Source of the DNA: a virus
Virus record (IMG/VR): IMGVR_UViG_3300035181_002074
Location: 96,613-160,612 of that record
Direction: 5' to 3' (one strand)
DNA length: 64,000 nucleotides
The notes under the pieces are model-generated. The model did not search any database, was not told where the DNA came from, and saw nothing but the letters and a program-made list of their open reading frames with translations. Made by a program: the position numbers and the translations under genes. How positions within the stretch are numbered: the first letter of the stretch is position 1; every line of letters begins with the position of its first letter. Positions 1 through 64,000 of the stretch are shown one piece after another.

Positions 1-684
1 GATCTATTTAATACCCATTTATTTCCAAGATTCTTACCAAATCTTTCTGAATCTCATCAGATGATCTTTTCTGGCTTAGATAAAGAAGATCCAGAAAAAG
101 AATCTACTCGTTTACAGCAAGATATGAATGTTCATTTAACATACAATGACATCCTTAAAAAAGTTGAAAAAGATATTTTGCCTGCGGCTTTTGGTGCAGA
201 TTTTCCTCTTAATCCACAATTCCAGCAAGTTGTTGAAAAGTACATGACTTTTGGTGAAATCCAAGAAAACTTTTTTGGTAAAAAAGGTGCAGCCCAAGAT
301 CCTAGAAATCAATGGTATGCTAATCCAATGTGGATGCAACAGCAACAAATGCTTGTCCAAAATGCACAGATTGCTATGCAAAATCAAATGCAAGCCCAAC
401 AAATGGTTGCCCAAGCCATGAATCCACAGCCACAACAAGATCCTAATGCCCCTCAACAAGAAGGTGACGGTGGGGAACCTACGCAGAAATCTGAAAAAGA
501 TTTTTATGGTGAAATATTCCAAAAGAATATGCAAAATATTCAAACTAATCATAACACGATCAGTAATATGATTCTAGCTAGACATTCTGCTATTACTAAA
601 AAGCATTCAGATGATTTCCAAAAGCAATCTAAAAAAGCTGCTGAAAAATTAACAGCCGGACTGATTAAAAAGAAGAAAAAATAA
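1..684 (+). CDS. Portal protein, C-terminal part (5'-truncated by the window)
   Basis: The frame is open from base 1 (DLFNTHLFPRF...FSGLDKED). It lies directly upstream of the MuF-like and protease genes and has a Q-rich tail with a QK|SE motif. Confidence 0.7.
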   Translation, partial: DLFNTHLFPRFLPNLSESHQMIFSGLDKEDPEKESTRLQQDMNVHLTYNDILKKVEKDILPAAFGADFPLNPQFQQVVEKYMTFGEIQENFFGKKGAAQDPRNQWYANPMWMQQQQMLVQNAQIAMQNQMQAQQMVAQAMNPQPQQDPNAPQQEGDGGEPTQKSEKDFYGEIFQKNMQNIQTNHNTISNMILARHSAITKKHSDDFQKQSKKAAEKLTAGLIKKKKK

Positions 685-702
685 TCTTATTCGGAGAATT
701 CA

Positions 703-1551
703 ATGAATCTATCTACCGATCAAGAAGAACTAATCAAAATAACCTTACAGGCTTTGTTTGAAACTATCAAAGCCAAGTTTCTTGGTAATTTTTACAAAGG
801 ACCATCGATTTATTTTGAATTAGCTACTAAGCAAAATCCACTAGATACCGTTGGTGGTATTTTTGAGTACGCATTGAGAGCAACCACGAAAAATCCCGTT
901 ATCGATCATGACCTCATTAGTAAGCTTGCGAATACATCAGAAAATTATATCGAAGCCGAAAAACAACGCACAATGGAACGGATTTTAACCGGCGCCGAAA
1001 CAGTTACAAATCCCGACGACCTGAAAGATCTTATTCAAACGTCTATTGATAAATCGAGCAAATATATTGACTTATTAATGGCAACGGAAACTCGCAATGT
1101 ACAAGCGTGGGGTGAAATGTCTGGAATTCAGCAGGTTGGTGCATCTTTGGGCGTAGATGATCCAACTATCGCTCGCTTAGGTGTATGGGATGATAAGATT
1201 TGCGATGCTTGCCTGAAATTATGGCACCAACCGGATAATCAAAAAATACCACGTGTATGGAAAATGTCAGAGCTTCAAAGTGGGTATAATACCGATCAAA
1301 AGAATCCCGTGCCAACCGTATCAAGTACGCACCCCCGGTGCAGACATATCCTGACAATTGTTCCACCCAGTTTTGGGTATGACGAAAACGGGCGAATTAA
1401 GTTTATTCGGTTCGGTTATGATATCTATGATGATCAAAAGGGTATTCATAAAAATGAACGATCTTTCCGTACAGGTGGTACGACTGACGATGTGGAAGAA
1501 TTTATTAATCTGCATCTAGCAGAAAGCTGTTGTAATCATTCAGGAACTTGA
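703..1551 (+). CDS. MuF/SPP1 gp7-like head morphogenesis protein
   Basis: CxxC (CDAC) ... HPRCRH signature; position between portal and protease. Confidence 0.75.
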   Translation: MNLSTDQEELIKITLQALFETIKAKFLGNFYKGPSIYFELATKQNPLDTVGGIFEYALRATTKNPVIDHDLISKLANTSENYIEAEKQRTMERILTGAETVTNPDDLKDLIQTSIDKSSKYIDLLMATETRNVQAWGEMSGIQQVGASLGVDDPTIARLGVWDDKICDACLKLWHQPDNQKIPRVWKMSELQSGYNTDQKNPVPTVSSTHPRCRHILTIVPPSFGYDENGRIKFIRFGYDIYDDQKGIHKNERSFRTGGTTDDVEEFINLHLAESCCNHSGT

Positions 1552-1563
1552 TTAAGCCTTAAG

Positions 1564-1573
1564 CCTAATATTT
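1564..1573 (+). promoter_or_regulatory. Putative late promoter CCTAATATTT
   Basis: Recurrent motif upstream of structural genes; this copy precedes the protease. Confidence 0.75.
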
Positions 1574-1607
1574 TAGGTAGTCACTGCAGGGTAAGGATTA
1601 ATTTACA

Positions 1608-3587
1608 ATGAAAATATACGGAATAGGCGCCAGTCAAGCCATTGATTCTTCAGGGGAAATCTTAATGATCGACGGTGTCGATCTATCCGATGTTCATGCT
1701 GGAAAAGCCTTCTTCAATTGGGAGCACAGTAACGATGGCGCCGATACCTGCGTCGGAAGCCTGACTTTTGCCAAAAAAATCTATTCTGAAAAAGACTGTG
1801 AAAATCCAAAACAATTAGAATGCTGGAATGAAACCCTTTTACCAATGATTTACATTGAAGGGGTTCTCTTTGATAAAGAAGGACATGTTGGGGCAATTTG
1901 CTTGGCCGCTATGTTTCGTTCATTTGTAGCCAGAAATCAAAAAATTGAAATCGGTTCTTCCATTGAAGGTTCTACCATGGAACGTGGAAAAGGCGAAGAG
2001 CACCATGTTCTTAAAAGAACTGTAGCCCGCCGTTGGGCAATTACCCTCAGACCGTGTAACAAGCAATGTTTCCTTAAGGTATTGGCAGACGATACTGCTG
2101 ATGTAATGAAATCGGAAATCGACTGGGATTCTATCAGTCATGATCGTGCCCCAAAACATGGATTCATCGAAATCGACGACCCAATCGAAGATATTTACCA
2201 CACTATTAATGAATTAAATAAAACCCTAACAGCTGGATCGTCTAATGTTGCACCAAGTCAAATGGTTGGCGGATCTGCACTTACCCGTGAAAATCTAGTA
2301 CCTAAAATGCAAAACGTTGGGATGCAAACTAGACTGAAAGCATCATTCAAGCGTTGGAATAAAAAGAAACCACTTAAGGAGCACCTTAAATCTGAGCTTG
2401 AAGATGTATCAGAGGAGTATATAGATAACTTCGCTAAACTCGCTGATGAACTCCATATTAAGAAATCTGAAGAATCAATGCATACTTGGCAACAAGTTTG
2501 GAATAATATGAAAGATTTCCATACTGGTTCAGTTAATGAAAAAGATGCACCCCATATGCACAAAGATGCGCAAAAATATGAGCATTATAAACTTAGAAAA
2601 ATCCCACTATCAAGTTTACATCATGGATCTGATACGCCCGATAAACCATTAGATCGCGAAGATGAAGCGCATGCACATCATTACGCTAAATTAGATACCC
2701 AAGCGCCACCAATCACTCTGCACCCAAAAGAAACTGGTTACCATATCGTAGATGGTCGTCATCGTGCTAGAGCTGCATACCTGAGAGGCGACAAAGATAT
2801 TCTAGCTTACGTTGGTACTCCTATTCAAGCATTCACTAAATCTGAATCCCCTATTCGTATAGACCAGTCAATTGGTAATGATCGCGCAAATGCAGACCAG
2901 AAAGCTTTAATTGCAGGTATAGTTGTGCCAGCCAATGGCGGACAAAATATTCAAGTCATGAATGATTACGGCCAATCATCCCATATCAAGCCTTCTGCCC
3001 TGACCGAATCAGGTGGAGAAACCGCTAAAAATGCTTCTGCATATTATGCTGCAGCAAAAGATTTTTTCGACTTGGGCGAGCATGTTCCAGTATCAGCCTA
3101 TTTTGCACACCAGACGGCACCACAAGAAGGGGCACCATTATTTCTAGCCACCGAGCATGTATCTGGTAAGCCATCGCTCATGGGTTCATTGTTTGAGGAT
3201 TCTATCGGTAAAGATAAAAATCTTATGCATAAAATTGCATTAATGGATACTATTTTGGGAAATTCACACAGAAACCATGGTAATATTATATTGGGAGATA
3301 CACCAAAGCTGATTGACAACGAACACGCTTTCGAATATAAACAAAAACCAGCGTTTCACATCAATCAATCCGGTGCCGACATTATTTCCGAAGATGTTCG
3401 TAATTGGTTAACTAGTAAGGATGCCAAGAAATTGGCTGGCTTGCTTGCATCACATAGAATCGGTATAGACCGTATTAAGAAAGCTATTTTTGCATTGAAG
3501 ACTGCACAAAAAATGAATCATCATCCGATAGGTACCATTTTAGAGAACGTCCACTTTGTGGAACCTTCTCCAGAGGTAGCACAGTAA
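1608..3587 (+). CDS. Prohead maturation protease fused to a capsid-arm copy, a ParB-like domain and a PI3/4-kinase/HipA-like pseudokinase
   Basis: N-terminal IYGIGAS..DSSGE, NWEH, SIEG, AITLRPCN (HK97/herpes-fold protease motifs). ParB-like PPITL..IVDGRHR..AA. Kinase-like DTILGNSHRNHGN..LIDNEHAF. Confidence 0.85.
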   Translation: MKIYGIGASQAIDSSGEILMIDGVDLSDVHAGKAFFNWEHSNDGADTCVGSLTFAKKIYSEKDCENPKQLECWNETLLPMIYIEGVLFDKEGHVGAICLAAMFRSFVARNQKIEIGSSIEGSTMERGKGEEHHVLKRTVARRWAITLRPCNKQCFLKVLADDTADVMKSEIDWDSISHDRAPKHGFIEIDDPIEDIYHTINELNKTLTAGSSNVAPSQMVGGSALTRENLVPKMQNVGMQTRLKASFKRWNKKKPLKEHLKSELEDVSEEYIDNFAKLADELHIKKSEESMHTWQQVWNNMKDFHTGSVNEKDAPHMHKDAQKYEHYKLRKIPLSSLHHGSDTPDKPLDREDEAHAHHYAKLDTQAPPITLHPKETGYHIVDGRHRARAAYLRGDKDILAYVGTPIQAFTKSESPIRIDQSIGNDRANADQKALIAGIVVPANGGQNIQVMNDYGQSSHIKPSALTESGGETAKNASAYYAAAKDFFDLGEHVPVSAYFAHQTAPQEGAPLFLATEHVSGKPSLMGSLFEDSIGKDKNLMHKIALMDTILGNSHRNHGNIILGDTPKLIDNEHAFEYKQKPAFHINQSGADIISEDVRNWLTSKDAKKLAGLLASHRIGIDRIKKAIFALKTAQKMNHHPIGTILENVHFVEPSPEVAQ

Positions 3588-4204
3588 TGAAAGTTTTAAG
3601 AGTTACTTCTGATTATGTTGACGTACCACTATTAGAAGTACGTACTGATGGTAATAAAATTGAAATTATCGTTGATAATAGTAATGGCAAGATCAGCAAG
3701 GAATTGGATGACACCCTAGCTTCTTTACATGATTATGTTAAACATTCATCCCATTTAAAACTAACTGAACCAGATGAGCCAGCCGCACATTTACTTCGTT
3801 ACGTTTTAGAGAATGGTGATGTTGCAGAAGTTACGACCGATGGTGCTACGTGTGTATTGAATAATAAACTTTTATCACGCCAAGAAAAAGCAGCCTTTTT
3901 TGATGCTTTATCATCTGGTCAAATTAAAGTTGCTCGCAAGGCTGATATTCAAACTCCAATTCCCGTGCCTGCTGGAACGAAAAGACAACCGCAACCAAAT
4001 GAGCCTAAAAAGGTTAAATTGGATATGCATATATTAGAGCAATACAATGATCAGCAGCGTGAAAAAAAGAAGAAGCAAGAAGATCAAGCTCTAAGAGGTG
4101 AGGCTGATTTTGGTGATGCGACGTTTGAAATACCGTCTACTGATATACCATTTGCTCAAAGTATTGCTCAAGTCATAGCGAAGGACAAGTATGCCAACAA
4201 ATAA
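3587..4204 (+). CDS. Hypothetical protein (head operon)
   Basis: 205-aa ORF, translationally coupled to the protease by a TAATG overlap. Confidence 0.7.
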   Translation: MKVLRVTSDYVDVPLLEVRTDGNKIEIIVDNSNGKISKELDDTLASLHDYVKHSSHLKLTEPDEPAAHLLRYVLENGDVAEVTTDGATCVLNNKLLSRQEKAAFFDALSSGQIKVARKADIQTPIPVPAGTKRQPQPNEPKKVKLDMHILEQYNDQQREKKKKQEDQALRGEADFGDATFEIPSTDIPFAQSIAQVIAKDKYANK

Positions 4205-7200
4205 TGATAACGTGCCTGATATTGACATACGTCAAGCTACTCCGCCAGCGATGGAACAGCCCCAAGCGATCAATGAAGAATTATCTCCAGAAACTGATGC
4301 GGAACCTACTTGGCAGCCGCATGGAGATCATTGGCGTAACTTATCAGACCAAGATGCTACTCCAGAATATTTAGATAGCGTAGCTCAACAGCATATTGCT
4401 AACCCTGATTTTATTGATAAGTACGACTCCGAAAAGCTAGCCGAACATCCAAATATCACGCCGGAGACCTTAAATAACTTATATAATCATTATTCACAAG
4501 ATCCTGATAAACATAAATATTTAGAGCAGCTGGCTGCTATTCATGGTAATCCAAATGCCCCAGCCGCTATACATAACACGACTTTAGATAACTGGCTAGC
4601 GCAACCTAATTCTGATACCGCATCTAATGCTTCTAATCCGATATTAAACGCTGCATTAAACCATCCCAACGTCCCGCAAGAAAAAGTTCATCAAGTACTG
4701 GATCGAGTAATTAGTGACCCTAAGAATAATAACCATCTTGATGCATCAAGAGCTGATCCAGCTTGGTTGCAAAATAAATATAACGAAGCTAAACAAGCAC
4801 ATGATGATAATTTTCATGAGCTTTCCGTTTCCGGTCGATTACGCGACTCTCAGAAAAAGATTAGCCATTATGGCAATGAATTGATCGATCACCCAAATCA
4901 TACGCCAGAATCATTAAGCGCACTCCATAATCAGATCACTACTCAAGGCAATGGCAGCGCTGCTGAACGATTACTGGAAAAACAGCCAAACTTATCGCAT
5001 AATCAAGTCGAAGATCTATATAATAAATTTAAACCAGAAGAAGGCAGCTGGTCTAATATTACCTCTAGAGCTTTTGGTCATAATAATATTGACCCAGCTT
5101 TTTTGGCGCACAAGGCGCTGACCGGTAACGATCAAGAAAAGGAAGAGGCTCTTCAGTCTGAAAAACTTCCGCATGAAACGCAAAAGAAGATTACGGAAGA
5201 TGCCATTGCTAGTGGTGATAGCAACACTCTAGCACAGCTATTAGAAAATAAATCCTTACCTTCCGAGTTAGTACATCAAATCTATAATAATAGTGCTAAT
5301 GAAGGTGACTATGCTCGCCGTAAGGCTTTTAATCATGGTAACTTTCCAGAGCATGAAGTGGAAAATGCGTGGAATTCATCAGATAAAAGTCGTGAAACTA
5401 CAAAACAGTTTTTGCAACGCGATGTGTTGCCAAAATCCGTTTTAGCTGATATCATTACTAAAGGTAAGCCCGTTGATGCAGCTAAAGCGGTTGGCCATAA
5501 AAGTACCGATAAAGATATTTTAGATATTGCCGCCAAACGTAAATCTAAAGATGTTAAAGCTGCTATTGCTAGGCATCCTTTAGCTGCCGAATCCAATGTT
5601 CAGGATTATATTAAATCTGGCCATGTTCCTGCTGATCAATATTGGGCAAAATTTGACAGCAAATTACCACCCGAAGATCAAGCAAAAATGCATCAGCATT
5701 ACTTTGATAAATTAATGACCGCTGCACCAAATAAAAAAACGGACGGGCTTGCCGGAAAATCCGCTATCAATTTGTACAATTCGCCTCATCTCACTGCTGA
5801 GCAAAAAAATAAAATTACGGAAAAAGCATTGCACGAGAGCGATTCATATAATTATGGTTATGATGATCGCAGAGCATTTCTGAAAGTTATAGGTCAGGCA
5901 GCCAATGATGGCAATGAAGAGGCCATTAAAAAAACATTTTCCGGTCGTGGTAGTATTGAGGCGTTACAATTAGAAAAAGCGCATAACCCAAAAGTGATCA
6001 GCACTGCACTAGATATAGCCATGGGTAGGGCAGAGGATGACCGATATAGTGATAATGACAGATCTGGAATCGCTTCTAAAATAATTGCAAATCCAAACTT
6101 AAGTGACGATCACGTGCATTCGTTACTATCTAACGAAGACTTAGATCTGACTGTCGCAGTGGCGGATGGCGCAATTTCCAAGCATTTAGAAACGAAGACT
6201 CCAGAGCAGCAACAACAGTTCTTGAATAATTTAGCTCAATCAGGAGATCATGGTAAAGCATTAGTGATTGCTAATCCATCCACACCGATTGAGATGAAAA
6301 ATCAGCATATTAATTCTCTCGATAGCGATCATATTGCTGCTTTAGCGTATACCATGGGTACTAGATTTGGCGAAATGGCCAAAGGTTTACCAGAAGATAC
6401 TAAATTAAAGCTGTATTCCATGCCAACCAGTAGTCGGACACCGATGTTTGATCGGATGAAAGAGGCTTTTTCACCGGAACAAACTCCGTTAAGCACTTTA
6501 CTTTCCAGCGTACCGTCAACTGATATGCGTCACATACTTAAGTATAGTATTTCCGATAAATATAAATTCACGGCAGATGCAGTTCCAGTAGTATTACAAA
6601 AAAGTCCAGAAGCTTTTGATACATATTTCGATAGAATGGTATCCCAGCATCCACATTATAGTGTCCGTCGAGATCATCCAGCTCATAATCATATGAAAGA
6701 TACCATTAATTCTATACTACCCCACTTAAATGAGGATAATGGTGTTCATGCCATCATTGGTATGATGACGTCTGAAGCTACTAGACATAGTTCAGAAAGC
6801 GCCAAAGGTGCCTTTAACTTTTTACTAGATCCAGCCCAAAGCCCATTTTTAGACCCAGCAGCTAGGGAAGAATTAATCCCAATGGCTTTGAAGCGTGATC
6901 TTTTCGATGACGAGACCAAGAAACAAATTTTTAGTGATCCAGCTTATCAAGCCACGTTAATTGCTAATGCTAGTACGCCACCAGCAGTGAAAGCTAATTT
7001 AATTCAAAGTAATCTAGCATCTGGGCAAGCTTCCGATGCAATCTGGAATGCTATTAAAACTGAACCGAGAGTATTTGGAAGTCTTGATCGTGATAGCGAT
7101 GAGCAGATGTTTAAAAGTATCATTAATGAGGGTGCTCGTCGTGCAGATCATGATACGGTTGCCAATACTTTTAAAGAGTTTTTAGATTCCAAATCTGCTA

Positions 7201-10200
7201 GTTCAATGGCTATTACATCAGCAATGCAAAACATCCAACGCAATCCAGCCATGGGTGAGCAAGAAAAGAATAAGTTAATTTTAGATTCCTATAATCAAAT
7301 GTCGAAAAGCAGAACAAACGCTACTTTTTTCAGGGATCGCGTAGCTCCGGCATTAGACGAAACAGTTGCGAATGCTATGATGGCAACAAATGACATGAGG
7401 TCATTGTTTAATATCGCAGCCGATAAAAATTCATCCGATATTTTCAAGGATACCATCAACAAGATCGCTGTTAATGCTGACTCTTTGAATGACGATCAGC
7501 TTGGAAGCATGCTTGATCAGATGCAGGATAATGCATCGCACTTAGCTAACTTAACTCCGAAAAATTTCATTAATGTTGTCAATGCTTCACTGCGTAAAGA
7601 TGATGTGACGGCAATCGCGGGTACTAATGCGTTATCATCTGGAATTAAATACTCCAAAGGGCGTAATTTACAGACGTTAAGTAAAGCTGGACTCCAACGA
7701 TTAGATGTGTTGTCGCAACAATTAGTTGTGCCACCAGCTGCCGACGATATAAACGGCCAAGAAATTTACAAGAATAAACAAACAGTTCACTCTGGACTTG
7801 CTCAGACGATCATGCAAACATCGACCGATCTTGATACGCAAGTGAAGGCTGGATTACAGATTCCTGATGATTACGAAGGTCGTGTAATTAGACTTAATAG
7901 TGATTTCTTGAATTCTGGTGATTTTTTAACCAAATTTTCTGGTAAAAAATGGGCTGGATTAGCAGCTGCCTCTTATTTTAATCAATTTGATCGGACGAAT
8001 CAATCTGCTGCGGCAGATTTTCTCGTCAAAAACTATTTGCCGTTTAAAGAAGACTCTGGCGAACACGTCGGAATGATTTTATCATCATTTAGTGGAAGCG
8101 CACAGAATATAGACCCAGAATTCGTACATAAATTATTTGATTCCCAGAATTTTGATCAGCAACTTAATGCAATGAATAGAATGATCAATCATGGTCAAAA
8201 ATACGGCTTTCAAAACCTGCCGATAGAGCATATCATCGATAAGTTTCATTCTAATGTAGAACAATTAGTGAATGGGATAGATGCAACTACTGGAGCTAAA
8301 TACGATGCGACCCATCCAGAATACCATAATAAGATAGCATCAGCAATCAAGGCGTTAATACCTGCTAGCGTGTACGGCGGATATAATAATGAGCAATCCG
8401 CAGAAAAAAGACAAGAAGCAATTGCTAAGTCATCAGCCCTTGCTAATAAAGTCCTGAGTAATCCAAACACTCCGATAGATGTAAAACAGTCAATAGCAAA
8501 TTCGGCGCATGCTATCTTTGACATGCATGACGGTATATCAAAAATACCGGAAGAATCATTGAACGACCTGATTGCAAATATTGTTGATCATACGACTGTA
8601 ACAACAAACTTGTCGGATATGATTCGGACTCCAAAAGTAAGCGCATCTAATACTGAAAAAATCCTAACGAAATCTCCAGAACAAGCACGTTTCATGACAG
8701 ATAACCCGCAAATGACGCCGGAAAGAATGTCATTAATTGGTAAACACGTGTTACCTAATTTATCTGAATTTGGACATCACCATATATCTGAAATGTCGAA
8801 TGAAATTCTCACACATGCGCAAACTGCGGGTACAATTGATCTTGCTATACCTTTAGTGGGTGACATGATTTCCCAGTCAGGTGCTGGCGGGAATAATTTA
8901 AAATACGTGATCAAGGATCTATCCCCTCTGAGTGATGATCATACCCAAACTCTGATTCGTAAGTACGGATTTGATGCCGAGCAAATGTTGATGGCTGGTC
9001 ACGGTGGTCAAAAAACCTATGATGATTATGTAATTTCAGGTTCCACTCCAAGTAATGTACATGCATTTATTCAACATCCATTGTTTGATGATCGTGGCGT
9101 TGATCTGGTGATGAATAACGGCAGGAATGTAACTGATAATATCGCTCGGATCGTAAAAGCAGGAACCAAGGTATCAGAAGCGAAGTTTAATCAATTAACT
9201 AAAGAGCATTCAGATGTGTTCGAAAAGAATCCTAACCTATTAACTTCGTCACCGTATGTAACGTATGAGAAATTAAATGAGCTGCATAAGAAAATTGCAC
9301 CAACTTTTGATAAATTTATCCGACCGGGTGAGGCGTTCCCACCAACTTATACTAATATTAAATACGGTTCAAAAGTATTCCGTGAAAATTATCCACAAGA
9401 ATTGCCACGCGGAATGACTACCTTATCTAATGGTGATATTTTAAAGTCACATTCAGCAAGGCCAGAAGCCGACAGGCTCCAGAAAGCAATGCAAGTTATT
9501 CCACCGGAAGGAATAGCTTGGGCTCAATTTAAAAAACTACATAAACAAATGGAAAACTGGCCAGAGGTTAAGGCATTATTTATGTCTAAGAATAATAAGC
9601 CGGTTATGCCGGAAGATGTAGCAAATGAAATCGCCAAAAAACCGGAACAGCAATTTCATATCAGCTATTCCACATGGGATGGTGGCCAAAGACATTCGCA
9701 GGCTAATAACTTAGTTGTTCAAGTAAATACAGGAGAATTTTTCGATAAAGAGCTAGGTCAAGACCAAAAGTTATGGCAATTCTATCAAATGATTCAACAA
9801 TCTGCTAATGGTGCTGCCGGTGGACATGCAGGCAGTCATCCAGTAACTCCTCATACGATTGGATGGGTTCGCATTGATGTTTCAAGTCCAGAAAGTTTTA
9901 TCGTAGAGGAATTCCAATCTGATTTCAATCAAAAATTGAAAAAGAAGGTTCGTGATTCATTAGGAAGCCGAGATTCTTTCGAATATGGCGGAGAAAGGTA
10001 TACCGCAAAAGAAGCTGAGCAGTACGTGGATAAGATATCAGAATTGTTTAAGCATTTTAATCCCATCTCTTATGATATCGTAGAGAAACTGGCAAGACAG
10101 CAAGGCATCAAACAGATTTATATACATGGACAAGGTGTTCGCCGTTATTTATCTGGAGTAAACGAAGATCAACATATCGCAGCATTCGATGAGGCGTATA

Positions 10201-10319
10201 CCAAATTGCCGAAACAGAACGGTTATTCTGAATGCAATTACGAAGATTACCCGAATCACAGCAACAGAACATCAAGTGCTATTAAGAATCATCAATGCTG
10301 GGTTAAAAAGCTCAGCTAA
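4191..10319 (+). CDS. Giant helical-repeat protein (2042 aa) with a C-terminal globular domain; probable internal virion/polyvalent-type protein
   Basis: Repeated HPNxxxExL/NPxxP units (LRV/HEAT-like); C-terminal GWVRI...IVEEFQSD motif. Confidence 0.6.
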   Translation: MPTNNDNVPDIDIRQATPPAMEQPQAINEELSPETDAEPTWQPHGDHWRNLSDQDATPEYLDSVAQQHIANPDFIDKYDSEKLAEHPNITPETLNNLYNHYSQDPDKHKYLEQLAAIHGNPNAPAAIHNTTLDNWLAQPNSDTASNASNPILNAALNHPNVPQEKVHQVLDRVISDPKNNNHLDASRADPAWLQNKYNEAKQAHDDNFHELSVSGRLRDSQKKISHYGNELIDHPNHTPESLSALHNQITTQGNGSAAERLLEKQPNLSHNQVEDLYNKFKPEEGSWSNITSRAFGHNNIDPAFLAHKALTGNDQEKEEALQSEKLPHETQKKITEDAIASGDSNTLAQLLENKSLPSELVHQIYNNSANEGDYARRKAFNHGNFPEHEVENAWNSSDKSRETTKQFLQRDVLPKSVLADIITKGKPVDAAKAVGHKSTDKDILDIAAKRKSKDVKAAIARHPLAAESNVQDYIKSGHVPADQYWAKFDSKLPPEDQAKMHQHYFDKLMTAAPNKKTDGLAGKSAINLYNSPHLTAEQKNKITEKALHESDSYNYGYDDRRAFLKVIGQAANDGNEEAIKKTFSGRGSIEALQLEKAHNPKVISTALDIAMGRAEDDRYSDNDRSGIASKIIANPNLSDDHVHSLLSNEDLDLTVAVADGAISKHLETKTPEQQQQFLNNLAQSGDHGKALVIANPSTPIEMKNQHINSLDSDHIAALAYTMGTRFGEMAKGLPEDTKLKLYSMPTSSRTPMFDRMKEAFSPEQTPLSTLLSSVPSTDMRHILKYSISDKYKFTADAVPVVLQKSPEAFDTYFDRMVSQHPHYSVRRDHPAHNHMKDTINSILPHLNEDNGVHAIIGMMTSEATRHSSESAKGAFNFLLDPAQSPFLDPAAREELIPMALKRDLFDDETKKQIFSDPAYQATLIANASTPPAVKANLIQSNLASGQASDAIWNAIKTEPRVFGSLDRDSDEQMFKSIINEGARRADHDTVANTFKEFLDSKSASSMAITSAMQNIQRNPAMGEQEKNKLILDSYNQMSKSRTNATFFRDRVAPALDETVANAMMATNDMRSLFNIAADKNSSDIFKDTINKIAVNADSLNDDQLGSMLDQMQDNASHLANLTPKNFINVVNASLRKDDVTAIAGTNALSSGIKYSKGRNLQTLSKAGLQRLDVLSQQLVVPPAADDINGQEIYKNKQTVHSGLAQTIMQTSTDLDTQVKAGLQIPDDYEGRVIRLNSDFLNSGDFLTKFSGKKWAGLAAASYFNQFDRTNQSAAADFLVKNYLPFKEDSGEHVGMILSSFSGSAQNIDPEFVHKLFDSQNFDQQLNAMNRMINHGQKYGFQNLPIEHIIDKFHSNVEQLVNGIDATTGAKYDATHPEYHNKIASAIKALIPASVYGGYNNEQSAEKRQEAIAKSSALANKVLSNPNTPIDVKQSIANSAHAIFDMHDGISKIPEESLNDLIANIVDHTTVTTNLSDMIRTPKVSASNTEKILTKSPEQARFMTDNPQMTPERMSLIGKHVLPNLSEFGHHHISEMSNEILTHAQTAGTIDLAIPLVGDMISQSGAGGNNLKYVIKDLSPLSDDHTQTLIRKYGFDAEQMLMAGHGGQKTYDDYVISGSTPSNVHAFIQHPLFDDRGVDLVMNNGRNVTDNIARIVKAGTKVSEAKFNQLTKEHSDVFEKNPNLLTSSPYVTYEKLNELHKKIAPTFDKFIRPGEAFPPTYTNIKYGSKVFRENYPQELPRGMTTLSNGDILKSHSARPEADRLQKAMQVIPPEGIAWAQFKKLHKQMENWPEVKALFMSKNNKPVMPEDVANEIAKKPEQQFHISYSTWDGGQRHSQANNLVVQVNTGEFFDKELGQDQKLWQFYQMIQQSANGAAGGHAGSHPVTPHTIGWVRIDVSSPESFIVEEFQSDFNQKLKKKVRDSLGSRDSFEYGGERYTAKEAEQYVDKISELFKHFNPISYDIVEKLARQQGIKQIYIHGQGVRRYLSGVNEDQHIAAFDEAYTKLPKQNGYSECNYEDYPNHSNRTSSAIKNHQCWVKKLS

Positions 10320-10529
10320 TATTCAAACATTCCACGTTTTTCACCCAAATGTATCTGAGTGTACTCATGGTAAATCGTTAATGTTTTCCCGTCAATAATA
10401 ACTTCATGAAGCGGTGGCATAAGTATATGTAACGCTTCAGGCACTTTAATGCCAAGCCGAGCACTCTGTTCATATTCTTTGAATACCATGGTATGCAAAA
10501 ATACTAACAAGGTATTTTGCAATTTAGTA

Positions 10530-10790
10530 TTATTTGGTGGCAGCATTTTGAGTAAACAGCATATAACCACGCTTGAATCTTTGCTCACCAGCATCATCTA
10601 CCAAAGTAGTCTCTACTTGAGCCAGCACGTATGGAGTATTGTTACGTTCAAGGCGGCTTTCGACTTCTTCTATGTCTCCCATGGACATTGGTTCAGTATA
10701 AGCATCTATTTCTCGGATGAAAATCTTTTGATTTAAAAGATCATGTGAATCTTCGATAATTTTTACATTTTTGTATTGTTGTGCTGCCAT
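10530..10790 (-). CDS. Hypothetical protein
   Basis: 86-aa ORF directly downstream of the DUF6011 gene. Confidence 0.6.
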   Translation of the reverse strand: MAAQQYKNVKIIEDSHDLLNQKIFIREIDAYTEPMSMGDIEEVESRLERNNTPYVLAQVETTLVDDAGEQRFKRGYMLFTQNAATK

Positions 10791-10791
10791 A

Positions 10792-11433
10792 TTATGCTGC
10801 CTTTCCTTCTGCTACGTTAAACTTAAAGATATTCTTAATTGCGAATCTTGGGATACGGATAGTCATTTCAGCTTTTCCTAAAGCTACGTTAAGGTCTTCA
10901 ACTCTCTTAATTTTCTTGGCTTTTGCGCAAACTGGGCCAATTCCAAGGGCAATTGAATTCTCGTCAGTCAATTTCAATCCACAGATACCACAGTGGCAAA
11001 CTCTTTTGTAAGAAGTAACCACGCGAGCAGTAACAGAACTGTAATTTTCGCTAATAACTTCAAGTACTTCTACGTTGTGGAACTTCTTCTCAAAACCAGC
11101 TTGAAGGCCAATTTTTACAGCCATCATGTGGTTTACGGTAATAATGTCGCCAACCGCCACAGAAGCGTCAGGATTAGCAGCTTTCACCGGAGTGGTTACT
11201 TCACCTTGGGACTGTAAAGTGCGTAAAGTAATATTGTTTACTACGCTTTGGGAAGCTGCAAGTTGTGCAGGAGATAAGATCCAACCTTTTGCAACATACG
11301 CAGCCATTCTTGCGAGAAAGCTATTTCTTTTGCTGTGCTCGGAAATCGCAGCGAAAAGCTCTTGGTTGGCTTCTAGGTAGAGAGCCTTAGTTTCAGATTG
11401 TTCAGCAGTTACTGGATTAATAATAAATTTCAT
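10792..11433 (-). CDS. DUF6011-type zinc-finger protein
   Basis: CGICGLKLTDENSIALGIGPVCA. Start moved to ATG 11433 because of an AAGGAA RBS; the listed TTG start is the -35 box. Confidence 0.75.
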   Translation of the reverse strand: MKFIINPVTAEQSETKALYLEANQELFAAISEHSKRNSFLARMAAYVAKGWILSPAQLAASQSVVNNITLRTLQSQGEVTTPVKAANPDASVAVGDIITVNHMMAVKIGLQAGFEKKFHNVEVLEVISENYSSVTARVVTSYKRVCHCGICGLKLTDENSIALGIGPVCAKAKKIKRVEDLNVALGKAEMTIRIPRFAIKNIFKFNVAEGKAA

Positions 11434-11455
11434 AGTATGTGTTTCCTTCTTATAT

Positions 11456-11484
11456 AGATTATCACTATTCGAATCAGAAGTCAA
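11456..11484 (-). promoter_or_regulatory. sigma70-type promoter
   Basis: TTGACT-N17-TAATCT on the minus strand. Confidence 0.7.
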
Positions 11485-11586
11485 TAAATAGTTTTGAGAT
11501 AATGCATATTATTTTTACCAATAAAAACAAATGTTTATAAAATCAAAGCTAACTCCATAATAATATACACTTTTTGAGAAATCTAT

Positions 11587-11596
11587 CCTAATACTC
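11587..11596 (+). promoter_or_regulatory. Putative late promoter variant CCTAATACTC (capsid operon)
   Basis: Motif variant followed by a leader hairpin and a TAAGGAG RBS. Confidence 0.6.
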
Positions 11597-11649
11597 TTTG
11601 GTGTACGGGCGAATTATGCCCACAATAAACTTTTAAGGAGTTAAAACCT

Positions 11650-12105
11650 ATGTCAGTTTTCAAAGCTGCCGCTCACGTAAGAGAGCTAAAACAAAGATTG
11701 TCAATTTTATTGCCATCTTCCACTATTTCTGAATCATCTGATACAGATACAATGCCAACCCTCACTATTCAAACTGGTACTGAATACCAAAATTTGAAAA
11801 TCAGTGTTGATGGAAACCAAGGACGTGTTGATGGTCTCGGACTTTCTCAACGTGCTTATTCACCACATGTTTGTCAACTAATCCAAGAGTCTGCTGCTGC
11901 TGCTGATGCTGCAAAAGCGTCCGCTCGTGCTAAAGTACTTGCAGGTTGTGCAAAACTGGGCATGAAAATTACTCTACAGCAAGCTGCTGATGCTGGATTA
12001 TCTGCTAACTGGACTGCTGCTGTAGCTGCTGTAGCTGCTGACTCAGGTGCGACTACTATCGTATTACCAAGTGATGAAATCAATCCATTAACATCTTCTC
12101 AATAA
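11650..12105 (+). CDS. Probable virion (capsid-associated) protein
   Basis: Strong RBS; first gene of the scaffold-capsid operon. Confidence 0.55.
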   Translation: MSVFKAAAHVRELKQRLSILLPSSTISESSDTDTMPTLTIQTGTEYQNLKISVDGNQGRVDGLGLSQRAYSPHVCQLIQESAAAADAAKASARAKVLAGCAKLGMKITLQQAADAGLSANWTAAVAAVAADSGATTIVLPSDEINPLTSSQ

Positions 12106-12116
12106 GGAGCTTCTAA

Positions 12117-12935
12117 ATGAAATTCTCCGATATAGAAATAGATCAACTATTAGCATCCGTAGAAGATGCTATGGCACAAGCTAGTAAGCTTGCTAAGTCT
12201 CAGCCGATGCAAAAAGATGCAGACGCTGATCAAGACGATCAGCAAGCTGCTCCAGCAATGGATGCCCAAGCTCCTGAAAGCGCTCCAGCAATGGACGCTG
12301 CTCCAGCTGCTGATGCACAAGCTGCTCCTGATCAAGACCAAGGACAAGACCAAGCCCCAGAAGGTTCACCAGAAGATCAAATCCAAGATGAAGGACAAGA
12401 TCAAGGCGAAATTTCTGATGAAGAACTTCACCAAATCTATGCGAGCATGGATGAAAATGAACTTCATAGGCATTTGACTGCTATTGAAGCAGCTCTAGGT
12501 GGTGGACAAGATCAAGGCCAAGAACAAGAACAACAAGCTCCAGAACAAGCGCCAGCAGCTGCTCCGGCACCTGCGTCAATGACTGACCAAATGGCGATGA
12601 AATCTGAACAAACTGTAAGTGACCTCAATAAATCTGAAACTAAAAAGCTTCAAGATGAAAATGATGCACTTAAAAAGTCACTTGATAAAGTAATTTCAGC
12701 AATGGGTAAAGCTTTTCAGCCAACTCGTAAAGCTGTAACCGATATCGAGTATATCCAAAAATCAGAGTCTCAAACCGACGAGCGTCCGCTCACTAAGTCT
12801 GAAACTGTGGCACAACTCAACAAAATTGTAAAATCTAACAGCCTCTCAAAAGCCGATAGACAAGCAATCAACGATTACATCCTTGCGGATGGATCACAAG
12901 AACAAGTCAAAAAAATTCTCAAAGGGGGAAAATAA
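12117..12935 (+). CDS. Capsid scaffolding protein
   Basis: Acidic, low-complexity and coiled-coil; directly upstream of the capsid gene; about 10 K|S/A/D motifs. Confidence 0.75.
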   Translation: MKFSDIEIDQLLASVEDAMAQASKLAKSQPMQKDADADQDDQQAAPAMDAQAPESAPAMDAAPAADAQAAPDQDQGQDQAPEGSPEDQIQDEGQDQGEISDEELHQIYASMDENELHRHLTAIEAALGGGQDQGQEQEQQAPEQAPAAAPAPASMTDQMAMKSEQTVSDLNKSETKKLQDENDALKKSLDKVISAMGKAFQPTRKAVTDIEYIQKSESQTDERPLTKSETVAQLNKIVKSNSLSKADRQAINDYILADGSQEQVKKILKGGK

Positions 12936-12938
12936 ATA

Positions 12939-14327
12939 ATGGACTTAATTAAGCAACTAGAATCCCTAGTTAAAACCTTAGAGGCTGGAAGTTACAATTC
13001 AGCACCGGGACAATTAGTACAAGGATCTGCGCTTCAATCTGAAGATCTGTCAGCTGTTATGCATAATGTGTGTATCGCTTCAGATGAGATTAAATTGCAG
13101 AAACTTTTCGGTAAGAAAAAAGCAAAATCTCTTACCATCCAATTCAATCGTCAGTTATCATACGGACGTTTGGGTGGAGCAGCTCAGCGCGAAGGCGCGG
13201 TTGGTAATACCAACGTAGGCGACTACGTTCGTGCTACAGTACCTATGTGCTTCTATTCAGAAGTACGCAGAGTGACTGAAGCAGCTAACTTGATCGAAGC
13301 ATTTGATGGTATCAAAGCAGAAGATCGCGAAGCTGAAAACGCAGCTGAAGTAATTGCTATGAACATTGAGTTCGACCTTTTCAAAGGTAAAGCAGACTTC
13401 TCTAACGCAGGTGTATTTGATGGTCATCCAGCAGCTATGCCTGAATTACCAAACATGCTTGGAGTTGACTCTCAAATTCGTCAATCTGACATGCTTGTAA
13501 CTACTCAAGACCTTATGTTCGCGTCTTACGGATCTAATCAATCTGTAGTTCTTGCTCAGAACGCTGCTCTTGACCAGATCGTAATTGAAGATGCTCGTCT
13601 TCGTGCAAAGTTGAACTTTTCACAAGCTAAGAATCTTTATGTAGATCCTGTAATCATGACTAGCTACAACAAAAAAGTTGCACTTGGTACTGGTACTAAC
13701 AGTATTCAACGTATTCAACTCGCTGGTTCTGCTCAAGACGTTTCTGGAGCTTCTCTCCGTCGTCAATGGACAGCTCACGGTGATGTTAATCTTGAAGAGT
13801 CTCACTTCTTACGCGGTAAGACTTCTCCACTTCGTCCAAACATTGGTGGGCCTTCTGCTCCAGCAATCACTACTCAACCATCTTTCGGTGGTTCTGGTTC
13901 ATTGATTACTGCGGGTACTTATGTTTACCTAGTAACTGCTCAAAGTGAAATCGGCGAAAGCCCTGCTACTGCTACTAACACAGTTTCTCCTACTACTGGC
14001 ACAGTTGTTACTATGACAATTACTGCTCAGTCTGGAGTTAAGTTTTACAGCATCTATCGCGGAACTAATGCTAAGAATGCTAAGTTCATCGGTAACGTTG
14101 CTGCAACTGGTGGAAACGTAGTATTTACTGACCTTGGTAATAAGGCTCCGGGATTCGTCACAGGGTACCTCCTAGACGAGAAGACTTGGGAAATGCATGA
14201 TCTTGCCGCTTACAGTCGTAAGAAACTTGCTCAATCCGATCTTTCTACTCCAGAGGCCCATTATACCTTCACAACTGTGGCAGGATACCAACCTCGTAAA
14301 AATGTAATTATCGATAATTTAATTTAG
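12939..14327 (+). CDS. Major capsid protein (SPO1/Twort-like type, with Ig-like insertion)
   Basis: N-terminal LVK|TLEAG..GSALQSEDL; IEFDLFKG; TYVYLVTA..GES..YSIYRG Ig-like domain; followed by a terminator. Confidence 0.9.
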   Translation: MDLIKQLESLVKTLEAGSYNSAPGQLVQGSALQSEDLSAVMHNVCIASDEIKLQKLFGKKKAKSLTIQFNRQLSYGRLGGAAQREGAVGNTNVGDYVRATVPMCFYSEVRRVTEAANLIEAFDGIKAEDREAENAAEVIAMNIEFDLFKGKADFSNAGVFDGHPAAMPELPNMLGVDSQIRQSDMLVTTQDLMFASYGSNQSVVLAQNAALDQIVIEDARLRAKLNFSQAKNLYVDPVIMTSYNKKVALGTGTNSIQRIQLAGSAQDVSGASLRRQWTAHGDVNLEESHFLRGKTSPLRPNIGGPSAPAITTQPSFGGSGSLITAGTYVYLVTAQSEIGESPATATNTVSPTTGTVVTMTITAQSGVKFYSIYRGTNAKNAKFIGNVAATGGNVVFTDLGNKAPGFVTGYLLDEKTWEMHDLAAYSRKKLAQSDLSTPEAHYTFTTVAGYQPRKNVIIDNLI

Positions 14328-14356
14328 TTAATAATCTAATAAAACAATAATTTAGG

Positions 14357-14389
14357 AAGCCTACTAGTCTATGATTAGTAGGCTTTTTT
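14357..14389 (+). terminator. Rho-independent terminator after the capsid gene
   Basis: AAGCCTACTAGTC-TAT-GATTAGTAGGCTT followed by a T tract. Confidence 0.9.
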
Positions 14390-14404
14390 GTTGACGAAAA
14401 GCGG

Positions 14405-14433
14405 TTGACTTGTCTTAATATTAATGGTATAAT
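14405..14433 (+). promoter_or_regulatory. sigma70-type promoter (probably leaderless)
   Basis: TTGACT-N17-TATAAT with TG extension; 6 nt between the -10 box and the ATG. Confidence 0.85.
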
Positions 14434-14439
14434 ACTAAT

Positions 14440-14706
14440 ATGAAGAAGCCAGTCTTTATACCCAAAAAAATTGCAACCATGACTAAAGAAGCTGAAATTG
14501 TGTCAGCCCTTGCTGCACAGGGATTAAATACCCAAGCAATAATTAAAGCTTCTGGTTTATATAAAGATATTGTCAGAGCTGTTGCATATCATTTCAATAT
14601 TGTACTGCCAAAACATATTGCACCAGAGCGCAAACAAAAAGAATCAGAATTCCTAGAGAGGTTGACATCTTTCCATTTTCATGCTACACTCCTATTAGGA
14701 GCCTAG
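14440..14706 (+). CDS. Hypothetical protein (possible HTH)
   Basis: 88-aa ORF immediately behind the promoter. Confidence 0.55.
   Translation: MKKPVFIPKKIATMTKEAEIVSALAAQGLNTQAIIKASGLYKDIVRAVAYHFNIVLPKHIAPERKQKESEFLERLTSFHFHATLLLGA
14662..14690 (+). promoter_or_regulatory. sigma70-type promoter
   Basis: TTGACA-N17-TACACT with TG extension. Confidence 0.7.
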
Positions 14707-14863
14707 TCATCGAAACTTTTAGTATTTATCACACCAATCAATTTTCTGGAAACGATACTTGGTTATACCAAGTATTATCTTTTAAATGGATTGAAAGTAG
14801 ATATGGTGGTTACTGGCTTCGGTCGGGTAGAGACTGGAGAATTAGCTACGTAGAGGAGAAATT

Positions 14864-15031
14864 ATGTACCAAATAAAAACTGTTATTAATGGCGAAGAAG
14901 TAATTAAAATGACTTGCGATGATCTGGGCGAAACCCAGAAATGGCTGTTACTTTACGAAAGCAGTTACGACACCTTTATTTATTACCCGCCGCACAGAGA
15001 CCCATCCTTGAATGAAAGCTACGAAGGATGA
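14864..15031 (+). CDS. Small hypothetical protein (55 aa, below the ORF-track cutoff)
   Basis: GAGGAG RBS; ATGA overlap with the next small ORF (15028-15159), followed by 15166-15279. Confidence 0.6.
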   Translation: MYQIKTVINGEEVIKMTCDDLGETQKWLLLYESSYDTFIYYPPHRDPSLNESYEG

Positions 15032-15275
15032 ACTACCTAGTTTATTTCTATAACCTCAGAGAGATGAGGAAATCATCGTATTATATCTGCTATACTTCTG
15101 ACCGTAGTGCAACATGGGGAACTAAGGCTACTAATAAATGGTATATTATCACAGATTAGGAATTCATGAAAACTAAAAAACTATTCCGTATTCGCATAAA
15201 GGGTAACTATTATAGTACCCACGCCTTATCTTATAAACAGGCAGCATTTTTTATTCGATGGCGATTAAATAAGTC

Positions 15276-15304
15276 TTGACTTCTGGGGTGATACATAGTA
15301 AACT
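15276..15304 (+). promoter_or_regulatory. sigma70-type promoter
   Basis: TTGACT-N17-TAAACT. Confidence 0.7.
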
Positions 15305-15319
15305 ACTATAGAGGTAGTT

Positions 15320-15811
15320 ATGGAAATTATCAAAGATCAAAACGGTTGGAAGTTAGGCAAGAAAGACAATGTTTTTTATCTAATCTGCCAAGATGGTGAA
15401 GAAATTCGCTATGGAACGTCTAAAGATAACGCCTTCCAGTGGTTTGATCGGGTCATAGAAAAAGGCTGGACACACCTAACTCGAAACTATTACACCGTCA
15501 CTGTGACCAACGGTAAGATTATTACTGGCAAACACCAAAACAATAGCGTAAGAAGCGATAAGCTCGATCAGTGGAGCAGCAGCGTGTATTTGACCGCAGA
15601 AGAGGCCAAAGCTGCGATTAGCTTGGTATTACCCAAAGCCAAAGAAAAGTTTGAAGCCTGTCAAAGTGCCTACTTAGCTCTGCACAAAGAAATGGGGTTC
15701 TCTTCTGGTTGTAATTATGATGGCGACACCCATGGCATCTATAATGAATATGAATATATTTCGTTTCAGATGGATGGATTTCATTTCGAGTTTCCCCTAA
15801 ATTGTTCTTGA
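15320..15811 (+). CDS. Hypothetical early protein
   Basis: 163 aa, GAGG RBS, own promoter. Confidence 0.7.
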   Translation: MEIIKDQNGWKLGKKDNVFYLICQDGEEIRYGTSKDNAFQWFDRVIEKGWTHLTRNYYTVTVTNGKIITGKHQNNSVRSDKLDQWSSSVYLTAEEAKAAISLVLPKAKEKFEACQSAYLALHKEMGFSSGCNYDGDTHGIYNEYEYISFQMDGFHFEFPLNCS

Positions 15812-15836
15812 CTTCTTCCAAAGAAAGGTGTAAGAT
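15808..15836 (+). promoter_or_regulatory. sigma70-type promoter
   Basis: TTGACT-N17-TAAGAT; ATG (15843) after a 6-nt gap. Confidence 0.7.
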
Positions 15837-15964
15837 TTATATATGAGTGATATAGACAGTCCATTTTGGGATATTTTGTTTGATAATAACCAGTTCTTTT
15901 TTTGCCACGATCCAATTGGTGAAAACGGTAATAGCTATCCGATGCTAGCAGTAGGAGATTGTTA

Positions 15965-16408
15965 ATGACCCCAAAACAACTTAAATTAATCTTAGACCAG
16001 CACCTTTTATGGTTACAAACTGACCCGAAGGGCATCCGTGCCAACCTTAGTGGAGCCGACCTTCGTGTAGCCAACCTTAGTGGAGCCGACCTTCGTGGAG
16101 CCAACCTTAGTGTAGCCGACCTTCGTGGAGCCAACCTTAGTGGAGCCCACCTTCGTGGAGCCCACCTTAGTGGAGCCAACCTTAGTGGAGCCAACCTTAG
16201 TGGAGCCCACCTTCGTGGAGCCCACCTTAGTGGAGCCCACCTTAGTGGAGCCATAGGCATCCAAGTTTTTTGTTTGATGCAAAACGCAAAAACCTACGAT
16301 TTATCCAAACAATATATTAAAATCGAATATTGTCAATATTATTCGGCTAAAAATCTGGTAAATATCAACAAAGTTTACAATGTTAGTGTAGTGGAGGAAG
16401 TAATATAA
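15965..16408 (+). CDS. Pentapeptide repeat protein
   Basis: 14 x A(N/D/H)L(S/R)(G/V), preceded by ILDQHLLWL...G.RA. Confidence 0.9.
16040..16249 (+). repeat. 15-bp tandem repeat x14 (coding)
   Basis: Units of the form GCC(A/G/C)ACCTT(A/C)GTG(G/T)A. Confidence 0.95.
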
Positions 16409-16584
16409 TGGAAATTATAGTAATCATTTTATTCATAGTAGTTATTGCTTTACTGAGAACCGATACCCCATCCTTTAAAAAGGTGCCGCATTGTAAATCG
16501 CATAAATGGGCTTACACTGAAGATAACCAACTTAAGTGTGATGTTTGTCATTACACCGCTGGACAGGATTCTGGTCGTGAGTAA
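16408..16584 (+). CDS. Small membrane-anchored Zn-finger protein (58 aa)
   Basis: [16 protein letters not shown]...CKSH...CDVC; TAATG coupling; not in the ORF track. Confidence 0.6.
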   Translation: MEIIVIILFIVVIALLRTDTPSFKKVPHCKSHKWAYTEDNQLKCDVCHYTAGQDSGRE

Positions 16585-16756
16585 GCTTGTAAGATTATAT
16601 GGCGTATTTTCTGGGGAAACAAAATATATGATTCATTGCAATTATGCACAATACTCTTGGAGTGAATTTGTATTAGTATCGGATTCAAAATGCAGCTATA
16701 CATCACCAGCTAGCATAGCCCATCGTTTATGGAATATACAAGTTTATGAGGGATGA
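16577..16756 (+). CDS. Small hypothetical protein
   Basis: GTG start overlapping the previous gene; Tyr-rich. Confidence 0.5.
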   Translation: MSKLVRLYGVFSGETKYMIHCNYAQYSWSEFVLVSDSKCSYTSPASIAHRLWNIQVYEG

Positions 16757-16816
16757 ATATTATATTCAAGTATGGCAAAGTGAACCGATGATTACTATCA
16801 CTAAGAATAGCGTTGA

Positions 16817-17008
16817 GTGGCATCGATGGGTGATCAGGTTTTTATGAAATCTTACTATTACATCCGAAAGCACACGTATGCAGACGCTGGCGACTTCCCT
16901 TATCACACGAATGCCATAGCATACTACCAGATTTTTAAGACACCCCAAGGTTTTTTGGGATCACAATCTAAGATTTGGTACAGGATAAACATTTATGACG
17001 AGAATTAG
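16817..17008 (+). CDS. Small hypothetical protein
   Basis: Tyr-rich ORF in a dense early array. Confidence 0.45.
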   Translation: MASMGDQVFMKSYYYIRKHTYADAGDFPYHTNAIAYYQIFKTPQGFLGSQSKIWYRINIYDEN

Positions 17009-17031
17009 GCCATCATTTCGGATTTTTAAGT

Positions 17032-17262
17032 ATGACAATGGTGTTTATCGAGTTGTTGATAAACCATGGCATGACTACATGCCACATTCGTGGGCTTTTT
17101 GTGCTGGAAAAAAATGGAAAATTTCATATGCATCTTAAATGGAGTGTTTTCCGATTATCACAAGATGACAGAACGGTATATTATCAAATCCATAAGTTTC
17201 GTAAAAATAAAAAAGGCGTATATGTTTATGCAGGCCACTTTTTCAGGATTGAATTTATATGA
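17032..17262 (+). CDS. Small hypothetical protein
   Basis: ATGA overlap with the next gene. Confidence 0.5.
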   Translation: MTMVFIELLINHGMTTCHIRGLFVLEKNGKFHMHLKWSVFRLSQDDRTVYYQIHKFRKNKKGVYVYAGHFFRIEFI

Positions 17263-17954
17263 TATTTAAAATAATGGAAGCCAAAATCAGACCAACCCGT
17301 GAAATGCCCTCCCAATGGCCAGATGTGTTACCAAATAATCCTGATGGAACTCCGCAGCGCATGCCGAAATATTACTGGGAAACAATAGATGAATCCACCA
17401 TTCCTGTAGATTCCGATTTATTTAGATTTTGGAAATTGATTACTGCTTTTTTAGACTCAGGCGCTTTTTTAGCTGGTGGATTCATGGTGGATTCATGGAT
17501 GAGTAAGACACCGAAAGATATTGATTTGTACTTTAATTGCACTGAAGCCGTCAGAAAAACTCTTCGCCAAGCGTATGAATTTGGTTATCATGTGACGGAA
17601 GAGCATTTATCTGCATTAGAAAATGGTGCTATGCAAATTATTTTAACTCATGATAATGGCTACATCCCGATTAATATCGTCAATGCTGAATACCGGAGCA
17701 CCGTTCAGTCGTTCATGGAGCGCTTTGATTTAACTGCTTGCATGATCGGAATGCAGAAAGTTAAGGGGCAGTATCAAATCATAGCTGCCAGCGATTGGCA
17801 AATAAATTTTGATATTAAAATAATGAAATACAATTTTATTCATAACTGGATGGCCACCAAAAAAAGAACTTTAAAATATTCAATAAAAGGTTTTAAACTT
17901 GAGGAAAGTAACGGAATGGTAGTCTTAGGCGATGGAACCTCAAAATATTACTAA
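17259..17954 (+). CDS. Pol-beta-superfamily nucleotidyltransferase (CCA/poly(A) polymerase head-like)
   Basis: FLAGGFMVD...PKDIDLY and RFDLT motifs. Confidence 0.75.
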   Translation: MIFKIMEAKIRPTREMPSQWPDVLPNNPDGTPQRMPKYYWETIDESTIPVDSDLFRFWKLITAFLDSGAFLAGGFMVDSWMSKTPKDIDLYFNCTEAVRKTLRQAYEFGYHVTEEHLSALENGAMQIILTHDNGYIPINIVNAEYRSTVQSFMERFDLTACMIGMQKVKGQYQIIAASDWQINFDIKIMKYNFIHNWMATKKRTLKYSIKGFKLEESNGMVVLGDGTSKYY

Positions 17955-17957
17955 ATT

Positions 17958-18191
17958 ATGATCAATACCCAAGATAAACTATTAGAACTAATTGGAAATG
18001 TGTTTAAGGAATACAAGGACAAGCAGAAAAAGGCCCAGTATGCTTACCTACATGTTCACCCATCACTATTCGCACTGCTGCCAATTGAAGGAGATTATAT
18101 TGCATTCCCGCAAGGACTTGAAACCATTGTTGTTTCCGATCCGTCGGTTTTTATTCAAATAACGGTTGACAAACCACTTAGCATGAGGTAA
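17958..18191 (+). CDS. Hypothetical protein
   Basis: 77-aa ORF. Confidence 0.55.
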   Translation: MINTQDKLLELIGNVFKEYKDKQKKAQYAYLHVHPSLFALLPIEGDYIAFPQGLETIVVSDPSVFIQITVDKPLSMR

Positions 18192-18194
18192 TAT
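18166..18194 (+). promoter_or_regulatory. sigma70-type promoter (probably leaderless)
   Basis: TTGACA-N17-TAATAT; ATG 18201 after a 6-nt gap. Confidence 0.75.
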
Positions 18195-18200
18195 TATTAT

Positions 18201-19361
18201 ATGAGTTTAAGCGTATTAGAAGATAGCATTATTTACTTACTCCACACTGAACCTTTCTATGCCCATCTCTTAATGAGAATGCGTCGCATGAAAACGACTA
18301 AGATCGAAACCGCAGGTGTTCGTATTACCGACGGAATCGACCTTCTTTATAATGAAAACTATCTGATTAAGCAAAAAACTGCCCACGGCATTAAAGCCCC
18401 TGCTGGGATTCTTAAGCATGAGTGCGAGCATGTGTTATTCCTACACTTGGGCGGACGTCAAGAAGGTTTCGAACACAAGAAATTCAATATCGCTGCTGAT
18501 TGCTCTATTAACCAATTTAATTCCCTGATTGACGGTATGAAAGAGGATATTGTTACCCTTGATAACTTTAAGAAGCTCGTGGAAAATCCAAATGTGGAAG
18601 CTCAACAAACTCTTGAATATTACTATGGCCTTCTTCAGAAAAAATCTGACGAGAAAAAAGGTGACCCAGAATTTCAGAAAATGCTTGACCAGATGTCTGA
18701 GTCTTTAGACGACCACGGCACATGGGATGAATCAGTTTGTGGTGAAGCCCAAAAACGTATTGCTCAATATGCGGTTAATCAGGCTGCTACGTCAACTGGC
18801 AGAGGCAACCTTCCCGCTAATATTGCCAAACAAATTGAAACAATGAACAAAGAAACCCTTAACTGGAAATCCATCTTAAGGCGCTTCTGGAGTCGTGGAG
18901 TAACTGTAGAAATTAAATCCACTAGAATGCGCGTAAATCGTCGTTGGGGTATCGCTCAACCGGGTAAACGCACAAATCCATTGGTTCACGTTGCAATGGT
19001 TATCGATACTTCTGGCTCTATGGGAGATGACGACATTGATGCAATTTTTTGTGAAGCGAAACGTATTCACGACACTGGTGCTACTGTAACGATTATTGAA
19101 TGTGATACAGAAGTGCATAAAACATGGACTTATCAAGGTAAAAATAATGTAGAAGTGCATGGCCGTGGCGGTACCAGTTTCCAGCCCGGTTTGGATGCTG
19201 CAGCAAAAGCTGATGCAGATGTTTGTATTTATTTTACGGATGGGGACGGCGAACAAGATTTTAAACTCCCTAAAATGCCAGTACTTTGGGTATTGACCCG
19301 CGAAGGCCACTCTGGAACAGTTCCAGAAAAAGGACTTAAAGTATGGATGAAAACGAAGTAA
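18201..19361 (+). CDS. Metallopeptidase-like + VWA domain protein (DUF2201 type, MoxR partner)
   Basis: KHECEH (HExxH), NIAADCSINQ, DTSGSM MIDAS, GRGGTSF, FTDG. Confidence 0.9.
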   Translation: MSLSVLEDSIIYLLHTEPFYAHLLMRMRRMKTTKIETAGVRITDGIDLLYNENYLIKQKTAHGIKAPAGILKHECEHVLFLHLGGRQEGFEHKKFNIAADCSINQFNSLIDGMKEDIVTLDNFKKLVENPNVEAQQTLEYYYGLLQKKSDEKKGDPEFQKMLDQMSESLDDHGTWDESVCGEAQKRIAQYAVNQAATSTGRGNLPANIAKQIETMNKETLNWKSILRRFWSRGVTVEIKSTRMRVNRRWGIAQPGKRTNPLVHVAMVIDTSGSMGDDDIDAIFCEAKRIHDTGATVTIIECDTEVHKTWTYQGKNNVEVHGRGGTSFQPGLDAAAKADADVCIYFTDGDGEQDFKLPKMPVLWVLTREGHSGTVPEKGLKVWMKTK

Positions 19362-19744
19362 GAAAAAGACTTCATCGTTTTAGCGGATTAATGGCTAGCA
19401 CTGTGCATGCTATCTACATGAACGAGATTATACATTCTAGCAAACCAAAACCTGAATTATACAATGATCTAGTGCTTGTTGATTATCCAGCCATACAAAT
19501 TGGAATTATTCATATTTTGCCAGTACCAGAAGAAATATTAGCTTTTCTTGTAGATTATCCAAGCACGTCTGAAGCTGTAAGGCTCGAAATTGCTTCGAAA
19601 ACCACTAGTCATGACCTTATTCTGAAACTACACCAGTCTGCGAGTCATGTGGTCTCACGCGCCGCTCTTTACAACAAGAACGCTCCTGCTAATATCCAAA
19701 TGCTCAGAATTAAAGACGAATTAGTAATGAAAATTAATAAATAA
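19343..19744 (+). CDS. Hypothetical helical-repeat (LRV-like) protein
   Basis: VRLEIA..TTSHDLI / VSRAALYNKNAP repeat-like segments. Confidence 0.5.
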   Translation: MDENEVRKRLHRFSGLMASTVHAIYMNEIIHSSKPKPELYNDLVLVDYPAIQIGIIHILPVPEEILAFLVDYPSTSEAVRLEIASKTTSHDLILKLHQSASHVVSRAALYNKNAPANIQMLRIKDELVMKINK

Positions 19745-19751
19745 AAAAGGG

Positions 19752-19780
19752 TTGACTAAAACAATAAACCCTGATAGTAT
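19752..19780 (+). promoter_or_regulatory. sigma70-type promoter
   Basis: TTGACT-N17-TAGTAT. Confidence 0.7.
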
Positions 19781-19816
19781 TAAAGTAACAACAACCCCGA
19801 AAGGAAAACTTGACCG

Positions 19817-20896
19817 ATGAAGATTAGTGAAATTAAAAGAGGATTACCCCACCTGATTGCCGCAAAAGTTCCAGCATTACTTATTGGACACCACGGCTTA
19901 GGTAAAAGTTCTGTAATGAGACAAATTGCAGATGAATCTGGAATGACATTTTTTGATGTACGCCTTGGAACTATGTGCGATCCGGGCGATTTACTTGGAC
20001 TTATGATCGAGCGCCAAGATGCTGAAGGCAACAAATCTTTTGAACACGTGCTACCAGCTTGGTGGCCTAAAGCCGGTGAACGCAAAATGATCTTTATCGA
20101 CGAGATCAATCGTGCTCGCCCAGATATGCTCCAAATGGTATTCCAATTAATCCTTGATCGTCGTATCCATACCCATGTATTGCCAGAAGGCTGTACTGTG
20201 CATGCTGCGATGAATCCAGACAGCAATGATTACAAAACTACCAATATTGACGATGCCGCTTTATTGAGTCGTTTTTGCCAAATTAAGTTTACTCCATCCC
20301 AAGAAGAATTTCTTGAATATGCTCGCAGTAAACCAAAATTTGATTCTACTTTCCTTGGCTTCGTAGCAGAAAATATGCAAATGGTTGACTGCACTGGCCT
20401 TGAATCATTCGAAGTAAAAGCGAAACCAGATCGTCGTGCTATCGTAAGAGCTGAAGAAGTGCTTTCTTCGGGATTACCAGAAGATCTTTGGATTGAGATG
20501 CTTGGCGGAATGCTTGGTTACGAAATGGCTGTAAAATACGTTGAATACGTAAAGTCAAACGAAATCAAACCACTTACTTTTGAACAAGTAGTTGGTGCAT
20601 ACAATAAACACAGCCATGTTGTTGCTGCTATGATGAAAAAAGAACGTCATGATGTAGTGACTGTAACCGTGGACAATGTATTGTCGGAGCTTTTCAAGCG
20701 TAAAGATTTGACTAAGAAAGAATCATTGAATATTAGATCATTCTTGCTTGATATCCCTAAAGATATTACTCAAGGTTTCATCAACAGATTCCTTTCTGAT
20801 TCTCCAAGTCATGCGAATAATCCAGTAAGCATTAACATCAATAAATATGTTCTTGATGACGCTTTCGTGGAAACGTTCTCAGCGAAAGTGAAATAA
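19817..20896 (+). CDS. MoxR-like AAA+ ATPase
   Basis: Walker A GHHGLGKS, Walker B IFIDEINRA, AAMNP, ALLSRF. Confidence 0.92.
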   Translation: MKISEIKRGLPHLIAAKVPALLIGHHGLGKSSVMRQIADESGMTFFDVRLGTMCDPGDLLGLMIERQDAEGNKSFEHVLPAWWPKAGERKMIFIDEINRARPDMLQMVFQLILDRRIHTHVLPEGCTVHAAMNPDSNDYKTTNIDDAALLSRFCQIKFTPSQEEFLEYARSKPKFDSTFLGFVAENMQMVDCTGLESFEVKAKPDRRAIVRAEEVLSSGLPEDLWIEMLGGMLGYEMAVKYVEYVKSNEIKPLTFEQVVGAYNKHSHVVAAMMKKERHDVVTVTVDNVLSELFKRKDLTKKESLNIRSFLLDIPKDITQGFINRFLSDSPSHANNPVSININKYVLDDAFVETFSAKVK

Positions 20897-20897
20897 T

Positions 20898-21101
20898 ATG
20901 GATTTTGCACTTTGGATTTTAGTAATGCTACTCTTATTTAAGGCGTCATCTTTAGATGATGAACTGGAGCTTTCTCGCCAAGAATCCAAGGCATCTTTAG
21001 AACAGCATACTAAAGAGATCGCGGTTTTAAATGAAAAATGTGCCAACTTGACTGAGGATCTTGATGCAGTGAAGCTAAGGCTCAGAGTAAAAGGTAAATA
21101 A
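20898..21101 (+). CDS. Small membrane-anchored coiled-coil protein
   Basis: N-terminal hydrophobic helix followed by a coiled coil. Confidence 0.6.
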   Translation: MDFALWILVMLLLFKASSLDDELELSRQESKASLEQHTKEIAVLNEKCANLTEDLDAVKLRLRVKGK

Positions 21102-21174
21102 TATAAAGGGGTAGCGCTTGATGGGTGCTACCCTGCTATAATCACAACAAAGATAGTAAAGCATCGAGGGATCT

Positions 21175-21351
21175 GTGAAAAAAATAAAGGAAGGCGATGT
21201 GGTTACGATCACACAAGCCATTAAAAGTATGCTTGGCACGGAAGTTCAGCCTATCGGAACGGTCGTAGGAGTATTTGGAGATCAGCTCACCGTACTGCTC
21301 GGCAATAATGATATTTGGATTGGAAGCGCTAAGTTTGTATTTAAACAGTAG
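21175..21351 (+). CDS. Small SH3/KOW-like protein (58 aa)
   Basis: GTG start with GAGG RBS, behind TGcTATAAT (21134-21142); MKKIKEGDVVTI...GTVVGV...LTVLL. Confidence 0.6.
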   Translation: MKKIKEGDVVTITQAIKSMLGTEVQPIGTVVGVFGDQLTVLLGNNDIWIGSAKFVFKQ

Positions 21352-21364
21352 ATAAGGAAAAGGT

Positions 21365-21682
21365 ATGAAAAGAAAAAAACGGATTGAATTAAGTAGACTT
21401 TTAGATAGAAAATTGGATATTTTGGGTGTAGCTAACGAGCCAAAATTAAGACAGATCGGTAATAAACCGATTTTAACTATCAAAGATGAAAAAATTGTAG
21501 AAGGCACCGCACCGGTGTACCAGTTGCATAACCTTCGTAGACAAATGATTTCAAAGATCCTTGAGGGTGGTGAGGGTGCTGCAAGGGCATTTCTCGCGAT
21601 GGATAATCAAGCCCTTAAAGGTGCATTAGTGCCTCAAACTGACGAGTCCCCAACTCCGTCAGCCGAAGAAGCTAATGATTAA
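21365..21682 (+). CDS. Hypothetical protein
   Basis: 105 aa with AAGG RBS. Confidence 0.65.
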   Translation: MKRKKRIELSRLLDRKLDILGVANEPKLRQIGNKPILTIKDEKIVEGTAPVYQLHNLRRQMISKILEGGEGAARAFLAMDNQALKGALVPQTDESPTPSAEEAND

Positions 21683-21824
21683 TGCCCTGCTCACGGTAGC
21701 AGCATTAGGAGCTACGGTCTTATTCGTGTATCAAGCGGTTGTTGTAAATCAATGTAATTATTCGCTTTTGTTTGTTATCCTAGCGAATTTACTGATAATG
21801 CGCTTAAGATCGTGGCTCCCCTAA
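21675..21824 (+). CDS. Small hydrophobic membrane protein (49 aa)
   Basis: Two hydrophobic stretches; its stop codon lies inside the late-promoter motif. Confidence 0.45.
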   Translation: MINALLTVAALGATVLFVYQAVVVNQCNYSLLFVILANLLIMRLRSWLP

Positions 21825-21829
21825 TATTT
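21820..21829 (+). promoter_or_regulatory. Putative late promoter CCTAATATTT
   Basis: Exact motif upstream of 21844. Confidence 0.7.
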
Positions 21830-21843
21830 GTCATGAGGGTAAA

Positions 21844-22143
21844 ATGGATAAAACAAGGTATGAATTTACCGTTACCGTTTCCGCAGAAGTACTTAGCGGC
21901 TTCCCTATGCCTATTTACGATGAATCAGGCAAAATCATCGGGGCATTTACCCAGCACTATACAAACTCATTACGCTGCTTTGTAGCAGCAACCGGATGGG
22001 GTGATTCAATTCATCTCGAAGATCAATTCTGGTTTACCCCTACATTAAATGAATCCAATATCGTTGTCTCTGGCCATATTTCCGCCATTGAGCATTCTAA
22101 TCAATCCATCAAAGTAAAAGGTGCAGGGAGAAACTATGAGTAG
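21844..22143 (+). CDS. Hypothetical protein
   Basis: 99-aa ORF with GAGG RBS. Confidence 0.6.
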   Translation: MDKTRYEFTVTVSAEVLSGFPMPIYDESGKIIGAFTQHYTNSLRCFVAATGWGDSIHLEDQFWFTPTLNESNIVVSGHISAIEHSNQSIKVKGAGRNYE

Positions 22144-22768
22144 ACCAAGACAAATGCGGAAACCACCAAATGACTCTGATCAAATCTGGGTAACTCATTT
22201 TGATGATGAAGGTTTAGAAGATTTTTACGAAAAATTCATGGAATTAGAAAATGACCCATCTATTTCAATTATCTCAATAATTGTAAGCAGTTATGGTGGT
22301 GATGTGGCCATAATGAACTCCATGAGAGATTTGATTAAGTCATCCCATAAGCCTGTATCCACCTTGGCACTGGGTAAAGCGATGTCAGCTGGCATTTGCC
22401 TGTTAGCGTCTGGCACAAAGGGATATCGTTTTGCGGCACCTAATTCATCCTTAATGTTTCATGAAGTTAGTACGATGCATCACGGGAAGGCCACTGATCT
22501 GGAAACATCATCACTTAATACGACCCAGATTAATAAATTATTGATTAGAAATTTCGCGCATGATACCGATAATACAGTCAAAGAGATTGAGAATGAAATG
22601 CATGCGCGGGGTAATAGTGATTGGTTTCTGACACCACAAGAAGCTCTTAATTGGGGTATCATCGATCAAATTGCAATTCCACGTGTTGTGACGCAGCATT
22701 CTCCATCTACCTTAGCTATCGTTAAAACTGTCCCAAAGCCACTATCCAAGAAAAAGAGAAAAGCCTAA
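22136..22768 (+). CDS. clpP: ClpP-family serine protease
   Basis: SSYGGDV, AMSAG (Ser), MFHE (His), DWFLTPQEALNWGIIDQI (Asp). Confidence 0.9.
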   Translation: MSRPRQMRKPPNDSDQIWVTHFDDEGLEDFYEKFMELENDPSISIISIIVSSYGGDVAIMNSMRDLIKSSHKPVSTLALGKAMSAGICLLASGTKGYRFAAPNSSLMFHEVSTMHHGKATDLETSSLNTTQINKLLIRNFAHDTDNTVKEIENEMHARGNSDWFLTPQEALNWGIIDQIAIPRVVTQHSPSTLAIVKTVPKPLSKKKRKA

Positions 22769-22773
22769 TATTT
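22764..22773 (+). promoter_or_regulatory. Putative late promoter CCTAATATTT
   Basis: Exact motif overlapping the clpP stop codon. Confidence 0.7.
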
Positions 22774-22793
22774 TCTAAGGATTGGAAGTACGA

Positions 22794-23213
22794 ATGCGCT
22801 ACGGTTTCATACTCTTAGATAATGTTTATAATGTAAATTCCTTTGATAAAACTGAAAACCTCAATATTATCAACGGGAACCTCACGACCATTTACTTTAG
22901 ATTGGTAACAATCAAAGGTAATTCCGGTGATATCGACCATGACACCTTGCGATTCATTCCAGCCGCTGGAACCCAAGCTTACGTTTCTTTTGCGAGTATT
23001 GATGATGCAGCTGCAATTACCGACCGCCCAGCATCTCAACCATACCCAACCCAAGATACCTCTATTTTTTCTGTTACCTTAGCAGCTGACGAAAGTATCG
23101 CACAAAATTCCATGTCGGTTAAATTTAACGACGGCGTGAATACATTTTACGCAGAACGTTTATCTGATATTACACAACAAGACATTAATTCAAAGGACAG
23201 ATTTTTCTGTTAA
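22794..23213 (+). CDS. Probable virion protein (beta-rich)
   Basis: Behind the late motif and upstream of the adaptor gene. Confidence 0.55.
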   Translation: MRYGFILLDNVYNVNSFDKTENLNIINGNLTTIYFRLVTIKGNSGDIDHDTLRFIPAAGTQAYVSFASIDDAAAITDRPASQPYPTQDTSIFSVTLAADESIAQNSMSVKFNDGVNTFYAERLSDITQQDINSKDRFFC

Positions 23214-23219
23214 AGTTAC

Positions 23220-24098
23220 ATGGCAGATTTAAGTAAAGCAAAAAAAGGCATTTATGCCGTATCACCCGAAGGTACCATTGACTCAGCGCAATCATTTGAG
23301 ACAATGGAGCCTATTTACAATGGCAGGGATGTGCGCGAGAATTTTCTTTTCGGCGTACCGATGACTGCTCCATTAACAGGTGAAAAATTAACTGATCGTA
23401 TGTTGGATAAGTACGTTAAACGCGCTATCAATCTTGTGGAAACGGAATCAAAAATTGATATTCAGCCGCGAGTTAAAAGAACACGCCAGCCGTTTCATAG
23501 CAAAGATTACACACATTATATTCACTTGGAAATTCCACATAAGCCGATTCGTAAAGTTATTAGTATTTCTATTTCTGCTGCAAATTATGCAGATACACCT
23601 GACCAGAATGAACAATTTCCGAATGGTTTGAAACTTTATACTATGCCTAACGAATGGGTAGATATGGCGAATGCTACTAGAGGGGTATTAAATATTAACC
23701 CGTTTTCACCAGCATTTTCGCCGGTAGGGGCAGCCGCTGAATTTGGTACTGCAGGTGCAACACCGATCACCCATTTTCTTGGACAGATGTCTTTTATTCC
23801 GGGCTTTTGGAATATTGAAGTACTGTGCGGAGTTGGATGCGAAAAAACCGGCATGATTCCTGTTAGTTTTAACGAATTACTGGGAATGAAGGCAGCAATG
23901 CTTGCTTTAGATAATTTAATTCCAATGTTTCGCGTAAGCTCTCAATCGTTAGGTGTTGACGGTTTAAGTCAAAGCGTGAATGATAATCTTTTTACTTTGC
24001 TAGCAAATAAACGTAAACAACTAGAAGCTGATTACGATAAACTTTTAAAATCACTGAAGACTAATTACTCACAACGGTTCTTCATGACGAGCGTCTAA
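23220..24098 (+). CDS. Head completion / head-tail adaptor protein
   Basis: FLFGVP near the N-terminus and SSQSLGVDGLSQS near the C-terminus, typical of myovirus adaptors. Confidence 0.7.
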   Translation: MADLSKAKKGIYAVSPEGTIDSAQSFETMEPIYNGRDVRENFLFGVPMTAPLTGEKLTDRMLDKYVKRAINLVETESKIDIQPRVKRTRQPFHSKDYTHYIHLEIPHKPIRKVISISISAANYADTPDQNEQFPNGLKLYTMPNEWVDMANATRGVLNINPFSPAFSPVGAAAEFGTAGATPITHFLGQMSFIPGFWNIEVLCGVGCEKTGMIPVSFNELLGMKAAMLALDNLIPMFRVSSQSLGVDGLSQSVNDNLFTLLANKRKQLEADYDKLLKSLKTNYSQRFFMTSV

Positions 24099-24112
24099 GA
24101 GGGGAAATAATC

Positions 24113-25363
24113 ATGACCCCAAAAGATAATATTACAATTCAAAAAACTATCGCCGACTACTTCAGCACATTGCCTGTAACGAGTCAGACATTAATAGTTC
24201 AGGCGATTAATGATCAAGTATCACCGTTATTGGCTACATATGCCAACCAATTAGGAATGAGCCCAGCAGATTATACTATTAATTTAGCTATTAATCAATC
24301 AATCCAAGAGGCAACCAAATCGTTAGCTAAATCCGAATCACTATATTCTATAGTACTGACAAACAGCCATACCTCTACACAAGATATTCAAAATCTTGTT
24401 GATGAGTTGGTATATAAAAGTTATTTCAATAATCAGGAACTTAATAAAAGCTTAAAGAATGCTGCAATCGGATTAGGAATGGCGGCAATGTTTGCTAATC
24501 CTAGTGCTGCTCAGGGGTTAAAAGTTCAGAGCCCATCAAAAGCGACTTCTTATTTAACTCATTCCGCACCAAAAACTGCAGATATGCGTACAACGTTTGA
24601 ACCAGAGCCGTGGGGCAGTCAACCAGAAGATGCTTTTTTACATAACACCATGCAACTCGAAACAAGCGGCGGCAAGAATACCCAGCATAAAAAAATCACC
24701 TCCGGTCCACAAGCCGGACAGACAGCTATTGGTAGGTGGGCATTATTGCCCAACACTATCCGTGAAATGCATAATCGAAATAAAGGCCACTGGGGGCATC
24801 CAGATTTAGAGCGTCTTGGCAGCATGAATGATACCCAAATGTCTAAATATTTACAATTAAATCCGGGCATTGAATTACATATTGCCCGTACTCTGGCTAA
24901 ATTCGTAAATAAGAAGCAATGCGGCGATAAACTGAAATGTGCATATTCTTGGAAATTTGGCCATAATTTATCACCGAACGATATCGGCGCAGATAAATTA
25001 AATAATAGTTATGTGCAAGACTACCATAAATTACAGCAAGGTAAGTCACCTCGCGGATTGAGACCAGCATCGTTTGGATTTCCGTTACAGCCAGCAAAAA
25101 CACTAACCCCTAAACAACCGTTCCAGATCCTTAAAAGTGAAGCAGCTGATTTTGCTCCACGATTGAAACAATGGATCAAAGCTCGCGAAGACAAAGAGCA
25201 AGATACTATTTCAAATACTATGAAGCAGTATGATGATTTACGTGCAGTATCAGCCGTACCCGATAGTGGTACCAAGCCAGATGATCGATTGAATCTTGAT
25301 TTAGATAATCCCATGGATCGTATTAAACTTGCTATCAGAAAAGTTGTAGGTAAAGACGAATGA
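24113..25363 (+). CDS. Internal virion protein with a lytic transglycosylase/lysozyme-like domain
   Basis: QLETSGG...AIGRWALLPNT...AYSWKFG; flanked by LAK|SE, LNK|S and ILK|SE. Confidence 0.7.
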   Translation: MTPKDNITIQKTIADYFSTLPVTSQTLIVQAINDQVSPLLATYANQLGMSPADYTINLAINQSIQEATKSLAKSESLYSIVLTNSHTSTQDIQNLVDELVYKSYFNNQELNKSLKNAAIGLGMAAMFANPSAAQGLKVQSPSKATSYLTHSAPKTADMRTTFEPEPWGSQPEDAFLHNTMQLETSGGKNTQHKKITSGPQAGQTAIGRWALLPNTIREMHNRNKGHWGHPDLERLGSMNDTQMSKYLQLNPGIELHIARTLAKFVNKKQCGDKLKCAYSWKFGHNLSPNDIGADKLNNSYVQDYHKLQQGKSPRGLRPASFGFPLQPAKTLTPKQPFQILKSEAADFAPRLKQWIKAREDKEQDTISNTMKQYDDLRAVSAVPDSGTKPDDRLNLDLDNPMDRIKLAIRKVVGKDE

Positions 25364-25866
25364 ATATAGCAGCTAATCAAATTCAAGAAAAGAAACTTGC
25401 TGGCGTTTGTAAAAATGGCCCAGTTGTGTATATCCTTACTAAAGGAGGACTCCACAGCATGTTCTCACGTGATGGAAAAGGTGATATAGTATCACTTGCC
25501 GCCGCCCCACACCGAGCGATTTGTACTTTTTTTGCTGAAAAGAAAGATCCTAGTATTAAGTGGCACAGTGATTTTTTATCTAAAACTGATGGAACTGAAA
25601 TTGACTTAATTAAGAACGAAGAAGATCAATTTCAAAAATATCGTAAAATGATTTGGTTTCAAACTGAAGATTTCTATAAATCGGAAGCGTCCGATATTTA
25701 TTTCGTATATGATACATCATCAAATGATATCTGGATCTCTGATTTGAATGAAATTAAAGAAGATTTACAAAAGAATGAAATTAACCGAAATTGTATAGTT
25801 CGACCAATCGATCTCAGTGCTCCGCCAAGAATGCTGGATCTTTGTGATGAATTCAAAGTGGAATAA
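25360..25866 (+). CDS. Hypothetical head-associated protein
   Basis: ATGA coupling; LIK|NE, FYK|SE and LQK|NE motifs. Confidence 0.6.
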   Translation: MNIAANQIQEKKLAGVCKNGPVVYILTKGGLHSMFSRDGKGDIVSLAAAPHRAICTFFAEKKDPSIKWHSDFLSKTDGTEIDLIKNEEDQFQKYRKMIWFQTEDFYKSEASDIYFVYDTSSNDIWISDLNEIKEDLQKNEINRNCIVRPIDLSAPPRMLDLCDEFKVE

Positions 25867-26115
25867 ATGACTTCGCTAGAACGTCGTTTTTTACTGTTTT
25901 GTTCGTTGCAAGATAAACAAGGCTACGGCATAAAACCTTATGCAATGACTATTGTTCGTCAATTATTGAATCGGATGAAACATATTATTATTGAACATGA
26001 CTGCGAAGTATATGAGTTTACAAAGTTCGGTGAAATGATTTATATCGTATATCGATACGAGAATTCTCGTTTTGTATATCAGTCGAGATTAAAGGTAGAT
26101 TATGGCAGAAAATAA
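25867..26115 (+). CDS. Hypothetical protein
   Basis: 82-aa ORF filling the operon. Confidence 0.5.
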   Translation: MTSLERRFLLFCSLQDKQGYGIKPYAMTIVRQLLNRMKHIIIEHDCEVYEFTKFGEMIYIVYRYENSRFVYQSRLKVDYGRK

Positions 26116-26986
26116 ATTAGGACCAAGAGGGAGAAAATCAAAAGCGCCCAGTGGTAATCAGCTAATCAACGGATTAGTTAATTATCAGGTTAGTTTTGAT
26201 AAAGCTGCATTCGATCATTTAATCAGATCGCAAGGCGTAGCTATGACTCATTACAGAGCAATTCCCGACCCACGCGGAATGTCTTCTCGTGGAGACAGTC
26301 ATGCCGTAGGAACCGCTAGACAATCCGTAGATGGATACATTTATAAAGAAGCAGGTACTATTACCGCATTTTTTAGTAATAATAGCAATAATCCCAAGGC
26401 AGCTGAATCCAGTGTGCTTGAACATGCTACTGCCTATATTACTGCCCCAGATTTTTATGATGACAAGCCTGAATGTCCTGTATTGTTTAGTCCATGGGAC
26501 AGACTTTTCCTTAAAGATATCGAAATCCGTGTAGTTACTTCTCAGGAATTAGAAGCATCTCAAACCGGTATTGATATCCTGCAATTCCCTGCTACATGTG
26601 TTGAACACTTAATAGATGCCCATGGCGTTGAATATATTGAAGGAGTGGATTTTGAAATTACCACCGAAGGGCATATTCAATGGATAAGCCAAAATAGACC
26701 CGGATTCGATCCAGAGCTTGGCAGAGGACGAGTGTTTGCCGTTAGGTTCCGTTATACCCCTTTTTTCGTCGTTGATCGCCTATTACATGAAATCCGCGTC
26801 AGTCAGGTGACCAATCCAAGAACAAATAAGCGCAGCCTAGAACGCATGCCTTATCAAGTATCTGTTGTTCGAGAGTATGTATTCAGGGATATGAACCGTA
26901 ATAACTCAAAAGACGAAAATACCGACCATTCCCGCTTCCAAGATGCTCCATCCCCAGCTGGCCGAATGGGCCCGAAAGACTATTAA
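26102..26986 (+). CDS. Head closure / head-tail connector protein
   Basis: FDHLIRSQG..HYRAIP, WDRL, VDRLLHEIR; position in the neck region. Confidence 0.6.
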   Translation: MAENKLGPRGRKSKAPSGNQLINGLVNYQVSFDKAAFDHLIRSQGVAMTHYRAIPDPRGMSSRGDSHAVGTARQSVDGYIYKEAGTITAFFSNNSNNPKAAESSVLEHATAYITAPDFYDDKPECPVLFSPWDRLFLKDIEIRVVTSQELEASQTGIDILQFPATCVEHLIDAHGVEYIEGVDFEITTEGHIQWISQNRPGFDPELGRGRVFAVRFRYTPFFVVDRLLHEIRVSQVTNPRTNKRSLERMPYQVSVVREYVFRDMNRNNSKDENTDHSRFQDAPSPAGRMGPKDY

Positions 26987-26987
26987 C

Positions 26988-26997
26988 CCTAATATTT
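26988..26997 (+). promoter_or_regulatory. Putative late promoter CCTAATATTT
   Basis: Exact intergenic motif. Confidence 0.75.
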
Positions 26998-27013
26998 TCA
27001 CTAAGGAAACCTT

Positions 27014-27352
27014 ATGGCAATACAATCATATCAATCACCAAAAAAACCCTCATCGGTCGTCCAAGGTGGTAATTCTAATCATGTTGGTATCTTATCTCCT
27101 GTCGGCGATTTGACGGCAGCTAAATCAGTTGGCGAAAATTGCATTATTGCATGCTTTAATAGTACCAATCAGGTTCAATTTATTCGTACCGGTGATAACA
27201 CTGTTACAATTGGTACCAGCTATGTAGATAATATCCCTGTCCCACCGGATAGTTATATATATATAAATACCGGCGGCTATCGATTTATAATCGGATCTTC
27301 TGGCATGTATGGTTACAAATTAATGGATGAATCTGCCCCAAGTTACGAGTAA
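27014..27352 (+). CDS. Probable virion protein (beta-rich)
   Basis: Late motif and AAGGA RBS. Confidence 0.55.
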   Translation: MAIQSYQSPKKPSSVVQGGNSNHVGILSPVGDLTAAKSVGENCIIACFNSTNQVQFIRTGDNTVTIGTSYVDNIPVPPDSYIYINTGGYRFIIGSSGMYGYKLMDESAPSYE

Positions 27353-27355
27353 GCT

Positions 27356-27922
27356 ATGTCAAACAACGACGATCTTAAATGCAAAACAATGGGGAACAGG
27401 CTTTTTAAAAAACAACGCGCCGCTTTATCTAAAGCTAAATTGAATGAAGCTCCATCAGGTGCTGCAATACCCAAATTACCATCCATGCCTAAATTACCAG
27501 TAGCTCCAGTAGCTCCGGGTAAAAATCCTGCAGGCCAAGCAGCTAAGCAATCAATGCAAGCAGCTAAAGGTCAAAATACTAAAGTTGCCCAAGCACCAAA
27601 AGCTCCAAAATCGTTACAAACTCCGAAGGCTCCAACGACTCCGAAGATCGGAAAATCAGAATTACGCTTGAGTGAAAAAGAATTATATACCGATTGTGAA
27701 CATTGCGGAACGCCACAATTTACGAAAACAGCGGCAGGACCAGAATATGCTCCATGCGCATGTTTCATGGTAACTAAGTCTGAAAAATTTGTTACACTTA
27801 GTAAAAATGAATCAGGTTACTCTTTAGACTTCAATCCGAAATCAGATCCAGAATCTGTTAAGGCATTCCTTTTAGCTTTGAAAGCAAAATTACTAGTTAC
27901 GAAAAAATTTGGGGATCAATAA
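27356..27922 (+). CDS. Basic Pro/Lys-rich protein with a Zn-finger (CEHC...CAC)
   Basis: IGK|SE, VTK|SE and LSK|NE motifs. Confidence 0.6.
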   Translation: MSNNDDLKCKTMGNRLFKKQRAALSKAKLNEAPSGAAIPKLPSMPKLPVAPVAPGKNPAGQAAKQSMQAAKGQNTKVAQAPKAPKSLQTPKAPTTPKIGKSELRLSEKELYTDCEHCGTPQFTKTAAGPEYAPCACFMVTKSEKFVTLSKNESGYSLDFNPKSDPESVKAFLLALKAKLLVTKKFGDQ

Positions 27923-29077
27923 ATGGATAACCTTTGGTGTGCAATGGTGAGTAAGCAAATAGCCGACTCGATCCGTAAAGACCTTGATGGTGGTCGATTT
28001 GCGGATGCTACCAATGCTACTAACCTACTTAAAGCATTCCAACAAAACATTTCCAATATGTGCCAGCAAAACGGTGGACGTGTTCACGTATTTTTGCCTG
28101 AATGGATGGTAATGGAATGTCCACAATCCGTTGCGGAACAAATCCCACAATTATTGGCAAGCTTCAATGAGCAAATTGGTCATTCAATGGCCTGCGGTAT
28201 AGGCTTAGATTTTTCAGAAGCCGTGAAAGCTGTTCATCAGTCTGAACGTAGTGGTGAAATCTGCTTATACGAAGAAAAGACCTTGAAGTCGGAAGGATTA
28301 TCTATTCCGCCCAATCTTTTTGATTACACCGATCAATCAGTAGCTAATAATGATGGAACTAACGCAGAAGAGCAAGAATTTGCCTCTGCACCAGATTTCC
28401 AGAATTCAGTTAAATTAGCGCAAGCCCAAATCCAAGCAATCATCCAGCAATTAGGCGGAGATGCCCAAGAAAAAGCTCAACAACAAATTCAGCAGATTCA
28501 ACAACAACAAGCACAGGCGCAACAAGCTCAGCAACAGCCACGTGATCTTACGGAAGCGTTACATGGCCAACAAATCCAAGGTCGCAATCCATACAGTGGT
28601 GATTCAGCTAAACCAGAAGATAAAAAAGAATCTAAATCCGATTCTAAAGAAACTAAAAAAGACGAACCAGAAGCATCCGAAGAAGATGATGGAAACGACG
28701 AAGTCCAGCAAAAACTTGGCGCCGCATTATTACATATCAAACAGCAAATTCCACAACTAATGGATCTCGCTGAAAAGAATCCAGATGCATTCAAACAGTC
28801 AATGTCACTTGTTCAAAAACTTTTGAATCTCACAAAAAAGACCAAAGGTCAAGTTGAGAAAAGTGAAATGGAAATCTTGACTGAGGATTTAAATAAAAAA
28901 ATTATCCATTTACCGGTTGGCACAATCAAAGACCGCAAGAAAAAAGTATTAGTAAATGGAAAAGCTGTATGGCGCAGTATCATCAGTGGAGAGGTCCGCG
29001 ATTTACAAGGCCAGCCTGTTTCTGTGAAGTCATCTAATCTCTCCGCATCCAAAGGCAAGCAAGCCGGAGAGAAATAA
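27923..29077 (+). CDS. Head-associated protein with an N-terminal degenerate mCpol/GGDEF-like palm domain
   Basis: GGRVHV...MACGIGLDFSEAVKAV..S.RSG pattern; TLK|SE and VEK|SE. Confidence 0.5.
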   Translation: MDNLWCAMVSKQIADSIRKDLDGGRFADATNATNLLKAFQQNISNMCQQNGGRVHVFLPEWMVMECPQSVAEQIPQLLASFNEQIGHSMACGIGLDFSEAVKAVHQSERSGEICLYEEKTLKSEGLSIPPNLFDYTDQSVANNDGTNAEEQEFASAPDFQNSVKLAQAQIQAIIQQLGGDAQEKAQQQIQQIQQQQAQAQQAQQQPRDLTEALHGQQIQGRNPYSGDSAKPEDKKESKSDSKETKKDEPEASEEDDGNDEVQQKLGAALLHIKQQIPQLMDLAEKNPDAFKQSMSLVQKLLNLTKKTKGQVEKSEMEILTEDLNKKIIHLPVGTIKDRKKKVLVNGKAVWRSIISGEVRDLQGQPVSVKSSNLSASKGKQAGEK

Positions 29078-29081
29078 TCTC

Positions 29082-30020
29082 ATGGCTGATTCATTTAAAA
29101 TCGGATGTAACGCCGAAGAAATAGCAACCCAGCTCGGAGTAGCAGTCGAAGAAGTCCAAGGCCAGCTCCAAAGCGCCATGGAAAATCTATCTGCATCTAC
29201 TCATGCATTCATCGTACAAAAAGCCAATACCGACCTTGCACATAATGATTATCTTCGTAATGCATTCTTAGGTAAAGGCGATAAAATCACACATAATTTA
29301 CAATCTGATCAGCATCCATTAGTATCACCCGATGCTAAGAATCTTCGTTGGAATAAGCTCGGTAATAATATGTGGGTAGTTGAACTTGATGAAAGCGCTG
29401 CTTATATTAATGATGGTCGTGCGCGTATGTCCATGGCTACCGCCGAGTGGTTACTGAAGCCGAACGATAAACTACGTAGAGCTAAAGATGGTTCAACTTA
29501 TAAGGTTATCCCGATGCCTGCTGGTGGCGCGTCGCAACATGATGGTGGTGCCCAAATGGGTGCCTCAATGTTCTTGAAACATTCACTTAAGGCTGCTATT
29601 AAAAAAGCAGGGGTGAATATGAAGAAAATCGAAAACGACGAATTCGGTAAACCTAAAATGGGCATCCTTCATCATTTAGATACAAGTAAGTTTGAAGAAA
29701 AGGGACGCTCTATTCAGGGAGCTTATTCAAAACCAAGATCACCATCCGAAGCGGCTGCTACTGGACTCAAAGCCCATAGCGGAAATTTCATGATCGGGGG
29801 CGCTGCTGTTATTCAAAGAGCGGCTACCAATAAAGCAGGGGCAACTAAAGAAGCCGTAGTATTCCGCGTAGTATCCTCTAAGCATCAAGGAGAAGACCGA
29901 TGGATGGCTCCAGAAGTACACGGCATTAAAGCCGTTGAAGCAGCATACGATTGGGCTCAAAAGGAATGGTCTGATATTCTTAAGCAGATCGAAGAAGATT
30001 TTGCTAAGAAGATGACATAG
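29082..30020 (+). CDS. Neck/tail-completion protein
   Basis: YKVIPM, FRVVSSK...W..P motifs; position. Confidence 0.6.
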   Translation: MADSFKIGCNAEEIATQLGVAVEEVQGQLQSAMENLSASTHAFIVQKANTDLAHNDYLRNAFLGKGDKITHNLQSDQHPLVSPDAKNLRWNKLGNNMWVVELDESAAYINDGRARMSMATAEWLLKPNDKLRRAKDGSTYKVIPMPAGGASQHDGGAQMGASMFLKHSLKAAIKKAGVNMKKIENDEFGKPKMGILHHLDTSKFEEKGRSIQGAYSKPRSPSEAAATGLKAHSGNFMIGGAAVIQRAATNKAGATKEAVVFRVVSSKHQGEDRWMAPEVHGIKAVEAAYDWAQKEWSDILKQIEEDFAKKMT

Positions 30021-30039
30021 TTATGGTATATATAGATAT

Positions 30040-30957
30040 ATGCCCAGTCATAAACTCAAAGTATTTGATTTGTTTAGCGGCATTGGTGGGTTTTCCAAAG
30101 GTTTAGAGCAAACCGGTTTATTTGAAACAGTTGGTTTTTGTGAAATTGAGCCATATTGCCAACAAGTCATCAAGAAGCATTGGCCACACGTCAAGATCTT
30201 TGACGATATCAAATCTTTATCTAACAAAACTCCAGAACTTTCAGGTATAGATGTTTTATGCGGTGGATTTCCATGTCAAGATATCTCAATCGCGGGTAAA
30301 GGTAAAGGCATAACCGGTGAAAGATCTGGATTATGGCAAGAATACAAGAGGGTAATTAATGAAGTAAGACCAAAATACGCAATTATTGAAAACGTCAGCG
30401 CACTCCTTGGCAGAGGACTTGAAACAGTCTTACAAGACCTTGCCGAAATCGGGTACGATGCGACTTACACGACCTTTGACAGCCAATTCTTCGGAGTCCC
30501 ACAACGTAGACGTAGAGTGTACATTCTCGCAGTCCGCGATGGAATCTTGCCCGAATCCGATATCTTCGAGCTTGGAAAACGTGATAGTGAACAACTCGGA
30601 CGAGAAATGGCAGCTATCAAAGAAGGCAGCGAGTGGAATTTTACGCAGAGAGATAGAAAGCAATATTCCTTTGCCTATTTTACTCGCCAACGCTCTGATC
30701 AGTATTCGTGCTGCGGAGTAAGCGGCACTTTAGCAAAAAGAGACTATAAAAGTTATACTGATCTGGTAGTGGATAATCATGGAGTACGCAGAGTGACACC
30801 ACAAGAAAGAATGCTTTTACAGGGGCTTCCGGCTGATTGGCTAGATGGGTGCGGATTAACGAATATGCAAATGTTTTTATGTAATGGAATGACCGTTCCT
30901 GTGGTATCATATATAGGGAATCGTTTATATGAATACAATCAAACAGCTCGAATTTAA
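30040..30957 (+). CDS. DNA cytosine-5 methyltransferase
   Basis: DLFSGIGG, GGFPCQD, ENV, PQRRRR, RLQG-like MLLQGLP, CNGMTVP. Confidence 0.95.
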   Translation: MPSHKLKVFDLFSGIGGFSKGLEQTGLFETVGFCEIEPYCQQVIKKHWPHVKIFDDIKSLSNKTPELSGIDVLCGGFPCQDISIAGKGKGITGERSGLWQEYKRVINEVRPKYAIIENVSALLGRGLETVLQDLAEIGYDATYTTFDSQFFGVPQRRRRVYILAVRDGILPESDIFELGKRDSEQLGREMAAIKEGSEWNFTQRDRKQYSFAYFTRQRSDQYSCCGVSGTLAKRDYKSYTDLVVDNHGVRRVTPQERMLLQGLPADWLDGCGLTNMQMFLCNGMTVPVVSYIGNRLYEYNQTARI

Positions 30958-31978
30958 CGGAATTACTGTTGGTGATTTATTCTGTGGTGCTGGCATTGGT
31001 GGATTAGGGGCTAAACTAGCTGGAATCAAAACAGTGTATGCCTTTGATAATAATCGCATTGCGGTAGATACTTTTAATCGGAATGTAGAACCAGTAGCAT
31101 ATCTCGCGGACGCTAATCAGATAGAGGCTTCTCTTCTTCCTTATACTGACATTATTACTGCTGGGTTTCCTTGCAAGCCGTTTTCTGTCGCCGGTAAAGG
31201 TTTAGGAATTAAAGATCAGAAATACGGTAATTTAGGTACCATCGCGGTTAATATCATTTTGAACAAACAGCCCAAGGCTTTCTTATTAGAGAATGTAAAG
31301 GGAATTTTATCTAAATCAAATATGCCATCATTTGAAGCTTTATTGTTACCTCTCACCAAAGACTATAATATTACTTGGCAGTTGATCGATTGCTCAGAGT
31401 ACGGTGTACCGCAAAAAAGAGAAAGAGTTTTTGTTATTGGACTACGCAAAGATCTCGAAAAGCAATTTACTTTTCCTTTGCCAACTCACCCGAATAAGAA
31501 AAACACCGTTTTGGACGCAATAGGTGATTTACCAAAAGATCCTTGCAATTCGGTTCCTAATCACGCAAGAGATTGTGGTTTACGTAACGATGAAAAACCC
31601 TTCGTACATAAAATTCCTGTAGGTGGTAATTGGAAAAATTTACCAGTTGAAGATCAAAAAACCTTCATGAAGAGGGGGTTTTATAGCGGCGGCGGACGAA
31701 CTGGAGCTTTATATAAAGTTGACCCATACAAGCCAGCTAAAACCATTTTAAGTTCGCCAATGGGAAAGGCAACCGCACAGATTCTCCACTGGGAAGGGCA
31801 CCAACCAAGACGATATACTGTGCGCGAATGTTTACGTCTACAATCAGTACCTGATAGTTTTATTTTCGATGAGTCTATATCACTACTGCGCCAGTATGAA
31901 CGATGCAGTGGAATCCCAACATTAGTTTCGTATATTTTAATGAATCAGATATCTCAGATAATCAGGAGTACAGAATGA
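30929..31978 (+). CDS. DNA cytosine-5 methyltransferase homolog with an atypical motif X
   Basis: DLFCGAG, GFPCKPFS, ENV, PQKRER, RECLRLQ; motif X reads QYERCSGIP. Confidence 0.9.
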   Translation: MNTIKQLEFNGITVGDLFCGAGIGGLGAKLAGIKTVYAFDNNRIAVDTFNRNVEPVAYLADANQIEASLLPYTDIITAGFPCKPFSVAGKGLGIKDQKYGNLGTIAVNIILNKQPKAFLLENVKGILSKSNMPSFEALLLPLTKDYNITWQLIDCSEYGVPQKRERVFVIGLRKDLEKQFTFPLPTHPNKKNTVLDAIGDLPKDPCNSVPNHARDCGLRNDEKPFVHKIPVGGNWKNLPVEDQKTFMKRGFYSGGGRTGALYKVDPYKPAKTILSSPMGKATAQILHWEGHQPRRYTVRECLRLQSVPDSFIFDESISLLRQYERCSGIPTLVSYILMNQISQIIRSTE

Positions 31979-32628
31979 GCAGTAAATTTGATTTCGATAA
32001 CGTGGCGGATTTTGACAAACATATTGAAATGTCTATCCCGAATTATAGTTTTTTAGCAGCACAGGTTAAAGAATATATTGAATGTTTTGCTCAGGCTGGT
32101 ACCGAAGTCATTGATCTCGGATGCTCTACTGGTAAATTGTTACAATCCGTACAAAAACTACCAGAGGTAACTTATCGTGGAATCGATAACTCAACTTTGT
32201 GCCCGACCAGTGAAGTTAATTGGGTGAAATTTACTAGGGGCGATGCTCGTCGTTTTACTGATATAACTAACGGCAAAAGATCCTCGGTCATTACCAGCAT
32301 CTTCTTTTTACAGTTTTTATCCAGAATAGATCGTCGCCATCTCATTGCAAAAATTAAAGATAATTTAGTTGTTGGCGGTTGTTTCATATGTTGCGAAAAA
32401 ACTCATTTCGATAACCACCGATTAGAGAATATTACCAATACTATGCAGATGGTAAATAAAACCAAAAATTTTAGCGCAGATGAGATTTTAACTAAGCAAA
32501 AGCAACTATCTCGCTCAATGTGGTTATCTACCGAGTCAGAACTAATGAATGAAATGTCTGAGATCGGACAGCCGTCTATATTCTGGAAATCCTTTGGTTT
32601 TACTGGCATAATCGTCTTTAAAGAGTAA
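31975..32628 (+). CDS. cmoA: CmoA-like (carboxy-SAM synthase family) SAM-binding protein
   Basis: FDFDNVADFDKHIEMSIPNY, DLGCSTG, FFLQFL, GGCFICCEK; AGGAG RBS and ATGA overlap. Confidence 0.7.
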   Translation: MSSKFDFDNVADFDKHIEMSIPNYSFLAAQVKEYIECFAQAGTEVIDLGCSTGKLLQSVQKLPEVTYRGIDNSTLCPTSEVNWVKFTRGDARRFTDITNGKRSSVITSIFFLQFLSRIDRRHLIAKIKDNLVVGGCFICCEKTHFDNHRLENITNTMQMVNKTKNFSADEILTKQKQLSRSMWLSTESELMNEMSEIGQPSIFWKSFGFTGIIVFKE

Positions 32629-32640
32629 TTAATAGCTACC

Positions 32641-32650
32641 CCTAATATTT
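32641..32650 (+). promoter_or_regulatory. Putative late promoter CCTAATATTT
   Basis: Exact motif 8 nt before ATG 32659. Confidence 0.75.
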
Positions 32651-32658
32651 GATGTAAT

Positions 32659-33696
32659 ATGGCGATTCTAGCGACCGACATTCTAATAAAAACAGCCATG
32701 GAAGGCGCCTTAGCTGATATGCGTCGTAACGAATATCTTCTCGATGACTGCTTTGGCGGTCTAGTGGATGATGTTCTTTCTAAAGCGGAATTTGGTACCA
32801 AGGAATTAAATCAAGCTAAAAACTTCATTATAAACAATAATATACCAGTTTATCTCCCATATCGGGTGGACTCACCCTCTACCCCAGCACTCCTAATTAC
32901 CCGTTCCCAAGCTACGGAAGCCAACGACAGAGCTTCCTTAGCCGATGATGGTGAAGACCAAGCTTATGATCCAGCCAAGGCTGGCCAGCCATTGCACCGT
33001 ATTGTACCCCCATTTACGCCTACATTCTATGATGCTGTTCAGGGTATGGTTACTATGCCAAGCCCCCATACGACTTACCAAGTAGCTGCAGGCATGTTCT
33101 TGATGGCTAAAAATGGAAGATCATATCAAATTACCCAAATCTTGGATGATGTGACGTTTTTAATCGCTGCAAACATTAACGAAGATTTCACCGGTTGCTA
33201 TATTGTTCCAGAAACCAAGACTTGGCTAGCGCACAGGGAAAACCTTTTCTTTAGCGAAGGCTGGACTATCACGGTAATGGCATCAGGTGAGCCAATTTTC
33301 GCTGAGTGGTTGCGCCAATTAGTAATTTACTGTTTAAGCCGCTACAGGGAAGCTTATCTAGAAGCAAGAGGATTCGAAATATCTTCTATGCAAGCAGGTC
33401 CAGTTTATTTAGACCCGTCATTTGAAGGAACCAAAGTATTTGCCGCTAAAATTACCTTAAGCGGCACAGTGCCAGCAACTTGGATTAAGTATATTAGTCC
33501 AGTATTTGCGAAAGTTGAAGGCGGAATTAAGATTTTGGAAATGCCTAAAACTCCTGAATATTATATGGATCAAGTAGCTAAGCAAGGATGGTCATCAGTA
33601 AATGATAACATCGATTTACTTGGTCAAGACGAGTCCGACTCCCAAACTATCGGTTCCGCAGACGATGATTATTTATTAGGAACTACCGATGAATAA
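32659..33696 (+). CDS. Probable tail terminator / tail completion protein
   Basis: Acidic structural-type protein; position between neck and sheath genes. Confidence 0.55.
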   Translation: MAILATDILIKTAMEGALADMRRNEYLLDDCFGGLVDDVLSKAEFGTKELNQAKNFIINNNIPVYLPYRVDSPSTPALLITRSQATEANDRASLADDGEDQAYDPAKAGQPLHRIVPPFTPTFYDAVQGMVTMPSPHTTYQVAAGMFLMAKNGRSYQITQILDDVTFLIAANINEDFTGCYIVPETKTWLAHRENLFFSEGWTITVMASGEPIFAEWLRQLVIYCLSRYREAYLEARGFEISSMQAGPVYLDPSFEGTKVFAAKITLSGTVPATWIKYISPVFAKVEGGIKILEMPKTPEYYMDQVAKQGWSSVNDNIDLLGQDESDSQTIGSADDDYLLGTTDE

Positions 33697-36600
33697 TATT
33701 ACCCCGCCGCCAGCAAAAGCTGGGGACACATCACCAGATGGACGCATGACAGCAATCAACCATAAAGATTTAGGTATAGTCTGGGACGCATCTCCGGCTC
33801 ATAAACAGCAAATGGATTCCAATACGCTTAAAACTGCCAGATCTTGGTTACAGACTCAACCTGTTGAGAATCATCCAGTCTTAAAAGCCTTTATTAATCA
33901 AACGCTAACTAGTCCTAATCGTCATTTACGCTATGGTTCAGATATTCAAAATGGTCCAGAAGTAGTTAGGCAGCGCCATATTCATCAAATGATCACTAAT
34001 CATCCAGATTCCAAGCTGATGGTGCATAATCCAAATTCGTTGAGTTTATACGTTAACAGGCACGGTCGAGATAAAAAAATATCACATTTCCAGTTTAACT
34101 TACAAAATAATGTTGCAAAATCTGAAACGTTGTGTTATAATAATGAGTATGGAACCTACACAGACGAATTCTGTAATCGATTTAAGTACACTATTGGCGA
34201 TGACGGAAAACTTGCCGAAAGCGGAATGGGACGCTATTTGGGCAAGAACGAACATGGGGACGATTATTACGAAAGCAGAGATTATGAATCTGACCCTAGT
34301 CGAATTCAGTCTGTTCTTGAACTCCTACGATACAGCCGCTTGTTTAGAAGCACCGGGCAGAGTAGCGATGCAGGAAGTGATGGATCACTTCAACGTAGTG
34401 AACCATTGTTATTAGCAGACCAGCTAGCTAAGCATTTTTTAGGTAAAGGCTCTTTACAGAGAAGAAATCCTTTTAATCCGAATTCGATTCCAGATACCGA
34501 ACGAAAGGCTGTGGAAGCCTGGACTAGTGGTTTTGCAATATCACCAGATAAAATCCTAGCAGCCCCGAAAGAAGCAATAGATCGTGGTGTGCATAAATTA
34601 CACGGCAGAACATCCGTCCGAAAAAACCCAGCCACCGGTGAGCGTGAATTTTTATTACACAGGGGAATGAGACCTAGCCAGTCTGCAGATTTTCAAAATG
34701 GTGGCGCAATGCGTAATACTTCTTGGACACCATCATATGAAGCCGCCAAAGGTTTTGCATCTGATTATTTACGAGAAGAGCAAGATGATACTGATTGGGT
34801 TAAACAATACCAAACGCAATATGGCAGAGACTTAGATCTATCTAAGCCGCATATACATTCAGCATGGATTCCAGAATCAAAAATTTTACATATTCCAAAT
34901 ACTATTGGTCAAAAAGGACACGGCCATAGCGATGATCCAACTTGGGATAAAGATCAAAAGCCATCAAAAACACTTCGCTATCGCGAACATGAAGTGATCG
35001 TAACGCCCCATCAAATGGCAATTGAAAGTAATCCTGAAAAACATATTAAGTTGCCTCATACTGAAGGCTCATTACATGAGCGAATCAATTCACGTGCAAC
35101 TAACAAATCGGAATACTTTTCTAATAAACTAGCTCCTTTAGCGAAAATGTCTCGCCCCGTTTTGAGATTCCCAAAATTAGGCGTTGACCCGCGTTCCGAA
35201 CAAAATGTACAACAAATTGAAACAGGTAAACAAGCTGAAATGTATGGCCGCAAAATAACTGCGCATGCCATACCGGATACCACTAAGCCCAACGTTGGGT
35301 ATAAGTTAGATAACTGGGATAATTTGGTACCACATGACTTACCACCTACGAAACAAAGCTTACAACCACAACGAAATAAAGAAGCTAAACGCTTGGCGGG
35401 TAAATTTGGTTCAAGAGTTTTAGGGACTAACGTTCAATCTACAACTTCGGATACAACCAGAAAACCAAAATCTTTCCAAGCGGCATTAGGTGGTAAACTA
35501 CGATCTAAGTATGAAAGCTTTGATGATACTCATGCTGACCGTATGCAAGAGCACTTTACAAAAAAACGCGACGCATTAAGACAGCACAGCCAAAATCTGG
35601 ACAATTGGTGGAGTTCAAGACCCACCCGTGCCGCAGTGCATGCAGCTAATCCTGATTCTGCAACACCAGAAATGGATTTGATTAACGCAACTAATGCCCA
35701 TCGTAAAGAAAAACCAAAACGTCCAGTCGTAAGAGCCCCATCGAAGAAACGTATCGCGACAAATAAGCTCACCCCAGATCAACAAGCTTTACGCGGTAAA
35801 ACAGTTGATAGTACTATTGAGCATGAAGCAGCTCACGGAGTATTTGACCAGATTGAGCAAAAGCATGGTAAACAAGCGATGTTCAAAGCTCGCAAGCACA
35901 TCTTAGATGCATTTGATCACGATTCATATAGCACTTTGTCTCGTTTTATTATTAGTCGTAATTATAATCCAAAATCAGAATCCTTCCCAGAAGAAATATT
36001 AACGCATGCTAGAGATATTTTAGTTAATCCGACCAAGCGCACCGATTTCATGAATAAGCTTCCAGCTACTATGACCCCAGAGCAAAAACAAATGGTGGTA
36101 AGTAAAATTAAAAAACAATGGGAAGAAGCTTACCGTCGTAGCCAAAACTTAAAGCCAGAAGATATCGTAAATAAATCTGAAGATCTAAATAAAGCATTAT
36201 CACCCGATGAATTAAAGTCACAAGGATACTCCTTTAAAATATTAAACCCGAATAAAAGCAGATCTAGTTATTTAATGCGAGCTTACCATAATAACAAACC
36301 TGTTGGACATATGATGTATAGTGGTCGAGCATTCAGTGTTCCCGATAATGAAAATATGGCAGATCGTTCCCATAAAAACGGCTACCATGATGTTTCGAAT
36401 TCCAATCTTGGGGAAGCACATCGCGGCAAAGGCATTTATCAACACATGCTGAACCTCGGTTCAGAACATGTCAAAAGTTTAGGTTCTAAAGGTCTAATGT
36501 CTTCTGGCTACCAAAGAAGTTCGTCCGCAACGAGAGCATGGGATAAGACAGCTACCCATTCATCGGTAGTTACACCGAAAGATGTTGGTGTCGTTAGTCC

Positions 36601-37438
36601 AGACGTGATGTCCCCTGAGTGGAACCAAGTTTTTGATCCCAAAAAACGTAAAAACGCCGACTATTTTAAATCTGAACCTCTTATGAAACCGTGGGCATCA
36701 CAAGCTCAAGCTGCATGGGGACATTCAGAAGCCGGTAAAGAAGCATTAGGTGCCGAAGGTGTTAAACATTGGGATGCAGCTACTCACGGGAAACATTTAC
36801 CTAAAAGAGTTAAAAAGGATGAGCCTTTAATGAAACCTAAATCTTTAAAACAAAAATGGTATGACAAATCCCTGAAAGAAAAGAAACAGGTCGTACAGGA
36901 AAAAATGAGACAAGGGCCAGCTTTACCACCATTGAAAGACTCACTTAAGCAAGCAATGGATGTTTTCAAAAAGCCTGCACCAAAAGAAGAAGTTAAAAAA
37001 GAAGAACTAGCTAAGATGCCTGTTGTGTTCAGCGGCACCAAGAAGAAACCTTTTACAACCATCCAAAGAATGCAGAATAAAGAAGGTCAAGGCCCGTATG
37101 TCAGTGGCGGAGATATTCCAGAACTGGAAGAACATGGAGATTCTAATGCATCGTGGGATGTCGCAGAAAGAACGCCGAATCCTATTGACGATGAAGGATT
37201 CACATCGGCAGATCAGAAAAGACTTGGACAGGTACCAACGCCAAAAACCCCTAATGTTAAATTCGGTTTCCATAAACCAGAACATGCCAAAAATTGGTTT
37301 TCACCAGAAGAAACTGAAGCCCTAGCCCAACATGGATTCACATTGCAGCCAGTTAAAGCAGCTAAAGTATGGTCATCAGGTAAACAAGCCTTCTTTGAAG
37401 CATATAAAGGCAAAGCTAATAAGAAACCGAAAATCTAG
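33689..37438 (+). CDS. Polyvalent polyprotein: ADP-ribosyltransferase + HExxH zincin-like + GNAT + further modules
   Basis: LHRG/TSWT/EHEV (R-S-E ART); IEHEAAH; HRGKGIY..SSSATRAW (GNAT); modules delimited by K|SE motifs. Confidence 0.8.
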   Translation: MNNITPPPAKAGDTSPDGRMTAINHKDLGIVWDASPAHKQQMDSNTLKTARSWLQTQPVENHPVLKAFINQTLTSPNRHLRYGSDIQNGPEVVRQRHIHQMITNHPDSKLMVHNPNSLSLYVNRHGRDKKISHFQFNLQNNVAKSETLCYNNEYGTYTDEFCNRFKYTIGDDGKLAESGMGRYLGKNEHGDDYYESRDYESDPSRIQSVLELLRYSRLFRSTGQSSDAGSDGSLQRSEPLLLADQLAKHFLGKGSLQRRNPFNPNSIPDTERKAVEAWTSGFAISPDKILAAPKEAIDRGVHKLHGRTSVRKNPATGEREFLLHRGMRPSQSADFQNGGAMRNTSWTPSYEAAKGFASDYLREEQDDTDWVKQYQTQYGRDLDLSKPHIHSAWIPESKILHIPNTIGQKGHGHSDDPTWDKDQKPSKTLRYREHEVIVTPHQMAIESNPEKHIKLPHTEGSLHERINSRATNKSEYFSNKLAPLAKMSRPVLRFPKLGVDPRSEQNVQQIETGKQAEMYGRKITAHAIPDTTKPNVGYKLDNWDNLVPHDLPPTKQSLQPQRNKEAKRLAGKFGSRVLGTNVQSTTSDTTRKPKSFQAALGGKLRSKYESFDDTHADRMQEHFTKKRDALRQHSQNLDNWWSSRPTRAAVHAANPDSATPEMDLINATNAHRKEKPKRPVVRAPSKKRIATNKLTPDQQALRGKTVDSTIEHEAAHGVFDQIEQKHGKQAMFKARKHILDAFDHDSYSTLSRFIISRNYNPKSESFPEEILTHARDILVNPTKRTDFMNKLPATMTPEQKQMVVSKIKKQWEEAYRRSQNLKPEDIVNKSEDLNKALSPDELKSQGYSFKILNPNKSRSSYLMRAYHNNKPVGHMMYSGRAFSVPDNENMADRSHKNGYHDVSNSNLGEAHRGKGIYQHMLNLGSEHVKSLGSKGLMSSGYQRSSSATRAWDKTATHSSVVTPKDVGVVSPDVMSPEWNQVFDPKKRKNADYFKSEPLMKPWASQAQAAWGHSEAGKEALGAEGVKHWDAATHGKHLPKRVKKDEPLMKPKSLKQKWYDKSLKEKKQVVQEKMRQGPALPPLKDSLKQAMDVFKKPAPKEEVKKEELAKMPVVFSGTKKKPFTTIQRMQNKEGQGPYVSGGDIPELEEHGDSNASWDVAERTPNPIDDEGFTSADQKRLGQVPTPKTPNVKFGFHKPEHAKNWFSPEETEALAQHGFTLQPVKAAKVWSSGKQAFFEAYKGKANKKPKI
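34113..34141 (+). promoter_or_regulatory. Intragenic sigma70-type promoter
   Basis: TTGCAA-N17-TATAAT with TG extension, inside the polyprotein gene. Confidence 0.7.
34149..34415 (+). CDS. Nested out-of-frame gene (88 aa)
   Basis: ATG 7 nt after the TATAAT; protein-like amphipathic sequence; +1 frame relative to 33689. Confidence 0.55.
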   Translation: MEPTQTNSVIDLSTLLAMTENLPKAEWDAIWARTNMGTIITKAEIMNLTLVEFSLFLNSYDTAACLEAPGRVAMQEVMDHFNVVNHCY

Positions 37439-37702
37439 CTATCCGTTCATTTGCTCCAAAAATTGAATATCCGACATGTGGGTATATTTATCAAATAGAC
37501 GATCGACTCTAGATGCTTTATCTAATAGCATAAAACAATCAAAAAAGCTTCCTACCGTTAAACTGAAATAAGGCGAGGGATCGTCAGGGAAGAAACATTT
37601 GACTTCACCCGTAACGCAGCATTCATCTAATTCATCTTTCGTCCAGCCATCTGTCAAGTAAAACCGTAAAGCCAGATTAGAGCTTCTAATTACTTTTTTC
37701 AT
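37439..37702 (-). CDS. Hypothetical early protein
   Basis: 87 aa; ATGA overlap. Confidence 0.6.
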   Translation of the reverse strand: MKKVIRSSNLALRFYLTDGWTKDELDECCVTGEVKCFFPDDPSPYFSLTVGSFFDCFMLLDKASRVDRLFDKYTHMSDIQFLEQMNG

Positions 37703-37941
37703 TTACCGGATACCATCCTGTACGTGAACCGGTCATCTCTATCCACTGGATAAACATAGAAAAAATAATTAGGATTATCTTCCATGGTTATGTATACATA
37801 ATCTTTAACGAAACAATGACGCCTTGCTTCTGAAATCATGTCATACATATACTGCGGGATAGGTTTTTCATAAAATCCTTTTACACGTTGAGGATAAGTC
37901 ACGAGCGCAAAATACAGGAAATCTTCTTGGAGTTTGGTCAC
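37699..37941 (-). CDS. Hypothetical early protein
   Basis: 80 aa; GTG 6 nt after the -10 box. Confidence 0.6.
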   Translation of the reverse strand: MTKLQEDFLYFALVTYPQRVKGFYEKPIPQYMYDMISEARRHCFVKDYVYITMEDNPNYFFYVYPVDRDDRFTYRMVSGK

Positions 37942-37947
37942 CCCTAT

Positions 37948-37976
37948 AACCTATCATCATTAACCTTTTTTGTCAA
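37948..37976 (-). promoter_or_regulatory. sigma70-type promoter
   Basis: TTGACA-N17-TAGGTT. Confidence 0.65.
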
Positions 37977-37989
37977 CCGCATCCAAAAG

Positions 37990-37999
37990 CCTAATATCT
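37990..37999 (+). promoter_or_regulatory. Putative late promoter variant CCTAATATCT
   Basis: 10 nt before ATG 38010. Confidence 0.65.
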
Positions 38000-38009
38000 A
38001 CAGTAGAGT

Positions 38010-40385
38010 ATGGGATATTTTCAAAAGTTAGCCAAAAATACGAGATGGTCAGGCAAACATCTGTCAACACCGCAAGCTGGTGATTCTATTCATTTTTCCC
38101 ATCCAGAACATGGTACAGTATCGGTTGTAAAAGATGGTGGCCAGTATCATGTTAAGCATAATGGCGCTCACGCTGGAATTTTAAACCAAAAAGGCATTTT
38201 CAATACCCCAAAAGAAGCCGTACAACATGCCAAGGATTTCATGGCTAAACTAGGCTCTGGTGGACATGGTAATGCTATGCACAATATGCCTAGCGCACAA
38301 TCCATGCCAAGTAAGCCGCATCTACAAGCCCCTAAAAATGATGTTTTCGGTAAAGCTGAAGGATATGCCCCATCGGCAGTAGATAGCCCAAATTTTAAGA
38401 TCGGCGGCACGTTAGCTGATTTCCAAGCCGGTGCCCAAACGAATAGCTTTTCTAGCCCAACTCCGATTCCGCCAGTAATGAAAGACGAAAAACCAAATTA
38501 TACTCGCAATATATGGCATCCAAAACGATTAGATGTTGGCTCCCATATCATGTATCAAGGCAAGAAACATAAAGTAGTTGCCCAGCATCCGAAACCGGAC
38601 AATAGCGCTAATTTTAAAGAACATTATCATACCACACTTTTAGAGGTCAAAGATCCAATTAAAAAAGAAGAATTAGATAAATCTACAGCATTAGAAAGAC
38701 ATTTACAGGCGAAAGGTAAAAGTAAGAATCAAGCCCGTGCTGTCAGATCTCGCGGGAATCCAAAAGGTGTACATTTACCGATTGATAATAAGGGTATATC
38801 AAGCGCGGGAGCATATGCCACTGGACGTATTCGTACCGCTGATGAAAATTTTAATGCAGTTCCTAAATCACAAGATGTTCAGCATGCAAAGTCTTTGCAC
38901 TCCCAAAAACTAAGAGAATTGCGCGCAATGCCAAAGCCAGATCTTGGTAAAGCTCGCCAAGAAGAAGATCTTTCATCAAGGCAAAAAGTTCAAGTACGCC
39001 ATGCACGTTCAGAAAAACCTATTCATCCATTTGGAACTAATGAAAGATTCCATCCAGAAGGACGTAATACCCAAATGGGACAAATTGCCCGTAATAATAA
39101 GTTACGTGCATTCAGAAAACAACCTAAGCCAGACTTAGGTAAAAAAGAATCTAAATTAGCTTTCTTGTTTAAGCACGACTATTTCAATCTGTTTAAAACT
39201 GTATCAAGTCCAGTCAGAACTAAAACTATCATGGATTGCCCAGAGGATCATGACATAGCGGTTAATCAAAAATTTGAATCAATGATTATGGATCGTTTAG
39301 CTCAGTTCCGTAAAGACGAATCAGAAAATCCAGCACAGCCAGATAAGCCAGCCGAAACAATTGCCGGTACGCCTAAAAAACAACAATCTAGATCTTATGA
39401 TTTGTTCACGGATGAAATGGCCAACGCAAAAACTGCTAAGAGCGGTAAACGCGGCGAATTTCTATCTGCTATTTTACATTTAGCTCCAGCGGATCTTGCT
39501 GGCGGTAAAGATGTATGCCCATTCGCTACTGACGGTTGCCGACATGCCTGTTTAAATACGTCTGGTCGCGGTGGTATGCTCGACAGAGAATATGATCTCA
39601 ATGATATTCAATTGGCCCGTATTCGTAAAACAAAAGAATTCCATGATAGTCCGCATGCGTTTTTAAGTCGCATTAGTCGTGATATCGAAAAGCTTAAGCG
39701 TTACGCTAAAGCTGACGGACGTAGACCAGTAGTAAGATTAAATGGAACATCTGATATTAATTGGGCGGCATTGAAATCCCCTAATTTGAAAGGGCAAAAT
39801 ATTTTCGACGCTCATCCAGATGTACAATTCTACGATTATACAAAAAATCCATATATTGTAAAAAATAATAAACACCCAAATTATCACGTAACTTTCAGTT
39901 ATGCTGATGGTGCCCAAAATCAAGGCCACGCAAAAGAATTATTAGCTCAAGGGCACAATGTTGCGGTAGTATTCGGTGGCAAAAAAGATGGCCAAGCTAT
40001 TTTCCCTAAAAAATTTAACGGACATGATGTTGTAAGCGGCGATGAGACAGATTTACGTTTCTTAGACCCAAAAGGCGGCAAAATTGTTGGATTAAGCGCT
40101 AAAGCAGACGCTATGCGTGATACTACCGGTTTCGTACAATGGGGTCATGAAGGTGAACCCGATGCCGTACCTAGACCGAAGACTGAAAAAGATCGTTACG
40201 AAAGAGTTAAGCAGTCTGGCGAAGCTAAGGTTGAAGCCTTCAGACAAAAGAAGTTAGACGCTAGAGCTGCAAAAGTGCCAGTTATTAAATCTGAACAAAC
40301 TCTGCTCGAACAAGCCAAAGAATTATTGAAATCATTACAAGAAAATCCAGCACAGCTGGAAGCATTAACGAAAGTTAAGAAATAG
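38010..40385 (+). CDS. Polyprotein with basic repeat modules and a GP88 (radical-SAM-like) domain
   Basis: CPFATDGCRHAC, RLNGTSD, QFYDYTK, NYHVTFS, GDETDLRFLD. Confidence 0.8.
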   Translation: MGYFQKLAKNTRWSGKHLSTPQAGDSIHFSHPEHGTVSVVKDGGQYHVKHNGAHAGILNQKGIFNTPKEAVQHAKDFMAKLGSGGHGNAMHNMPSAQSMPSKPHLQAPKNDVFGKAEGYAPSAVDSPNFKIGGTLADFQAGAQTNSFSSPTPIPPVMKDEKPNYTRNIWHPKRLDVGSHIMYQGKKHKVVAQHPKPDNSANFKEHYHTTLLEVKDPIKKEELDKSTALERHLQAKGKSKNQARAVRSRGNPKGVHLPIDNKGISSAGAYATGRIRTADENFNAVPKSQDVQHAKSLHSQKLRELRAMPKPDLGKARQEEDLSSRQKVQVRHARSEKPIHPFGTNERFHPEGRNTQMGQIARNNKLRAFRKQPKPDLGKKESKLAFLFKHDYFNLFKTVSSPVRTKTIMDCPEDHDIAVNQKFESMIMDRLAQFRKDESENPAQPDKPAETIAGTPKKQQSRSYDLFTDEMANAKTAKSGKRGEFLSAILHLAPADLAGGKDVCPFATDGCRHACLNTSGRGGMLDREYDLNDIQLARIRKTKEFHDSPHAFLSRISRDIEKLKRYAKADGRRPVVRLNGTSDINWAALKSPNLKGQNIFDAHPDVQFYDYTKNPYIVKNNKHPNYHVTFSYADGAQNQGHAKELLAQGHNVAVVFGGKKDGQAIFPKKFNGHDVVSGDETDLRFLDPKGGKIVGLSAKADAMRDTTGFVQWGHEGEPDAVPRPKTEKDRYERVKQSGEAKVEAFRQKKLDARAAKVPVIKSEQTLLEQAKELLKSLQENPAQLEALTKVKK

Positions 40386-40391
40386 GACATT

Positions 40392-41639
40392 ATGAAAAAG
40401 ACTATAGAGCAAGCTAAAGCATTATTGAAAGCTATCCAAGAAAATCCACAAGGAATGGAAGAGCTGAATAAAGCTTTTAATCCAAATATTAAAGGAGTGC
40501 ATCAATCAGCTTTTATGCATAGCGATAAAAGCGGAACTTCAAGTGTAGGCGCCCATATGGCACCCGGCGGTGTTAGTCCTCAAACGAATGCATATGCAAA
40601 AGTCCAACACCTCAAAATTTTAGCAGAGCAAAAAGCAATGAAGAAACCCATCCTTGGTAAAGAAGAAGACGAAGTTTCTATGCCCAAAAAAGATTTTATC
40701 AAAGAGCATAAAAATCTAGTGCATACTCTTAAGACTCCATCACACAAGGATGACCTCGCAGAAGCTAAAGAGCAAGGTAAAGAATTAAAAGAAGAAATGT
40801 CAAAAGCTAAGCTAGAAGAAGGCGCACCTGCTGATTACAAACAAGATATTCGTGCTGCTAGACAAGCCCCAAGACCAACCGTTAATCCAACCATTCATCA
40901 ACCGTTTGACCAAAACATTGGACGTTCTCAAGCTGGGTCTGCAACTGCGGGTGCCCACAAAGCAGCTATGACTGGCATCGGTGGAGCTGGTACTAAAGAA
41001 GCTTTATTAGCCAAAGCAAAACAATTGCACCAAAAAGTGCTATCTGGAATGCAATCTCAAAAAGCTCCCAATCTTCCAAAGTCTGAATTAGAAAAAGCTA
41101 AAATCGACCAAGGGCTATCTATTCCAGCAAAGAACCAAGCACGTTGGGATCGTGGCGGTGTTCACCAAGATCAATCTAAAGGTGTTCATACAGCCCCATT
41201 CAAGTCAGTTCCGGGTATGTCTGTATCAGGTCATGAAATTTCTCAAACTGGTACCGTGACTCCGATTGCTAAAGAATCTCACATCCATAAGGTTAAAGAG
41301 CTTAAAGCGATGTTAGCTCCTAAGCTCGGTAAAGGTTCGGCTATGCCAGCTCCAGCCCCAGCACCAATGTCGAGCGGGTTCGGCAAGATTCTACCTAAAC
41401 CTAAGCCAAAACCAATGTCTGCCCCTGCCCCTATGATGGCTAAAGAAGAGAAATGTACAACTTGCGGTAAAGCAGGATGTAAATGTACCCCAGCGATCAA
41501 AAAAGACGAAACTTCGGCTGCTAATGGTGAAATCGGAACCAAAAAACCTAAAGAATTCGACCCTTTGAAGGATGCGCCAGAATTAAAAGAAATTAACCCT
41601 GCTGCTTACTTTGCTAAGAAAAAGAATAAAAAGAAGTAA
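40392..41639 (+). CDS. Basic repeat polyprotein (internal head protein candidate)
   Basis: Three KGVH..AK..H..L(G/P)K-type repeats; C-terminal CTTC..CKC. Confidence 0.7.
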   Translation: MKKTIEQAKALLKAIQENPQGMEELNKAFNPNIKGVHQSAFMHSDKSGTSSVGAHMAPGGVSPQTNAYAKVQHLKILAEQKAMKKPILGKEEDEVSMPKKDFIKEHKNLVHTLKTPSHKDDLAEAKEQGKELKEEMSKAKLEEGAPADYKQDIRAARQAPRPTVNPTIHQPFDQNIGRSQAGSATAGAHKAAMTGIGGAGTKEALLAKAKQLHQKVLSGMQSQKAPNLPKSELEKAKIDQGLSIPAKNQARWDRGGVHQDQSKGVHTAPFKSVPGMSVSGHEISQTGTVTPIAKESHIHKVKELKAMLAPKLGKGSAMPAPAPAPMSSGFGKILPKPKPKPMSAPAPMMAKEEKCTTCGKAGCKCTPAIKKDETSAANGEIGTKKPKEFDPLKDAPELKEINPAAYFAKKKNKKK

Positions 41640-41641
41640 TT

Positions 41642-41881
41642 ATGGCCAAGAAAAAAGAAGAACCTAAGCTTAAAATAGTTGGGGAGCAAGAAGAAGCTCC
41701 TAGACAGCCGGAAATTGCCCCAATCGAAGCTAAACTCAGTTTTGACGCTTGGTGGATGATGAAAGCCCAAAGCCTGAAGCTAAAGCCTGAACTTAAAAAT
41801 GCCGTTAAAAAGCATTTTGAAAGCAGGGGCTTTTTACAAACTGGTGATTTTGATAAAGCAATAAAGGATTTCGGGTTGTAA
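41642..41881 (+). CDS. Small protein upstream of the tail sheath
   Basis: 79 aa, in operon. Confidence 0.65.
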   Translation: MAKKKEEPKLKIVGEQEEAPRQPEIAPIEAKLSFDAWWMMKAQSLKLKPELKNAVKKHFESRGFLQTGDFDKAIKDFGL

Positions 41882-41886
41882 TTCAA

Positions 41887-41896
41887 CCTAATATTT
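41887..41896 (+). promoter_or_regulatory. Putative late promoter CCTAATATTT (sheath operon)
   Basis: Exact motif, leader hairpin and TAAGGAG RBS. Confidence 0.8.
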
Positions 41897-41946
41897 ACTA
41901 ACGATAAGCTATTAATAAGCTTTACAAGTTTTAAGGAGAATTAAAA

Positions 41947-44721
41947 ATGGCTCAACAATATACGACAAACGATGGAATCAGCCTCAAGATACCCGGCACA
42001 TACGTAAGTCCTACAGTTAAATCCGGTTCAGGTGGCGTTGCTGCTGCAGGTATCGTGACTATTATCGGTGAAAGTTCGGCTGGTCCCGCATTCACACAAG
42101 AAACAGATCTACAAAATACAGCATACACCCCAGATCAATTCGGTCGCGTAGCTGCTAAATACGGCAGTGGACAAATCGTTGATGCATTTAAAGCCCTAGT
42201 ATCCGCAGCTAATGACGCAGCGATTGTTGGAGCTGTTAGTTTAGTACGTATCATCAAAACGAATCCATCTGTGGCTGCAACTGGCACAATGAGATCTAAT
42301 GGCGCTACGTATTCTACATTGACTGCTCGCAGTGAAGGTAGTGACGGTAACCTTATTAAATACAGTTCTGCAACTTCTACTCAAGAAACTGCTCCACAAA
42401 CTGGATCAATGGCTTATACCCCTGATTTTATTACAGCAGCAACTGGGTCTTTGACTATCAATGGCTCTGTAACCCAAGCATTATCGTTTGCAGCAAAAGC
42501 TGAATTATCGGCTATTACTGCTAGTACTGAAAGCATTGCTAATGACATATTAGTAGCAGGTTCAGCTGAATCTCTTCCAACAGCTGCAAACGTAGGCGCT
42601 ACATTAACTGCGTCTTCTCCTTCAGCTAATACATTAATCGTATCTCTTAGCTCTGGCCAAACATTCGCTGGTTCACCTGCTATTGGTGATTCCATTGTTA
42701 TTCCTGCAAGTGGTGACTTTAGTGCATCCGCAGATTCTCTAATTAGTGCTGCTGGTACAATTAACATTGGTTCATATATTATCACTGCAGTGTCTAACAC
42801 AGTGTCTAGTGCATCCATGACATTGAAAAAAATCAATTCTCCATCTGGAATGGCTTTAGGTTCTGCTTCTGGAACGATCTTGGCAGCACAAAGAGATACC
42901 ATTCTTTATAAATCAATCAATATTCGTAACATGTCTGGTTCTAATCGTAGAGCTGCTCATGGACAAACTGGAAATTTCGTTTCTGTTATTTCTGGACCAA
43001 ATGTAACTTTAACTGCTCCAGCTAACTGGACACAACAACCACAAACTGGTGACATCTTCAAAACTGCTGCTACTTTTGCTGGTATTACGACTGGATTCTA
43101 TTCTGTAGTATCTTCTAGCGCTAATACAGTAACCATGGTTAGATTGTCAACTGGTTCTGCTGGTTCATCTAATACAACCAACGTAGTAACAGCTATTTCT
43201 GATAGCTCTGAGCCATTTAAGTTTTCTCGTCCAGCTATTGATGGACTTGGTAAATCACTTGAATTATCTGGTGCATTGACTTCAGTTTTCAAAGATCCAG
43301 CTACCCAGTCTACAGCTGCTCAAATTAATACTTTGATGACTTCAGCGTCTGAGTCTAAGAACACAACTTCTTTCTCAAGAGGAACGACCAGTGAAAATTT
43401 CACTACCGGTGGCGAAATTGCAATGAGAGCTGGTTCAAGTCTAGCTAATCCCACTATGCAAGTACTTTCCGATAGAATTGATTTTTATACAGGAGCAACA
43501 TTAGTGTTCAGCGCTTCTTATAAGCAATTTAGTACCATGCAAAACATGGCTGATTACATCAATTCTCAAACTGGGTTCTCTGCTTCATTAACTTCTGCAA
43601 AATATTCCACAATGAATCCTTCTTCATTAGACGATGGAACATACGGTTTATTGTCTAGCATCTCTGCTAGCCCTGCTCGTATTAAAATTGATGCATTCAG
43701 ATTCAATGCTGCAGTTAATCAATCAACATTAGTTACAGCAGCTACAGCTTCTCAATCTGGATTACCTGAAACTATTACCCCAGCGCAATTCCTATCAGGC
43801 GGTGCTAAAAACGGTACAACTTCTGCTCAAGCAGTAGCTGCAATCGATGCATGTGAAAAACTTGATACTAACTTCATCGTGCCATTGTTTTCAAGAGATG
43901 CTGCTGACGATGTTACTGATGGATTGACTGAATCTTCTTCTACATATTCTGTAGATGCAATTAATGCTTACCTTCAAGCACATGTGATCAAGATGTCATC
44001 TGTTAAGATGCGCAAGAATCGTATCGCGATTGTTTCTAAATCTTCTGACTATGAAAGCGTTAAAAATGCTGCAGGAGAATTAGTTTCTTACCGTGTAGCT
44101 ATGGCTTTCCAAAACGTTCGTGCAGTAAATACTGCTGGCCAAATTGCTGAATTCCAACCTTGGATGACTGCATGTATTGCTGCAGGTATGCAAGCTGCTG
44201 CTGGTTACAAAGGTATCGTTAAAAAGTTTGCGAATGTATCTGGCGTAATGTCTCAGTCTGATTTTGATGCAAGTTCACCGGGTGATCTCGAAGATGCATT
44301 ATCAGCTGGATTATTGATTATGGAACGTGTTAACACTGGTGGAACTCGTTGGGTTTCTGATCAAACTACTTACTCAGTTGATAACAATTTCGTATACAAT
44401 TCTTTGCAAGCTGTTTATCTTGCCGATCTTATTACATTATCACTCATTCAAACCTTTGACAGAGCTGTTGTTGGTAAATCAGTTGCTGAAATTTCAGCTG
44501 CTGCAGCATTATCAGTTCTCGAAGCTGCAATGTTTGATTACTTAAGACTCCGTTGGATTGCACCAAGCGATGATCAAGCCCCTAAAGGCTTCAAGAATGC
44601 TTCAGTTAAATTAACTGGTGGTGTTATGAATATCAGCGTTGAAGTGAAACTTGCTGGAATCATCTACTTCGTGCCTATTGCTCTTGCAATATCAGAAGTA
44701 CAACAAAGCGCATCAGCGTAA
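41947..44721 (+). CDS. Tail sheath protein
   Basis: N-terminal IPGTY, IIGES..GP; LSGGAKNG; C-terminal SDQTTY...VYLAD; large Ser/Thr-rich insertion. Confidence 0.92.
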   Translation: MAQQYTTNDGISLKIPGTYVSPTVKSGSGGVAAAGIVTIIGESSAGPAFTQETDLQNTAYTPDQFGRVAAKYGSGQIVDAFKALVSAANDAAIVGAVSLVRIIKTNPSVAATGTMRSNGATYSTLTARSEGSDGNLIKYSSATSTQETAPQTGSMAYTPDFITAATGSLTINGSVTQALSFAAKAELSAITASTESIANDILVAGSAESLPTAANVGATLTASSPSANTLIVSLSSGQTFAGSPAIGDSIVIPASGDFSASADSLISAAGTINIGSYIITAVSNTVSSASMTLKKINSPSGMALGSASGTILAAQRDTILYKSINIRNMSGSNRRAAHGQTGNFVSVISGPNVTLTAPANWTQQPQTGDIFKTAATFAGITTGFYSVVSSSANTVTMVRLSTGSAGSSNTTNVVTAISDSSEPFKFSRPAIDGLGKSLELSGALTSVFKDPATQSTAAQINTLMTSASESKNTTSFSRGTTSENFTTGGEIAMRAGSSLANPTMQVLSDRIDFYTGATLVFSASYKQFSTMQNMADYINSQTGFSASLTSAKYSTMNPSSLDDGTYGLLSSISASPARIKIDAFRFNAAVNQSTLVTAATASQSGLPETITPAQFLSGGAKNGTTSAQAVAAIDACEKLDTNFIVPLFSRDAADDVTDGLTESSSTYSVDAINAYLQAHVIKMSSVKMRKNRIAIVSKSSDYESVKNAAGELVSYRVAMAFQNVRAVNTAGQIAEFQPWMTACIAAGMQAAAGYKGIVKKFANVSGVMSQSDFDASSPGDLEDALSAGLLIMERVNTGGTRWVSDQTTYSVDNNFVYNSLQAVYLADLITLSLIQTFDRAVVGKSVAEISAAAALSVLEAAMFDYLRLRWIAPSDDQAPKGFKNASVKLTGGVMNISVEVKLAGIIYFVPIALAISEVQQSASA

Positions 44722-44732
44722 GGTAAAGACAA

Positions 44733-45107
44733 ATGCTAAAAAAAGCGCAAATGCCACCCAAGCTTAGATATCGTATCAGACGTTGGTTACAACAGATGAA
44801 AAGTACTAATGTGTCTCCACAACAGGCACAACAAATTATTACTCAGAAGTTTGAAGAAGCCGTAGCTTTGAAGACTTTACAAAAGAATCAAGTGATGGCT
44901 ACATTATATAAAAATAATGCATTGCGTTTAGATTTTGGTTCAAATGTGTCTGAGAAAGCTAAAAAAGCCGCTCTAGATTGGGCAAAGAAAAAAGGATTGA
45001 AGATTGAAACTACCGAGCTTGCTAAGTCGTTAGATAAATCAAATAAATTAATATTCGGTGACGCATCTATGTCAGAATGCATTAAACGAATCGTTTGGGA
45101 TTGTTAA
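44733..45107 (+). CDS. Hypothetical protein between sheath and tube
   Basis: 124 aa; LQK|N, LAK|S and LDK|S motifs. Confidence 0.6.
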   Translation: MLKKAQMPPKLRYRIRRWLQQMKSTNVSPQQAQQIITQKFEEAVALKTLQKNQVMATLYKNNALRLDFGSNVSEKAKKAALDWAKKKGLKIETTELAKSLDKSNKLIFGDASMSECIKRIVWDC

Positions 45108-45119
45108 GGAGAATATAAG

Positions 45120-45593
45120 ATGGCTATTGCAAAAATTATGACTGGTGCCAGAGCTAAGTTAATTATTAACGGAAATACAGTGGGATTGTTTTCTAACTGT
45201 AGTTATTCAGTTAGACAAGATAAAGTACCTGCTTTTATCTTGGGTAAGTTCGGTCCTGCCGAAATCACCCCTACTTCACAAGAAGCAGTTACAATGGATC
45301 TGCGTGGTTATCGCGTAGTTGATGCTGGACCTCACGCTGTAGCAAACGTATCAATGCTTAAGAATCTTCTCAATGAAGAAGACTTTTCAATCGCAGTGGT
45401 GGATCGCCAATCTGGAAAAACTATTTTTTCAGCTGTAGGCTGTCGCGCAACTGGATTCAGTTCTGGGTTTGCAGCTAAGTCAGTATCTGATCTTAGTATT
45501 TCAATCATTGGACTTAAAGCTGAAGACGAATTTACTATCGCACAAGGTGGCGATGGTGAACCGGGTTCTTCTGAACTTACTGATGGTTCCTAA
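45120..45593 (+). CDS. Tail tube protein
   Basis: TGARAKLIING..VG...ILG...PAEI; follows the sheath; strong RBS; terminator downstream. Confidence 0.85.
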   Translation: MAIAKIMTGARAKLIINGNTVGLFSNCSYSVRQDKVPAFILGKFGPAEITPTSQEAVTMDLRGYRVVDAGPHAVANVSMLKNLLNEEDFSIAVVDRQSGKTIFSAVGCRATGFSSGFAAKSVSDLSISIIGLKAEDEFTIAQGGDGEPGSSELTDGS

Positions 45594-45865
45594 TTAAAAA
45601 GATTTACAACAAATCGCTTAAAGGCAGCCCACAAGGTTGCCTTTTTGTTTTTGGCTTCCTTCCTATAATTCTTAATATCTAGCAGACGTGTAATAGTATC
45701 CGATAAATCCGCTCGCTCTGATTTACTGGATAAGTTGAAGCTTTTCCGTGCAGGTATAGGCGGAGTTATCGCGTAATATGCTCGCCACATAGTTATCGAT
45801 ATCAAGTTTTTATTATATGAGCTAATGTAGAATTTACTACCTTGATCTGTACGCAAAGTGATCAT
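45590..45865 (-). CDS. Hypothetical protein (tandem paralog family)
   Basis: FNLSSKSERADLSDTITRLL motif shared with neighbours. Confidence 0.6.
   Translation of the reverse strand: MITLRTDQGSKFYISSYNKNLISITMWRAYYAITPPIPARKSFNLSSKSERADLSDTITRLLDIKNYRKEAKNKKATLWAAFKRFVVNLFN
45620..45652 (+). terminator. Rho-independent terminator after the tail tube gene
   Basis: AAAGGCAGCC-CACAA-GGTTGCCTTT followed by a T tract. Confidence 0.8.
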
Positions 45866-46053
45866 TTTTTATGTCTCAATTCTTTGGTAATTCGACTAGA
45901 TAGCCGCTTTCGATCTATAGCACTGTCTAAATTGTAATATGCCCATACACTTGATTGGCCAGATGGGCCATACCATATTCTAGCCGCGATATCTTTCGTA
46001 AATAAAGAGGATCGGATTTCAAATCTGCCGTCCGATACTTGTAACTTAATCAT
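45862..46053 (-). CDS. Hypothetical protein (tandem paralog family)
   Basis: YNLDSAIDRKRLSSRITKEL. Confidence 0.6.
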   Translation of the reverse strand: MIKLQVSDGRFEIRSSLFTKDIAARIWYGPSGQSSVWAYYNLDSAIDRKRLSSRITKELRHKK

Positions 46054-46326
46054 TTATACCCCTAGTAACCAATAAAACATATTATCCAGTATTCTTTTAT
46101 ATAATGGTGCCCGTGGAAGTTTCATTTCGTTTAATAAATATACTAAGTGTTCCGATAAAGCAGTCCTGTCTTGAGTATTCTTAAGATAATAATAATGAGA
46201 ATTACTTACCTTATACCCATCCCTAACTCCGACGATTTTAATGTATAATTGGTGATCGTGATGACTCCTAAAAATTAAGGATATATACATACCAGTTTGT
46301 GAATGAGGAATCATCAGGTATATCAT
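46054..46326 (-). CDS. Hypothetical protein (tandem paralog family)
   Basis: YYLKNTQDRTALSEHLVYLL. Confidence 0.6.
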   Translation of the reverse strand: MIYLMIPHSQTGMYISLIFRSHHDHQLYIKIVGVRDGYKVSNSHYYYLKNTQDRTALSEHLVYLLNEMKLPRAPLYKRILDNMFYWLLGV

Positions 46327-46500
46327 AAAATTGTAGGCTTGAATCCGGCATTTAAGAGCTTAACGATAGTCTCAACAAATAAATCCATACGCTCTCTGTA
46401 ATGATAAGTGCTGCAGTTGTCTATGGCAGGTTTGGTATGAATAGCAAACCCATCTTTACCGTTGCTCATTAATGACTTAACATATCTAACTGTGAATTTT

Positions 46501-46728
46501 TTATTCGTGCTCATGCTTAATAGTTGGCCAAATAAGATCTTCGAATACTTTCTTAATGTCAATTGTATCCGTTTCAGGGTTGTAATTATATTTGTTTTCT
46601 GCTTGTTCTACGAAAGCTTGGAATCTAGCCGCTTTTATTGCTTCATGCATAGTGGGTTTAGGTACTCCGTATTGGATAAGGATATCATCAGAAAGGTTTG
46701 AGCTAAAAAAAGTAGTTTTCTTATTCAT
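46501..46728 (-). CDS. Hypothetical early protein (probably leaderless)
   Basis: ATG 6 nt after the -10 box of the promoter at 46735-46763. Confidence 0.6.
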   Translation of the reverse strand: MNKKTTFFSSNLSDDILIQYGVPKPTMHEAIKAARFQAFVEQAENKYNYNPETDTIDIKKVFEDLIWPTIKHEHE

Positions 46729-46734
46729 ATATAA

Positions 46735-46763
46735 ATCTTATCATTAAATTTTACGAATGTCAA
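46735..46763 (-). promoter_or_regulatory. sigma70-type promoter
   Basis: TTGACA-N17-TAAGAT. Confidence 0.75.
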
Positions 46764-46966
46764 GACAAAATTAACTGAGTTTTTTCCAAAAGATATCTAA
46801 TTCGTTCTCTTCCTCGTCCGAAGAGTAGTTAGAGTTTAGACGTGATATCTCATTATGTGCCAAAGTATTATTGCATTCTCGGCAGAATCTAGCGTATTCA
46901 TCCGTCTTAAAGAATTTTTGACAATTTTTTGACCGTTGAGACAGGCACTCCCTGATTTTCTTCATG

Positions 46967-47527
46967 CTATAAATCAAACTTTTTTTCCAATGCACATTTC
47001 ACCACATCGATTGTACTCGATATGTTGCTTAAACTAGTATCGATGATCACATCAAATCTTTCATCACAATTGTCCAGTCCGTTTTCCGATGAGTGACTAT
47101 TACCCCGCCAGCTTTCTGCACGGTTTTTGCGTACATCTTCTGGAGCCTTCAGCCTAATCTTCAAAGCGTTCGGGAACTGGTCTAATTCAGTTTTATAACG
47201 ACAATCCTCGATAATGAGTATCTCGGTACCAACATGTGAATGAGCCTCTACCCGATTAAGCGCCACATTAATCCACACATCATCACCCTTAACTTTTTTA
47301 CCCCAATCACCAAGCATCTGAAGAAATAAGCCTTCCTTTTCTTCCATTGGGATGTCATATTGTTTCAGGATTTCTGATACAGCATTGTGACATTTATATA
47401 ACGGGTCAGCAAACTTGATTTTGTTTGCATAATTGTTATGATATCTTGTATTGAAGTGTTTGATTAGACCGTCTGCAAGTGTTGATTTGCCGCTACCCTG
47501 TTGTCCTGCTATTACGATAACTTTCAT
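46967..47527 (-). CDS. Deoxynucleoside monophosphate kinase
   Basis: GQQGSGKST P-loop, FADPL, LQMLG, DCRY..E, HSSE. Confidence 0.85.
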   Translation of the reverse strand: MKVIVIAGQQGSGKSTLADGLIKHFNTRYHNNYANKIKFADPLYKCHNAVSEILKQYDIPMEEKEGLFLQMLGDWGKKVKGDDVWINVALNRVEAHSHVGTEILIIEDCRYKTELDQFPNALKIRLKAPEDVRKNRAESWRGNSHSSENGLDNCDERFDVIIDTSLSNISSTIDVVKCALEKKFDL

Positions 47528-47594
47528 TATTTTTCCTTTAATTTCAACTGTAATCCCATTATCTTACACTGAAAAGCGCTTCATGGATACTATT

Positions 47595-47623
47595 AATATA
47601 TCATGATTTATGTTACATGTCAA
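47595..47623 (-). promoter_or_regulatory. sigma70-type promoter
   Basis: TTGACA-N17-TATATT. Confidence 0.7.
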
Positions 47624-47624
47624 C

Positions 47625-47634
47625 CCTAATATTT
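47625..47634 (+). promoter_or_regulatory. Putative late promoter CCTAATATTT
   Basis: Exact motif upstream of 47657. Confidence 0.75.
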
Positions 47635-47656
47635 TGCCATAGAGAATCATTACATT

Positions 47657-49006
47657 ATGTGGACTTTTTTATCGAACAAACAAGAAACTAACGAACGCTC
47701 AAACGAGTTGAAATCATTTTCCGCTCCAGCTGGCGTTCTATTTCAGAACATTACTTCGTATAAAGATCATGCTGGTAATTACATTAAAATAATTGAAACT
47801 AGTATGGATATTGTTCCCGTTCTTGGTCTGACTGCCCCAAATGGTTGGAATTGGGTAGAAGATAGTCATAATATAGTTGTAGGTGCTGATCCCCAAATTG
47901 AAACCGTTTTTAAAATTCTATTATCGGATGGAAATTATCTTTACCGTGTTCTCACTGAATCAATTGACCGAAGCAGCGGACTGATTAAGGCTGCAGACGA
48001 ATCCATACATTATTCTGGAGTATTGTCTTCGGAAACCCCAACACGCTGGTACGACATTGCTCCAGCAGACGGCAAAGTATTGCCAATATCAGCTCCAAGA
48101 GCTTATTACCCATCTATTTTGTATAGCTCGACGCCCGTTTTTTTTGATGGTACTAAACTCAGAAAATACGTAGCATATTATGGAGCTGGAACTTCACCGG
48201 TGTTTAGCTCTGCCGCATTTTCAGATGACGGAAAGACTTGGGATAATGAGCAGCAATTATCGGGAGTAGTTGGTGATGCATACCATGCTGCCTCTATTTT
48301 GATCGGCACGACCATACATTATTTTTACTGGGATACTACAACTACTATTTATTCTCCAAGTGCTACAAGACATGCGACATTTAATGCTGCAGTCAGTTGT
48401 ACTGCTGCAGTAACCGATGCAGCTTGTACCGGTAATTATATTACGGGTATTTCCGGTGATTTAAGAAATGGCACCTACGGATTTAATCAAGTATTTTATA
48501 ATGCAGCCCCAACCAATAACCCCGCTAATCCGTATTCATATACATGGTGTGCAATTCACAGCGGCACGGATGGCTCTAATGAAGGGATTTTGTTTGCGAC
48601 ATCTACTGATGGTTTAAATTTTACAAAATGGAACAATCTTGTTGAAGTTATCCCACGCGGATTAAGCACCAGTTTCTGGGATTATATGATTGGCACCATG
48701 TTTGTATTCACTGATTCAACTGGTTTTTATCACGCATATTATTCAGGTGGATTAGGTACGAGTAATGGTGAAGATACTAATTTCGGTGGCGGCATAGGGT
48801 ATGCAACCAGTGTAGATGGTATTACATGGGTGAAATATGAAAAAAATCCCATCATCCGTAAAACTGAAGCACTAAAAATATGGAAACGTTGTTATACCCC
48901 ATGCGTAATTAAGGATTCACATGGAGTATATACCATGTATTATTCAGGAAAAAGCTCTGCTGGTGTCTATACTGTACTATCCGCTAAAATTGCGGGATTC
49001 ATCTGA
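47657..49006 (+). CDS. Virion appendage: shared N-terminal adaptor + glycosidase-like beta-propeller
   Basis: SDDGKTW, ATSTDGLNF, ATSVDGITWVKYEKNPI repeats. Confidence 0.7.
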   Translation: MWTFLSNKQETNERSNELKSFSAPAGVLFQNITSYKDHAGNYIKIIETSMDIVPVLGLTAPNGWNWVEDSHNIVVGADPQIETVFKILLSDGNYLYRVLTESIDRSSGLIKAADESIHYSGVLSSETPTRWYDIAPADGKVLPISAPRAYYPSILYSSTPVFFDGTKLRKYVAYYGAGTSPVFSSAAFSDDGKTWDNEQQLSGVVGDAYHAASILIGTTIHYFYWDTTTTIYSPSATRHATFNAAVSCTAAVTDAACTGNYITGISGDLRNGTYGFNQVFYNAAPTNNPANPYSYTWCAIHSGTDGSNEGILFATSTDGLNFTKWNNLVEVIPRGLSTSFWDYMIGTMFVFTDSTGFYHAYYSGGLGTSNGEDTNFGGGIGYATSVDGITWVKYEKNPIIRKTEALKIWKRCYTPCVIKDSHGVYTMYYSGKSSAGVYTVLSAKIAGFI

Positions 49007-49013
49007 TTTTCTC

Positions 49014-49023
49014 CCTAATATTC
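49014..49023 (+). promoter_or_regulatory. Putative late promoter CCTAATATTC
   Basis: Intergenic motif. Confidence 0.7.
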
Positions 49024-49047
49024 TTATCTGGAGATTGAATCATAATT

Positions 49048-49668
49048 ATGTGGATAACACTATTAGAAAAGCAGGAAACGGCTGAACGTTTCAATGAATT
49101 ACAAATTCTTACTACTGCTCATGGCACATTCTTTAAAAGTGTTTCCACTTATACTGATCCTGCCGGTAATTACAGTAAAGCCGTAGAATCAAGCTTAGAT
49201 TTACTTCCGTTGGGGCTATCAGCTCCGAATGACTGGATTTGGGTCGAAAATTCCGTGACCACGTCAGTTAAATTATCTGATAAGCGTGTTAATATCTTAT
49301 ACACTATTCTGCTGTCAGATGGCAATTTTCTATATCGAACAGTGACTGAATATCGTGATTTAGCCACCGGTTCTATCAAATATTCAGATGAAAACATGCA
49401 GTATTCCGGTTCCGCTGCATCATCTGGATCAGCATTTAATGTGCAATATTTCGTATTAACCGGAACAGATATTACCAATAAATACTTAGTACTTCCGAAT
49501 ACCCCTTCCGACTCGTCCAAGGTACTAATAGCAGTCGCAGACTTGATTGGAGATCCAGAAAATGGGCTCGATTATACCGTTACTGGTCAAGTGATATCTT
49601 GGAATGGGCTTGGATTACAACCATATCTGACTGCTGGCATGAAACTTACCGTCACATATGCGGCATAA
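49048..49668 (+). CDS. Virion appendage: shared adaptor + small beta domain
   Basis: N-terminus paralogous to 47657 and 49718; GLDYTVTG..ISW..L..G.KLTVTY. Confidence 0.65.
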   Translation: MWITLLEKQETAERFNELQILTTAHGTFFKSVSTYTDPAGNYSKAVESSLDLLPLGLSAPNDWIWVENSVTTSVKLSDKRVNILYTILLSDGNFLYRTVTEYRDLATGSIKYSDENMQYSGSAASSGSAFNVQYFVLTGTDITNKYLVLPNTPSDSSKVLIAVADLIGDPENGLDYTVTGQVISWNGLGLQPYLTAGMKLTVTYAA

Positions 49669-49687
49669 GCTTATTATTGGCAATGAA

Positions 49688-49697
49688 CCTAATATTT
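49688..49697 (+). promoter_or_regulatory. Putative late promoter CCTAATATTT
   Basis: Exact intergenic motif. Confidence 0.75.
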
Positions 49698-49717
49698 TTA
49701 ACGGGAACCCTTAGACA

Positions 49718-51598
49718 ATGTGGACTTTTTTAGCAGAAAAACAAGAAACTTTAGAGCGCTATAATGAGATTTACAGCTTTCAAACAGCTGTAGGTACCTT
49801 TTTTAAAAGCGTTACGTCGTATAAAGACCATGCTGGTAACTATATTAAAATAGTTGAAACAAGCATGAGTTTGGTTCCAGATTTTAATCTGACTGCCCCA
49901 AATGGTTGGAATTGGGTACTGGAAAACTCCTTTAATACTGACTTGGTCGATACCAAGGTCGAAAGCTTTCATAAGATATTGTTATCTAATGGTAGCTATT
50001 TATACCGTACTCTGACTGAGTACCGTGATGATTCTAATGGTCTCATTAAAGCAGCCGATGAAGCACTAGCGTATGACGGCATAGTTAACGGTCCTGCCGG
50101 TGTACAAGGTCTACAAGGCTTTTCTGGCACGATGGCTGTTAATTCCACTGTAACTGGCATTGCAGGTTCACCAGCAACCGTCACCAATGTCGGTACTCCA
50201 CAGGCCGCATTACTTGACTTCGTCATCCCTAGAGGGATTACAGGCAATACTGGGGCAGCTGGAGCGAATGGAGCCGACGGTGCTGCAGCAACTATTGCAG
50301 TTGGAACTGTGATAACTGGCAACGCTGGCTCAAGTGTTATAATTAATAATGTCGGGTCATCTTCTGCGGCCATTTTCAATTTTACTATCCCACGCGGTAA
50401 TGTTGGGGCAGCTGGAGCTAATGGAGCCGATGGTGCTGCTATTTATACTGGCGCTGGAACCCCATTAAACACCAACGGTGATGATGGCGATTTCTATGTT
50501 AAATCTAGTAACGGTGATTTCTATACCAAGGCAAGCGGTGTCTGGACTGTACAAGGCAATCTAACTGGTCCCGCTGGACCTCAAGGAATACAAGGACTTA
50601 CGGGTTCTGCTGGTTCTGTCGGAGCAACCGGTCCTGCCGGATTAAACGGTACTAATGGAACCAACGGTATTGATGGTAAAACTATCCGCAGTGGTACATC
50701 CACCCCATTAAATTCTTTCGGTAACGATGGCGATATTTACATTAAAACAAGTACTAACGAGCTGTTCGGACCTAAATCTGGCGGCAATTGGGGTACCCCT
50801 ATTTCATTAATCGGACCTCAAGGAATTCAAGGAATTCAAGGGGTTACAGGATTAACCGGCGCTACCGGCGCTACTGGAGCAACCGGTGCAACTGGCGCCG
50901 ATGGATCACAAATTTTGACCGGAATCGGAACCCCATCTAATGTTCTTGGGGTTGATGACGATCTATATATCAAAACTTCTAACGGCGCTTATTATTTAAA
51001 AGTAGCTGGTGCATGGGTACTTCAAGGAAACCTCACCGGACCCCAAGGAATTCAAGGGGTTATCGGATTAACTGGAGCAACCGGACCAGCTGGACCACAG
51101 GGAGCTGGCTTCCCGATAGGCGGTTCAACCGGACAGTTTCTTAAAAAGAATTCTGGCACGGATTTTGATACATCATGGTCTACTGTCACCAAAAGTACGG
51201 TCGGATTATCTAATGTTGATAATACATCTGATGCAGGAAAACCCATTTCCACGGCAACTCAAACAGCTTTAAACGGTAAACAAGATGCGGCTCAAATTGT
51301 AGATTATGCCCAAAACGGGGTTGTAACTAATGTACAATATTCAAATTTAGAATTTGAAATAGCCCATGATCTTAAAGTAAATACTTACTTCAAAGAATTA
51401 CAATATTCATTGGGTGTCTTAACTGTAATGAATGTATGGACTACTCCAGCAATGACGGTACACAAGTATCAAAAAACTTTTACATATACGTTGGGACAAT
51501 TAACCAGTATTGTTACAGTGCGAATAGCTGATTCAGCAACATTAACAAAAACATTTACTTATTCAGGATCTGATCTGATAGGTGTGAGCGCGGCATAA
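49718..51598 (+). CDS. Collagen-like fibre protein with the shared adaptor
   Basis: G-X-Y runs, G.DGD.Y knob repeats, VGLSNVDNTSDA.KPISTATQTAL. Confidence 0.85.
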   Translation: MWTFLAEKQETLERYNEIYSFQTAVGTFFKSVTSYKDHAGNYIKIVETSMSLVPDFNLTAPNGWNWVLENSFNTDLVDTKVESFHKILLSNGSYLYRTLTEYRDDSNGLIKAADEALAYDGIVNGPAGVQGLQGFSGTMAVNSTVTGIAGSPATVTNVGTPQAALLDFVIPRGITGNTGAAGANGADGAAATIAVGTVITGNAGSSVIINNVGSSSAAIFNFTIPRGNVGAAGANGADGAAIYTGAGTPLNTNGDDGDFYVKSSNGDFYTKASGVWTVQGNLTGPAGPQGIQGLTGSAGSVGATGPAGLNGTNGTNGIDGKTIRSGTSTPLNSFGNDGDIYIKTSTNELFGPKSGGNWGTPISLIGPQGIQGIQGVTGLTGATGATGATGATGADGSQILTGIGTPSNVLGVDDDLYIKTSNGAYYLKVAGAWVLQGNLTGPQGIQGVIGLTGATGPAGPQGAGFPIGGSTGQFLKKNSGTDFDTSWSTVTKSTVGLSNVDNTSDAGKPISTATQTALNGKQDAAQIVDYAQNGVVTNVQYSNLEFEIAHDLKVNTYFKELQYSLGVLTVMNVWTTPAMTVHKYQKTFTYTLGQLTSIVTVRIADSATLTKTFTYSGSDLIGVSAA

Positions 51599-51610
51599 GG
51601 AAAATAAAAT

Positions 51611-53722
51611 ATGGCAATAGCAAAAGTAATTACGGCAGATTTACAAGCATCAGTAGGCGGATCATATCTGCAGACAAGAACTACGATTTCTGGCACAACA
51701 ACACAAAAAACACTTCAAGGTGTTCCAGTAGTTGGGGCTCCATTAGTTCGCTGGGTAGACGTATTCACTGATTTTTCTGGCGAGATTCCTGTTATGACTC
51801 GACTCACTGTAAATAATCGATTATTTACGATTACCGCAATTACTGGGGGGCTTGCACGATTGATGATGTATACCTTTGATCCCGCTACCGGAAACGCTAC
51901 GCCCGTTGGTCGTATTCAGTTAACATTTCCAAATTTAATTGCCACTGCTCATACCATTAAAGGTCTAAGAGTTGATGATAGTAATCCATCAGCAATTAAA
52001 GTATTTATTGCTACCCTTGGTTCAGTTACTGCTAATGCTGGATTATTTATGGCAAATAATATATCTACCAGTGATTTTGCTTTTTTTGGATTTCCTACTC
52101 TTTTGTCTGCAACCGGTTCAAATCAAAAAGCGGTATATTTACTAGAAGATCCAGCAAATGCTGGTAACTTACAGTTAAATACTGTACCAGTGGCGCTCGC
52201 CCTAGATCGAGTTAATAAATTAGTATACGTGCATAATGGTACAGCCGCTACGCACCAATATTATGTTTATGATTATAATCTTACCCCAGATGTACCATCA
52301 CAGACTTGTACTGTCACGACTGTCGGCGCAAATGCCATTATTACAACATCTGGTGCGCACGGATTATCGACAATCGATCAAATCGTGTTTTCTAATACTG
52401 GCGGTGCTTTACCGACTGGATTAGTTGCAGGTACTGTTTACTGGATCAGTATTTCAAATTTTACTGCAAATACTTTTTCCGTTTCGACTACTGCGGCTCT
52501 TGCTGCTGTCGGAACAAACCTAACTATTTCTACTGCGGGTACAGGTACACAAAGCGTACAAAGAGGATATGGAATCAGCGGATCTTGCTGGAAATGGAAA
52601 ACAGGTAATTTACCTTCTGCTACTGGAACATTAATTACTATCAATTCTGAAAAATATATGACACCTGCACATTCTACGAATTCAGGTTTTCCTTGTTTAT
52701 TTTTTGCTACAACAACCAATCTATATCTAGGTAAAGCTTCAGAATTAACTTCTGGTGCTACAACATGGCCATCACTCACAACTTCAAATATCTTGGGAAC
52801 GCCAAATCAGATTATTGCACCAACAACCGTGCTAGCTGATTGGGATGAATCTTTAGATAGAGCTATGTATACCACGTCAATTATTAAAATAGTTGCAAAA
52901 AAAGTAGTGAATAATGCCATTGAATCTATTTTTGGTGAATTAAATAATGATTACCTTGAAGGTGTATCACAAACAGATTTGATTACTCAATTCGGAGCTA
53001 TCACCGTAGCGGATATGGGCCATGCCAATGGGTGGATGTTTTTAACTGGAGCATCAACTGGTCAGCGTGGTATTTTACTATCCAACACAGCAATGCAGAA
53101 CACCGTAGATACTTCATATGTCATTACTAAAGTATTAGATACCCCGAATGCATTATCATATGTAGGCGTTGCTACATCTTTGCAAGCACCAAGTAAAACC
53201 ACTAATCCAGTAATATATTATCGCACTTCTGGGTTTGGTGCTGCAACTGGTGGATGGACTCTCTTGCCAGATAATTTATTAATGGGTTCCGTAACTCCAG
53301 CCGCACAAATACAGTTTAAAATTGAACAAAGGTTTGATAACACGGCATCTGCTAACCCTCCGCAAATGATTGAATGTTTTTTGGCATACACTTCTTCTAT
53401 TGCAATGTCAGACAACTGGACTGGTTCGAAAGTTAATTCATCTGCTCCATCTGCAAGTCCATTTTACGTGGCTTTCAGGTTAAATAGAGCTTATTCTTCT
53501 GGTACTGTACCACGCATGAAGGTTACTGTAGTAGATGATTCTGGTGCGGTATCTATTTATGATACAATTACCCATGCAAGTGCCTTTAGTTATACTATCA
53601 ATAATGGAACGAGCTGGTCGGCACTTGGAACTGTACCTAATACGGCACTTACTACTGAATTAAGATTATTAATTAGTGCGCCAAGTGGTAATCCAGTGAC
53701 ATGCGGAATACAGGAGTACTAA
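51611..53722 (+). CDS. Large Thr/Ser-rich virion protein (fibre/receptor-binding candidate)
   Basis: HGL..DQIVF..GGALPTGLVAGTVYW domain; in the appendage operon. Confidence 0.65.
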   Translation: MAIAKVITADLQASVGGSYLQTRTTISGTTTQKTLQGVPVVGAPLVRWVDVFTDFSGEIPVMTRLTVNNRLFTITAITGGLARLMMYTFDPATGNATPVGRIQLTFPNLIATAHTIKGLRVDDSNPSAIKVFIATLGSVTANAGLFMANNISTSDFAFFGFPTLLSATGSNQKAVYLLEDPANAGNLQLNTVPVALALDRVNKLVYVHNGTAATHQYYVYDYNLTPDVPSQTCTVTTVGANAIITTSGAHGLSTIDQIVFSNTGGALPTGLVAGTVYWISISNFTANTFSVSTTAALAAVGTNLTISTAGTGTQSVQRGYGISGSCWKWKTGNLPSATGTLITINSEKYMTPAHSTNSGFPCLFFATTTNLYLGKASELTSGATTWPSLTTSNILGTPNQIIAPTTVLADWDESLDRAMYTTSIIKIVAKKVVNNAIESIFGELNNDYLEGVSQTDLITQFGAITVADMGHANGWMFLTGASTGQRGILLSNTAMQNTVDTSYVITKVLDTPNALSYVGVATSLQAPSKTTNPVIYYRTSGFGAATGGWTLLPDNLLMGSVTPAAQIQFKIEQRFDNTASANPPQMIECFLAYTSSIAMSDNWTGSKVNSSAPSASPFYVAFRLNRAYSSGTVPRMKVTVVDDSGAVSIYDTITHASAFSYTINNGTSWSALGTVPNTALTTELRLLISAPSGNPVTCGIQEY

Positions 53723-53725
53723 TCG

Positions 53726-54184
53726 ATGGCTAATAATATTTATTTCGGCGGAACAGATTATAATGTTTCATCAAATGCTTGTGTATTTGATATCACGCCG
53801 CCATCATTTTCAGGTGTTTCTTCATTAGTAGCTCAACCGAATGGCTCATTAAGAGCTACATGGACTGCTGCTACTGATGCATCATCACCAGTACGTTACA
53901 ATATTTATGTTTCCACATCAGCGGGGGACATCTACACTAAACTAATTGGTAGTGTTAACGGATTAACGGTTGATATATTTCAAAGTACTACTGGTTTATT
54001 ACAATATAATACTACTTATTATGTTGCAGTACGTGCCGTAGATGCAGTTGGTAATATTAATACTAACGTAGTAACATTAAGTGCAATCAGTTCTGGCGTA
54101 TCCATTGATAGTACATATAATTTATTGCAACAAATTCTTAATAAAGAAGATAAAATCATTAATTCAGTATACGGACTATATTAA
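53726..54184 (+). CDS. Fibronectin type III domain virion protein
   Basis: DITPP...TWTAATD...YNIY...TTYYVAVRAVDAVGN. Confidence 0.8.
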   Translation: MANNIYFGGTDYNVSSNACVFDITPPSFSGVSSLVAQPNGSLRATWTAATDASSPVRYNIYVSTSAGDIYTKLIGSVNGLTVDIFQSTTGLLQYNTTYYVAVRAVDAVGNINTNVVTLSAISSGVSIDSTYNLLQQILNKEDKIINSVYGLY

Positions 54185-54186
54185 CT

Positions 54187-54675
54187 ATGAGACAGTATGC
54201 ACTTATTAAAGACGATGTTATTACTAGTATTGAAAATCTCAGTAATGATGACTATAGTCGTCGCATTACGTCGTATCAAACTATCATTGATATCGAAGAT
54301 ATGACTAATAAGCCATCTACTGGATGGATACTGTGTGGAAATAAATTTAAACCAAATAATAATTTTGCAACCATCCAAGATCAAGTATATGATCAACAAC
54401 AACGTCAACGTGTTTTTGGCGAAAGTTTGTCTCCCGTACTGGTAGATATGATGGGCGCACGTAATTTAAAATTATCGTTGGATGGCACAGTCGTTAATGT
54501 CGCCTCCTTGTTAAATTCCCTGAATGCAGTAAAGGCATTACTGGAAACGGGAGCATTAAAAACTGCCCGCACCGTGATTAACTCCGTTACGGCATCTTTC
54601 CCCGCGTATGCAGATATTTTTACGTATGCTGTAAATGAAATAACTATTTTTCTAGCGGAAAATCATTACGAATAA
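54187..54675 (+). CDS. Probable fibre assembly/chaperone protein
   Basis: YALIKDDVI..I N-terminus, P..GW motif; follows the fibre genes. Confidence 0.5.
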   Translation: MRQYALIKDDVITSIENLSNDDYSRRITSYQTIIDIEDMTNKPSTGWILCGNKFKPNNNFATIQDQVYDQQQRQRVFGESLSPVLVDMMGARNLKLSLDGTVVNVASLLNSLNAVKALLETGALKTARTVINSVTASFPAYADIFTYAVNEITIFLAENHYE

Positions 54676-54685
54676 GGGTTAATTT

Positions 54686-55198
54686 ATGGATTACATCATT
54701 GTTGGATTCTCAAAGCCGACCAGATGGAAACCTTTTGCTTGGCTTATTTCAGCTTTATGGAAAACTGAATATGATCATGTCTATATCGGATTCTATTTTG
54801 ATAAGTATGAGCGTAACGTGGTTTATCAAGCCAGCAAATTAAGTGTTAATTTCATGGAGAAGTCGAACTTCACCAGAGATAATGTGATAATTAAAGAGTT
54901 TCAGATTTCTATTACCCCTGAAAATAAAATCAAAATGATGCAATTTGCTATCGATAACTCGGCAAAAGCTTACGGCATGAAATCAGCCATTGGTGTTGGA
55001 TTAGTTAAGATTTTTTCATTCTTTGGTAAGAAGATTGCGAATCCGTTCCGTGATGGCGGAAAAACATATATTTGTTGCGAACTAGCTGCTGTGATAATGG
55101 AACAATTTGCTGATGCGAAGTTTAATACCGGCAACGATGAGATATCCCCAAAAGACGTGTACGACTATTTAGAGTCATCTGAAGCGTCATCAATATAA
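54686..55198 (+). CDS. Permuted papain-like (YiiX/NlpC-P60) enzyme
   Basis: YDHVYI ... KAYG ... YICCELAA ... ISPKDV. Confidence 0.75.
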   Translation: MDYIIVGFSKPTRWKPFAWLISALWKTEYDHVYIGFYFDKYERNVVYQASKLSVNFMEKSNFTRDNVIIKEFQISITPENKIKMMQFAIDNSAKAYGMKSAIGVGLVKIFSFFGKKIANPFRDGGKTYICCELAAVIMEQFADAKFNTGNDEISPKDVYDYLESSEASSI

Positions 55199-55304
55199 CG
55201 GCCACATTCATTGCAGATATTGAATTGCTGATCTTCCAAGGCAATCATTATTAATACTGTAGTGATGGAACCCAGAAACACTCCACAACCTATTACGATC
55301 AACA

Positions 55305-57455
55305 TCATTTGAACCAATCCGACCAAAAGTATCTTTTATCCAGTTGCTCGATACGATCCAGTAGTCGAGCATTTTCTTGGTGTAATTGATCATTCGCGTA
55401 CTTGTAGCTGCGAGCTTCAGCATAAGCTTGCTGTGCGCCAAGCTGATTTTCTTCGTAATTACGTTGTAGATTCTGGAAATTTTCCAAAAGTAGTTTACGT
55501 CTACGCGCAAGATTGTGATAACGTTTCAGAATCTCTTCACGGGATTTTGGACGTTTTTTAATTGTTTTTGCTTTTTTCATGTATTATCCTCTCGCTGGCT
55601 CGGTAGCTTTTATACCGGTTAAAGCTAATTGTAATAATTGTCTAGTTGTATCATCATCTAGAGTCATCATTGGTTCACTATAACGAATATAACCAGATTC
55701 ATCTACTGGATCGCGGGTAGATACGATAGTTAATTGTAATTTTTTATCACTGTTAAGTAATTTTAAAATTGGCGAGTTTTGCATTTACTTTTTAGCCTTC
55801 TTTTTAGTTGCTGTTTTCTTTGAAGGTTTTGGTTTAGTTAAACGCACTAGGCTGCTTTTGTGAGCATAAACCACTTCAAGCTTGTTTGGCAGTAATCGCC
55901 CCAGTTCGGATAGGAATACGTCTGCGGGGTGAGCCCCGAAGATATCGTACAGCATATCTGACTCTAAGAAATGAAGGTCTAATGGCCAGCCATCTTTCGT
56001 GAAATGTTTGATAGCCTCTTTCGCGTGTTTTCGTGCCATTGTACGTAATTTCGCTGGAGCTTTCTCTGTAGCAGCCCGAAAAAACTGCGTAGACGTTTGC
56101 AATGGAAACACTAGAGATAGATCTTTTGTGGCTTTACTTTTTCTTTTCATTTGATTTAGCTTTCTTTGGTTTTGACGGTTCTGCTGCAGCGAATAAGGTT
56201 CCCACAATGAGATCCCAACCCGCGAAAACTTTTTTGGACTTATGTCCGCCGAACTCAACTTGTTTATTAAATTCGAAGATACATCCTTGTTCGTTTGGTT
56301 CTACGCCCAGCACTTTCACACTTTTATTATTAACTTTTGTATTCATTTTTTACCTTTCTAAATATGCTAAAAATTTATAACGTTTCAATGCTTCTTTTTT
56401 GGTTTTAAAAACTTCTGCATGGTTGCATAATCGATCATGTACCGCATAAGCTCTCCTGCATTTGTAAACTACGCCATCGTATCGTTTTACCGCACTCAAG
56501 AATAGAATAACTTTTGTATCTTTGTTCTCAACTACTGCAACTTTGTCTGTTTTTTTACTGGGTTTCATTGTCTTCCTTTTACGCACTCGGTTTTTTTAAC
56601 TCTTTTTAAAGCGTAACTAGAATCTAATCCACGCTCTTGTTGTTCGACCGAAAAATCCATGGTATAGTAAGTATCGTCTTCCTTGACGATCTTACCGGCA
56701 ATTTCCGATTCTGTAATGACATTTTGGCCACCAACCGACATACCCATTAGAACAAAGCATACTGCTATCATACCGTAGTTTTTCTTGCTGTAAGACGAAT
56801 CTCAGCAATCTTTTCCTCTGCTCTAGCAGCTTGAAAAAGAAATAAATCTCTCAAAGCTCCAGCGGTTTCTTTAGCGTTACGTAAACTAAATTTACGAATA
56901 GCCTTTTGATGTCTAAGTTCGACAGTTGGTGATCTTTTCATTATTTTGTTTTTTCTTCTTTATTTTCGTTAATTTTTTTACTCAATTGAGATTTAGTACG
57001 AGCCAATTGTACAGCTGCGTCAGCTTTAGGATTACTGCAAGCTGCTTGACTGATAGAATCCTCATCCGCAGCTGCTAGTGCTAGTAGAGCCTCGTATGGA
57101 GCTTCATCGTCTAGAGCTAGGAGTAGAAAACGACAAGCGCTTTCACCTGTAGAAAGATCAATTTTACCGGTTTCTTTCCATGATTTAAGAGCTTCATCAC
57201 GGTATTGCTCAACATTTACTTCCGTAGTTGAAACTGTACCGTCTTCTGCTTTTACTGATTCTGTTACTTTGATTTTTTTAGTAGCCATTCTGGGTCTTGT
57301 CCTTCTGATTTTAGATAATTATATAGACCTTCCAGAATACAGACTACCTGTACATCGTTTGGGTCTACGTTACGGAAATTGCCTTCCATAAAATAATTAT
57401 GCGCGAAATATTTGATTCTGTCAACCGCTTTTTTATCAAGATCAATTTTGCTCAT
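55305..57455 (-). other. Operon of about 9 small, often basic hypothetical genes downstream of the tRNA-like RNA
   Basis: Tightly packed minus-strand ORFs (55305-55580, 55584-55784, 55785-56150, 56134-56346, 56350-56568, 56565-56771, 56768-56941, 56941-57288, 57264-57455); some start codons are approximate. Confidence 0.6.
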
Positions 57456-57470
57456 AATTTCCTTTATAGG

Positions 57471-57557
57471 GGTCCAAGGATGGATTTGAACCATCTCCCC
57501 GTTTTATGGACTAGGAGCTATGAACCCCCCGCTGGGTTCACACCCCAGTGCTTGGAC
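57471..57557 (-). tRNA. Non-canonical tRNA-like RNA, anticodon CAT, long variable region
   Basis: Acceptor GTCCAAG/CTTGGAC; T-arm GATGG-TTCAAAT-CCATC; D-like stem CTGGG/CCCAG; anticodon loop TTCATAG. Confidence 0.65.
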
Positions 57558-57563
57558 ATCTCA

Positions 57564-57592
57564 ATCGTACCACAAAAAAAAGATATTGTCAA
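57564..57592 (-). promoter_or_regulatory. sigma70-type promoter of the tRNA-like RNA
   Basis: TTGACA-N17-TACGAT with TG extension. Confidence 0.75.
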
Positions 57593-57663
57593 CACTTTTT
57601 CAATAATTACTACTGGTTATAAATAAATTAATGATTACATATAGTTATAATTCTTTAAAAAAC

Positions 57664-57673
57664 CCTAATATTT
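57664..57673 (+). promoter_or_regulatory. Putative late promoter CCTAATATTT
   Basis: Exact motif upstream of 57689. Confidence 0.75.
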
Positions 57674-57688
57674 CCAATATGGTGGCTT

Positions 57689-58174
57689 ATGGCTAAAGAC
57701 GACAGTAATTCTACATTGGAAGTGAAGATTGATGCGATTAAGACCGAAATGGAAATCCATAGAGAATCCTTTAAGGAGCACCAGCGCACCCAAAGAGATC
57801 GCTATGACGATTTTAAAACTTCCTTGAATACCATCCTCAAGCAGAATGAAGATATTGAAAATGGCCTAGCGGATGCCAACGAGAAATTATCAGATTATAA
57901 TACCCAGCTACAGATTCACATTCAAGGCGTTTTACAGCTTAAAGAAATGAACCAGCTTCTTAGAGAAGAGATCAAAATTTTCCGCGAAAAGACTGATGTG
58001 GAAGTAAAAGAAATCAATGCTAGACTTCAATCAGTTGAAGTGCCATTCAAGTGGGCAGATACTACAGCAAACTTTGCAGAAAAAGCTTTCACAATTTTAA
58101 AATTTATTGCACTTCTTACAGTGATATTCGGCGGTGGAGCTGGTATCTGGAGTCTCATTAAACAGTATGTTTAG
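57689..58174 (+). CDS. Coiled-coil protein with a C-terminal TM helix (holin/lysis-accessory candidate)
   Basis: Long coiled coil followed by FIALLTVIFGGGAGIWSLI. Confidence 0.55.
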   Translation: MAKDDSNSTLEVKIDAIKTEMEIHRESFKEHQRTQRDRYDDFKTSLNTILKQNEDIENGLADANEKLSDYNTQLQIHIQGVLQLKEMNQLLREEIKIFREKTDVEVKEINARLQSVEVPFKWADTTANFAEKAFTILKFIALLTVIFGGGAGIWSLIKQYV

Positions 58175-58520
58175 TAAAATTAAAGAATATTTCCGCAAAT
58201 GGTTCAGTGACGGAGTAATGCTCCCGCTCATTTACGATCCAATATCTAAAGCGCCATCAGTTACATTAACGTGCGTATACATATCTTTTTTTTGGGCAAT
58301 CAAAGCCCTTTGGGATTTCAAAGCAGCTCCCACTAACGCAATGCCATCCATCCTTGGGATGATCTTTTGGGCATTAGCTATGACATTTTATTTAATCCGC
58401 AAGATTGGCAAAGCAAAGTTTGATCTAGCCAATAAAAGTATGGAATTCGATAATGGGGATGATGCTGACAAAGCTTCGGATACAACTGCCGCAGCAAAAA
58501 CAGATAATCCTGACAACTAA
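58167..58520 (+). CDS. Two-TM membrane protein (holin candidate)
   Basis: Two hydrophobic helices and a charged C-terminal tail; behind a late motif. Confidence 0.5.
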   Translation: MFSKIKEYFRKWFSDGVMLPLIYDPISKAPSVTLTCVYISFFWAIKALWDFKAAPTNAMPSILGMIFWALAMTFYLIRKIGKAKFDLANKSMEFDNGDDADKASDTTAAAKTDNPDN

Positions 58521-58939
58521 GCCTTACGACCTGTTTTTTTACCTTTAGCCGGTGCTGGCGTTGATTGTAAGCCAAAATCGCTTACAGCTTTAAGTGACAC
58601 CTTTTCTAATACTTCTACCATTAAAAAATCTTGTTTTTCACGCAACCGAATATCATTGTCGGTCATATTGAATACACCGACAGAAATACTGCCGTCTTCT
58701 TCATAAGCTCCCAGCAAAGTCACACCTTTTTGTGTTAATTCTTTGGCCAGCTTAAATTGAAATGCCATTAATGCTTTATCATTTGGATTCATGAGTTCTA
58801 GTGCAAATGGTATGTTAAATGTATTGGTACCTTTGTTGAGCCTCATGTCTGGGAATACTTCTGATGTGATCTTGAGATTAATGGTATTGCCATCTTGTAT
58901 TGGGGCATTTAGTTTTTTCTTGATAATGAATTGACGCAC
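58517..58939 (-). CDS. Degenerate trimeric dUTPase-fold protein
   Basis: EEDGSISVGVFNMTDNDIRL resembles dUTPase motif 3/4; catalytic motifs are eroded. Confidence 0.4.
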   Translation of the reverse strand: MRQFIIKKKLNAPIQDGNTINLKITSEVFPDMRLNKGTNTFNIPFALELMNPNDKALMAFQFKLAKELTQKGVTLLGAYEEDGSISVGVFNMTDNDIRLREKQDFLMVEVLEKVSLKAVSDFGLQSTPAPAKGKKTGRKA

Positions 58940-58941
58940 TG

Positions 58942-59364
58942 TTATTTTCCTCTGATTTCTGATTTAGTATACTGATAATGATTAGACTCGTCGGCTAGTT
59001 TTTTAATTTTGTTATATTCAGCGCCGATTAAGCTATCTTGATTATCACTAAGCATGTTATGTTTATGGTCGTAAACGCTGATAGCTTGGTAAACGAAACT
59101 GAAAGCCTTTGTTACGAACATTAGAACCTCGCCCTTGGCATCGGACACGTAATTAACATGAGGTAGCTTGCCGGTCAAGGACTCGTAATAAGCGAGATCA
59201 TCCAATATTTGGCTGACCCCTTCATTACTGGCGATAGCTTGATCTGCTACATCATCAATCGTACCTTTGATACGTAAGCTGATGTAATTAAATATGATTA
59301 ACTTAAGCGCAGCCTTTTGGACTGGGTTTAAGAACATTACATGGTATTTAGTTTCGGATTCCAT
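58942..59364 (-). CDS. Hypothetical protein
   Basis: 140 aa behind TTGATT-N17-TAGTAT (59372-59400). Confidence 0.65.
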   Translation of the reverse strand: MESETKYHVMFLNPVQKAALKLIIFNYISLRIKGTIDDVADQAIASNEGVSQILDDLAYYESLTGKLPHVNYVSDAKGEVLMFVTKAFSFVYQAISVYDHKHNMLSDNQDSLIGAEYNKIKKLADESNHYQYTKSEIRGK

Positions 59365-59449
59365 CTAAAATATACTACCATAGTTTTTTAATTAAATCAA
59401 CCCGCATTTCAGTAGTAATAGTTATGGTATAATCAAACAGGAGATATAA

Positions 59450-59842
59450 ATGGATACAATCAAAGTAATAGAGTTTAATGGTATAGGCGAAAACACTGGA
59501 CAGTCATTTAATGGTCGGTTTAAATTGAAAACAATTCTCTCAAGAAGAGATCGTTTTGCGGCAGATTTAAGGCGTCGCGAAATACTAGGCCCGCAATCAG
59601 AAAATGCAATGGCAGCGCTAAATGGTGAGTCATTTATGCTTGGGAGACTTTTTGTAAGCATTATTGAGGCACCATCATGGTGGGAAAACAGCGCTAACGG
59701 ATTAGATCTCAATGATGGGAACATTATTGCAGAACTATTCGAAGAGTGCTTGAAGGCTGAAAAAGAACAACTTGAATCAGTTCAAGAAAAAGCATCACAA
59801 GCTCTAGAGAAATTAAGCAAAAAGACAAAGAAGGATGAGTAA
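59450..59842 (+). CDS. Tail assembly chaperone
   Basis: GRFKLK...IIEAPSWW; upstream of the tape measure; TGgTATAAT at 59425-59433. Confidence 0.7.
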   Translation: MDTIKVIEFNGIGENTGQSFNGRFKLKTILSRRDRFAADLRRREILGPQSENAMAALNGESFMLGRLFVSIIEAPSWWENSANGLDLNDGNIIAELFEECLKAEKEQLESVQEKASQALEKLSKKTKKDE

Positions 59843-60359
59843 ACCGGACTACTACCGCTCCTTGCAAATCCTCGCGATTGAAGCTGTAGAGTTTCAAGAT
59901 GGGGATGCTTTTTACCGCAAGGTATGTCGGTGGTATTCGAAAACTTTTTCTACTCCTCTTACTGATGTGGCGCAATTATCCATGGATCACGTATTGACGA
60001 CATATTACGAAGATACCTTTGATACGCTGTACAGTGCAGACGATGAAGATTCAAAGTATACGTATGATCAATACCGTAAAAAGATATTGACACCTAATGC
60101 CGAAGGCGATGAAGTTAATGAAGACGAAGAATGGGCAATGAAGGAAATTGAAGCCATGCGTAAAAAAGCTGAAGCAAAAGCTAAGGCTAAAATGAATCAA
60201 ACCCTTGATAATACAGTGAAAGATATTGTGGATCTGGTTAAGAATGAGATGGATAAGCAAAAAATGGCCCACCCCCAAGACCCTAATATTCAAGATAATC
60301 CCCCAATAGATCTGGATAATTTCAGTATGAGTGGTGAAGATCCCTTTTTTCCAGAATAA
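59835..60359 (+). CDS. Second tail assembly chaperone-like protein
   Basis: RWYSKTFSTP motif, acidic tail; directly before the tape measure. Confidence 0.6.
   Translation: MSKPDYYRSLQILAIEAVEFQDGDAFYRKVCRWYSKTFSTPLTDVAQLSMDHVLTTYYEDTFDTLYSADDEDSKYTYDQYRKKILTPNAEGDEVNEDEEWAMKEIEAMRKKAEAKAKAKMNQTLDNTVKDIVDLVKNEMDKQKMAHPQDPNIQDNPPIDLDNFSMSGEDPFFPE
60282..60291 (+). promoter_or_regulatory. Putative late promoter CCTAATATTC (intragenic, for the tape measure)
   Basis: Motif about 90 nt before ATG 60379. Confidence 0.5.
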
Positions 60360-60378
60360 CAGATAAGTAGTTGTAATC

Positions 60379-62595
60379 ATGGCATTAAAAATCGAATTCT
60401 CGGCCCAATTTAAAGATGCACAAATGGTTGAAGGTGCTATTAAGTCTCTTCAAAAGCAACTTATTGATCTTGGAAAAGTGGGTGCAGGCGCTTCCAATGA
60501 GATCAATAAGTCCTTTACTGGCCTGTCCGCATCTCTCCAAAAAATACAAGATATTGCCAAAGGTGCCGGTAACCTCAAAGAGTTGACTAATCAGGTCGAT
60601 ACTTTGGCTAAGCTCGGAACGAACGTACAGGCGTTTTCCAGAAGCTTTGATTCTCTAGGTAAATCTATCAATGCGTCATTAGGTGGCGCAAGCCAAGCGA
60701 CTTTCAAGCAAATGAAAGCCGGTATTGAAGATATCACCCGCTCCATCCAAGAACAAAAGAAAGAATATGCCCACTTAGAAAAAGGCATGCCGTTCATTAA
60801 GGATAAATACGGCGAAGATAGTCCATTTTATCAATCCAAATTAGCTCTCCAGCAAGGTCGTGCGAGTTCAATTGCACAATCAGAAGCCATGGAAAAGAAT
60901 GCTCAATGGCAAGCAAGCATGCATCAACCAAGGGGGTTCTTGGGCGGCGGTAGTTTTGCTACTACTGCTGGCATGTTTCAAACAGGTGCTGCTGGGATGT
61001 ACGGAATCGGTGAAGGCGCTTGGCAAGTCGGTACTATGTCCATGCGTAGTGACGTGGCAATGCGTAGATTACGCATGCAGGCTGGTGAACAAGCTGCACA
61101 AGGCGATCCATCCCAAGTGATCATGCAAGGCTTAGGCGTTGGTATTGAGCACGGTGGAATGAGTACAGCGAAAGCTGGGGCTTACGGAGCTGAAGTCGGA
61201 AAAGAAATGTTAAAATACGCGGCCATTATTGGTGCGGGATTGCTAACAGGTGGTCTCGGTGCCTTGGCGGTAGGCGGTGGACTTGCGGCTACTACAGGAT
61301 TTAGAGGTGCTGGTAATATCGGGGCAGATGCTCAATCACGTATGCGCGGCATGGATTCAGAATACTACGAAAAATCTTTTGCTCCAGCTTATGGAGCTTA
61401 TCAAGCAAACGTTGGCGCATTCGGTGACATGTATCGTATGGCTGGCGATTATTCCGGTAATGCCATGACTGGTGCAATGATGCGCGGTGGATTAAGTAGA
61501 TCTGTTTTAACGAAATCACTCGGTGCAGCAACATATTATGGTAAAGCTGTGAACGATAATGCAGGCGATTTAATGATGCTTGATTCAGTGCGCGGGTTTG
61601 GCCTAACTGATCAGGGTCAAAGCGAAATGGCTCGCTTATCTCGTATCCGTGGTTCAGCCGCAACAGTTAATGCATTGTCTGGTTTTCTTGGCGGTACTAC
61701 CGCTGGTAGAGATATTAATTCTCGCAGAGTGTTAACTGATGCTGCCTTTGGTAATTTATCGGGAATGGGTAATCAAGCTGACTTAGGTCAAGCGGGAGCA
61801 TTAATTCAAGCTGCTTCCAAGGGAGTTGCTGCAACTGGCATGTACACTTCTGAATACGGTGGCATTAATGTTGAAGGAGCTAAAGTGGCTGTTTCAGCTG
61901 CAGCTGGTATCCAATCTCAAATGGTTGACCCGAATAACGTTGTACATGCAATGTATGACATGAAATTATTATCTATGGGTGTTACGGAAATTGGCACAAG
62001 ACAAGCTTTAATATCGGCAATATCTAAAACTGGGATGACTGATCAAATCGTAGGCGTTATCTCTCGAATCACTAAGATGGCTCCAGATGAAATTCGTGCC
62101 GCATTCAGTGGAACAGGTAAGATGATTGCAGAGACTAGAGCTAAATCACTTGGAGTGAATAGCCCCCAAGCTAAAATTGCAGCAGCTGGCGGAATCTCGG
62201 TTGGTGGATTCATGACAACCAATAATCCATTCAGCGGCGAATTTGAAGCAGCCCAAGCAACGTTACCAACCCTTGGTGACAAATCTACTATGGCGGCTGG
62301 CGGTCAAAGGTATCAAGACATTGGTGCGGATACTGTGTCACGCGGAGAAGCTCGCAAACAAGGCGAAGAAATCGGCGCATGGCAAGAAATCGGCGACACT
62401 TATTCAAAAGATCTTTATAAATCCATTTATAGCGCTATCGGAGATGCTCTGCAAAATACCGGTAAAGAGATTTCCGATAAAGTAAGAGAAGCTACGAATA
62501 AGGACAAATCGAATGAATCTTTCTTAAGCGATAGTACTGTAAACTCGATGCGCACATTCTTCGGCACCAAGAACAATTTTGAAGATAAAAAATAA
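60379..62595 (+). CDS. Tape measure protein
   Basis: Ala/Gly-rich helical protein with a hydrophobic segment; follows the chaperones. Confidence 0.8.
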   Translation: MALKIEFSAQFKDAQMVEGAIKSLQKQLIDLGKVGAGASNEINKSFTGLSASLQKIQDIAKGAGNLKELTNQVDTLAKLGTNVQAFSRSFDSLGKSINASLGGASQATFKQMKAGIEDITRSIQEQKKEYAHLEKGMPFIKDKYGEDSPFYQSKLALQQGRASSIAQSEAMEKNAQWQASMHQPRGFLGGGSFATTAGMFQTGAAGMYGIGEGAWQVGTMSMRSDVAMRRLRMQAGEQAAQGDPSQVIMQGLGVGIEHGGMSTAKAGAYGAEVGKEMLKYAAIIGAGLLTGGLGALAVGGGLAATTGFRGAGNIGADAQSRMRGMDSEYYEKSFAPAYGAYQANVGAFGDMYRMAGDYSGNAMTGAMMRGGLSRSVLTKSLGAATYYGKAVNDNAGDLMMLDSVRGFGLTDQGQSEMARLSRIRGSAATVNALSGFLGGTTAGRDINSRRVLTDAAFGNLSGMGNQADLGQAGALIQAASKGVAATGMYTSEYGGINVEGAKVAVSAAAGIQSQMVDPNNVVHAMYDMKLLSMGVTEIGTRQALISAISKTGMTDQIVGVISRITKMAPDEIRAAFSGTGKMIAETRAKSLGVNSPQAKIAAAGGISVGGFMTTNNPFSGEFEAAQATLPTLGDKSTMAAGGQRYQDIGADTVSRGEARKQGEEIGAWQEIGDTYSKDLYKSIYSAIGDALQNTGKEISDKVREATNKDKSNESFLSDSTVNSMRTFFGTKNNFEDKK

Positions 62596-64000
62596 TGAAT
62601 CATCCACGTATAACTATCACAGCTAACGGTGAAAAAGATGGTGAGTATACAAAACATGATACTTCCATCTCGTGGACTATTGCGTTCATACGTTTTGCAG
62701 AGCCAGCATCGGCTTACGCATCTTCAGCGGAGCTTGACGCGATTAAGCCTATCTTAATAGTTGAAAATGATTGTGTGTCCGTTAACATTACCAATCAAAA
62801 AAGCAGTTTTGCTAAGACATGTAATTTAAGCATGAAAGTTACCGATAACTGGTATCAGTCTAATGTGAACCCCGGTGATTGGGTTTTCGTATGGCTAAAT
62901 AACGAGCAAGACAAGAATAATGAAATACAGAAATTATTGGGAAGCAGTAACTTTAAGAATCAAAAAGCATTAAACGGGTTTGATTCTGGATTAAAATTCG
63001 TTGGACGAGTATTAAGCTTAGGAGCGGTTGATTCAATTACATCCAGTGGCACCAGAACGCTGACTCAAAGTGTAAACTGTCAGGCATTCATTGAATTAGC
63101 GTCATCAATTTATTACTCCTATTTAAGTTCATCAATTATTAATGCTTCAACTAGCACTCCGTCCGGTAATTCTGCTACTTTGGATAAAACAGCTAAAACA
63201 ATTTTTACTAATAATGCACTAAACAAAGAAGCTAATACTCTGACAGACTTCGCGGGTAAATTTCTTAGCTTGTATTCATCCAGCACCTCATCTTATACAC
63301 CTGATTCTATTATCGGATATTTATTTGCGTTAACTATGGGCGTTAGTCGTGCTCAAAACCCTACGAACGCTTTTTTAAAAGCCGGTATTGACGGAACTTT
63401 CAATGATGCCATTACTATTCCAGCGGTTGTTGGTAAACTGTTGGGTAATTTTGGTGCAACTAGATTATGTCAAATATATCAAGTAATCTTAGGGCTTCAG
63501 CGTTATAGCAACACGGGCAATGTATCCCCTGCGTTAAAATTGAATCCAGATGTCCTTACAACGAAAAATACATTAAAAGATAATAATGCTGGCATAACAT
63601 CTAATAAACAAAATTATACCGTAATACATCAAACACCAGCTAGATGTAGTGGGTTCGTACCTTTTTATCCACCCCCTTGGGATAATACTCCTATATGGGA
63701 CATAATGACCCCGTATCTTAATCCCGTAGTGAATGAAATGTATACGGCTCTACGTATCAATAAAGACGGCATTATCATGCCTACTTTAATCGTCAGGGAA
63801 AAACCATTAAGTACTGGACTGTATCATGCACTAGAGCAACCAAAACTAGTAAATGATGTAATTGCCCAAGCACCAGAGAAAAAGGGAAGAGCTTTTACAA
63901 AATTTGAGCGATCCAGTAATACAGACAAAACAGGCACCGTAACGGATTTTGGTAAAAAAACTGATGTGAATAATTCATCGTCGGTTAATCAAACTCAGAG
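62595..64000 (+). CDS. Baseplate hub-like protein (3'-truncated; absent from the ORF track)
   Basis: ATG overlaps the tape-measure stop (TAATG). Spot-translated segments give SVNITNQKS..TCNLSM..NPGDWVFVW, KFVGRV and NPVVNEMY..PTLIVREKP in one frame. Confidence 0.7.
   Translation, partial: MNHPRITITANGEKDGEYTKHDTSISWTIAFIRFAEPASAYASSAELDAIKPILIVENDCVSVNITNQKSSFAKTCNLSMKVTDNWYQSNVNPGDWVFVWLNNEQDKNNEIQKLLGSSNFKNQKALNGFDSGLKFVGRVLSLGAVDSITSSGTRTLTQSVNCQAFIELASSIYYSYLSSSIINASTSTPSGNSATLDKTAKTIFTNNALNKEANTLTDFAGKFLSLYSSSTSSYTPDSIIGYLFALTMGVSRAQNPTNAFLKAGIDGTFNDAITIPAVVGKLLGNFGATRLCQIYQVILGLQRYSNTGNVSPALKLNPDVLTTKNTLKDNNAGITSNKQNYTVIHQTPARCSGFVPFYPPPWDNTPIWDIMTPYLNPVVNEMYTALRINKDGIIMPTLIVREKPLSTGLYHALEQPKLVNDVIAQAPEKKGRAFTKFERSSNTDKTGTVTDFGKKTDVNNSSSVNQTQ

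Follow-up and report, generated by a model that had tools for sequence, protein, structure and literature searches.

A polyvalent effector ORF punctuated by capsid-site tags and carrying a nested +1-frame gene in a myovirus related to Myxococcus phage Mx1

The locus

The window, that is the whole stretch of 64,000 nucleotides that was analysed, is part of a complete virus genome of 160.6 kb, that of a myovirus related to Myxococcus phage Mx1. The ORF studied (Table 1) is placed in the late head region, between the neck genes and the tail sheath. A sequence-only reading of the same DNA had described it as a chain of effector modules bordered by lysine motifs, and the motifs are located where that reading had put them (LHRG at 34655, TSWT at 34718, EHEV at 34985 and HEAAH at 35822). 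HRGKG is at 36419, and all of the K↓SE, K↓DE and LxK pairs of that reading were found in the ORF. The modular build of its map holds, but the ADP-ribosyltransferase (ART) module starts at LGK↓G (after K253), a border that had been left unmarked. Likewise the stretch aa 145–253, taken as a plain linker, is indeed a tag-bracketed spacer, but its DNA is dual-coding and contains a conserved +1-frame gene that had been missed. A PDB sequence search with the whole ORF gave nothing significant and single-sequence scans of viral contigs gave no matches.

Table 1. Features of the polyprotein locus and of the head genes discussed (window coordinates; arrows mark predicted cut positions)
Feature	Position	Strand	Residues	Remarks
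Probable prohead protease ORF	1608..3587	+		39% to Mx1 ORF so annotated
Major capsid protein	12939..14327	+		candidate site LVK12↓T13
Repeated motif CCTAATATTT	32641			precedes gene 32659-33696; candidate late promoter
Virion-region gene upstream of polyprotein	32659-33696			stop overlapped by polyprotein ORF start
Polyprotein ORF (P0001)	33689..37438	+	1,249 aa	
Module M1	33689..34120	+	aa 1-144	invariant W, R-x-R-H, H; near-invariant D-P-x-R-H
Promoter, sigma70-like (predicted)	34113..34141	+		TTGCAA-N17-TATAAT + TG extension; 10/12
Spacer, polyprotein frame	34121..34447	+	aa 145-253	between VAK↓S and LGK↓G
Nested +1-frame gene	34149..34415	+	88 aa	alternative ATGs 34143, 34110
ADP-ribosyltransferase module	34448..35107	+	aa 254-473	R-S-E class, ExE: R325, S345, E433, E435
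Linker TNK↓SE...LAK↓M	35108..35146	+	aa 474-486	paired predicted cut sites
Basic HExxH module	35147..36175	+	aa 487-829	H712, E713, H716; downstream E769, D776
Linker VNK↓SEDLNK↓A	36176..36193	+	aa 830-835	
GNAT-like module	36194..36670	+	aa 836-994	conserved H-[RQ]-G-x-G
Linker YFK↓SEPLMK↓P	36671..36688	+	aa 995-1000	
43-aa conserved peptide module	36689..36817	+		
55-aa basic peptide	36836..37000	+		net +9; between LMK↓P and VKK↓EE
T4 Y00F-family domain (PF26820, phrog_1106)	37016..37438	+	aa 1110-1249	after LAK↓M

Modules of the chain

The earlier call of an R-S-E ADP-ribosyltransferase is borne out by a predicted model with an ART fold (pLDDT 90.6) together with the catalytic residues; R325, E433 and E435 were found in 96/96 sequences and S345 in 95/96, each of the four lying on a predicted strand or immediately ahead of one. 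All 50 of the VIA matches listed for the model were ART-fold proteins, the best among them being Vis with a middling Z of 5.7 (rmsd 3.6, 125 aligned), and a Foldseek search was empty at E<=0.001. No Pfam model matched the module, its profile gave nothing significant against PDB sequences and the match to DRAT was weak and present in only 2/96 members. No PHROG or PDB sequence match connected it to T4 Alt, for which one weak BFVD row (E 0.29) was obtained. On the model and the conserved residues, the assignment of this module to the R-S-E class of ARTs is well supported, and its family, when clustered at 50% identity, comprises at least 332 clusters. In ARTs an ExE motif hints at Arg specificity, and its presence suggests an Arg-type mono-ADP-ribosyltransferase. 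A profile comparison with this module did not support the Y00F domain or M1 as a second ART.

In the basic module that follows, H712 and E713 are conserved in 30/30 sequences and H716 in 29/30, on a helix, and E769 in 30/30, on a later helix. There was no zincin among the VIA matches listed for its model, a helical hairpin having dominated the search; the N-terminal domain of Certhrax matched with Z 5.2 (rmsd 5.1, 166 aligned). A comparison with the Atlas gave a DA1-like match (TM 0.45 by target), Foldseek gave no match at E<=0.001, the profile gave nothing significant against PDB sequences and no Pfam model matched. The module is a probable candidate for a gluzincin-type metallopeptidase.

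The earlier GNAT call is supported by a conserved motif A, [RQ]-x-x-G-x-[GA], that follows a beta strand and in which H911, G913, G915 and Y917 are kept in 10–11/11 sequences. Acetyltransferases made up 7/8 rows in the PDB comparison, the best E being weak (0.07), and no Pfam model matched, so that the module is graded as a likely GNAT acetyltransferase. The 43-aa peptide recurs end to end in 8 other proteins, between LMK↓ and a second Lys tag; a homolog search with the 55-aa basic peptide gave none.

M1 and its nested partner gene

No match to M1 was found in Pfam, PHROG or PDB; it is probably an enzyme or toxin, and in relatives it is internal or C-terminal, after LxK. The spacer behind it is poorly conserved as a protein, yet stop-free. 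The gene nested in the +1 frame of this spacer is a member of a small family, overlooked by gene callers at the loci examined, and it is situated directly downstream of M1 in 14/14 loci with DNA, nested in 11 of them and free-standing in 3. Whenever the M1 copy is internal the partner is in the +1 frame (11/11; null 11% per position), and whenever M1 is last in the ORF the partner stands free (3/3). Across the nested gene the polyprotein frame is stop-free in 11/11 (chance at most 0.005 in ten), whereas the three free-standing copies contain 23, 6 and 2 stops in the matching frame, and substitutions in the dual-coding DNA track the +1 frame. Selection acts on both frames of this region. When 28 polyprotein ORFs with DNA were searched under strict filters for other genes nested after modules, only the partners of M1 were returned.

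The partner gene is a candidate antidote of M1, a function to which we give an even chance. It shows strict one-to-one linkage just downstream of an Arg/His-rich probable enzyme, and the partner is small, fast-diverging and of helical sequence pattern, all of which is typical of immunity genes. It is also quite possible that the gene encodes a chaperone, cofactor or early regulatory protein tied to M1, considering that M1 has no family match and is only a putative toxin, and that the copy in the window has its own predicted sigma70-like promoter. This promoter, the best + strand site in the region, is embedded in the DNA that encodes the first tag, VAK↓SE, but was not seen in most relatives. 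When M1 and the nested protein were predicted as a complex the score was 0.01, which weighs neither way.

The tag and the capsid site

The strict motif hydrophobic-x-K-[SD]-E has 5 copies in the ORF, where shuffled sequences would give 0.24, and among the proteins of the window no tripeptide is more over-represented than KSE (23 vs 5.2, p ~7e-9). Genome-wide, hxKSE was found 20 times in the 5,222 aa of ten head-region ORFs, a set partly picked once the motif was known, compared to once in the other 40,617 aa. The tag is present on portal, protease and scaffold, other low-complexity head proteins bearing it as well, and is absent from sheath, tube, fibres and replication genes. A fifth KSE at aa 764 (NPK-SE), within the HExxH module, is off-motif and probably no cut site. 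In 60 linkers KSE is encoded by 20 different 9-mers, using both Ser codon families, which indicates that the tag is conserved at the protein level. Many linkers of relatives have L-A-A-S-E instead of h-x-K-S-E and, since a Lys-specific protease would not cut LAASE, binding or spacing may be what the first half of the tag is for.

The same site is found at the N-terminus of the major capsid protein, where LVK12↓T13 aligns with LNK↓A of SPO1 gp6.1 (E 4e-14) and with VVK24↓S25 of the 5lii capsid protein (E 4e-5), the deposited 439-aa form of the latter (9row) beginning at S25, directly after K24. The ORF at 1608..3587 is, from its gene position, the Mx1 annotation and its motifs, the probable prohead protease, although none of the family models compared with it matched. 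It has ParB-like and kinase-like modules fused on via the same tags and carries a copy of the capsid N-terminal site at K205↓T206, a copy likewise found in Mx1. Phages of the phi812/SPO1 type mature their capsid protein at a site that matches the module tag, so the chain is probably a substrate of the prohead protease.

Module borders in relatives

In relatives, the module N-terminus follows hydrophobic-x-K in 162/165 cases for ART, 22/25 for HExxH, 8/9 for GNAT and 8/8 for the 43-aa peptide. Among 133 relatives, BLAST alignments start no more than 5 aa from the complete linker motif in 109 cases (19.6 at random, maximum 31) and equally close to [LMI]xK in 300 (108.5 at random), counts that overstate the significance as the relatives are non-independent lineages. 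Control motifs stayed at chance ([LMI]xR 70 vs 76, [LMI]xE 75 vs 78), and with ART-derived breakpoints removed 111 vs 49.7 were still found at tags. Coincidence of module borders with the motifs, which the earlier reading had named as the test of its own map, is thus seen as homology breakpoints at the tags.

The modules are shuffled between these borders. GNAT is situated before HExxH in P0002 and P0004 but after it in P0003 and in the ORF of the window, and the ART module reaches five copies per chain. The cargo of the relatives includes GNAT, NUDIX, kinase-like, VTC, SAM lyase, ParB, mCpol, PBECR5 and ART-PolyVal modules, of which ART-PolyVal, PBECR5, ParB, GNAT, NUDIX and kinase-like, in changing order, correspond to the published polyvalent repertoire.

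Proposed processing and alternatives

The account that we consider likely to be right is that of a polyvalent effector precursor that is expressed late and packaged in the head. The chain would enter the prohead together with scaffold and portal, a step made highly probable by where the gene lies and by the tag in common with head proteins, and the prohead protease would cleave it after hydrophobic-x-Lys, its capsid-protein site, which the identity and distribution of the motif make very probable. The paired sites would let short acidic linkers be excised and free M1, the Arg-type mono-ADP-ribosyltransferase, the HExxH protein, the acetyltransferase, two small peptides and the Y00F domain as separate units. 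These would be ejected with the DNA and probably alter host proteins early in infection; ejection and host modification are likely. Because each unit brings its own tags, modules could be gained, lost, duplicated and reordered freely. M1 would move with its small partner gene, which becomes an ordinary next gene where M1 is last in the ORF; where M1 is internal, the partner would lie in the +1 frame and the polyprotein frame would cross it as a disposable spacer flanked by cut sites. More tentatively, Mx1-like myoviruses may follow a true polyprotein strategy, in which the protease of capsid maturation cuts uniformly tagged, exchangeable cassettes from long precursors in the prohead and toxic ones bring an out-of-frame antidote in discarded spacers. 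A literature search for Mx1 virion proteomics or N-terminal mapping found none.

The tags could instead be capsid-targeting or scaffold-binding signals, or flexible joints, in a protein packaged and ejected uncut, as the N4 virion RNA polymerase is packaged unprocessed (PMC5512222) and the first Lys is missing in the LAASE variants. This is unlikely considering that the Lys immediately N-terminal to the modules is nearly invariant and has a small residue after it (G, A, S, M, N or T in ~80%), that the tag equals a capsid site absent from the shorter deposited chain, and that the tag-bracketed 109-aa off-frame spacer and the 43-aa peptides are best explained by excision.

Autoproteolysis by the embedded HExxH module, in the head or post-injection, is more doubtful still. 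Iyer et al. 2017 (PMC5512222) propose that embedded peptidases (MPTase domains) release polyvalent domains, the word 'linker' being absent from their paper, and H712, E713, H716 and E769 are conserved; but only 20/129 ART-bearing chains contain the HExxH module, a homolog of it was undetectable in Mx1, which is nevertheless tagged, and capsid, scaffold and portal are marked by the same tag.

There is very little probability that the chain is chiefly a structural inner-core or scaffolding protein degraded at maturation, its enzyme domains being carried along and active in the producing cell or never. Scaffold and other low-complexity head proteins do share the tags, and in SPN3US propeptides undergo cleavage at several sites and exit the head (PMC10052503), but against this stand the invariant ART residues, folded domains of 140–340 aa without internal tags and a cargo that is a repertoire of conflict enzymes. 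Finally, that the linkers are DNA recombination sites for module shuffling with no protein-level role, a short shared sequence perhaps seeding the swaps that do occur there, is as a sole explanation largely refuted by synonymous codons that vary freely and leave no fixed DNA word.

Relation to known systems

The proposed head-packaged effector precursor resembles several described systems. The earlier suggestion of kinship with polyvalent proteins is supported, as the chain combines at least two unrelated effector-type domains, a virion-gene context in a portal-terminase phage and mosaic architectures, and ART, HExxH, GNAT, kinase, ParB, NUDIX and PBECR domains in such a context are common to both. 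Polyvalent proteins are multi-domain effector chains, predicted to be packaged and injected and likened to viral polyproteins (PMC5512222). The polyprotein is best placed among them, but is set apart by the repeated capsid-site tag between modules, the implication of a separately encoded prohead protease and the out-of-frame partner gene. In the literature covered, from which subscription journals are mostly absent, a tag system or nested partner genes in polyvalent proteins are undescribed.

The ART fold with R, S and ExE is shared with T4 Alt, ModA, ModB, Vis, VIP2/iota and DRAT. T4 Alt is processed by the T4 prohead protease, and T4 gp21 cleaves after Glu. Alt is also head-packaged and injected (PMC5512222), whereas the module described here forms a separate ART family without an Alt sequence match and is embedded as a repeatable module. 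Herelleviridae heads (phi812/K, SPO1, A511) have a homologous capsid protein and the same h-x-K↓small site, known there for capsid propeptide removal, while here it punctuates a multi-enzyme chain; no such chains were found in the papers searched. In SPN3US/phiKZ a single head protease with a three-residue A-x-E motif processes itself as well as capsid, portal and internal proteins, and in SPN3US ~80% of head proteins are uncleaved and the cuts take off propeptides, not separate domains (PMC10052503). In contrast to these terminal removals, the release of several enzymes from a single chain is proposed here.

For the partner gene two parallels can be drawn. In lambda, Rz1, a lysis lipoprotein, is encoded wholly inside Rz in the +1 frame, likewise a complete gene within another. 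Immunity genes of MuF toxins sit after the toxin gene. With the MuF toxin-immunity pairs (PMC5576092) the locus has in common that a small partner gene comes after a head-associated effector, but the partner here alternates between free-standing and nested according to the position of M1.

The tag offers a sequence rule by which hundreds of unannotated giant phage ORFs may be read as sets of separate injected proteins, and three undescribed families, ART (at least 332 clusters), the HExxH module and M1, become candidate anti-defence or takeover enzymes. The M1 loci show how the interior of a polyprotein can take up a module of two genes. Since the cultured phage Mx1 bears the same system, the idea of polyprotein-like processing of polyvalent proteins becomes directly testable.

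Mx1 (OR576727.2; PMC10720576) has the same head gene order, with capsid and protease at 49% and 39%, and its genome note makes no mention of the tag system (PMC10720576). It differs in its cargo and in GC content (55.5% vs 40% here), the latter suggesting that the host is probably different. The tagged polyproteins of Mx1 are annotated merely as 'NUDIX hydrolase' and 'kinase', and a homolog of the GNAT module opens the 'kinase' ORF, after LQK↓A.

Module borders

The ORF of the polyprotein encodes 1,249 aa, and each motif that the sequence-only reading had listed in it was found at its position, the strict form hydrophobic-x-K-[SD]-E occurring 5 times against 0.24 expected. KSE is the most enriched tripeptide of the window (23 against 5.2), and hxKSE was found 20 times in the 5,222 aa of the head-region ORFs, a set partly picked after the fact, compared to once in the remaining 40,617 aa of the genome. 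In this form the tag is restricted to the head-region ORFs and absent from sheath, tube and fibres.

Whole-protein relatives have single modules in common, in changed order, and searching with a profile of the ART module gave at least 332 clusters at 50% identity, the matches being 112 to 2,471 aa long with up to five matched stretches each. Among copies whose alignment reaches the module start, hydrophobic-x-Lys (h-x-K) stands directly ahead of the module in 162/165 cases for ART, 22/25 for HExxH, 8/9 for GNAT and 8/8 for the 43-aa peptide, while M1, N-terminal here, has LxK-type tags ahead of its internal copies in relatives. An all-against-all comparison of 133 relatives placed 109 alignment starts no more than 5 aa from the full linker motif, compared with 19.6 at random (at most 31), and 300 equally near [LMI]xK (random 108.5), with the controls [LMI]xR and [LMI]xE at chance level and 111 against 49.7 when ART-derived breakpoints were left out; as the sequences share kinship these counts are not independent events. 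Borders in relatives do coincide with the motifs, the point on which the sequence-only reading had made its proposal depend. In many relatives L-A-A-S-E replaces the first h-x-K-S-E, which Lys cleavage does not explain, and S-E, common to both tag forms, may be a second signal separate from the Lys cut. K-K-L-A-A-S-E often closes modules instead of h-x-K-S-E (relatives' polyproteins P0003, P0004 and P0007, loci L004, L005 and L016, and many others).

Modules and their conserved residues

In the ART module (aa 254–473; model pLDDT 90.6) R325, E433 and E435 are the same in all 96 sequences and S345 in 95 of them, and all 50 of the 50 structural neighbours among the matches listed have the ART fold (best Vis, Z 5.7, rmsd 3.6, 125 aligned), with middling Z-scores, no significant Foldseek match and weak Pfam DRAT matches in two members. 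This supports the ADP-ribosyltransferase proposed earlier. ExE suggests that Arg is the residue modified. The HExxH module (aa 487–829) has H712, E713, E769 and D776 invariant in 30 sequences and H716 in 29; its confident model (pLDDT 92.1) shows strands ahead of the HExxH helix, and fold searches gave no clear assignment. Motif A is kept in the GNAT module (aa 836–994), whose PDB matches are weak and mostly acetyltransferases. The full length of the 43-aa peptide recurs in relatives, no relative of the basic peptide was found, and the final domain is T4 Y00F. M1 (aa 1–144) belongs to a group of at least 31 members in which a Trp, an Arg-x-Arg-His and a His are invariant, and it gave no match in family searches; judging from these residues one might guess at an enzyme, perhaps a nuclease. 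Other cargo of the relatives includes GNAT, NUDIX, kinase-like, VTC, SAM lyase, ParB, mCpol, PBECR5 and ART-PolyVal.

A gene nested in the +1 frame

The earlier interpretation is partly supported, among other points in its modular build, tagged borders and ART, and is extended here. The stretch of aa 145–253, which had been read as a plain linker, contains a second gene in the +1 frame, conserved after M1, where a σ70-like site is followed by an ATG opening 88 codons. In 11/11 loci with DNA, an internal M1 is followed, at most ~35 bases past its end, by a +1 ORF of 48–88 codons. Most of these ORFs have a ribosome-binding site, and at random positions such an ORF is seen in 11%. When M1 ends the ORF, the next gene is an ordinary one that encodes a related protein (3/3 loci). 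The partner proteins align among themselves, the window's copy being a divergent member. The +1 protein outscores the polyprotein-frame peptide in 40/55 locus pairs, and between loci the +1 frame varies least at its second codon position. The polyprotein frame is free of stops across all 11/11 nested copies. For ten of them synonymous recoding would leave this frame open in no more than 0.5% of cases, and the equivalent frame of the free-standing partner copies is interrupted by 23, 6 and 2 stops. Because of this +1-frame conservation and the stop-free polyprotein frame, both frames are kept up. The leading guess, with roughly even chances, is that the product is an antidote to M1. With ART, HExxH and M1 the chain adds three domain families not described before, besides the partner gene nested in it; enzyme activity, packaging and cleavage of the chain are predictions.

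Probable processing of the polyprotein

The capsid sequence LVK12/T13 (slash, predicted cut) aligns with LNK/A of SPO1 gp6.1 and VVK24/S25 of PDB 5lii, which we take to be the phi812 protein. The deposited 439-residue form of the latter (9row) has S25 as first residue, which fits maturation after the Lys, and A511 is cut likewise at Lys/Ser. The capsid N-terminal site is copied in the protease ORF at K205/T206, as expected of a self-release site, and likewise in the protease ORF of Myxococcus phage Mx1 (locus L030), where the copy stands in the equivalent place after the protease domain; it may serve self-release or anchor the fragment at the shell. In SPN3US a single head protease is established as the enzyme that cuts the capsid protein, the portal, its own chain and internal proteins, although with another motif and at terminal propeptides only (PMC10052503). 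From the capsid-site match, the site copy and this precedent we infer that the chain is cleaved at its tags.

CCTAATATTT, with 15 copies genome-wide on the + strand only, is a candidate late promoter and stands ahead of the gene preceding the polyprotein ORF; together with gene position this suggests late expression. Most likely, then, the precursor would be made late in infection and enter the prohead, where the prohead protease would cut after h-x-K, and the units set free there would be ejected and act on the host at an early stage of the next infection. The spacer, which is off frame, would be thrown away, and the partner, made separately, may shield the producing cell from M1. That the chain is instead packaged uncut seems unlikely beside the capsid-like sites. 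Processing of the chain by its own HExxH module is more doubtful still, since the module is present in only 20/129 ART chains and no copy of it was detected in Mx1, which does have tags. Slightly less probable again is that the chain is inner-core material and degraded. Codons within tags vary, so that the signal must act at the level of protein, and tags as DNA recombination sites are very improbable.

By architecture and context the polyprotein belongs to, and would work like, the polyvalent proteins, for which packaging, injection and release through embedded peptidases were predicted, but no repeated linker such as the present one was described there (Iyer et al., PMC5512222). Head-packaged ARTs are expected in myoviruses (PMC9503650). 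In the open-access literature we found no description of a capsid-site tag punctuating polyvalent chains, nor of nested partner genes within them.

Genomic setting and other tagged chains

The contig of 160,612 bases, of which the window is the final 64 kb, has overlapping ends and therefore represents a complete phage genome. Its only close cultured relative is Mx1 (capsid 49%, protease 39%), which has a contractile tail and a genome of 169.6 kb (PMC10720576).

Features in the window
Feature	Position	Strand	Remark
Portal end	in window
Probable prohead protease	1608		ORF 1608-3587
Copy of capsid N-terminal region	2190-2320		~40 aa with predicted cut site, adjoins protease domain
2,042-aa ORF	4191-10319		directly 3' of protease pair; helical repeats, no KSE tag; C-terminal part like a module of the relatives' polyprotein P0002, by eye
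Probable scaffold	12117
Capsid protein	12939
Pentapeptide-repeat protein	15959-16408		stretch after capsid gene
HExxH/VWA-like and AAA ATPase genes	18201-20896		between capsid and neck genes; MoxR-like pair by eye
ClpP-like gene	22121-22768		between capsid and neck genes
Tagged protein	24113-25363
Two cytosine DNA methyltransferase genes, one methyltransferase-like gene	30040-32628		break head/neck gene run; no tag
Polyprotein	33689-37438	+
σ70-like site	34113-34141
Nested gene	34149-34415		+1 frame
Tagged chain	38010-40385		GP88 (PF17338) domain inside
Tagged chain	40392-41639		repeated short basic units
Sheath	41947
Tube	45120
Probable tape measure gene	60379
CCTAATATTT	1564, 21820, 22764, 26988, 32641, 41887, 47625, 49688, 57664	+	mostly ahead of structural genes

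Two Mx1 proteins (L030 19405-25711), the 1,479-aa WNM70333 annotated as 'NUDIX hydrolase' and the 619-aa WNM70334 annotated as 'kinase', are likewise chains of several modules with tags. They are best suited to experiments, the processing rule being quantified and directly testable with this cultured model phage at hand. The two tagged chains that follow the polyprotein ORF have the same gene order at the relative's locus L064. The central part of the tagged protein upstream of the methyltransferase genes, lysozyme-like by eye, recurs as a module, both in relatives and in the 'NUDIX' chain of Mx1.

Follow-up and report, generated by a model that had tools for sequence, protein, structure and literature searches.

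Locus and genomic setting

The window, by which is meant the whole stretch of 64,000 nucleotides analyzed, is the last 64 kb of a phage record of 160,612 bases. The phage is kin to Myxococcus phage Mx1 (OR576727), which is the sole close cultured match to its major capsid protein (49% identical) and has the same order of head genes. The features of the locus, in which a small gene lies out of frame inside a long one, are as follows (a slash within a motif marks a predicted cleavage position).

1608-3587: ORF beginning with a head-protease homologue (39% to the putative prohead protease of Mx1)
32641..32650, + strand: putative late-promoter motif CCTAATATTT, ahead of the operon made up of 32659-33696 and 33689-37438
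33689..37438, + strand: polyprotein (polyvalent-type) gene, 1249 aa, with domain 1, spacer, ART-like, HExxH, GNAT-like and C-terminal modules
33689..34120, + strand: domain 1 (aa 1-144), an unnamed basic domain and putative packaged effector enzyme, ending at VAK/SE
34113..34141, + strand: sigma70-type promoter TTGCAA-N17-(TGn)TATAAT, within codons of the cleavage site and spacer
34121..34447, + strand: enlarged spacer between domains (aa 145-253 of the polyprotein), running from K/SE to LGK/GS
34149..34415, + strand: nested +1-frame gene for an acidic protein of 88 aa (pI 4.4, six helices), the probable cognate inhibitor of domain 1
34448..35023, + strand: ART-like domain, starting after LGK/, with invariant R, S-W-T and E-x-E in an alignment of 12

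Fifty homologous modular proteins were collected, which are large and domain-shuffled and carry GNAT, NUDIX, ParB and kinase modules. As in polyvalent proteins, several unrelated enzyme domains are joined in one phage protein, encoded among virion genes and shuffled between relatives. The ART-like domain had no sequence match in Pfam or PDB. Domain 1 had no match in Pfam, PHROG, PDB or Atlas and none in Mx1, so the module is not directly open to study in that phage. Further downstream, in-frame ATGs at 36830 and 36905 (+ strand; residues 1048 and 1073) follow Shine-Dalgarno-like AAGGA and AGGA and are possible internal starts for the C-terminal modules.

The motif CCTAATATTT occurs in 15 exact copies in the genome, all on the + strand (0.27 expected), most of them directly preceding structural-region genes, and is found at the same position in a second phage. 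Because one copy lies just ahead of its operon, the polyprotein gene is called late. Next to several copies (41887 and 47625 of the window; ~35433 and ~59680 of the genome), the other strand carries an early promoter whose -35 box abuts the motif. Elsewhere in the window, 15781-16260 (- strand) encodes pentapeptide-like repeats, read as LAPLR on the minus strand, and is probably a plus-strand pentapeptide-repeat gene.

Coding potential and selection in the +1 frame

The initial annotation proposed an 88-codon ORF opening at an ATG 7 nt past a -10 box, and such an ORF was found to start at 34149 and to end with TAG at 34413-34415. Other in-frame ATGs are present at 34110 and 34143, and a mechanical caller gives a product of 101 aa. 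Length alone is unremarkable, as the long genes of this genome contain four nested +1 ORFs of at least 88 aa. Coding potential was evaluated with a leave-one-gene-out Markov model, in which the likelihood of the annotated frame was compared with that of the +1 frame in 264-nt windows. The nested ORF was the lowest of 1260 windows, with a preference for frame 0 of 4 nats (median 66, sd 16), which upholds the earlier impression that the polyprotein frame here reads like off-frame sequence.

The second phage, IMG/VR 3300050821_018050 (L003; L003 to L006 are the same virus and were counted once), shares the N-terminal domain and the promoter, and its ORF starts and stops at the same places and has the same length. 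The +1 products of the two phages align without gaps and are identical at 37 of 88 positions (42%), versus 23 of 88 (26%) for the polyprotein frame over the same DNA. The comparison of substitution rates in both frames, suggested as a check at the outset, gave a pN/pS of 0.46 in the +1 frame (dS was saturated) and 1.30 in the polyprotein frame; domain 1 in its own frame also has a pN/pS of 0.46. Conservation in the polyprotein frame is highest at the wobble position (57/88) and lowest at the first codon position (39/88; p = 0.01). A frame-0 pN/pS above 1 was considered as a sign of positive selection and rejected, since constraint in the +1 frame is expected to produce such a value in the overlapping frame. 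A third polyprotein (P0004), known only as protein, has the linker without gaps, and the best +1 reading that its sequence allows scores 218 for its fit to the family, against null maxima of 182, 164 and 203. Evidence for +1 selection on the 88-aa gene thus consists of one DNA pair and the indirect case of P0004.

AlphaFold, run with the two sequences, gave a six-helix model of the 88-aa protein with a pLDDT of 78 and a pTM of 0.71. The homologue search had a divided outcome: the ORF is kept in the second phage, while an exhaustive phmmer search of 1.84 billion called proteins found no homologue. There was likewise no match in Pfam, PHROGs, Atlas or cultured phages, and scans of viral and genome contigs, with single proteins and with patterns, found nothing beyond one phage. 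Fold searches returned only background (best Z 3.4; TM ≤0.44; E ≥1.6), which is not proof of a new fold.

A chance ORF behind a chance promoter, or an assembly error joining two genes, would be compatible with the occurrence of other nested ORFs of such length, with promoter-like matches at chance level and with the empty search of called proteins. Against it stand conservation and selection in the +1 frame, stop avoidance in both phages, and the fact that seven independent assemblies have read-through following domain 1; this reading is considered refuted, with a negligible residual probability. The gene is real and the frame under selection is the +1 frame, as the computational comparisons demonstrate: purifying selection acts in that frame only. 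The 88-codon ORF is almost certainly a genuine gene that gene finders have overlooked.

Putative embedded promoter

The elements TTGCAA-N17-TG-n-TATAAT, described earlier as overlapping the polyprotein codons for VAKSETLCYN, are present at 34113-34141. Such a match alone is not above chance (46 found, 48 expected). The second phage has TTGTAA-N17-TGgTATAAT, with the ATG likewise 7 nt later, and a Cys/Trp exchange in the polyprotein frame between the two phages keeps the TG of the extended -10. Twelve sites in the genome, including the nested one, combine TTG...-N17-TAnnnT with an ATG 6-7 nt on, versus none in eight shuffles, and it is because of this short distance after the -10 that the early genes of the phage appear to be leaderless. 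Early promoters with an ATG 6-7 nt past the -10 are found, for example, at 14405, 15808, 18166, 46763 and 59400 of the window, and likewise in the second phage.

Compared with the early consensus TTGAC-N17-TGnTAnnnT, the nested promoter matches in spacing, extended -10 and distance to the ATG and has a -35 box without GAC. Its matrix score is 8.2, versus 15-27 for the training sites, placing it at rank 57 of 321,160 and below all 15 of them; for these two reasons it is probably a weaker promoter. It is nonetheless probably functional. The proposal of an early transcription unit within a late gene is consistent with the leaderless early architecture, apart from a weaker -35, and with a late host gene. 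In the same part of the genome, a strong early-type promoter (matrix score 18.5) at 37976 (- strand) drives two small genes (37439-37941) that converge on the end of the polyprotein gene.

The further suggestion that the embedded promoter could drive early transcription of the ART region was not supported, as the ART-like domain has no in-frame start with a ribosome-binding site of its own. The promoter is unlikely to serve this domain because the first Shine-Dalgarno-like starts are those at residues 1048 and 1073, and because another domain follows the spacer in L003.

Spacer between predicted cleavage sites

Capsid proteins of SPO1/A511-like phages are processed after Lys. For Lys-specific head-protease cleavage in the present lineage, no citable paper was found. 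Cleavage motifs were counted in the proteins of the phage and occur at 3.6 per 1000 aa in the head region and at 0.4 in replication proteins, a roughly eightfold difference that is an upper estimate because the head set was picked by position and partly by motif content. Enrichment of the motif in head-region proteins and the presence of a protease gene, both seen here, are the sequence marks of prohead processing.

Of the sites earlier said to bracket the nested gene, VAK/SE upstream was retained, and LQR/SE or LAK/H downstream was replaced by LGK/GS (aa 251-254), where the downstream cut was set because the ART-like domain starts there throughout the family. The spacer from K/SE to LxK/G is 3-8 aa in most relatives and 107 aa here, the segment to be discarded (aa 145-253) having 109 aa. 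With K/SE and LGK/GS 107 aa apart instead of the usual 3-8, the nested gene occupies an enlarged spacer between probable head-protease sites, in agreement with its original placement in a linker. The spacer is probably excised by cleavage, with the cut sites assigned from motifs.

Over the nested gene the polyprotein frame contains 0 stops versus 6-7 expected (P = 2e-5 to 2e-4 in the two phages), as calculated from 24 and 22 junctions at which a T-ending codon would make a polyprotein stop. This pattern indicates that read-through is selected, the polyprotein frame being kept stop-free and not conserved as protein. The nested stop is formed by a Leu codon and the next base in six of the seven nested cases described below (by Ile in L010), and this Leu starts an LxK motif in five; in the window it lies nine codons ahead of LGK/GS. 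A dipeptide score for detecting off-frame linkers from protein alone had no power, and a single-sequence fold of the spacer with the ART-like domain was uninformative (pLDDT 33).

Domain 1 and linkage to small acidic partners

Nine copies of domain 1 are known, eight of which were aligned, with a ninth found in addition. Eight residues are invariant in the alignment of eight, including W32, H79, R94, R96, H97 and H125. In all eight copies for which DNA is available, domain 1 is followed by a small acidic gene, nested out of frame in seven and free-standing in one. Besides the window, L003 and L007-L011 have nested +1 ORFs behind domain 1. Those of L007-L009 have 48 codons, with a pN/pS of 0.17-0.64 in the +1 frame versus 1.4-3.1 in the polyprotein frame, and also display stop avoidance. 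L010 and L011 have nested ORFs of 52 and 42 codons with Shine-Dalgarno-like starts, including a perfect AGGAGG before the ATG in L011; these two were recognized from single sequences, by coding score, start signal and weaker stop avoidance. In L016 (P0019), which served as an out-of-sample test, domain 1 is the last, C-terminal module and is followed by a free-standing gene of 61 codons that is homologous to the nested ORFs of L007-L009 (hhalign 85%, E 6e-6).

Each of the eight partners has an acidic pI (4.0-5.5). Seven of the eight aligned copies of domain 1 are basic, and the remaining, neutral one goes with the partner that is least acidic. Homology between the 88-aa family, which consists of two DNA sequences, and the partners of 42-61 aa is weak or undetectable (hhalign 2-9%), so the partners may form one fast-evolving family or several. 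In the other lineages, the partner genes have Shine-Dalgarno-like starts and no sigma70 promoter, and early timing is therefore not general. At L007:1714 and L008:4135, 37 nt ahead of the nested 48-codon ORF and within domain 1 codons for P-N-I-S, there is a sequence close to the late motif, which may serve the partner gene of this lineage as a late promoter.

Among the loci scanned, well-supported nested ORFs lie directly after domain 1. This association assigns the nested gene to the upstream domain 1 and not to the ART domain, a point absent from the initial annotation, and nothing here ties the ART-like domain functionally to the nested gene. An early gene independent of its neighbors might instead have settled in a tolerant spacer, or its promoter might serve the ART region. 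The gene does have its own early-type promoter, small early genes of this genome lie dispersed between late ones, and the partners of other lineages show weak homology to it. This explanation is unlikely given that the well-supported cases all directly follow domain 1, whereas the domain after the spacer varies (ART-like here, 2H-like in L003) and the ART domain lacks a usable internal start; the structural prediction below also argues against it. From L003:5440 onward, the domain that replaces the ART-like one after the spacer is 2H-phosphoesterase-like (Pfam PF02834 on P0053).

A programmed +1 frameshift would fuse the nested frame to domain 1, in which case the nested ORF would not be translated alone. 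The +1 frame of the window is open upstream of the ATG (123 codons from stop to stop). In L003, however, a TAA at the -35 box closes it, and both phages keep the ATG 7 nt past the -10. No recognizable shift signal was seen, L011 has its perfect AGGAGG, and the homologue of the L007-L009 ORFs in L016 stands free. A frameshift is accordingly very improbable.

Predicted complex of domain 1 and the 88-aa protein

ESMFold2 was used to model domain 1 together with the 88-aa protein. The pair scored 0.82 (runs 0.00, 0.83 and 0.82) versus 0.00 for the best of three controls. Among reference pairs, 58 of 80 solved ones and 2 of 110 mismatched ones attained that mark, figures that apply only approximately to predictions with own alignments. 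One of the three runs gave 0.00; contacts agreed between runs to 0% or more, and the partner had a pLDDT of 65 or higher. The predicted interface covers five of the eight invariants of domain 1 (W32, R94, R96, H97 and H125) and, on the partner, the conserved stretches 35-41 and 57-65. Searches by sequence or fold turned up no solved complex similar to either chain, which makes a memorized complex less likely. The models make it probable that the 88-aa protein binds domain 1 over the likely active site, itself a prediction. For a gene unrelated to its neighbors, a complex score of 0.82 versus 0.00 would not be expected.

The 88-aa protein might also bind as part of a two-part enzyme, in the role of chaperone, activator or targeting subunit. 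Neither strict linkage nor predicted binding gives the sign of the effect, and the same genome appears to hold a methyltransferase with a nested subunit. The predicted interface, on the other hand, sits over invariant His and Arg residues, and acidic partners that can barely be aligned, next to a conserved domain 1, are the usual pattern for immunity proteins (PMC5576092). A helper role is thus improbable, and inhibition is the preferred reading.

Comparison with known systems

In phages with MuF toxins, a small ORF without known domains follows 89% of muf toxin genes and is presumed to encode an immunity protein (PMC5576092; PMC3482391). The present arrangement resembles these and other polymorphic toxin-immunity loci in that a head-associated effector domain is followed by a small ORF without known domains. 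It differs in that the effector is an N-terminal or internal module instead of the C-terminal tip, and in that the small gene lies out of frame inside a continuing polyprotein ORF and has its own promoter. No match to the MuF domain was found, and the polyprotein gene is more than 30 kb from the portal region.

With polyvalent proteins (PMC5512222), which include PBECR RNase modules, the polyprotein shares the form of a multi-domain late protein that is probably packaged and processed, here with ART-like, HExxH and GNAT-like modules among virion genes; a difference is the apparent processing at repeated Lys motifs. The words 'immunity protein', 'overlap' and 'linker' are absent from Iyer et al. 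2017 (PMC5512222). Domain 1 has the invariant His and Arg residues and no match to a PBECR or LPD model in Pfam or to a PDB sequence. A His-bearing helix followed by short predicted strands and a basic surface provides a lead, rather doubtful at this stage, to a BECR-type RNase.

Lambda Rz1 within Rz and Bacillus subtilis comS within srfAB are same-strand nested genes. Gene E within D of phiX174 is another (PMC8227390), and the beta chain of M.EcoHK31I, which completes alpha, is encoded in another frame of alpha (PMC2836561). In EcoHK31I and Rz/Rz1, as predicted here, the nested and host products bind each other. In the known cases the host frame over the overlap encodes mature protein, whereas here it apparently encodes a discarded spacer, and unlike in those cases the nested gene is probably the older occupant and carries a promoter of its own that belongs to another temporal class. 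In the window, a nested ORF at 30386-30721 (+ strand), inside a C5 methyltransferase gene (30040-30957), has the second-strongest +1 coding anomaly in 264-nt windows. Its end resembles the M.EcoHK31I beta chain, and it is presumably of a known kind. No paper on immunity genes nested in spacers of polyvalent proteins was found in a search outside which most subscription journals lay. The present case adds an embedded early promoter, an explanation by cleavage spacer, two unnamed families and a free-standing homologous state.

Proposed function, origin and implications

Taken as a whole, the model in which the 88-aa protein is the cognate partner of domain 1, most likely its inhibitor (immunity protein), is reasonably likely, and the narrower statement that the nested product inhibits a putatively toxic enzyme is only a little less so. 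By analogy, and from its conserved residues, charge and context, domain 1 is a putative toxin. The polyprotein would be transcribed from the late promoter, made late and packed into proheads, where the phage head protease would cut after Lys at xxK/SE and LxK/G, freeing domain 1, the ART-like domain and other modules while the spacer is discarded. After injection, host sigma70 RNA polymerase would read the embedded promoter to give a leaderless mRNA. The small acidic protein would then bind domain 1 over its conserved His/Arg patch and switch it off, shielding the infected cell from the injected copy, from that of superinfecting kin or from a late-made copy before packaging. Transcription start, timing, cleavage, toxicity and inhibition are the parts of this model that we infer.

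The arrangement may have originated when a pair of effector and small downstream gene was fused to the next module by read-through in another frame. The only price of such a fusion would be the loss of stop codons, as the peptide translated by read-through would be excised. Fusion is proposed because a free-standing homologous state exists in L016. The suggested direction, from free to nested, is to be read with a tree that has long branches and no root.

Tentatively, and with somewhat less assurance than the inhibitor model itself, the locus may represent new effector and inhibitor families, with excised spacers of virion polyproteins as free coding space. Toxin-immunity cassettes would be joined into a single packaged protein by read-through of the immunity gene, which would retain its promoter and serve as an early timer that turns off the injected enzyme. 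If the model is correct, phages can chain toxic modules in one packaged polyprotein and yet keep the antidote gene of each toxin. For gene finding, the rule would follow that wherever a long spacer comes after an effector domain, its +1 frame should be checked. The two unnamed families offer a small, clonable pair (144 aa and 88 aa), and the free-standing state together with several nested ones would make it possible to examine the origin of overlapping genes by fusion, as opposed to de novo overprinting.
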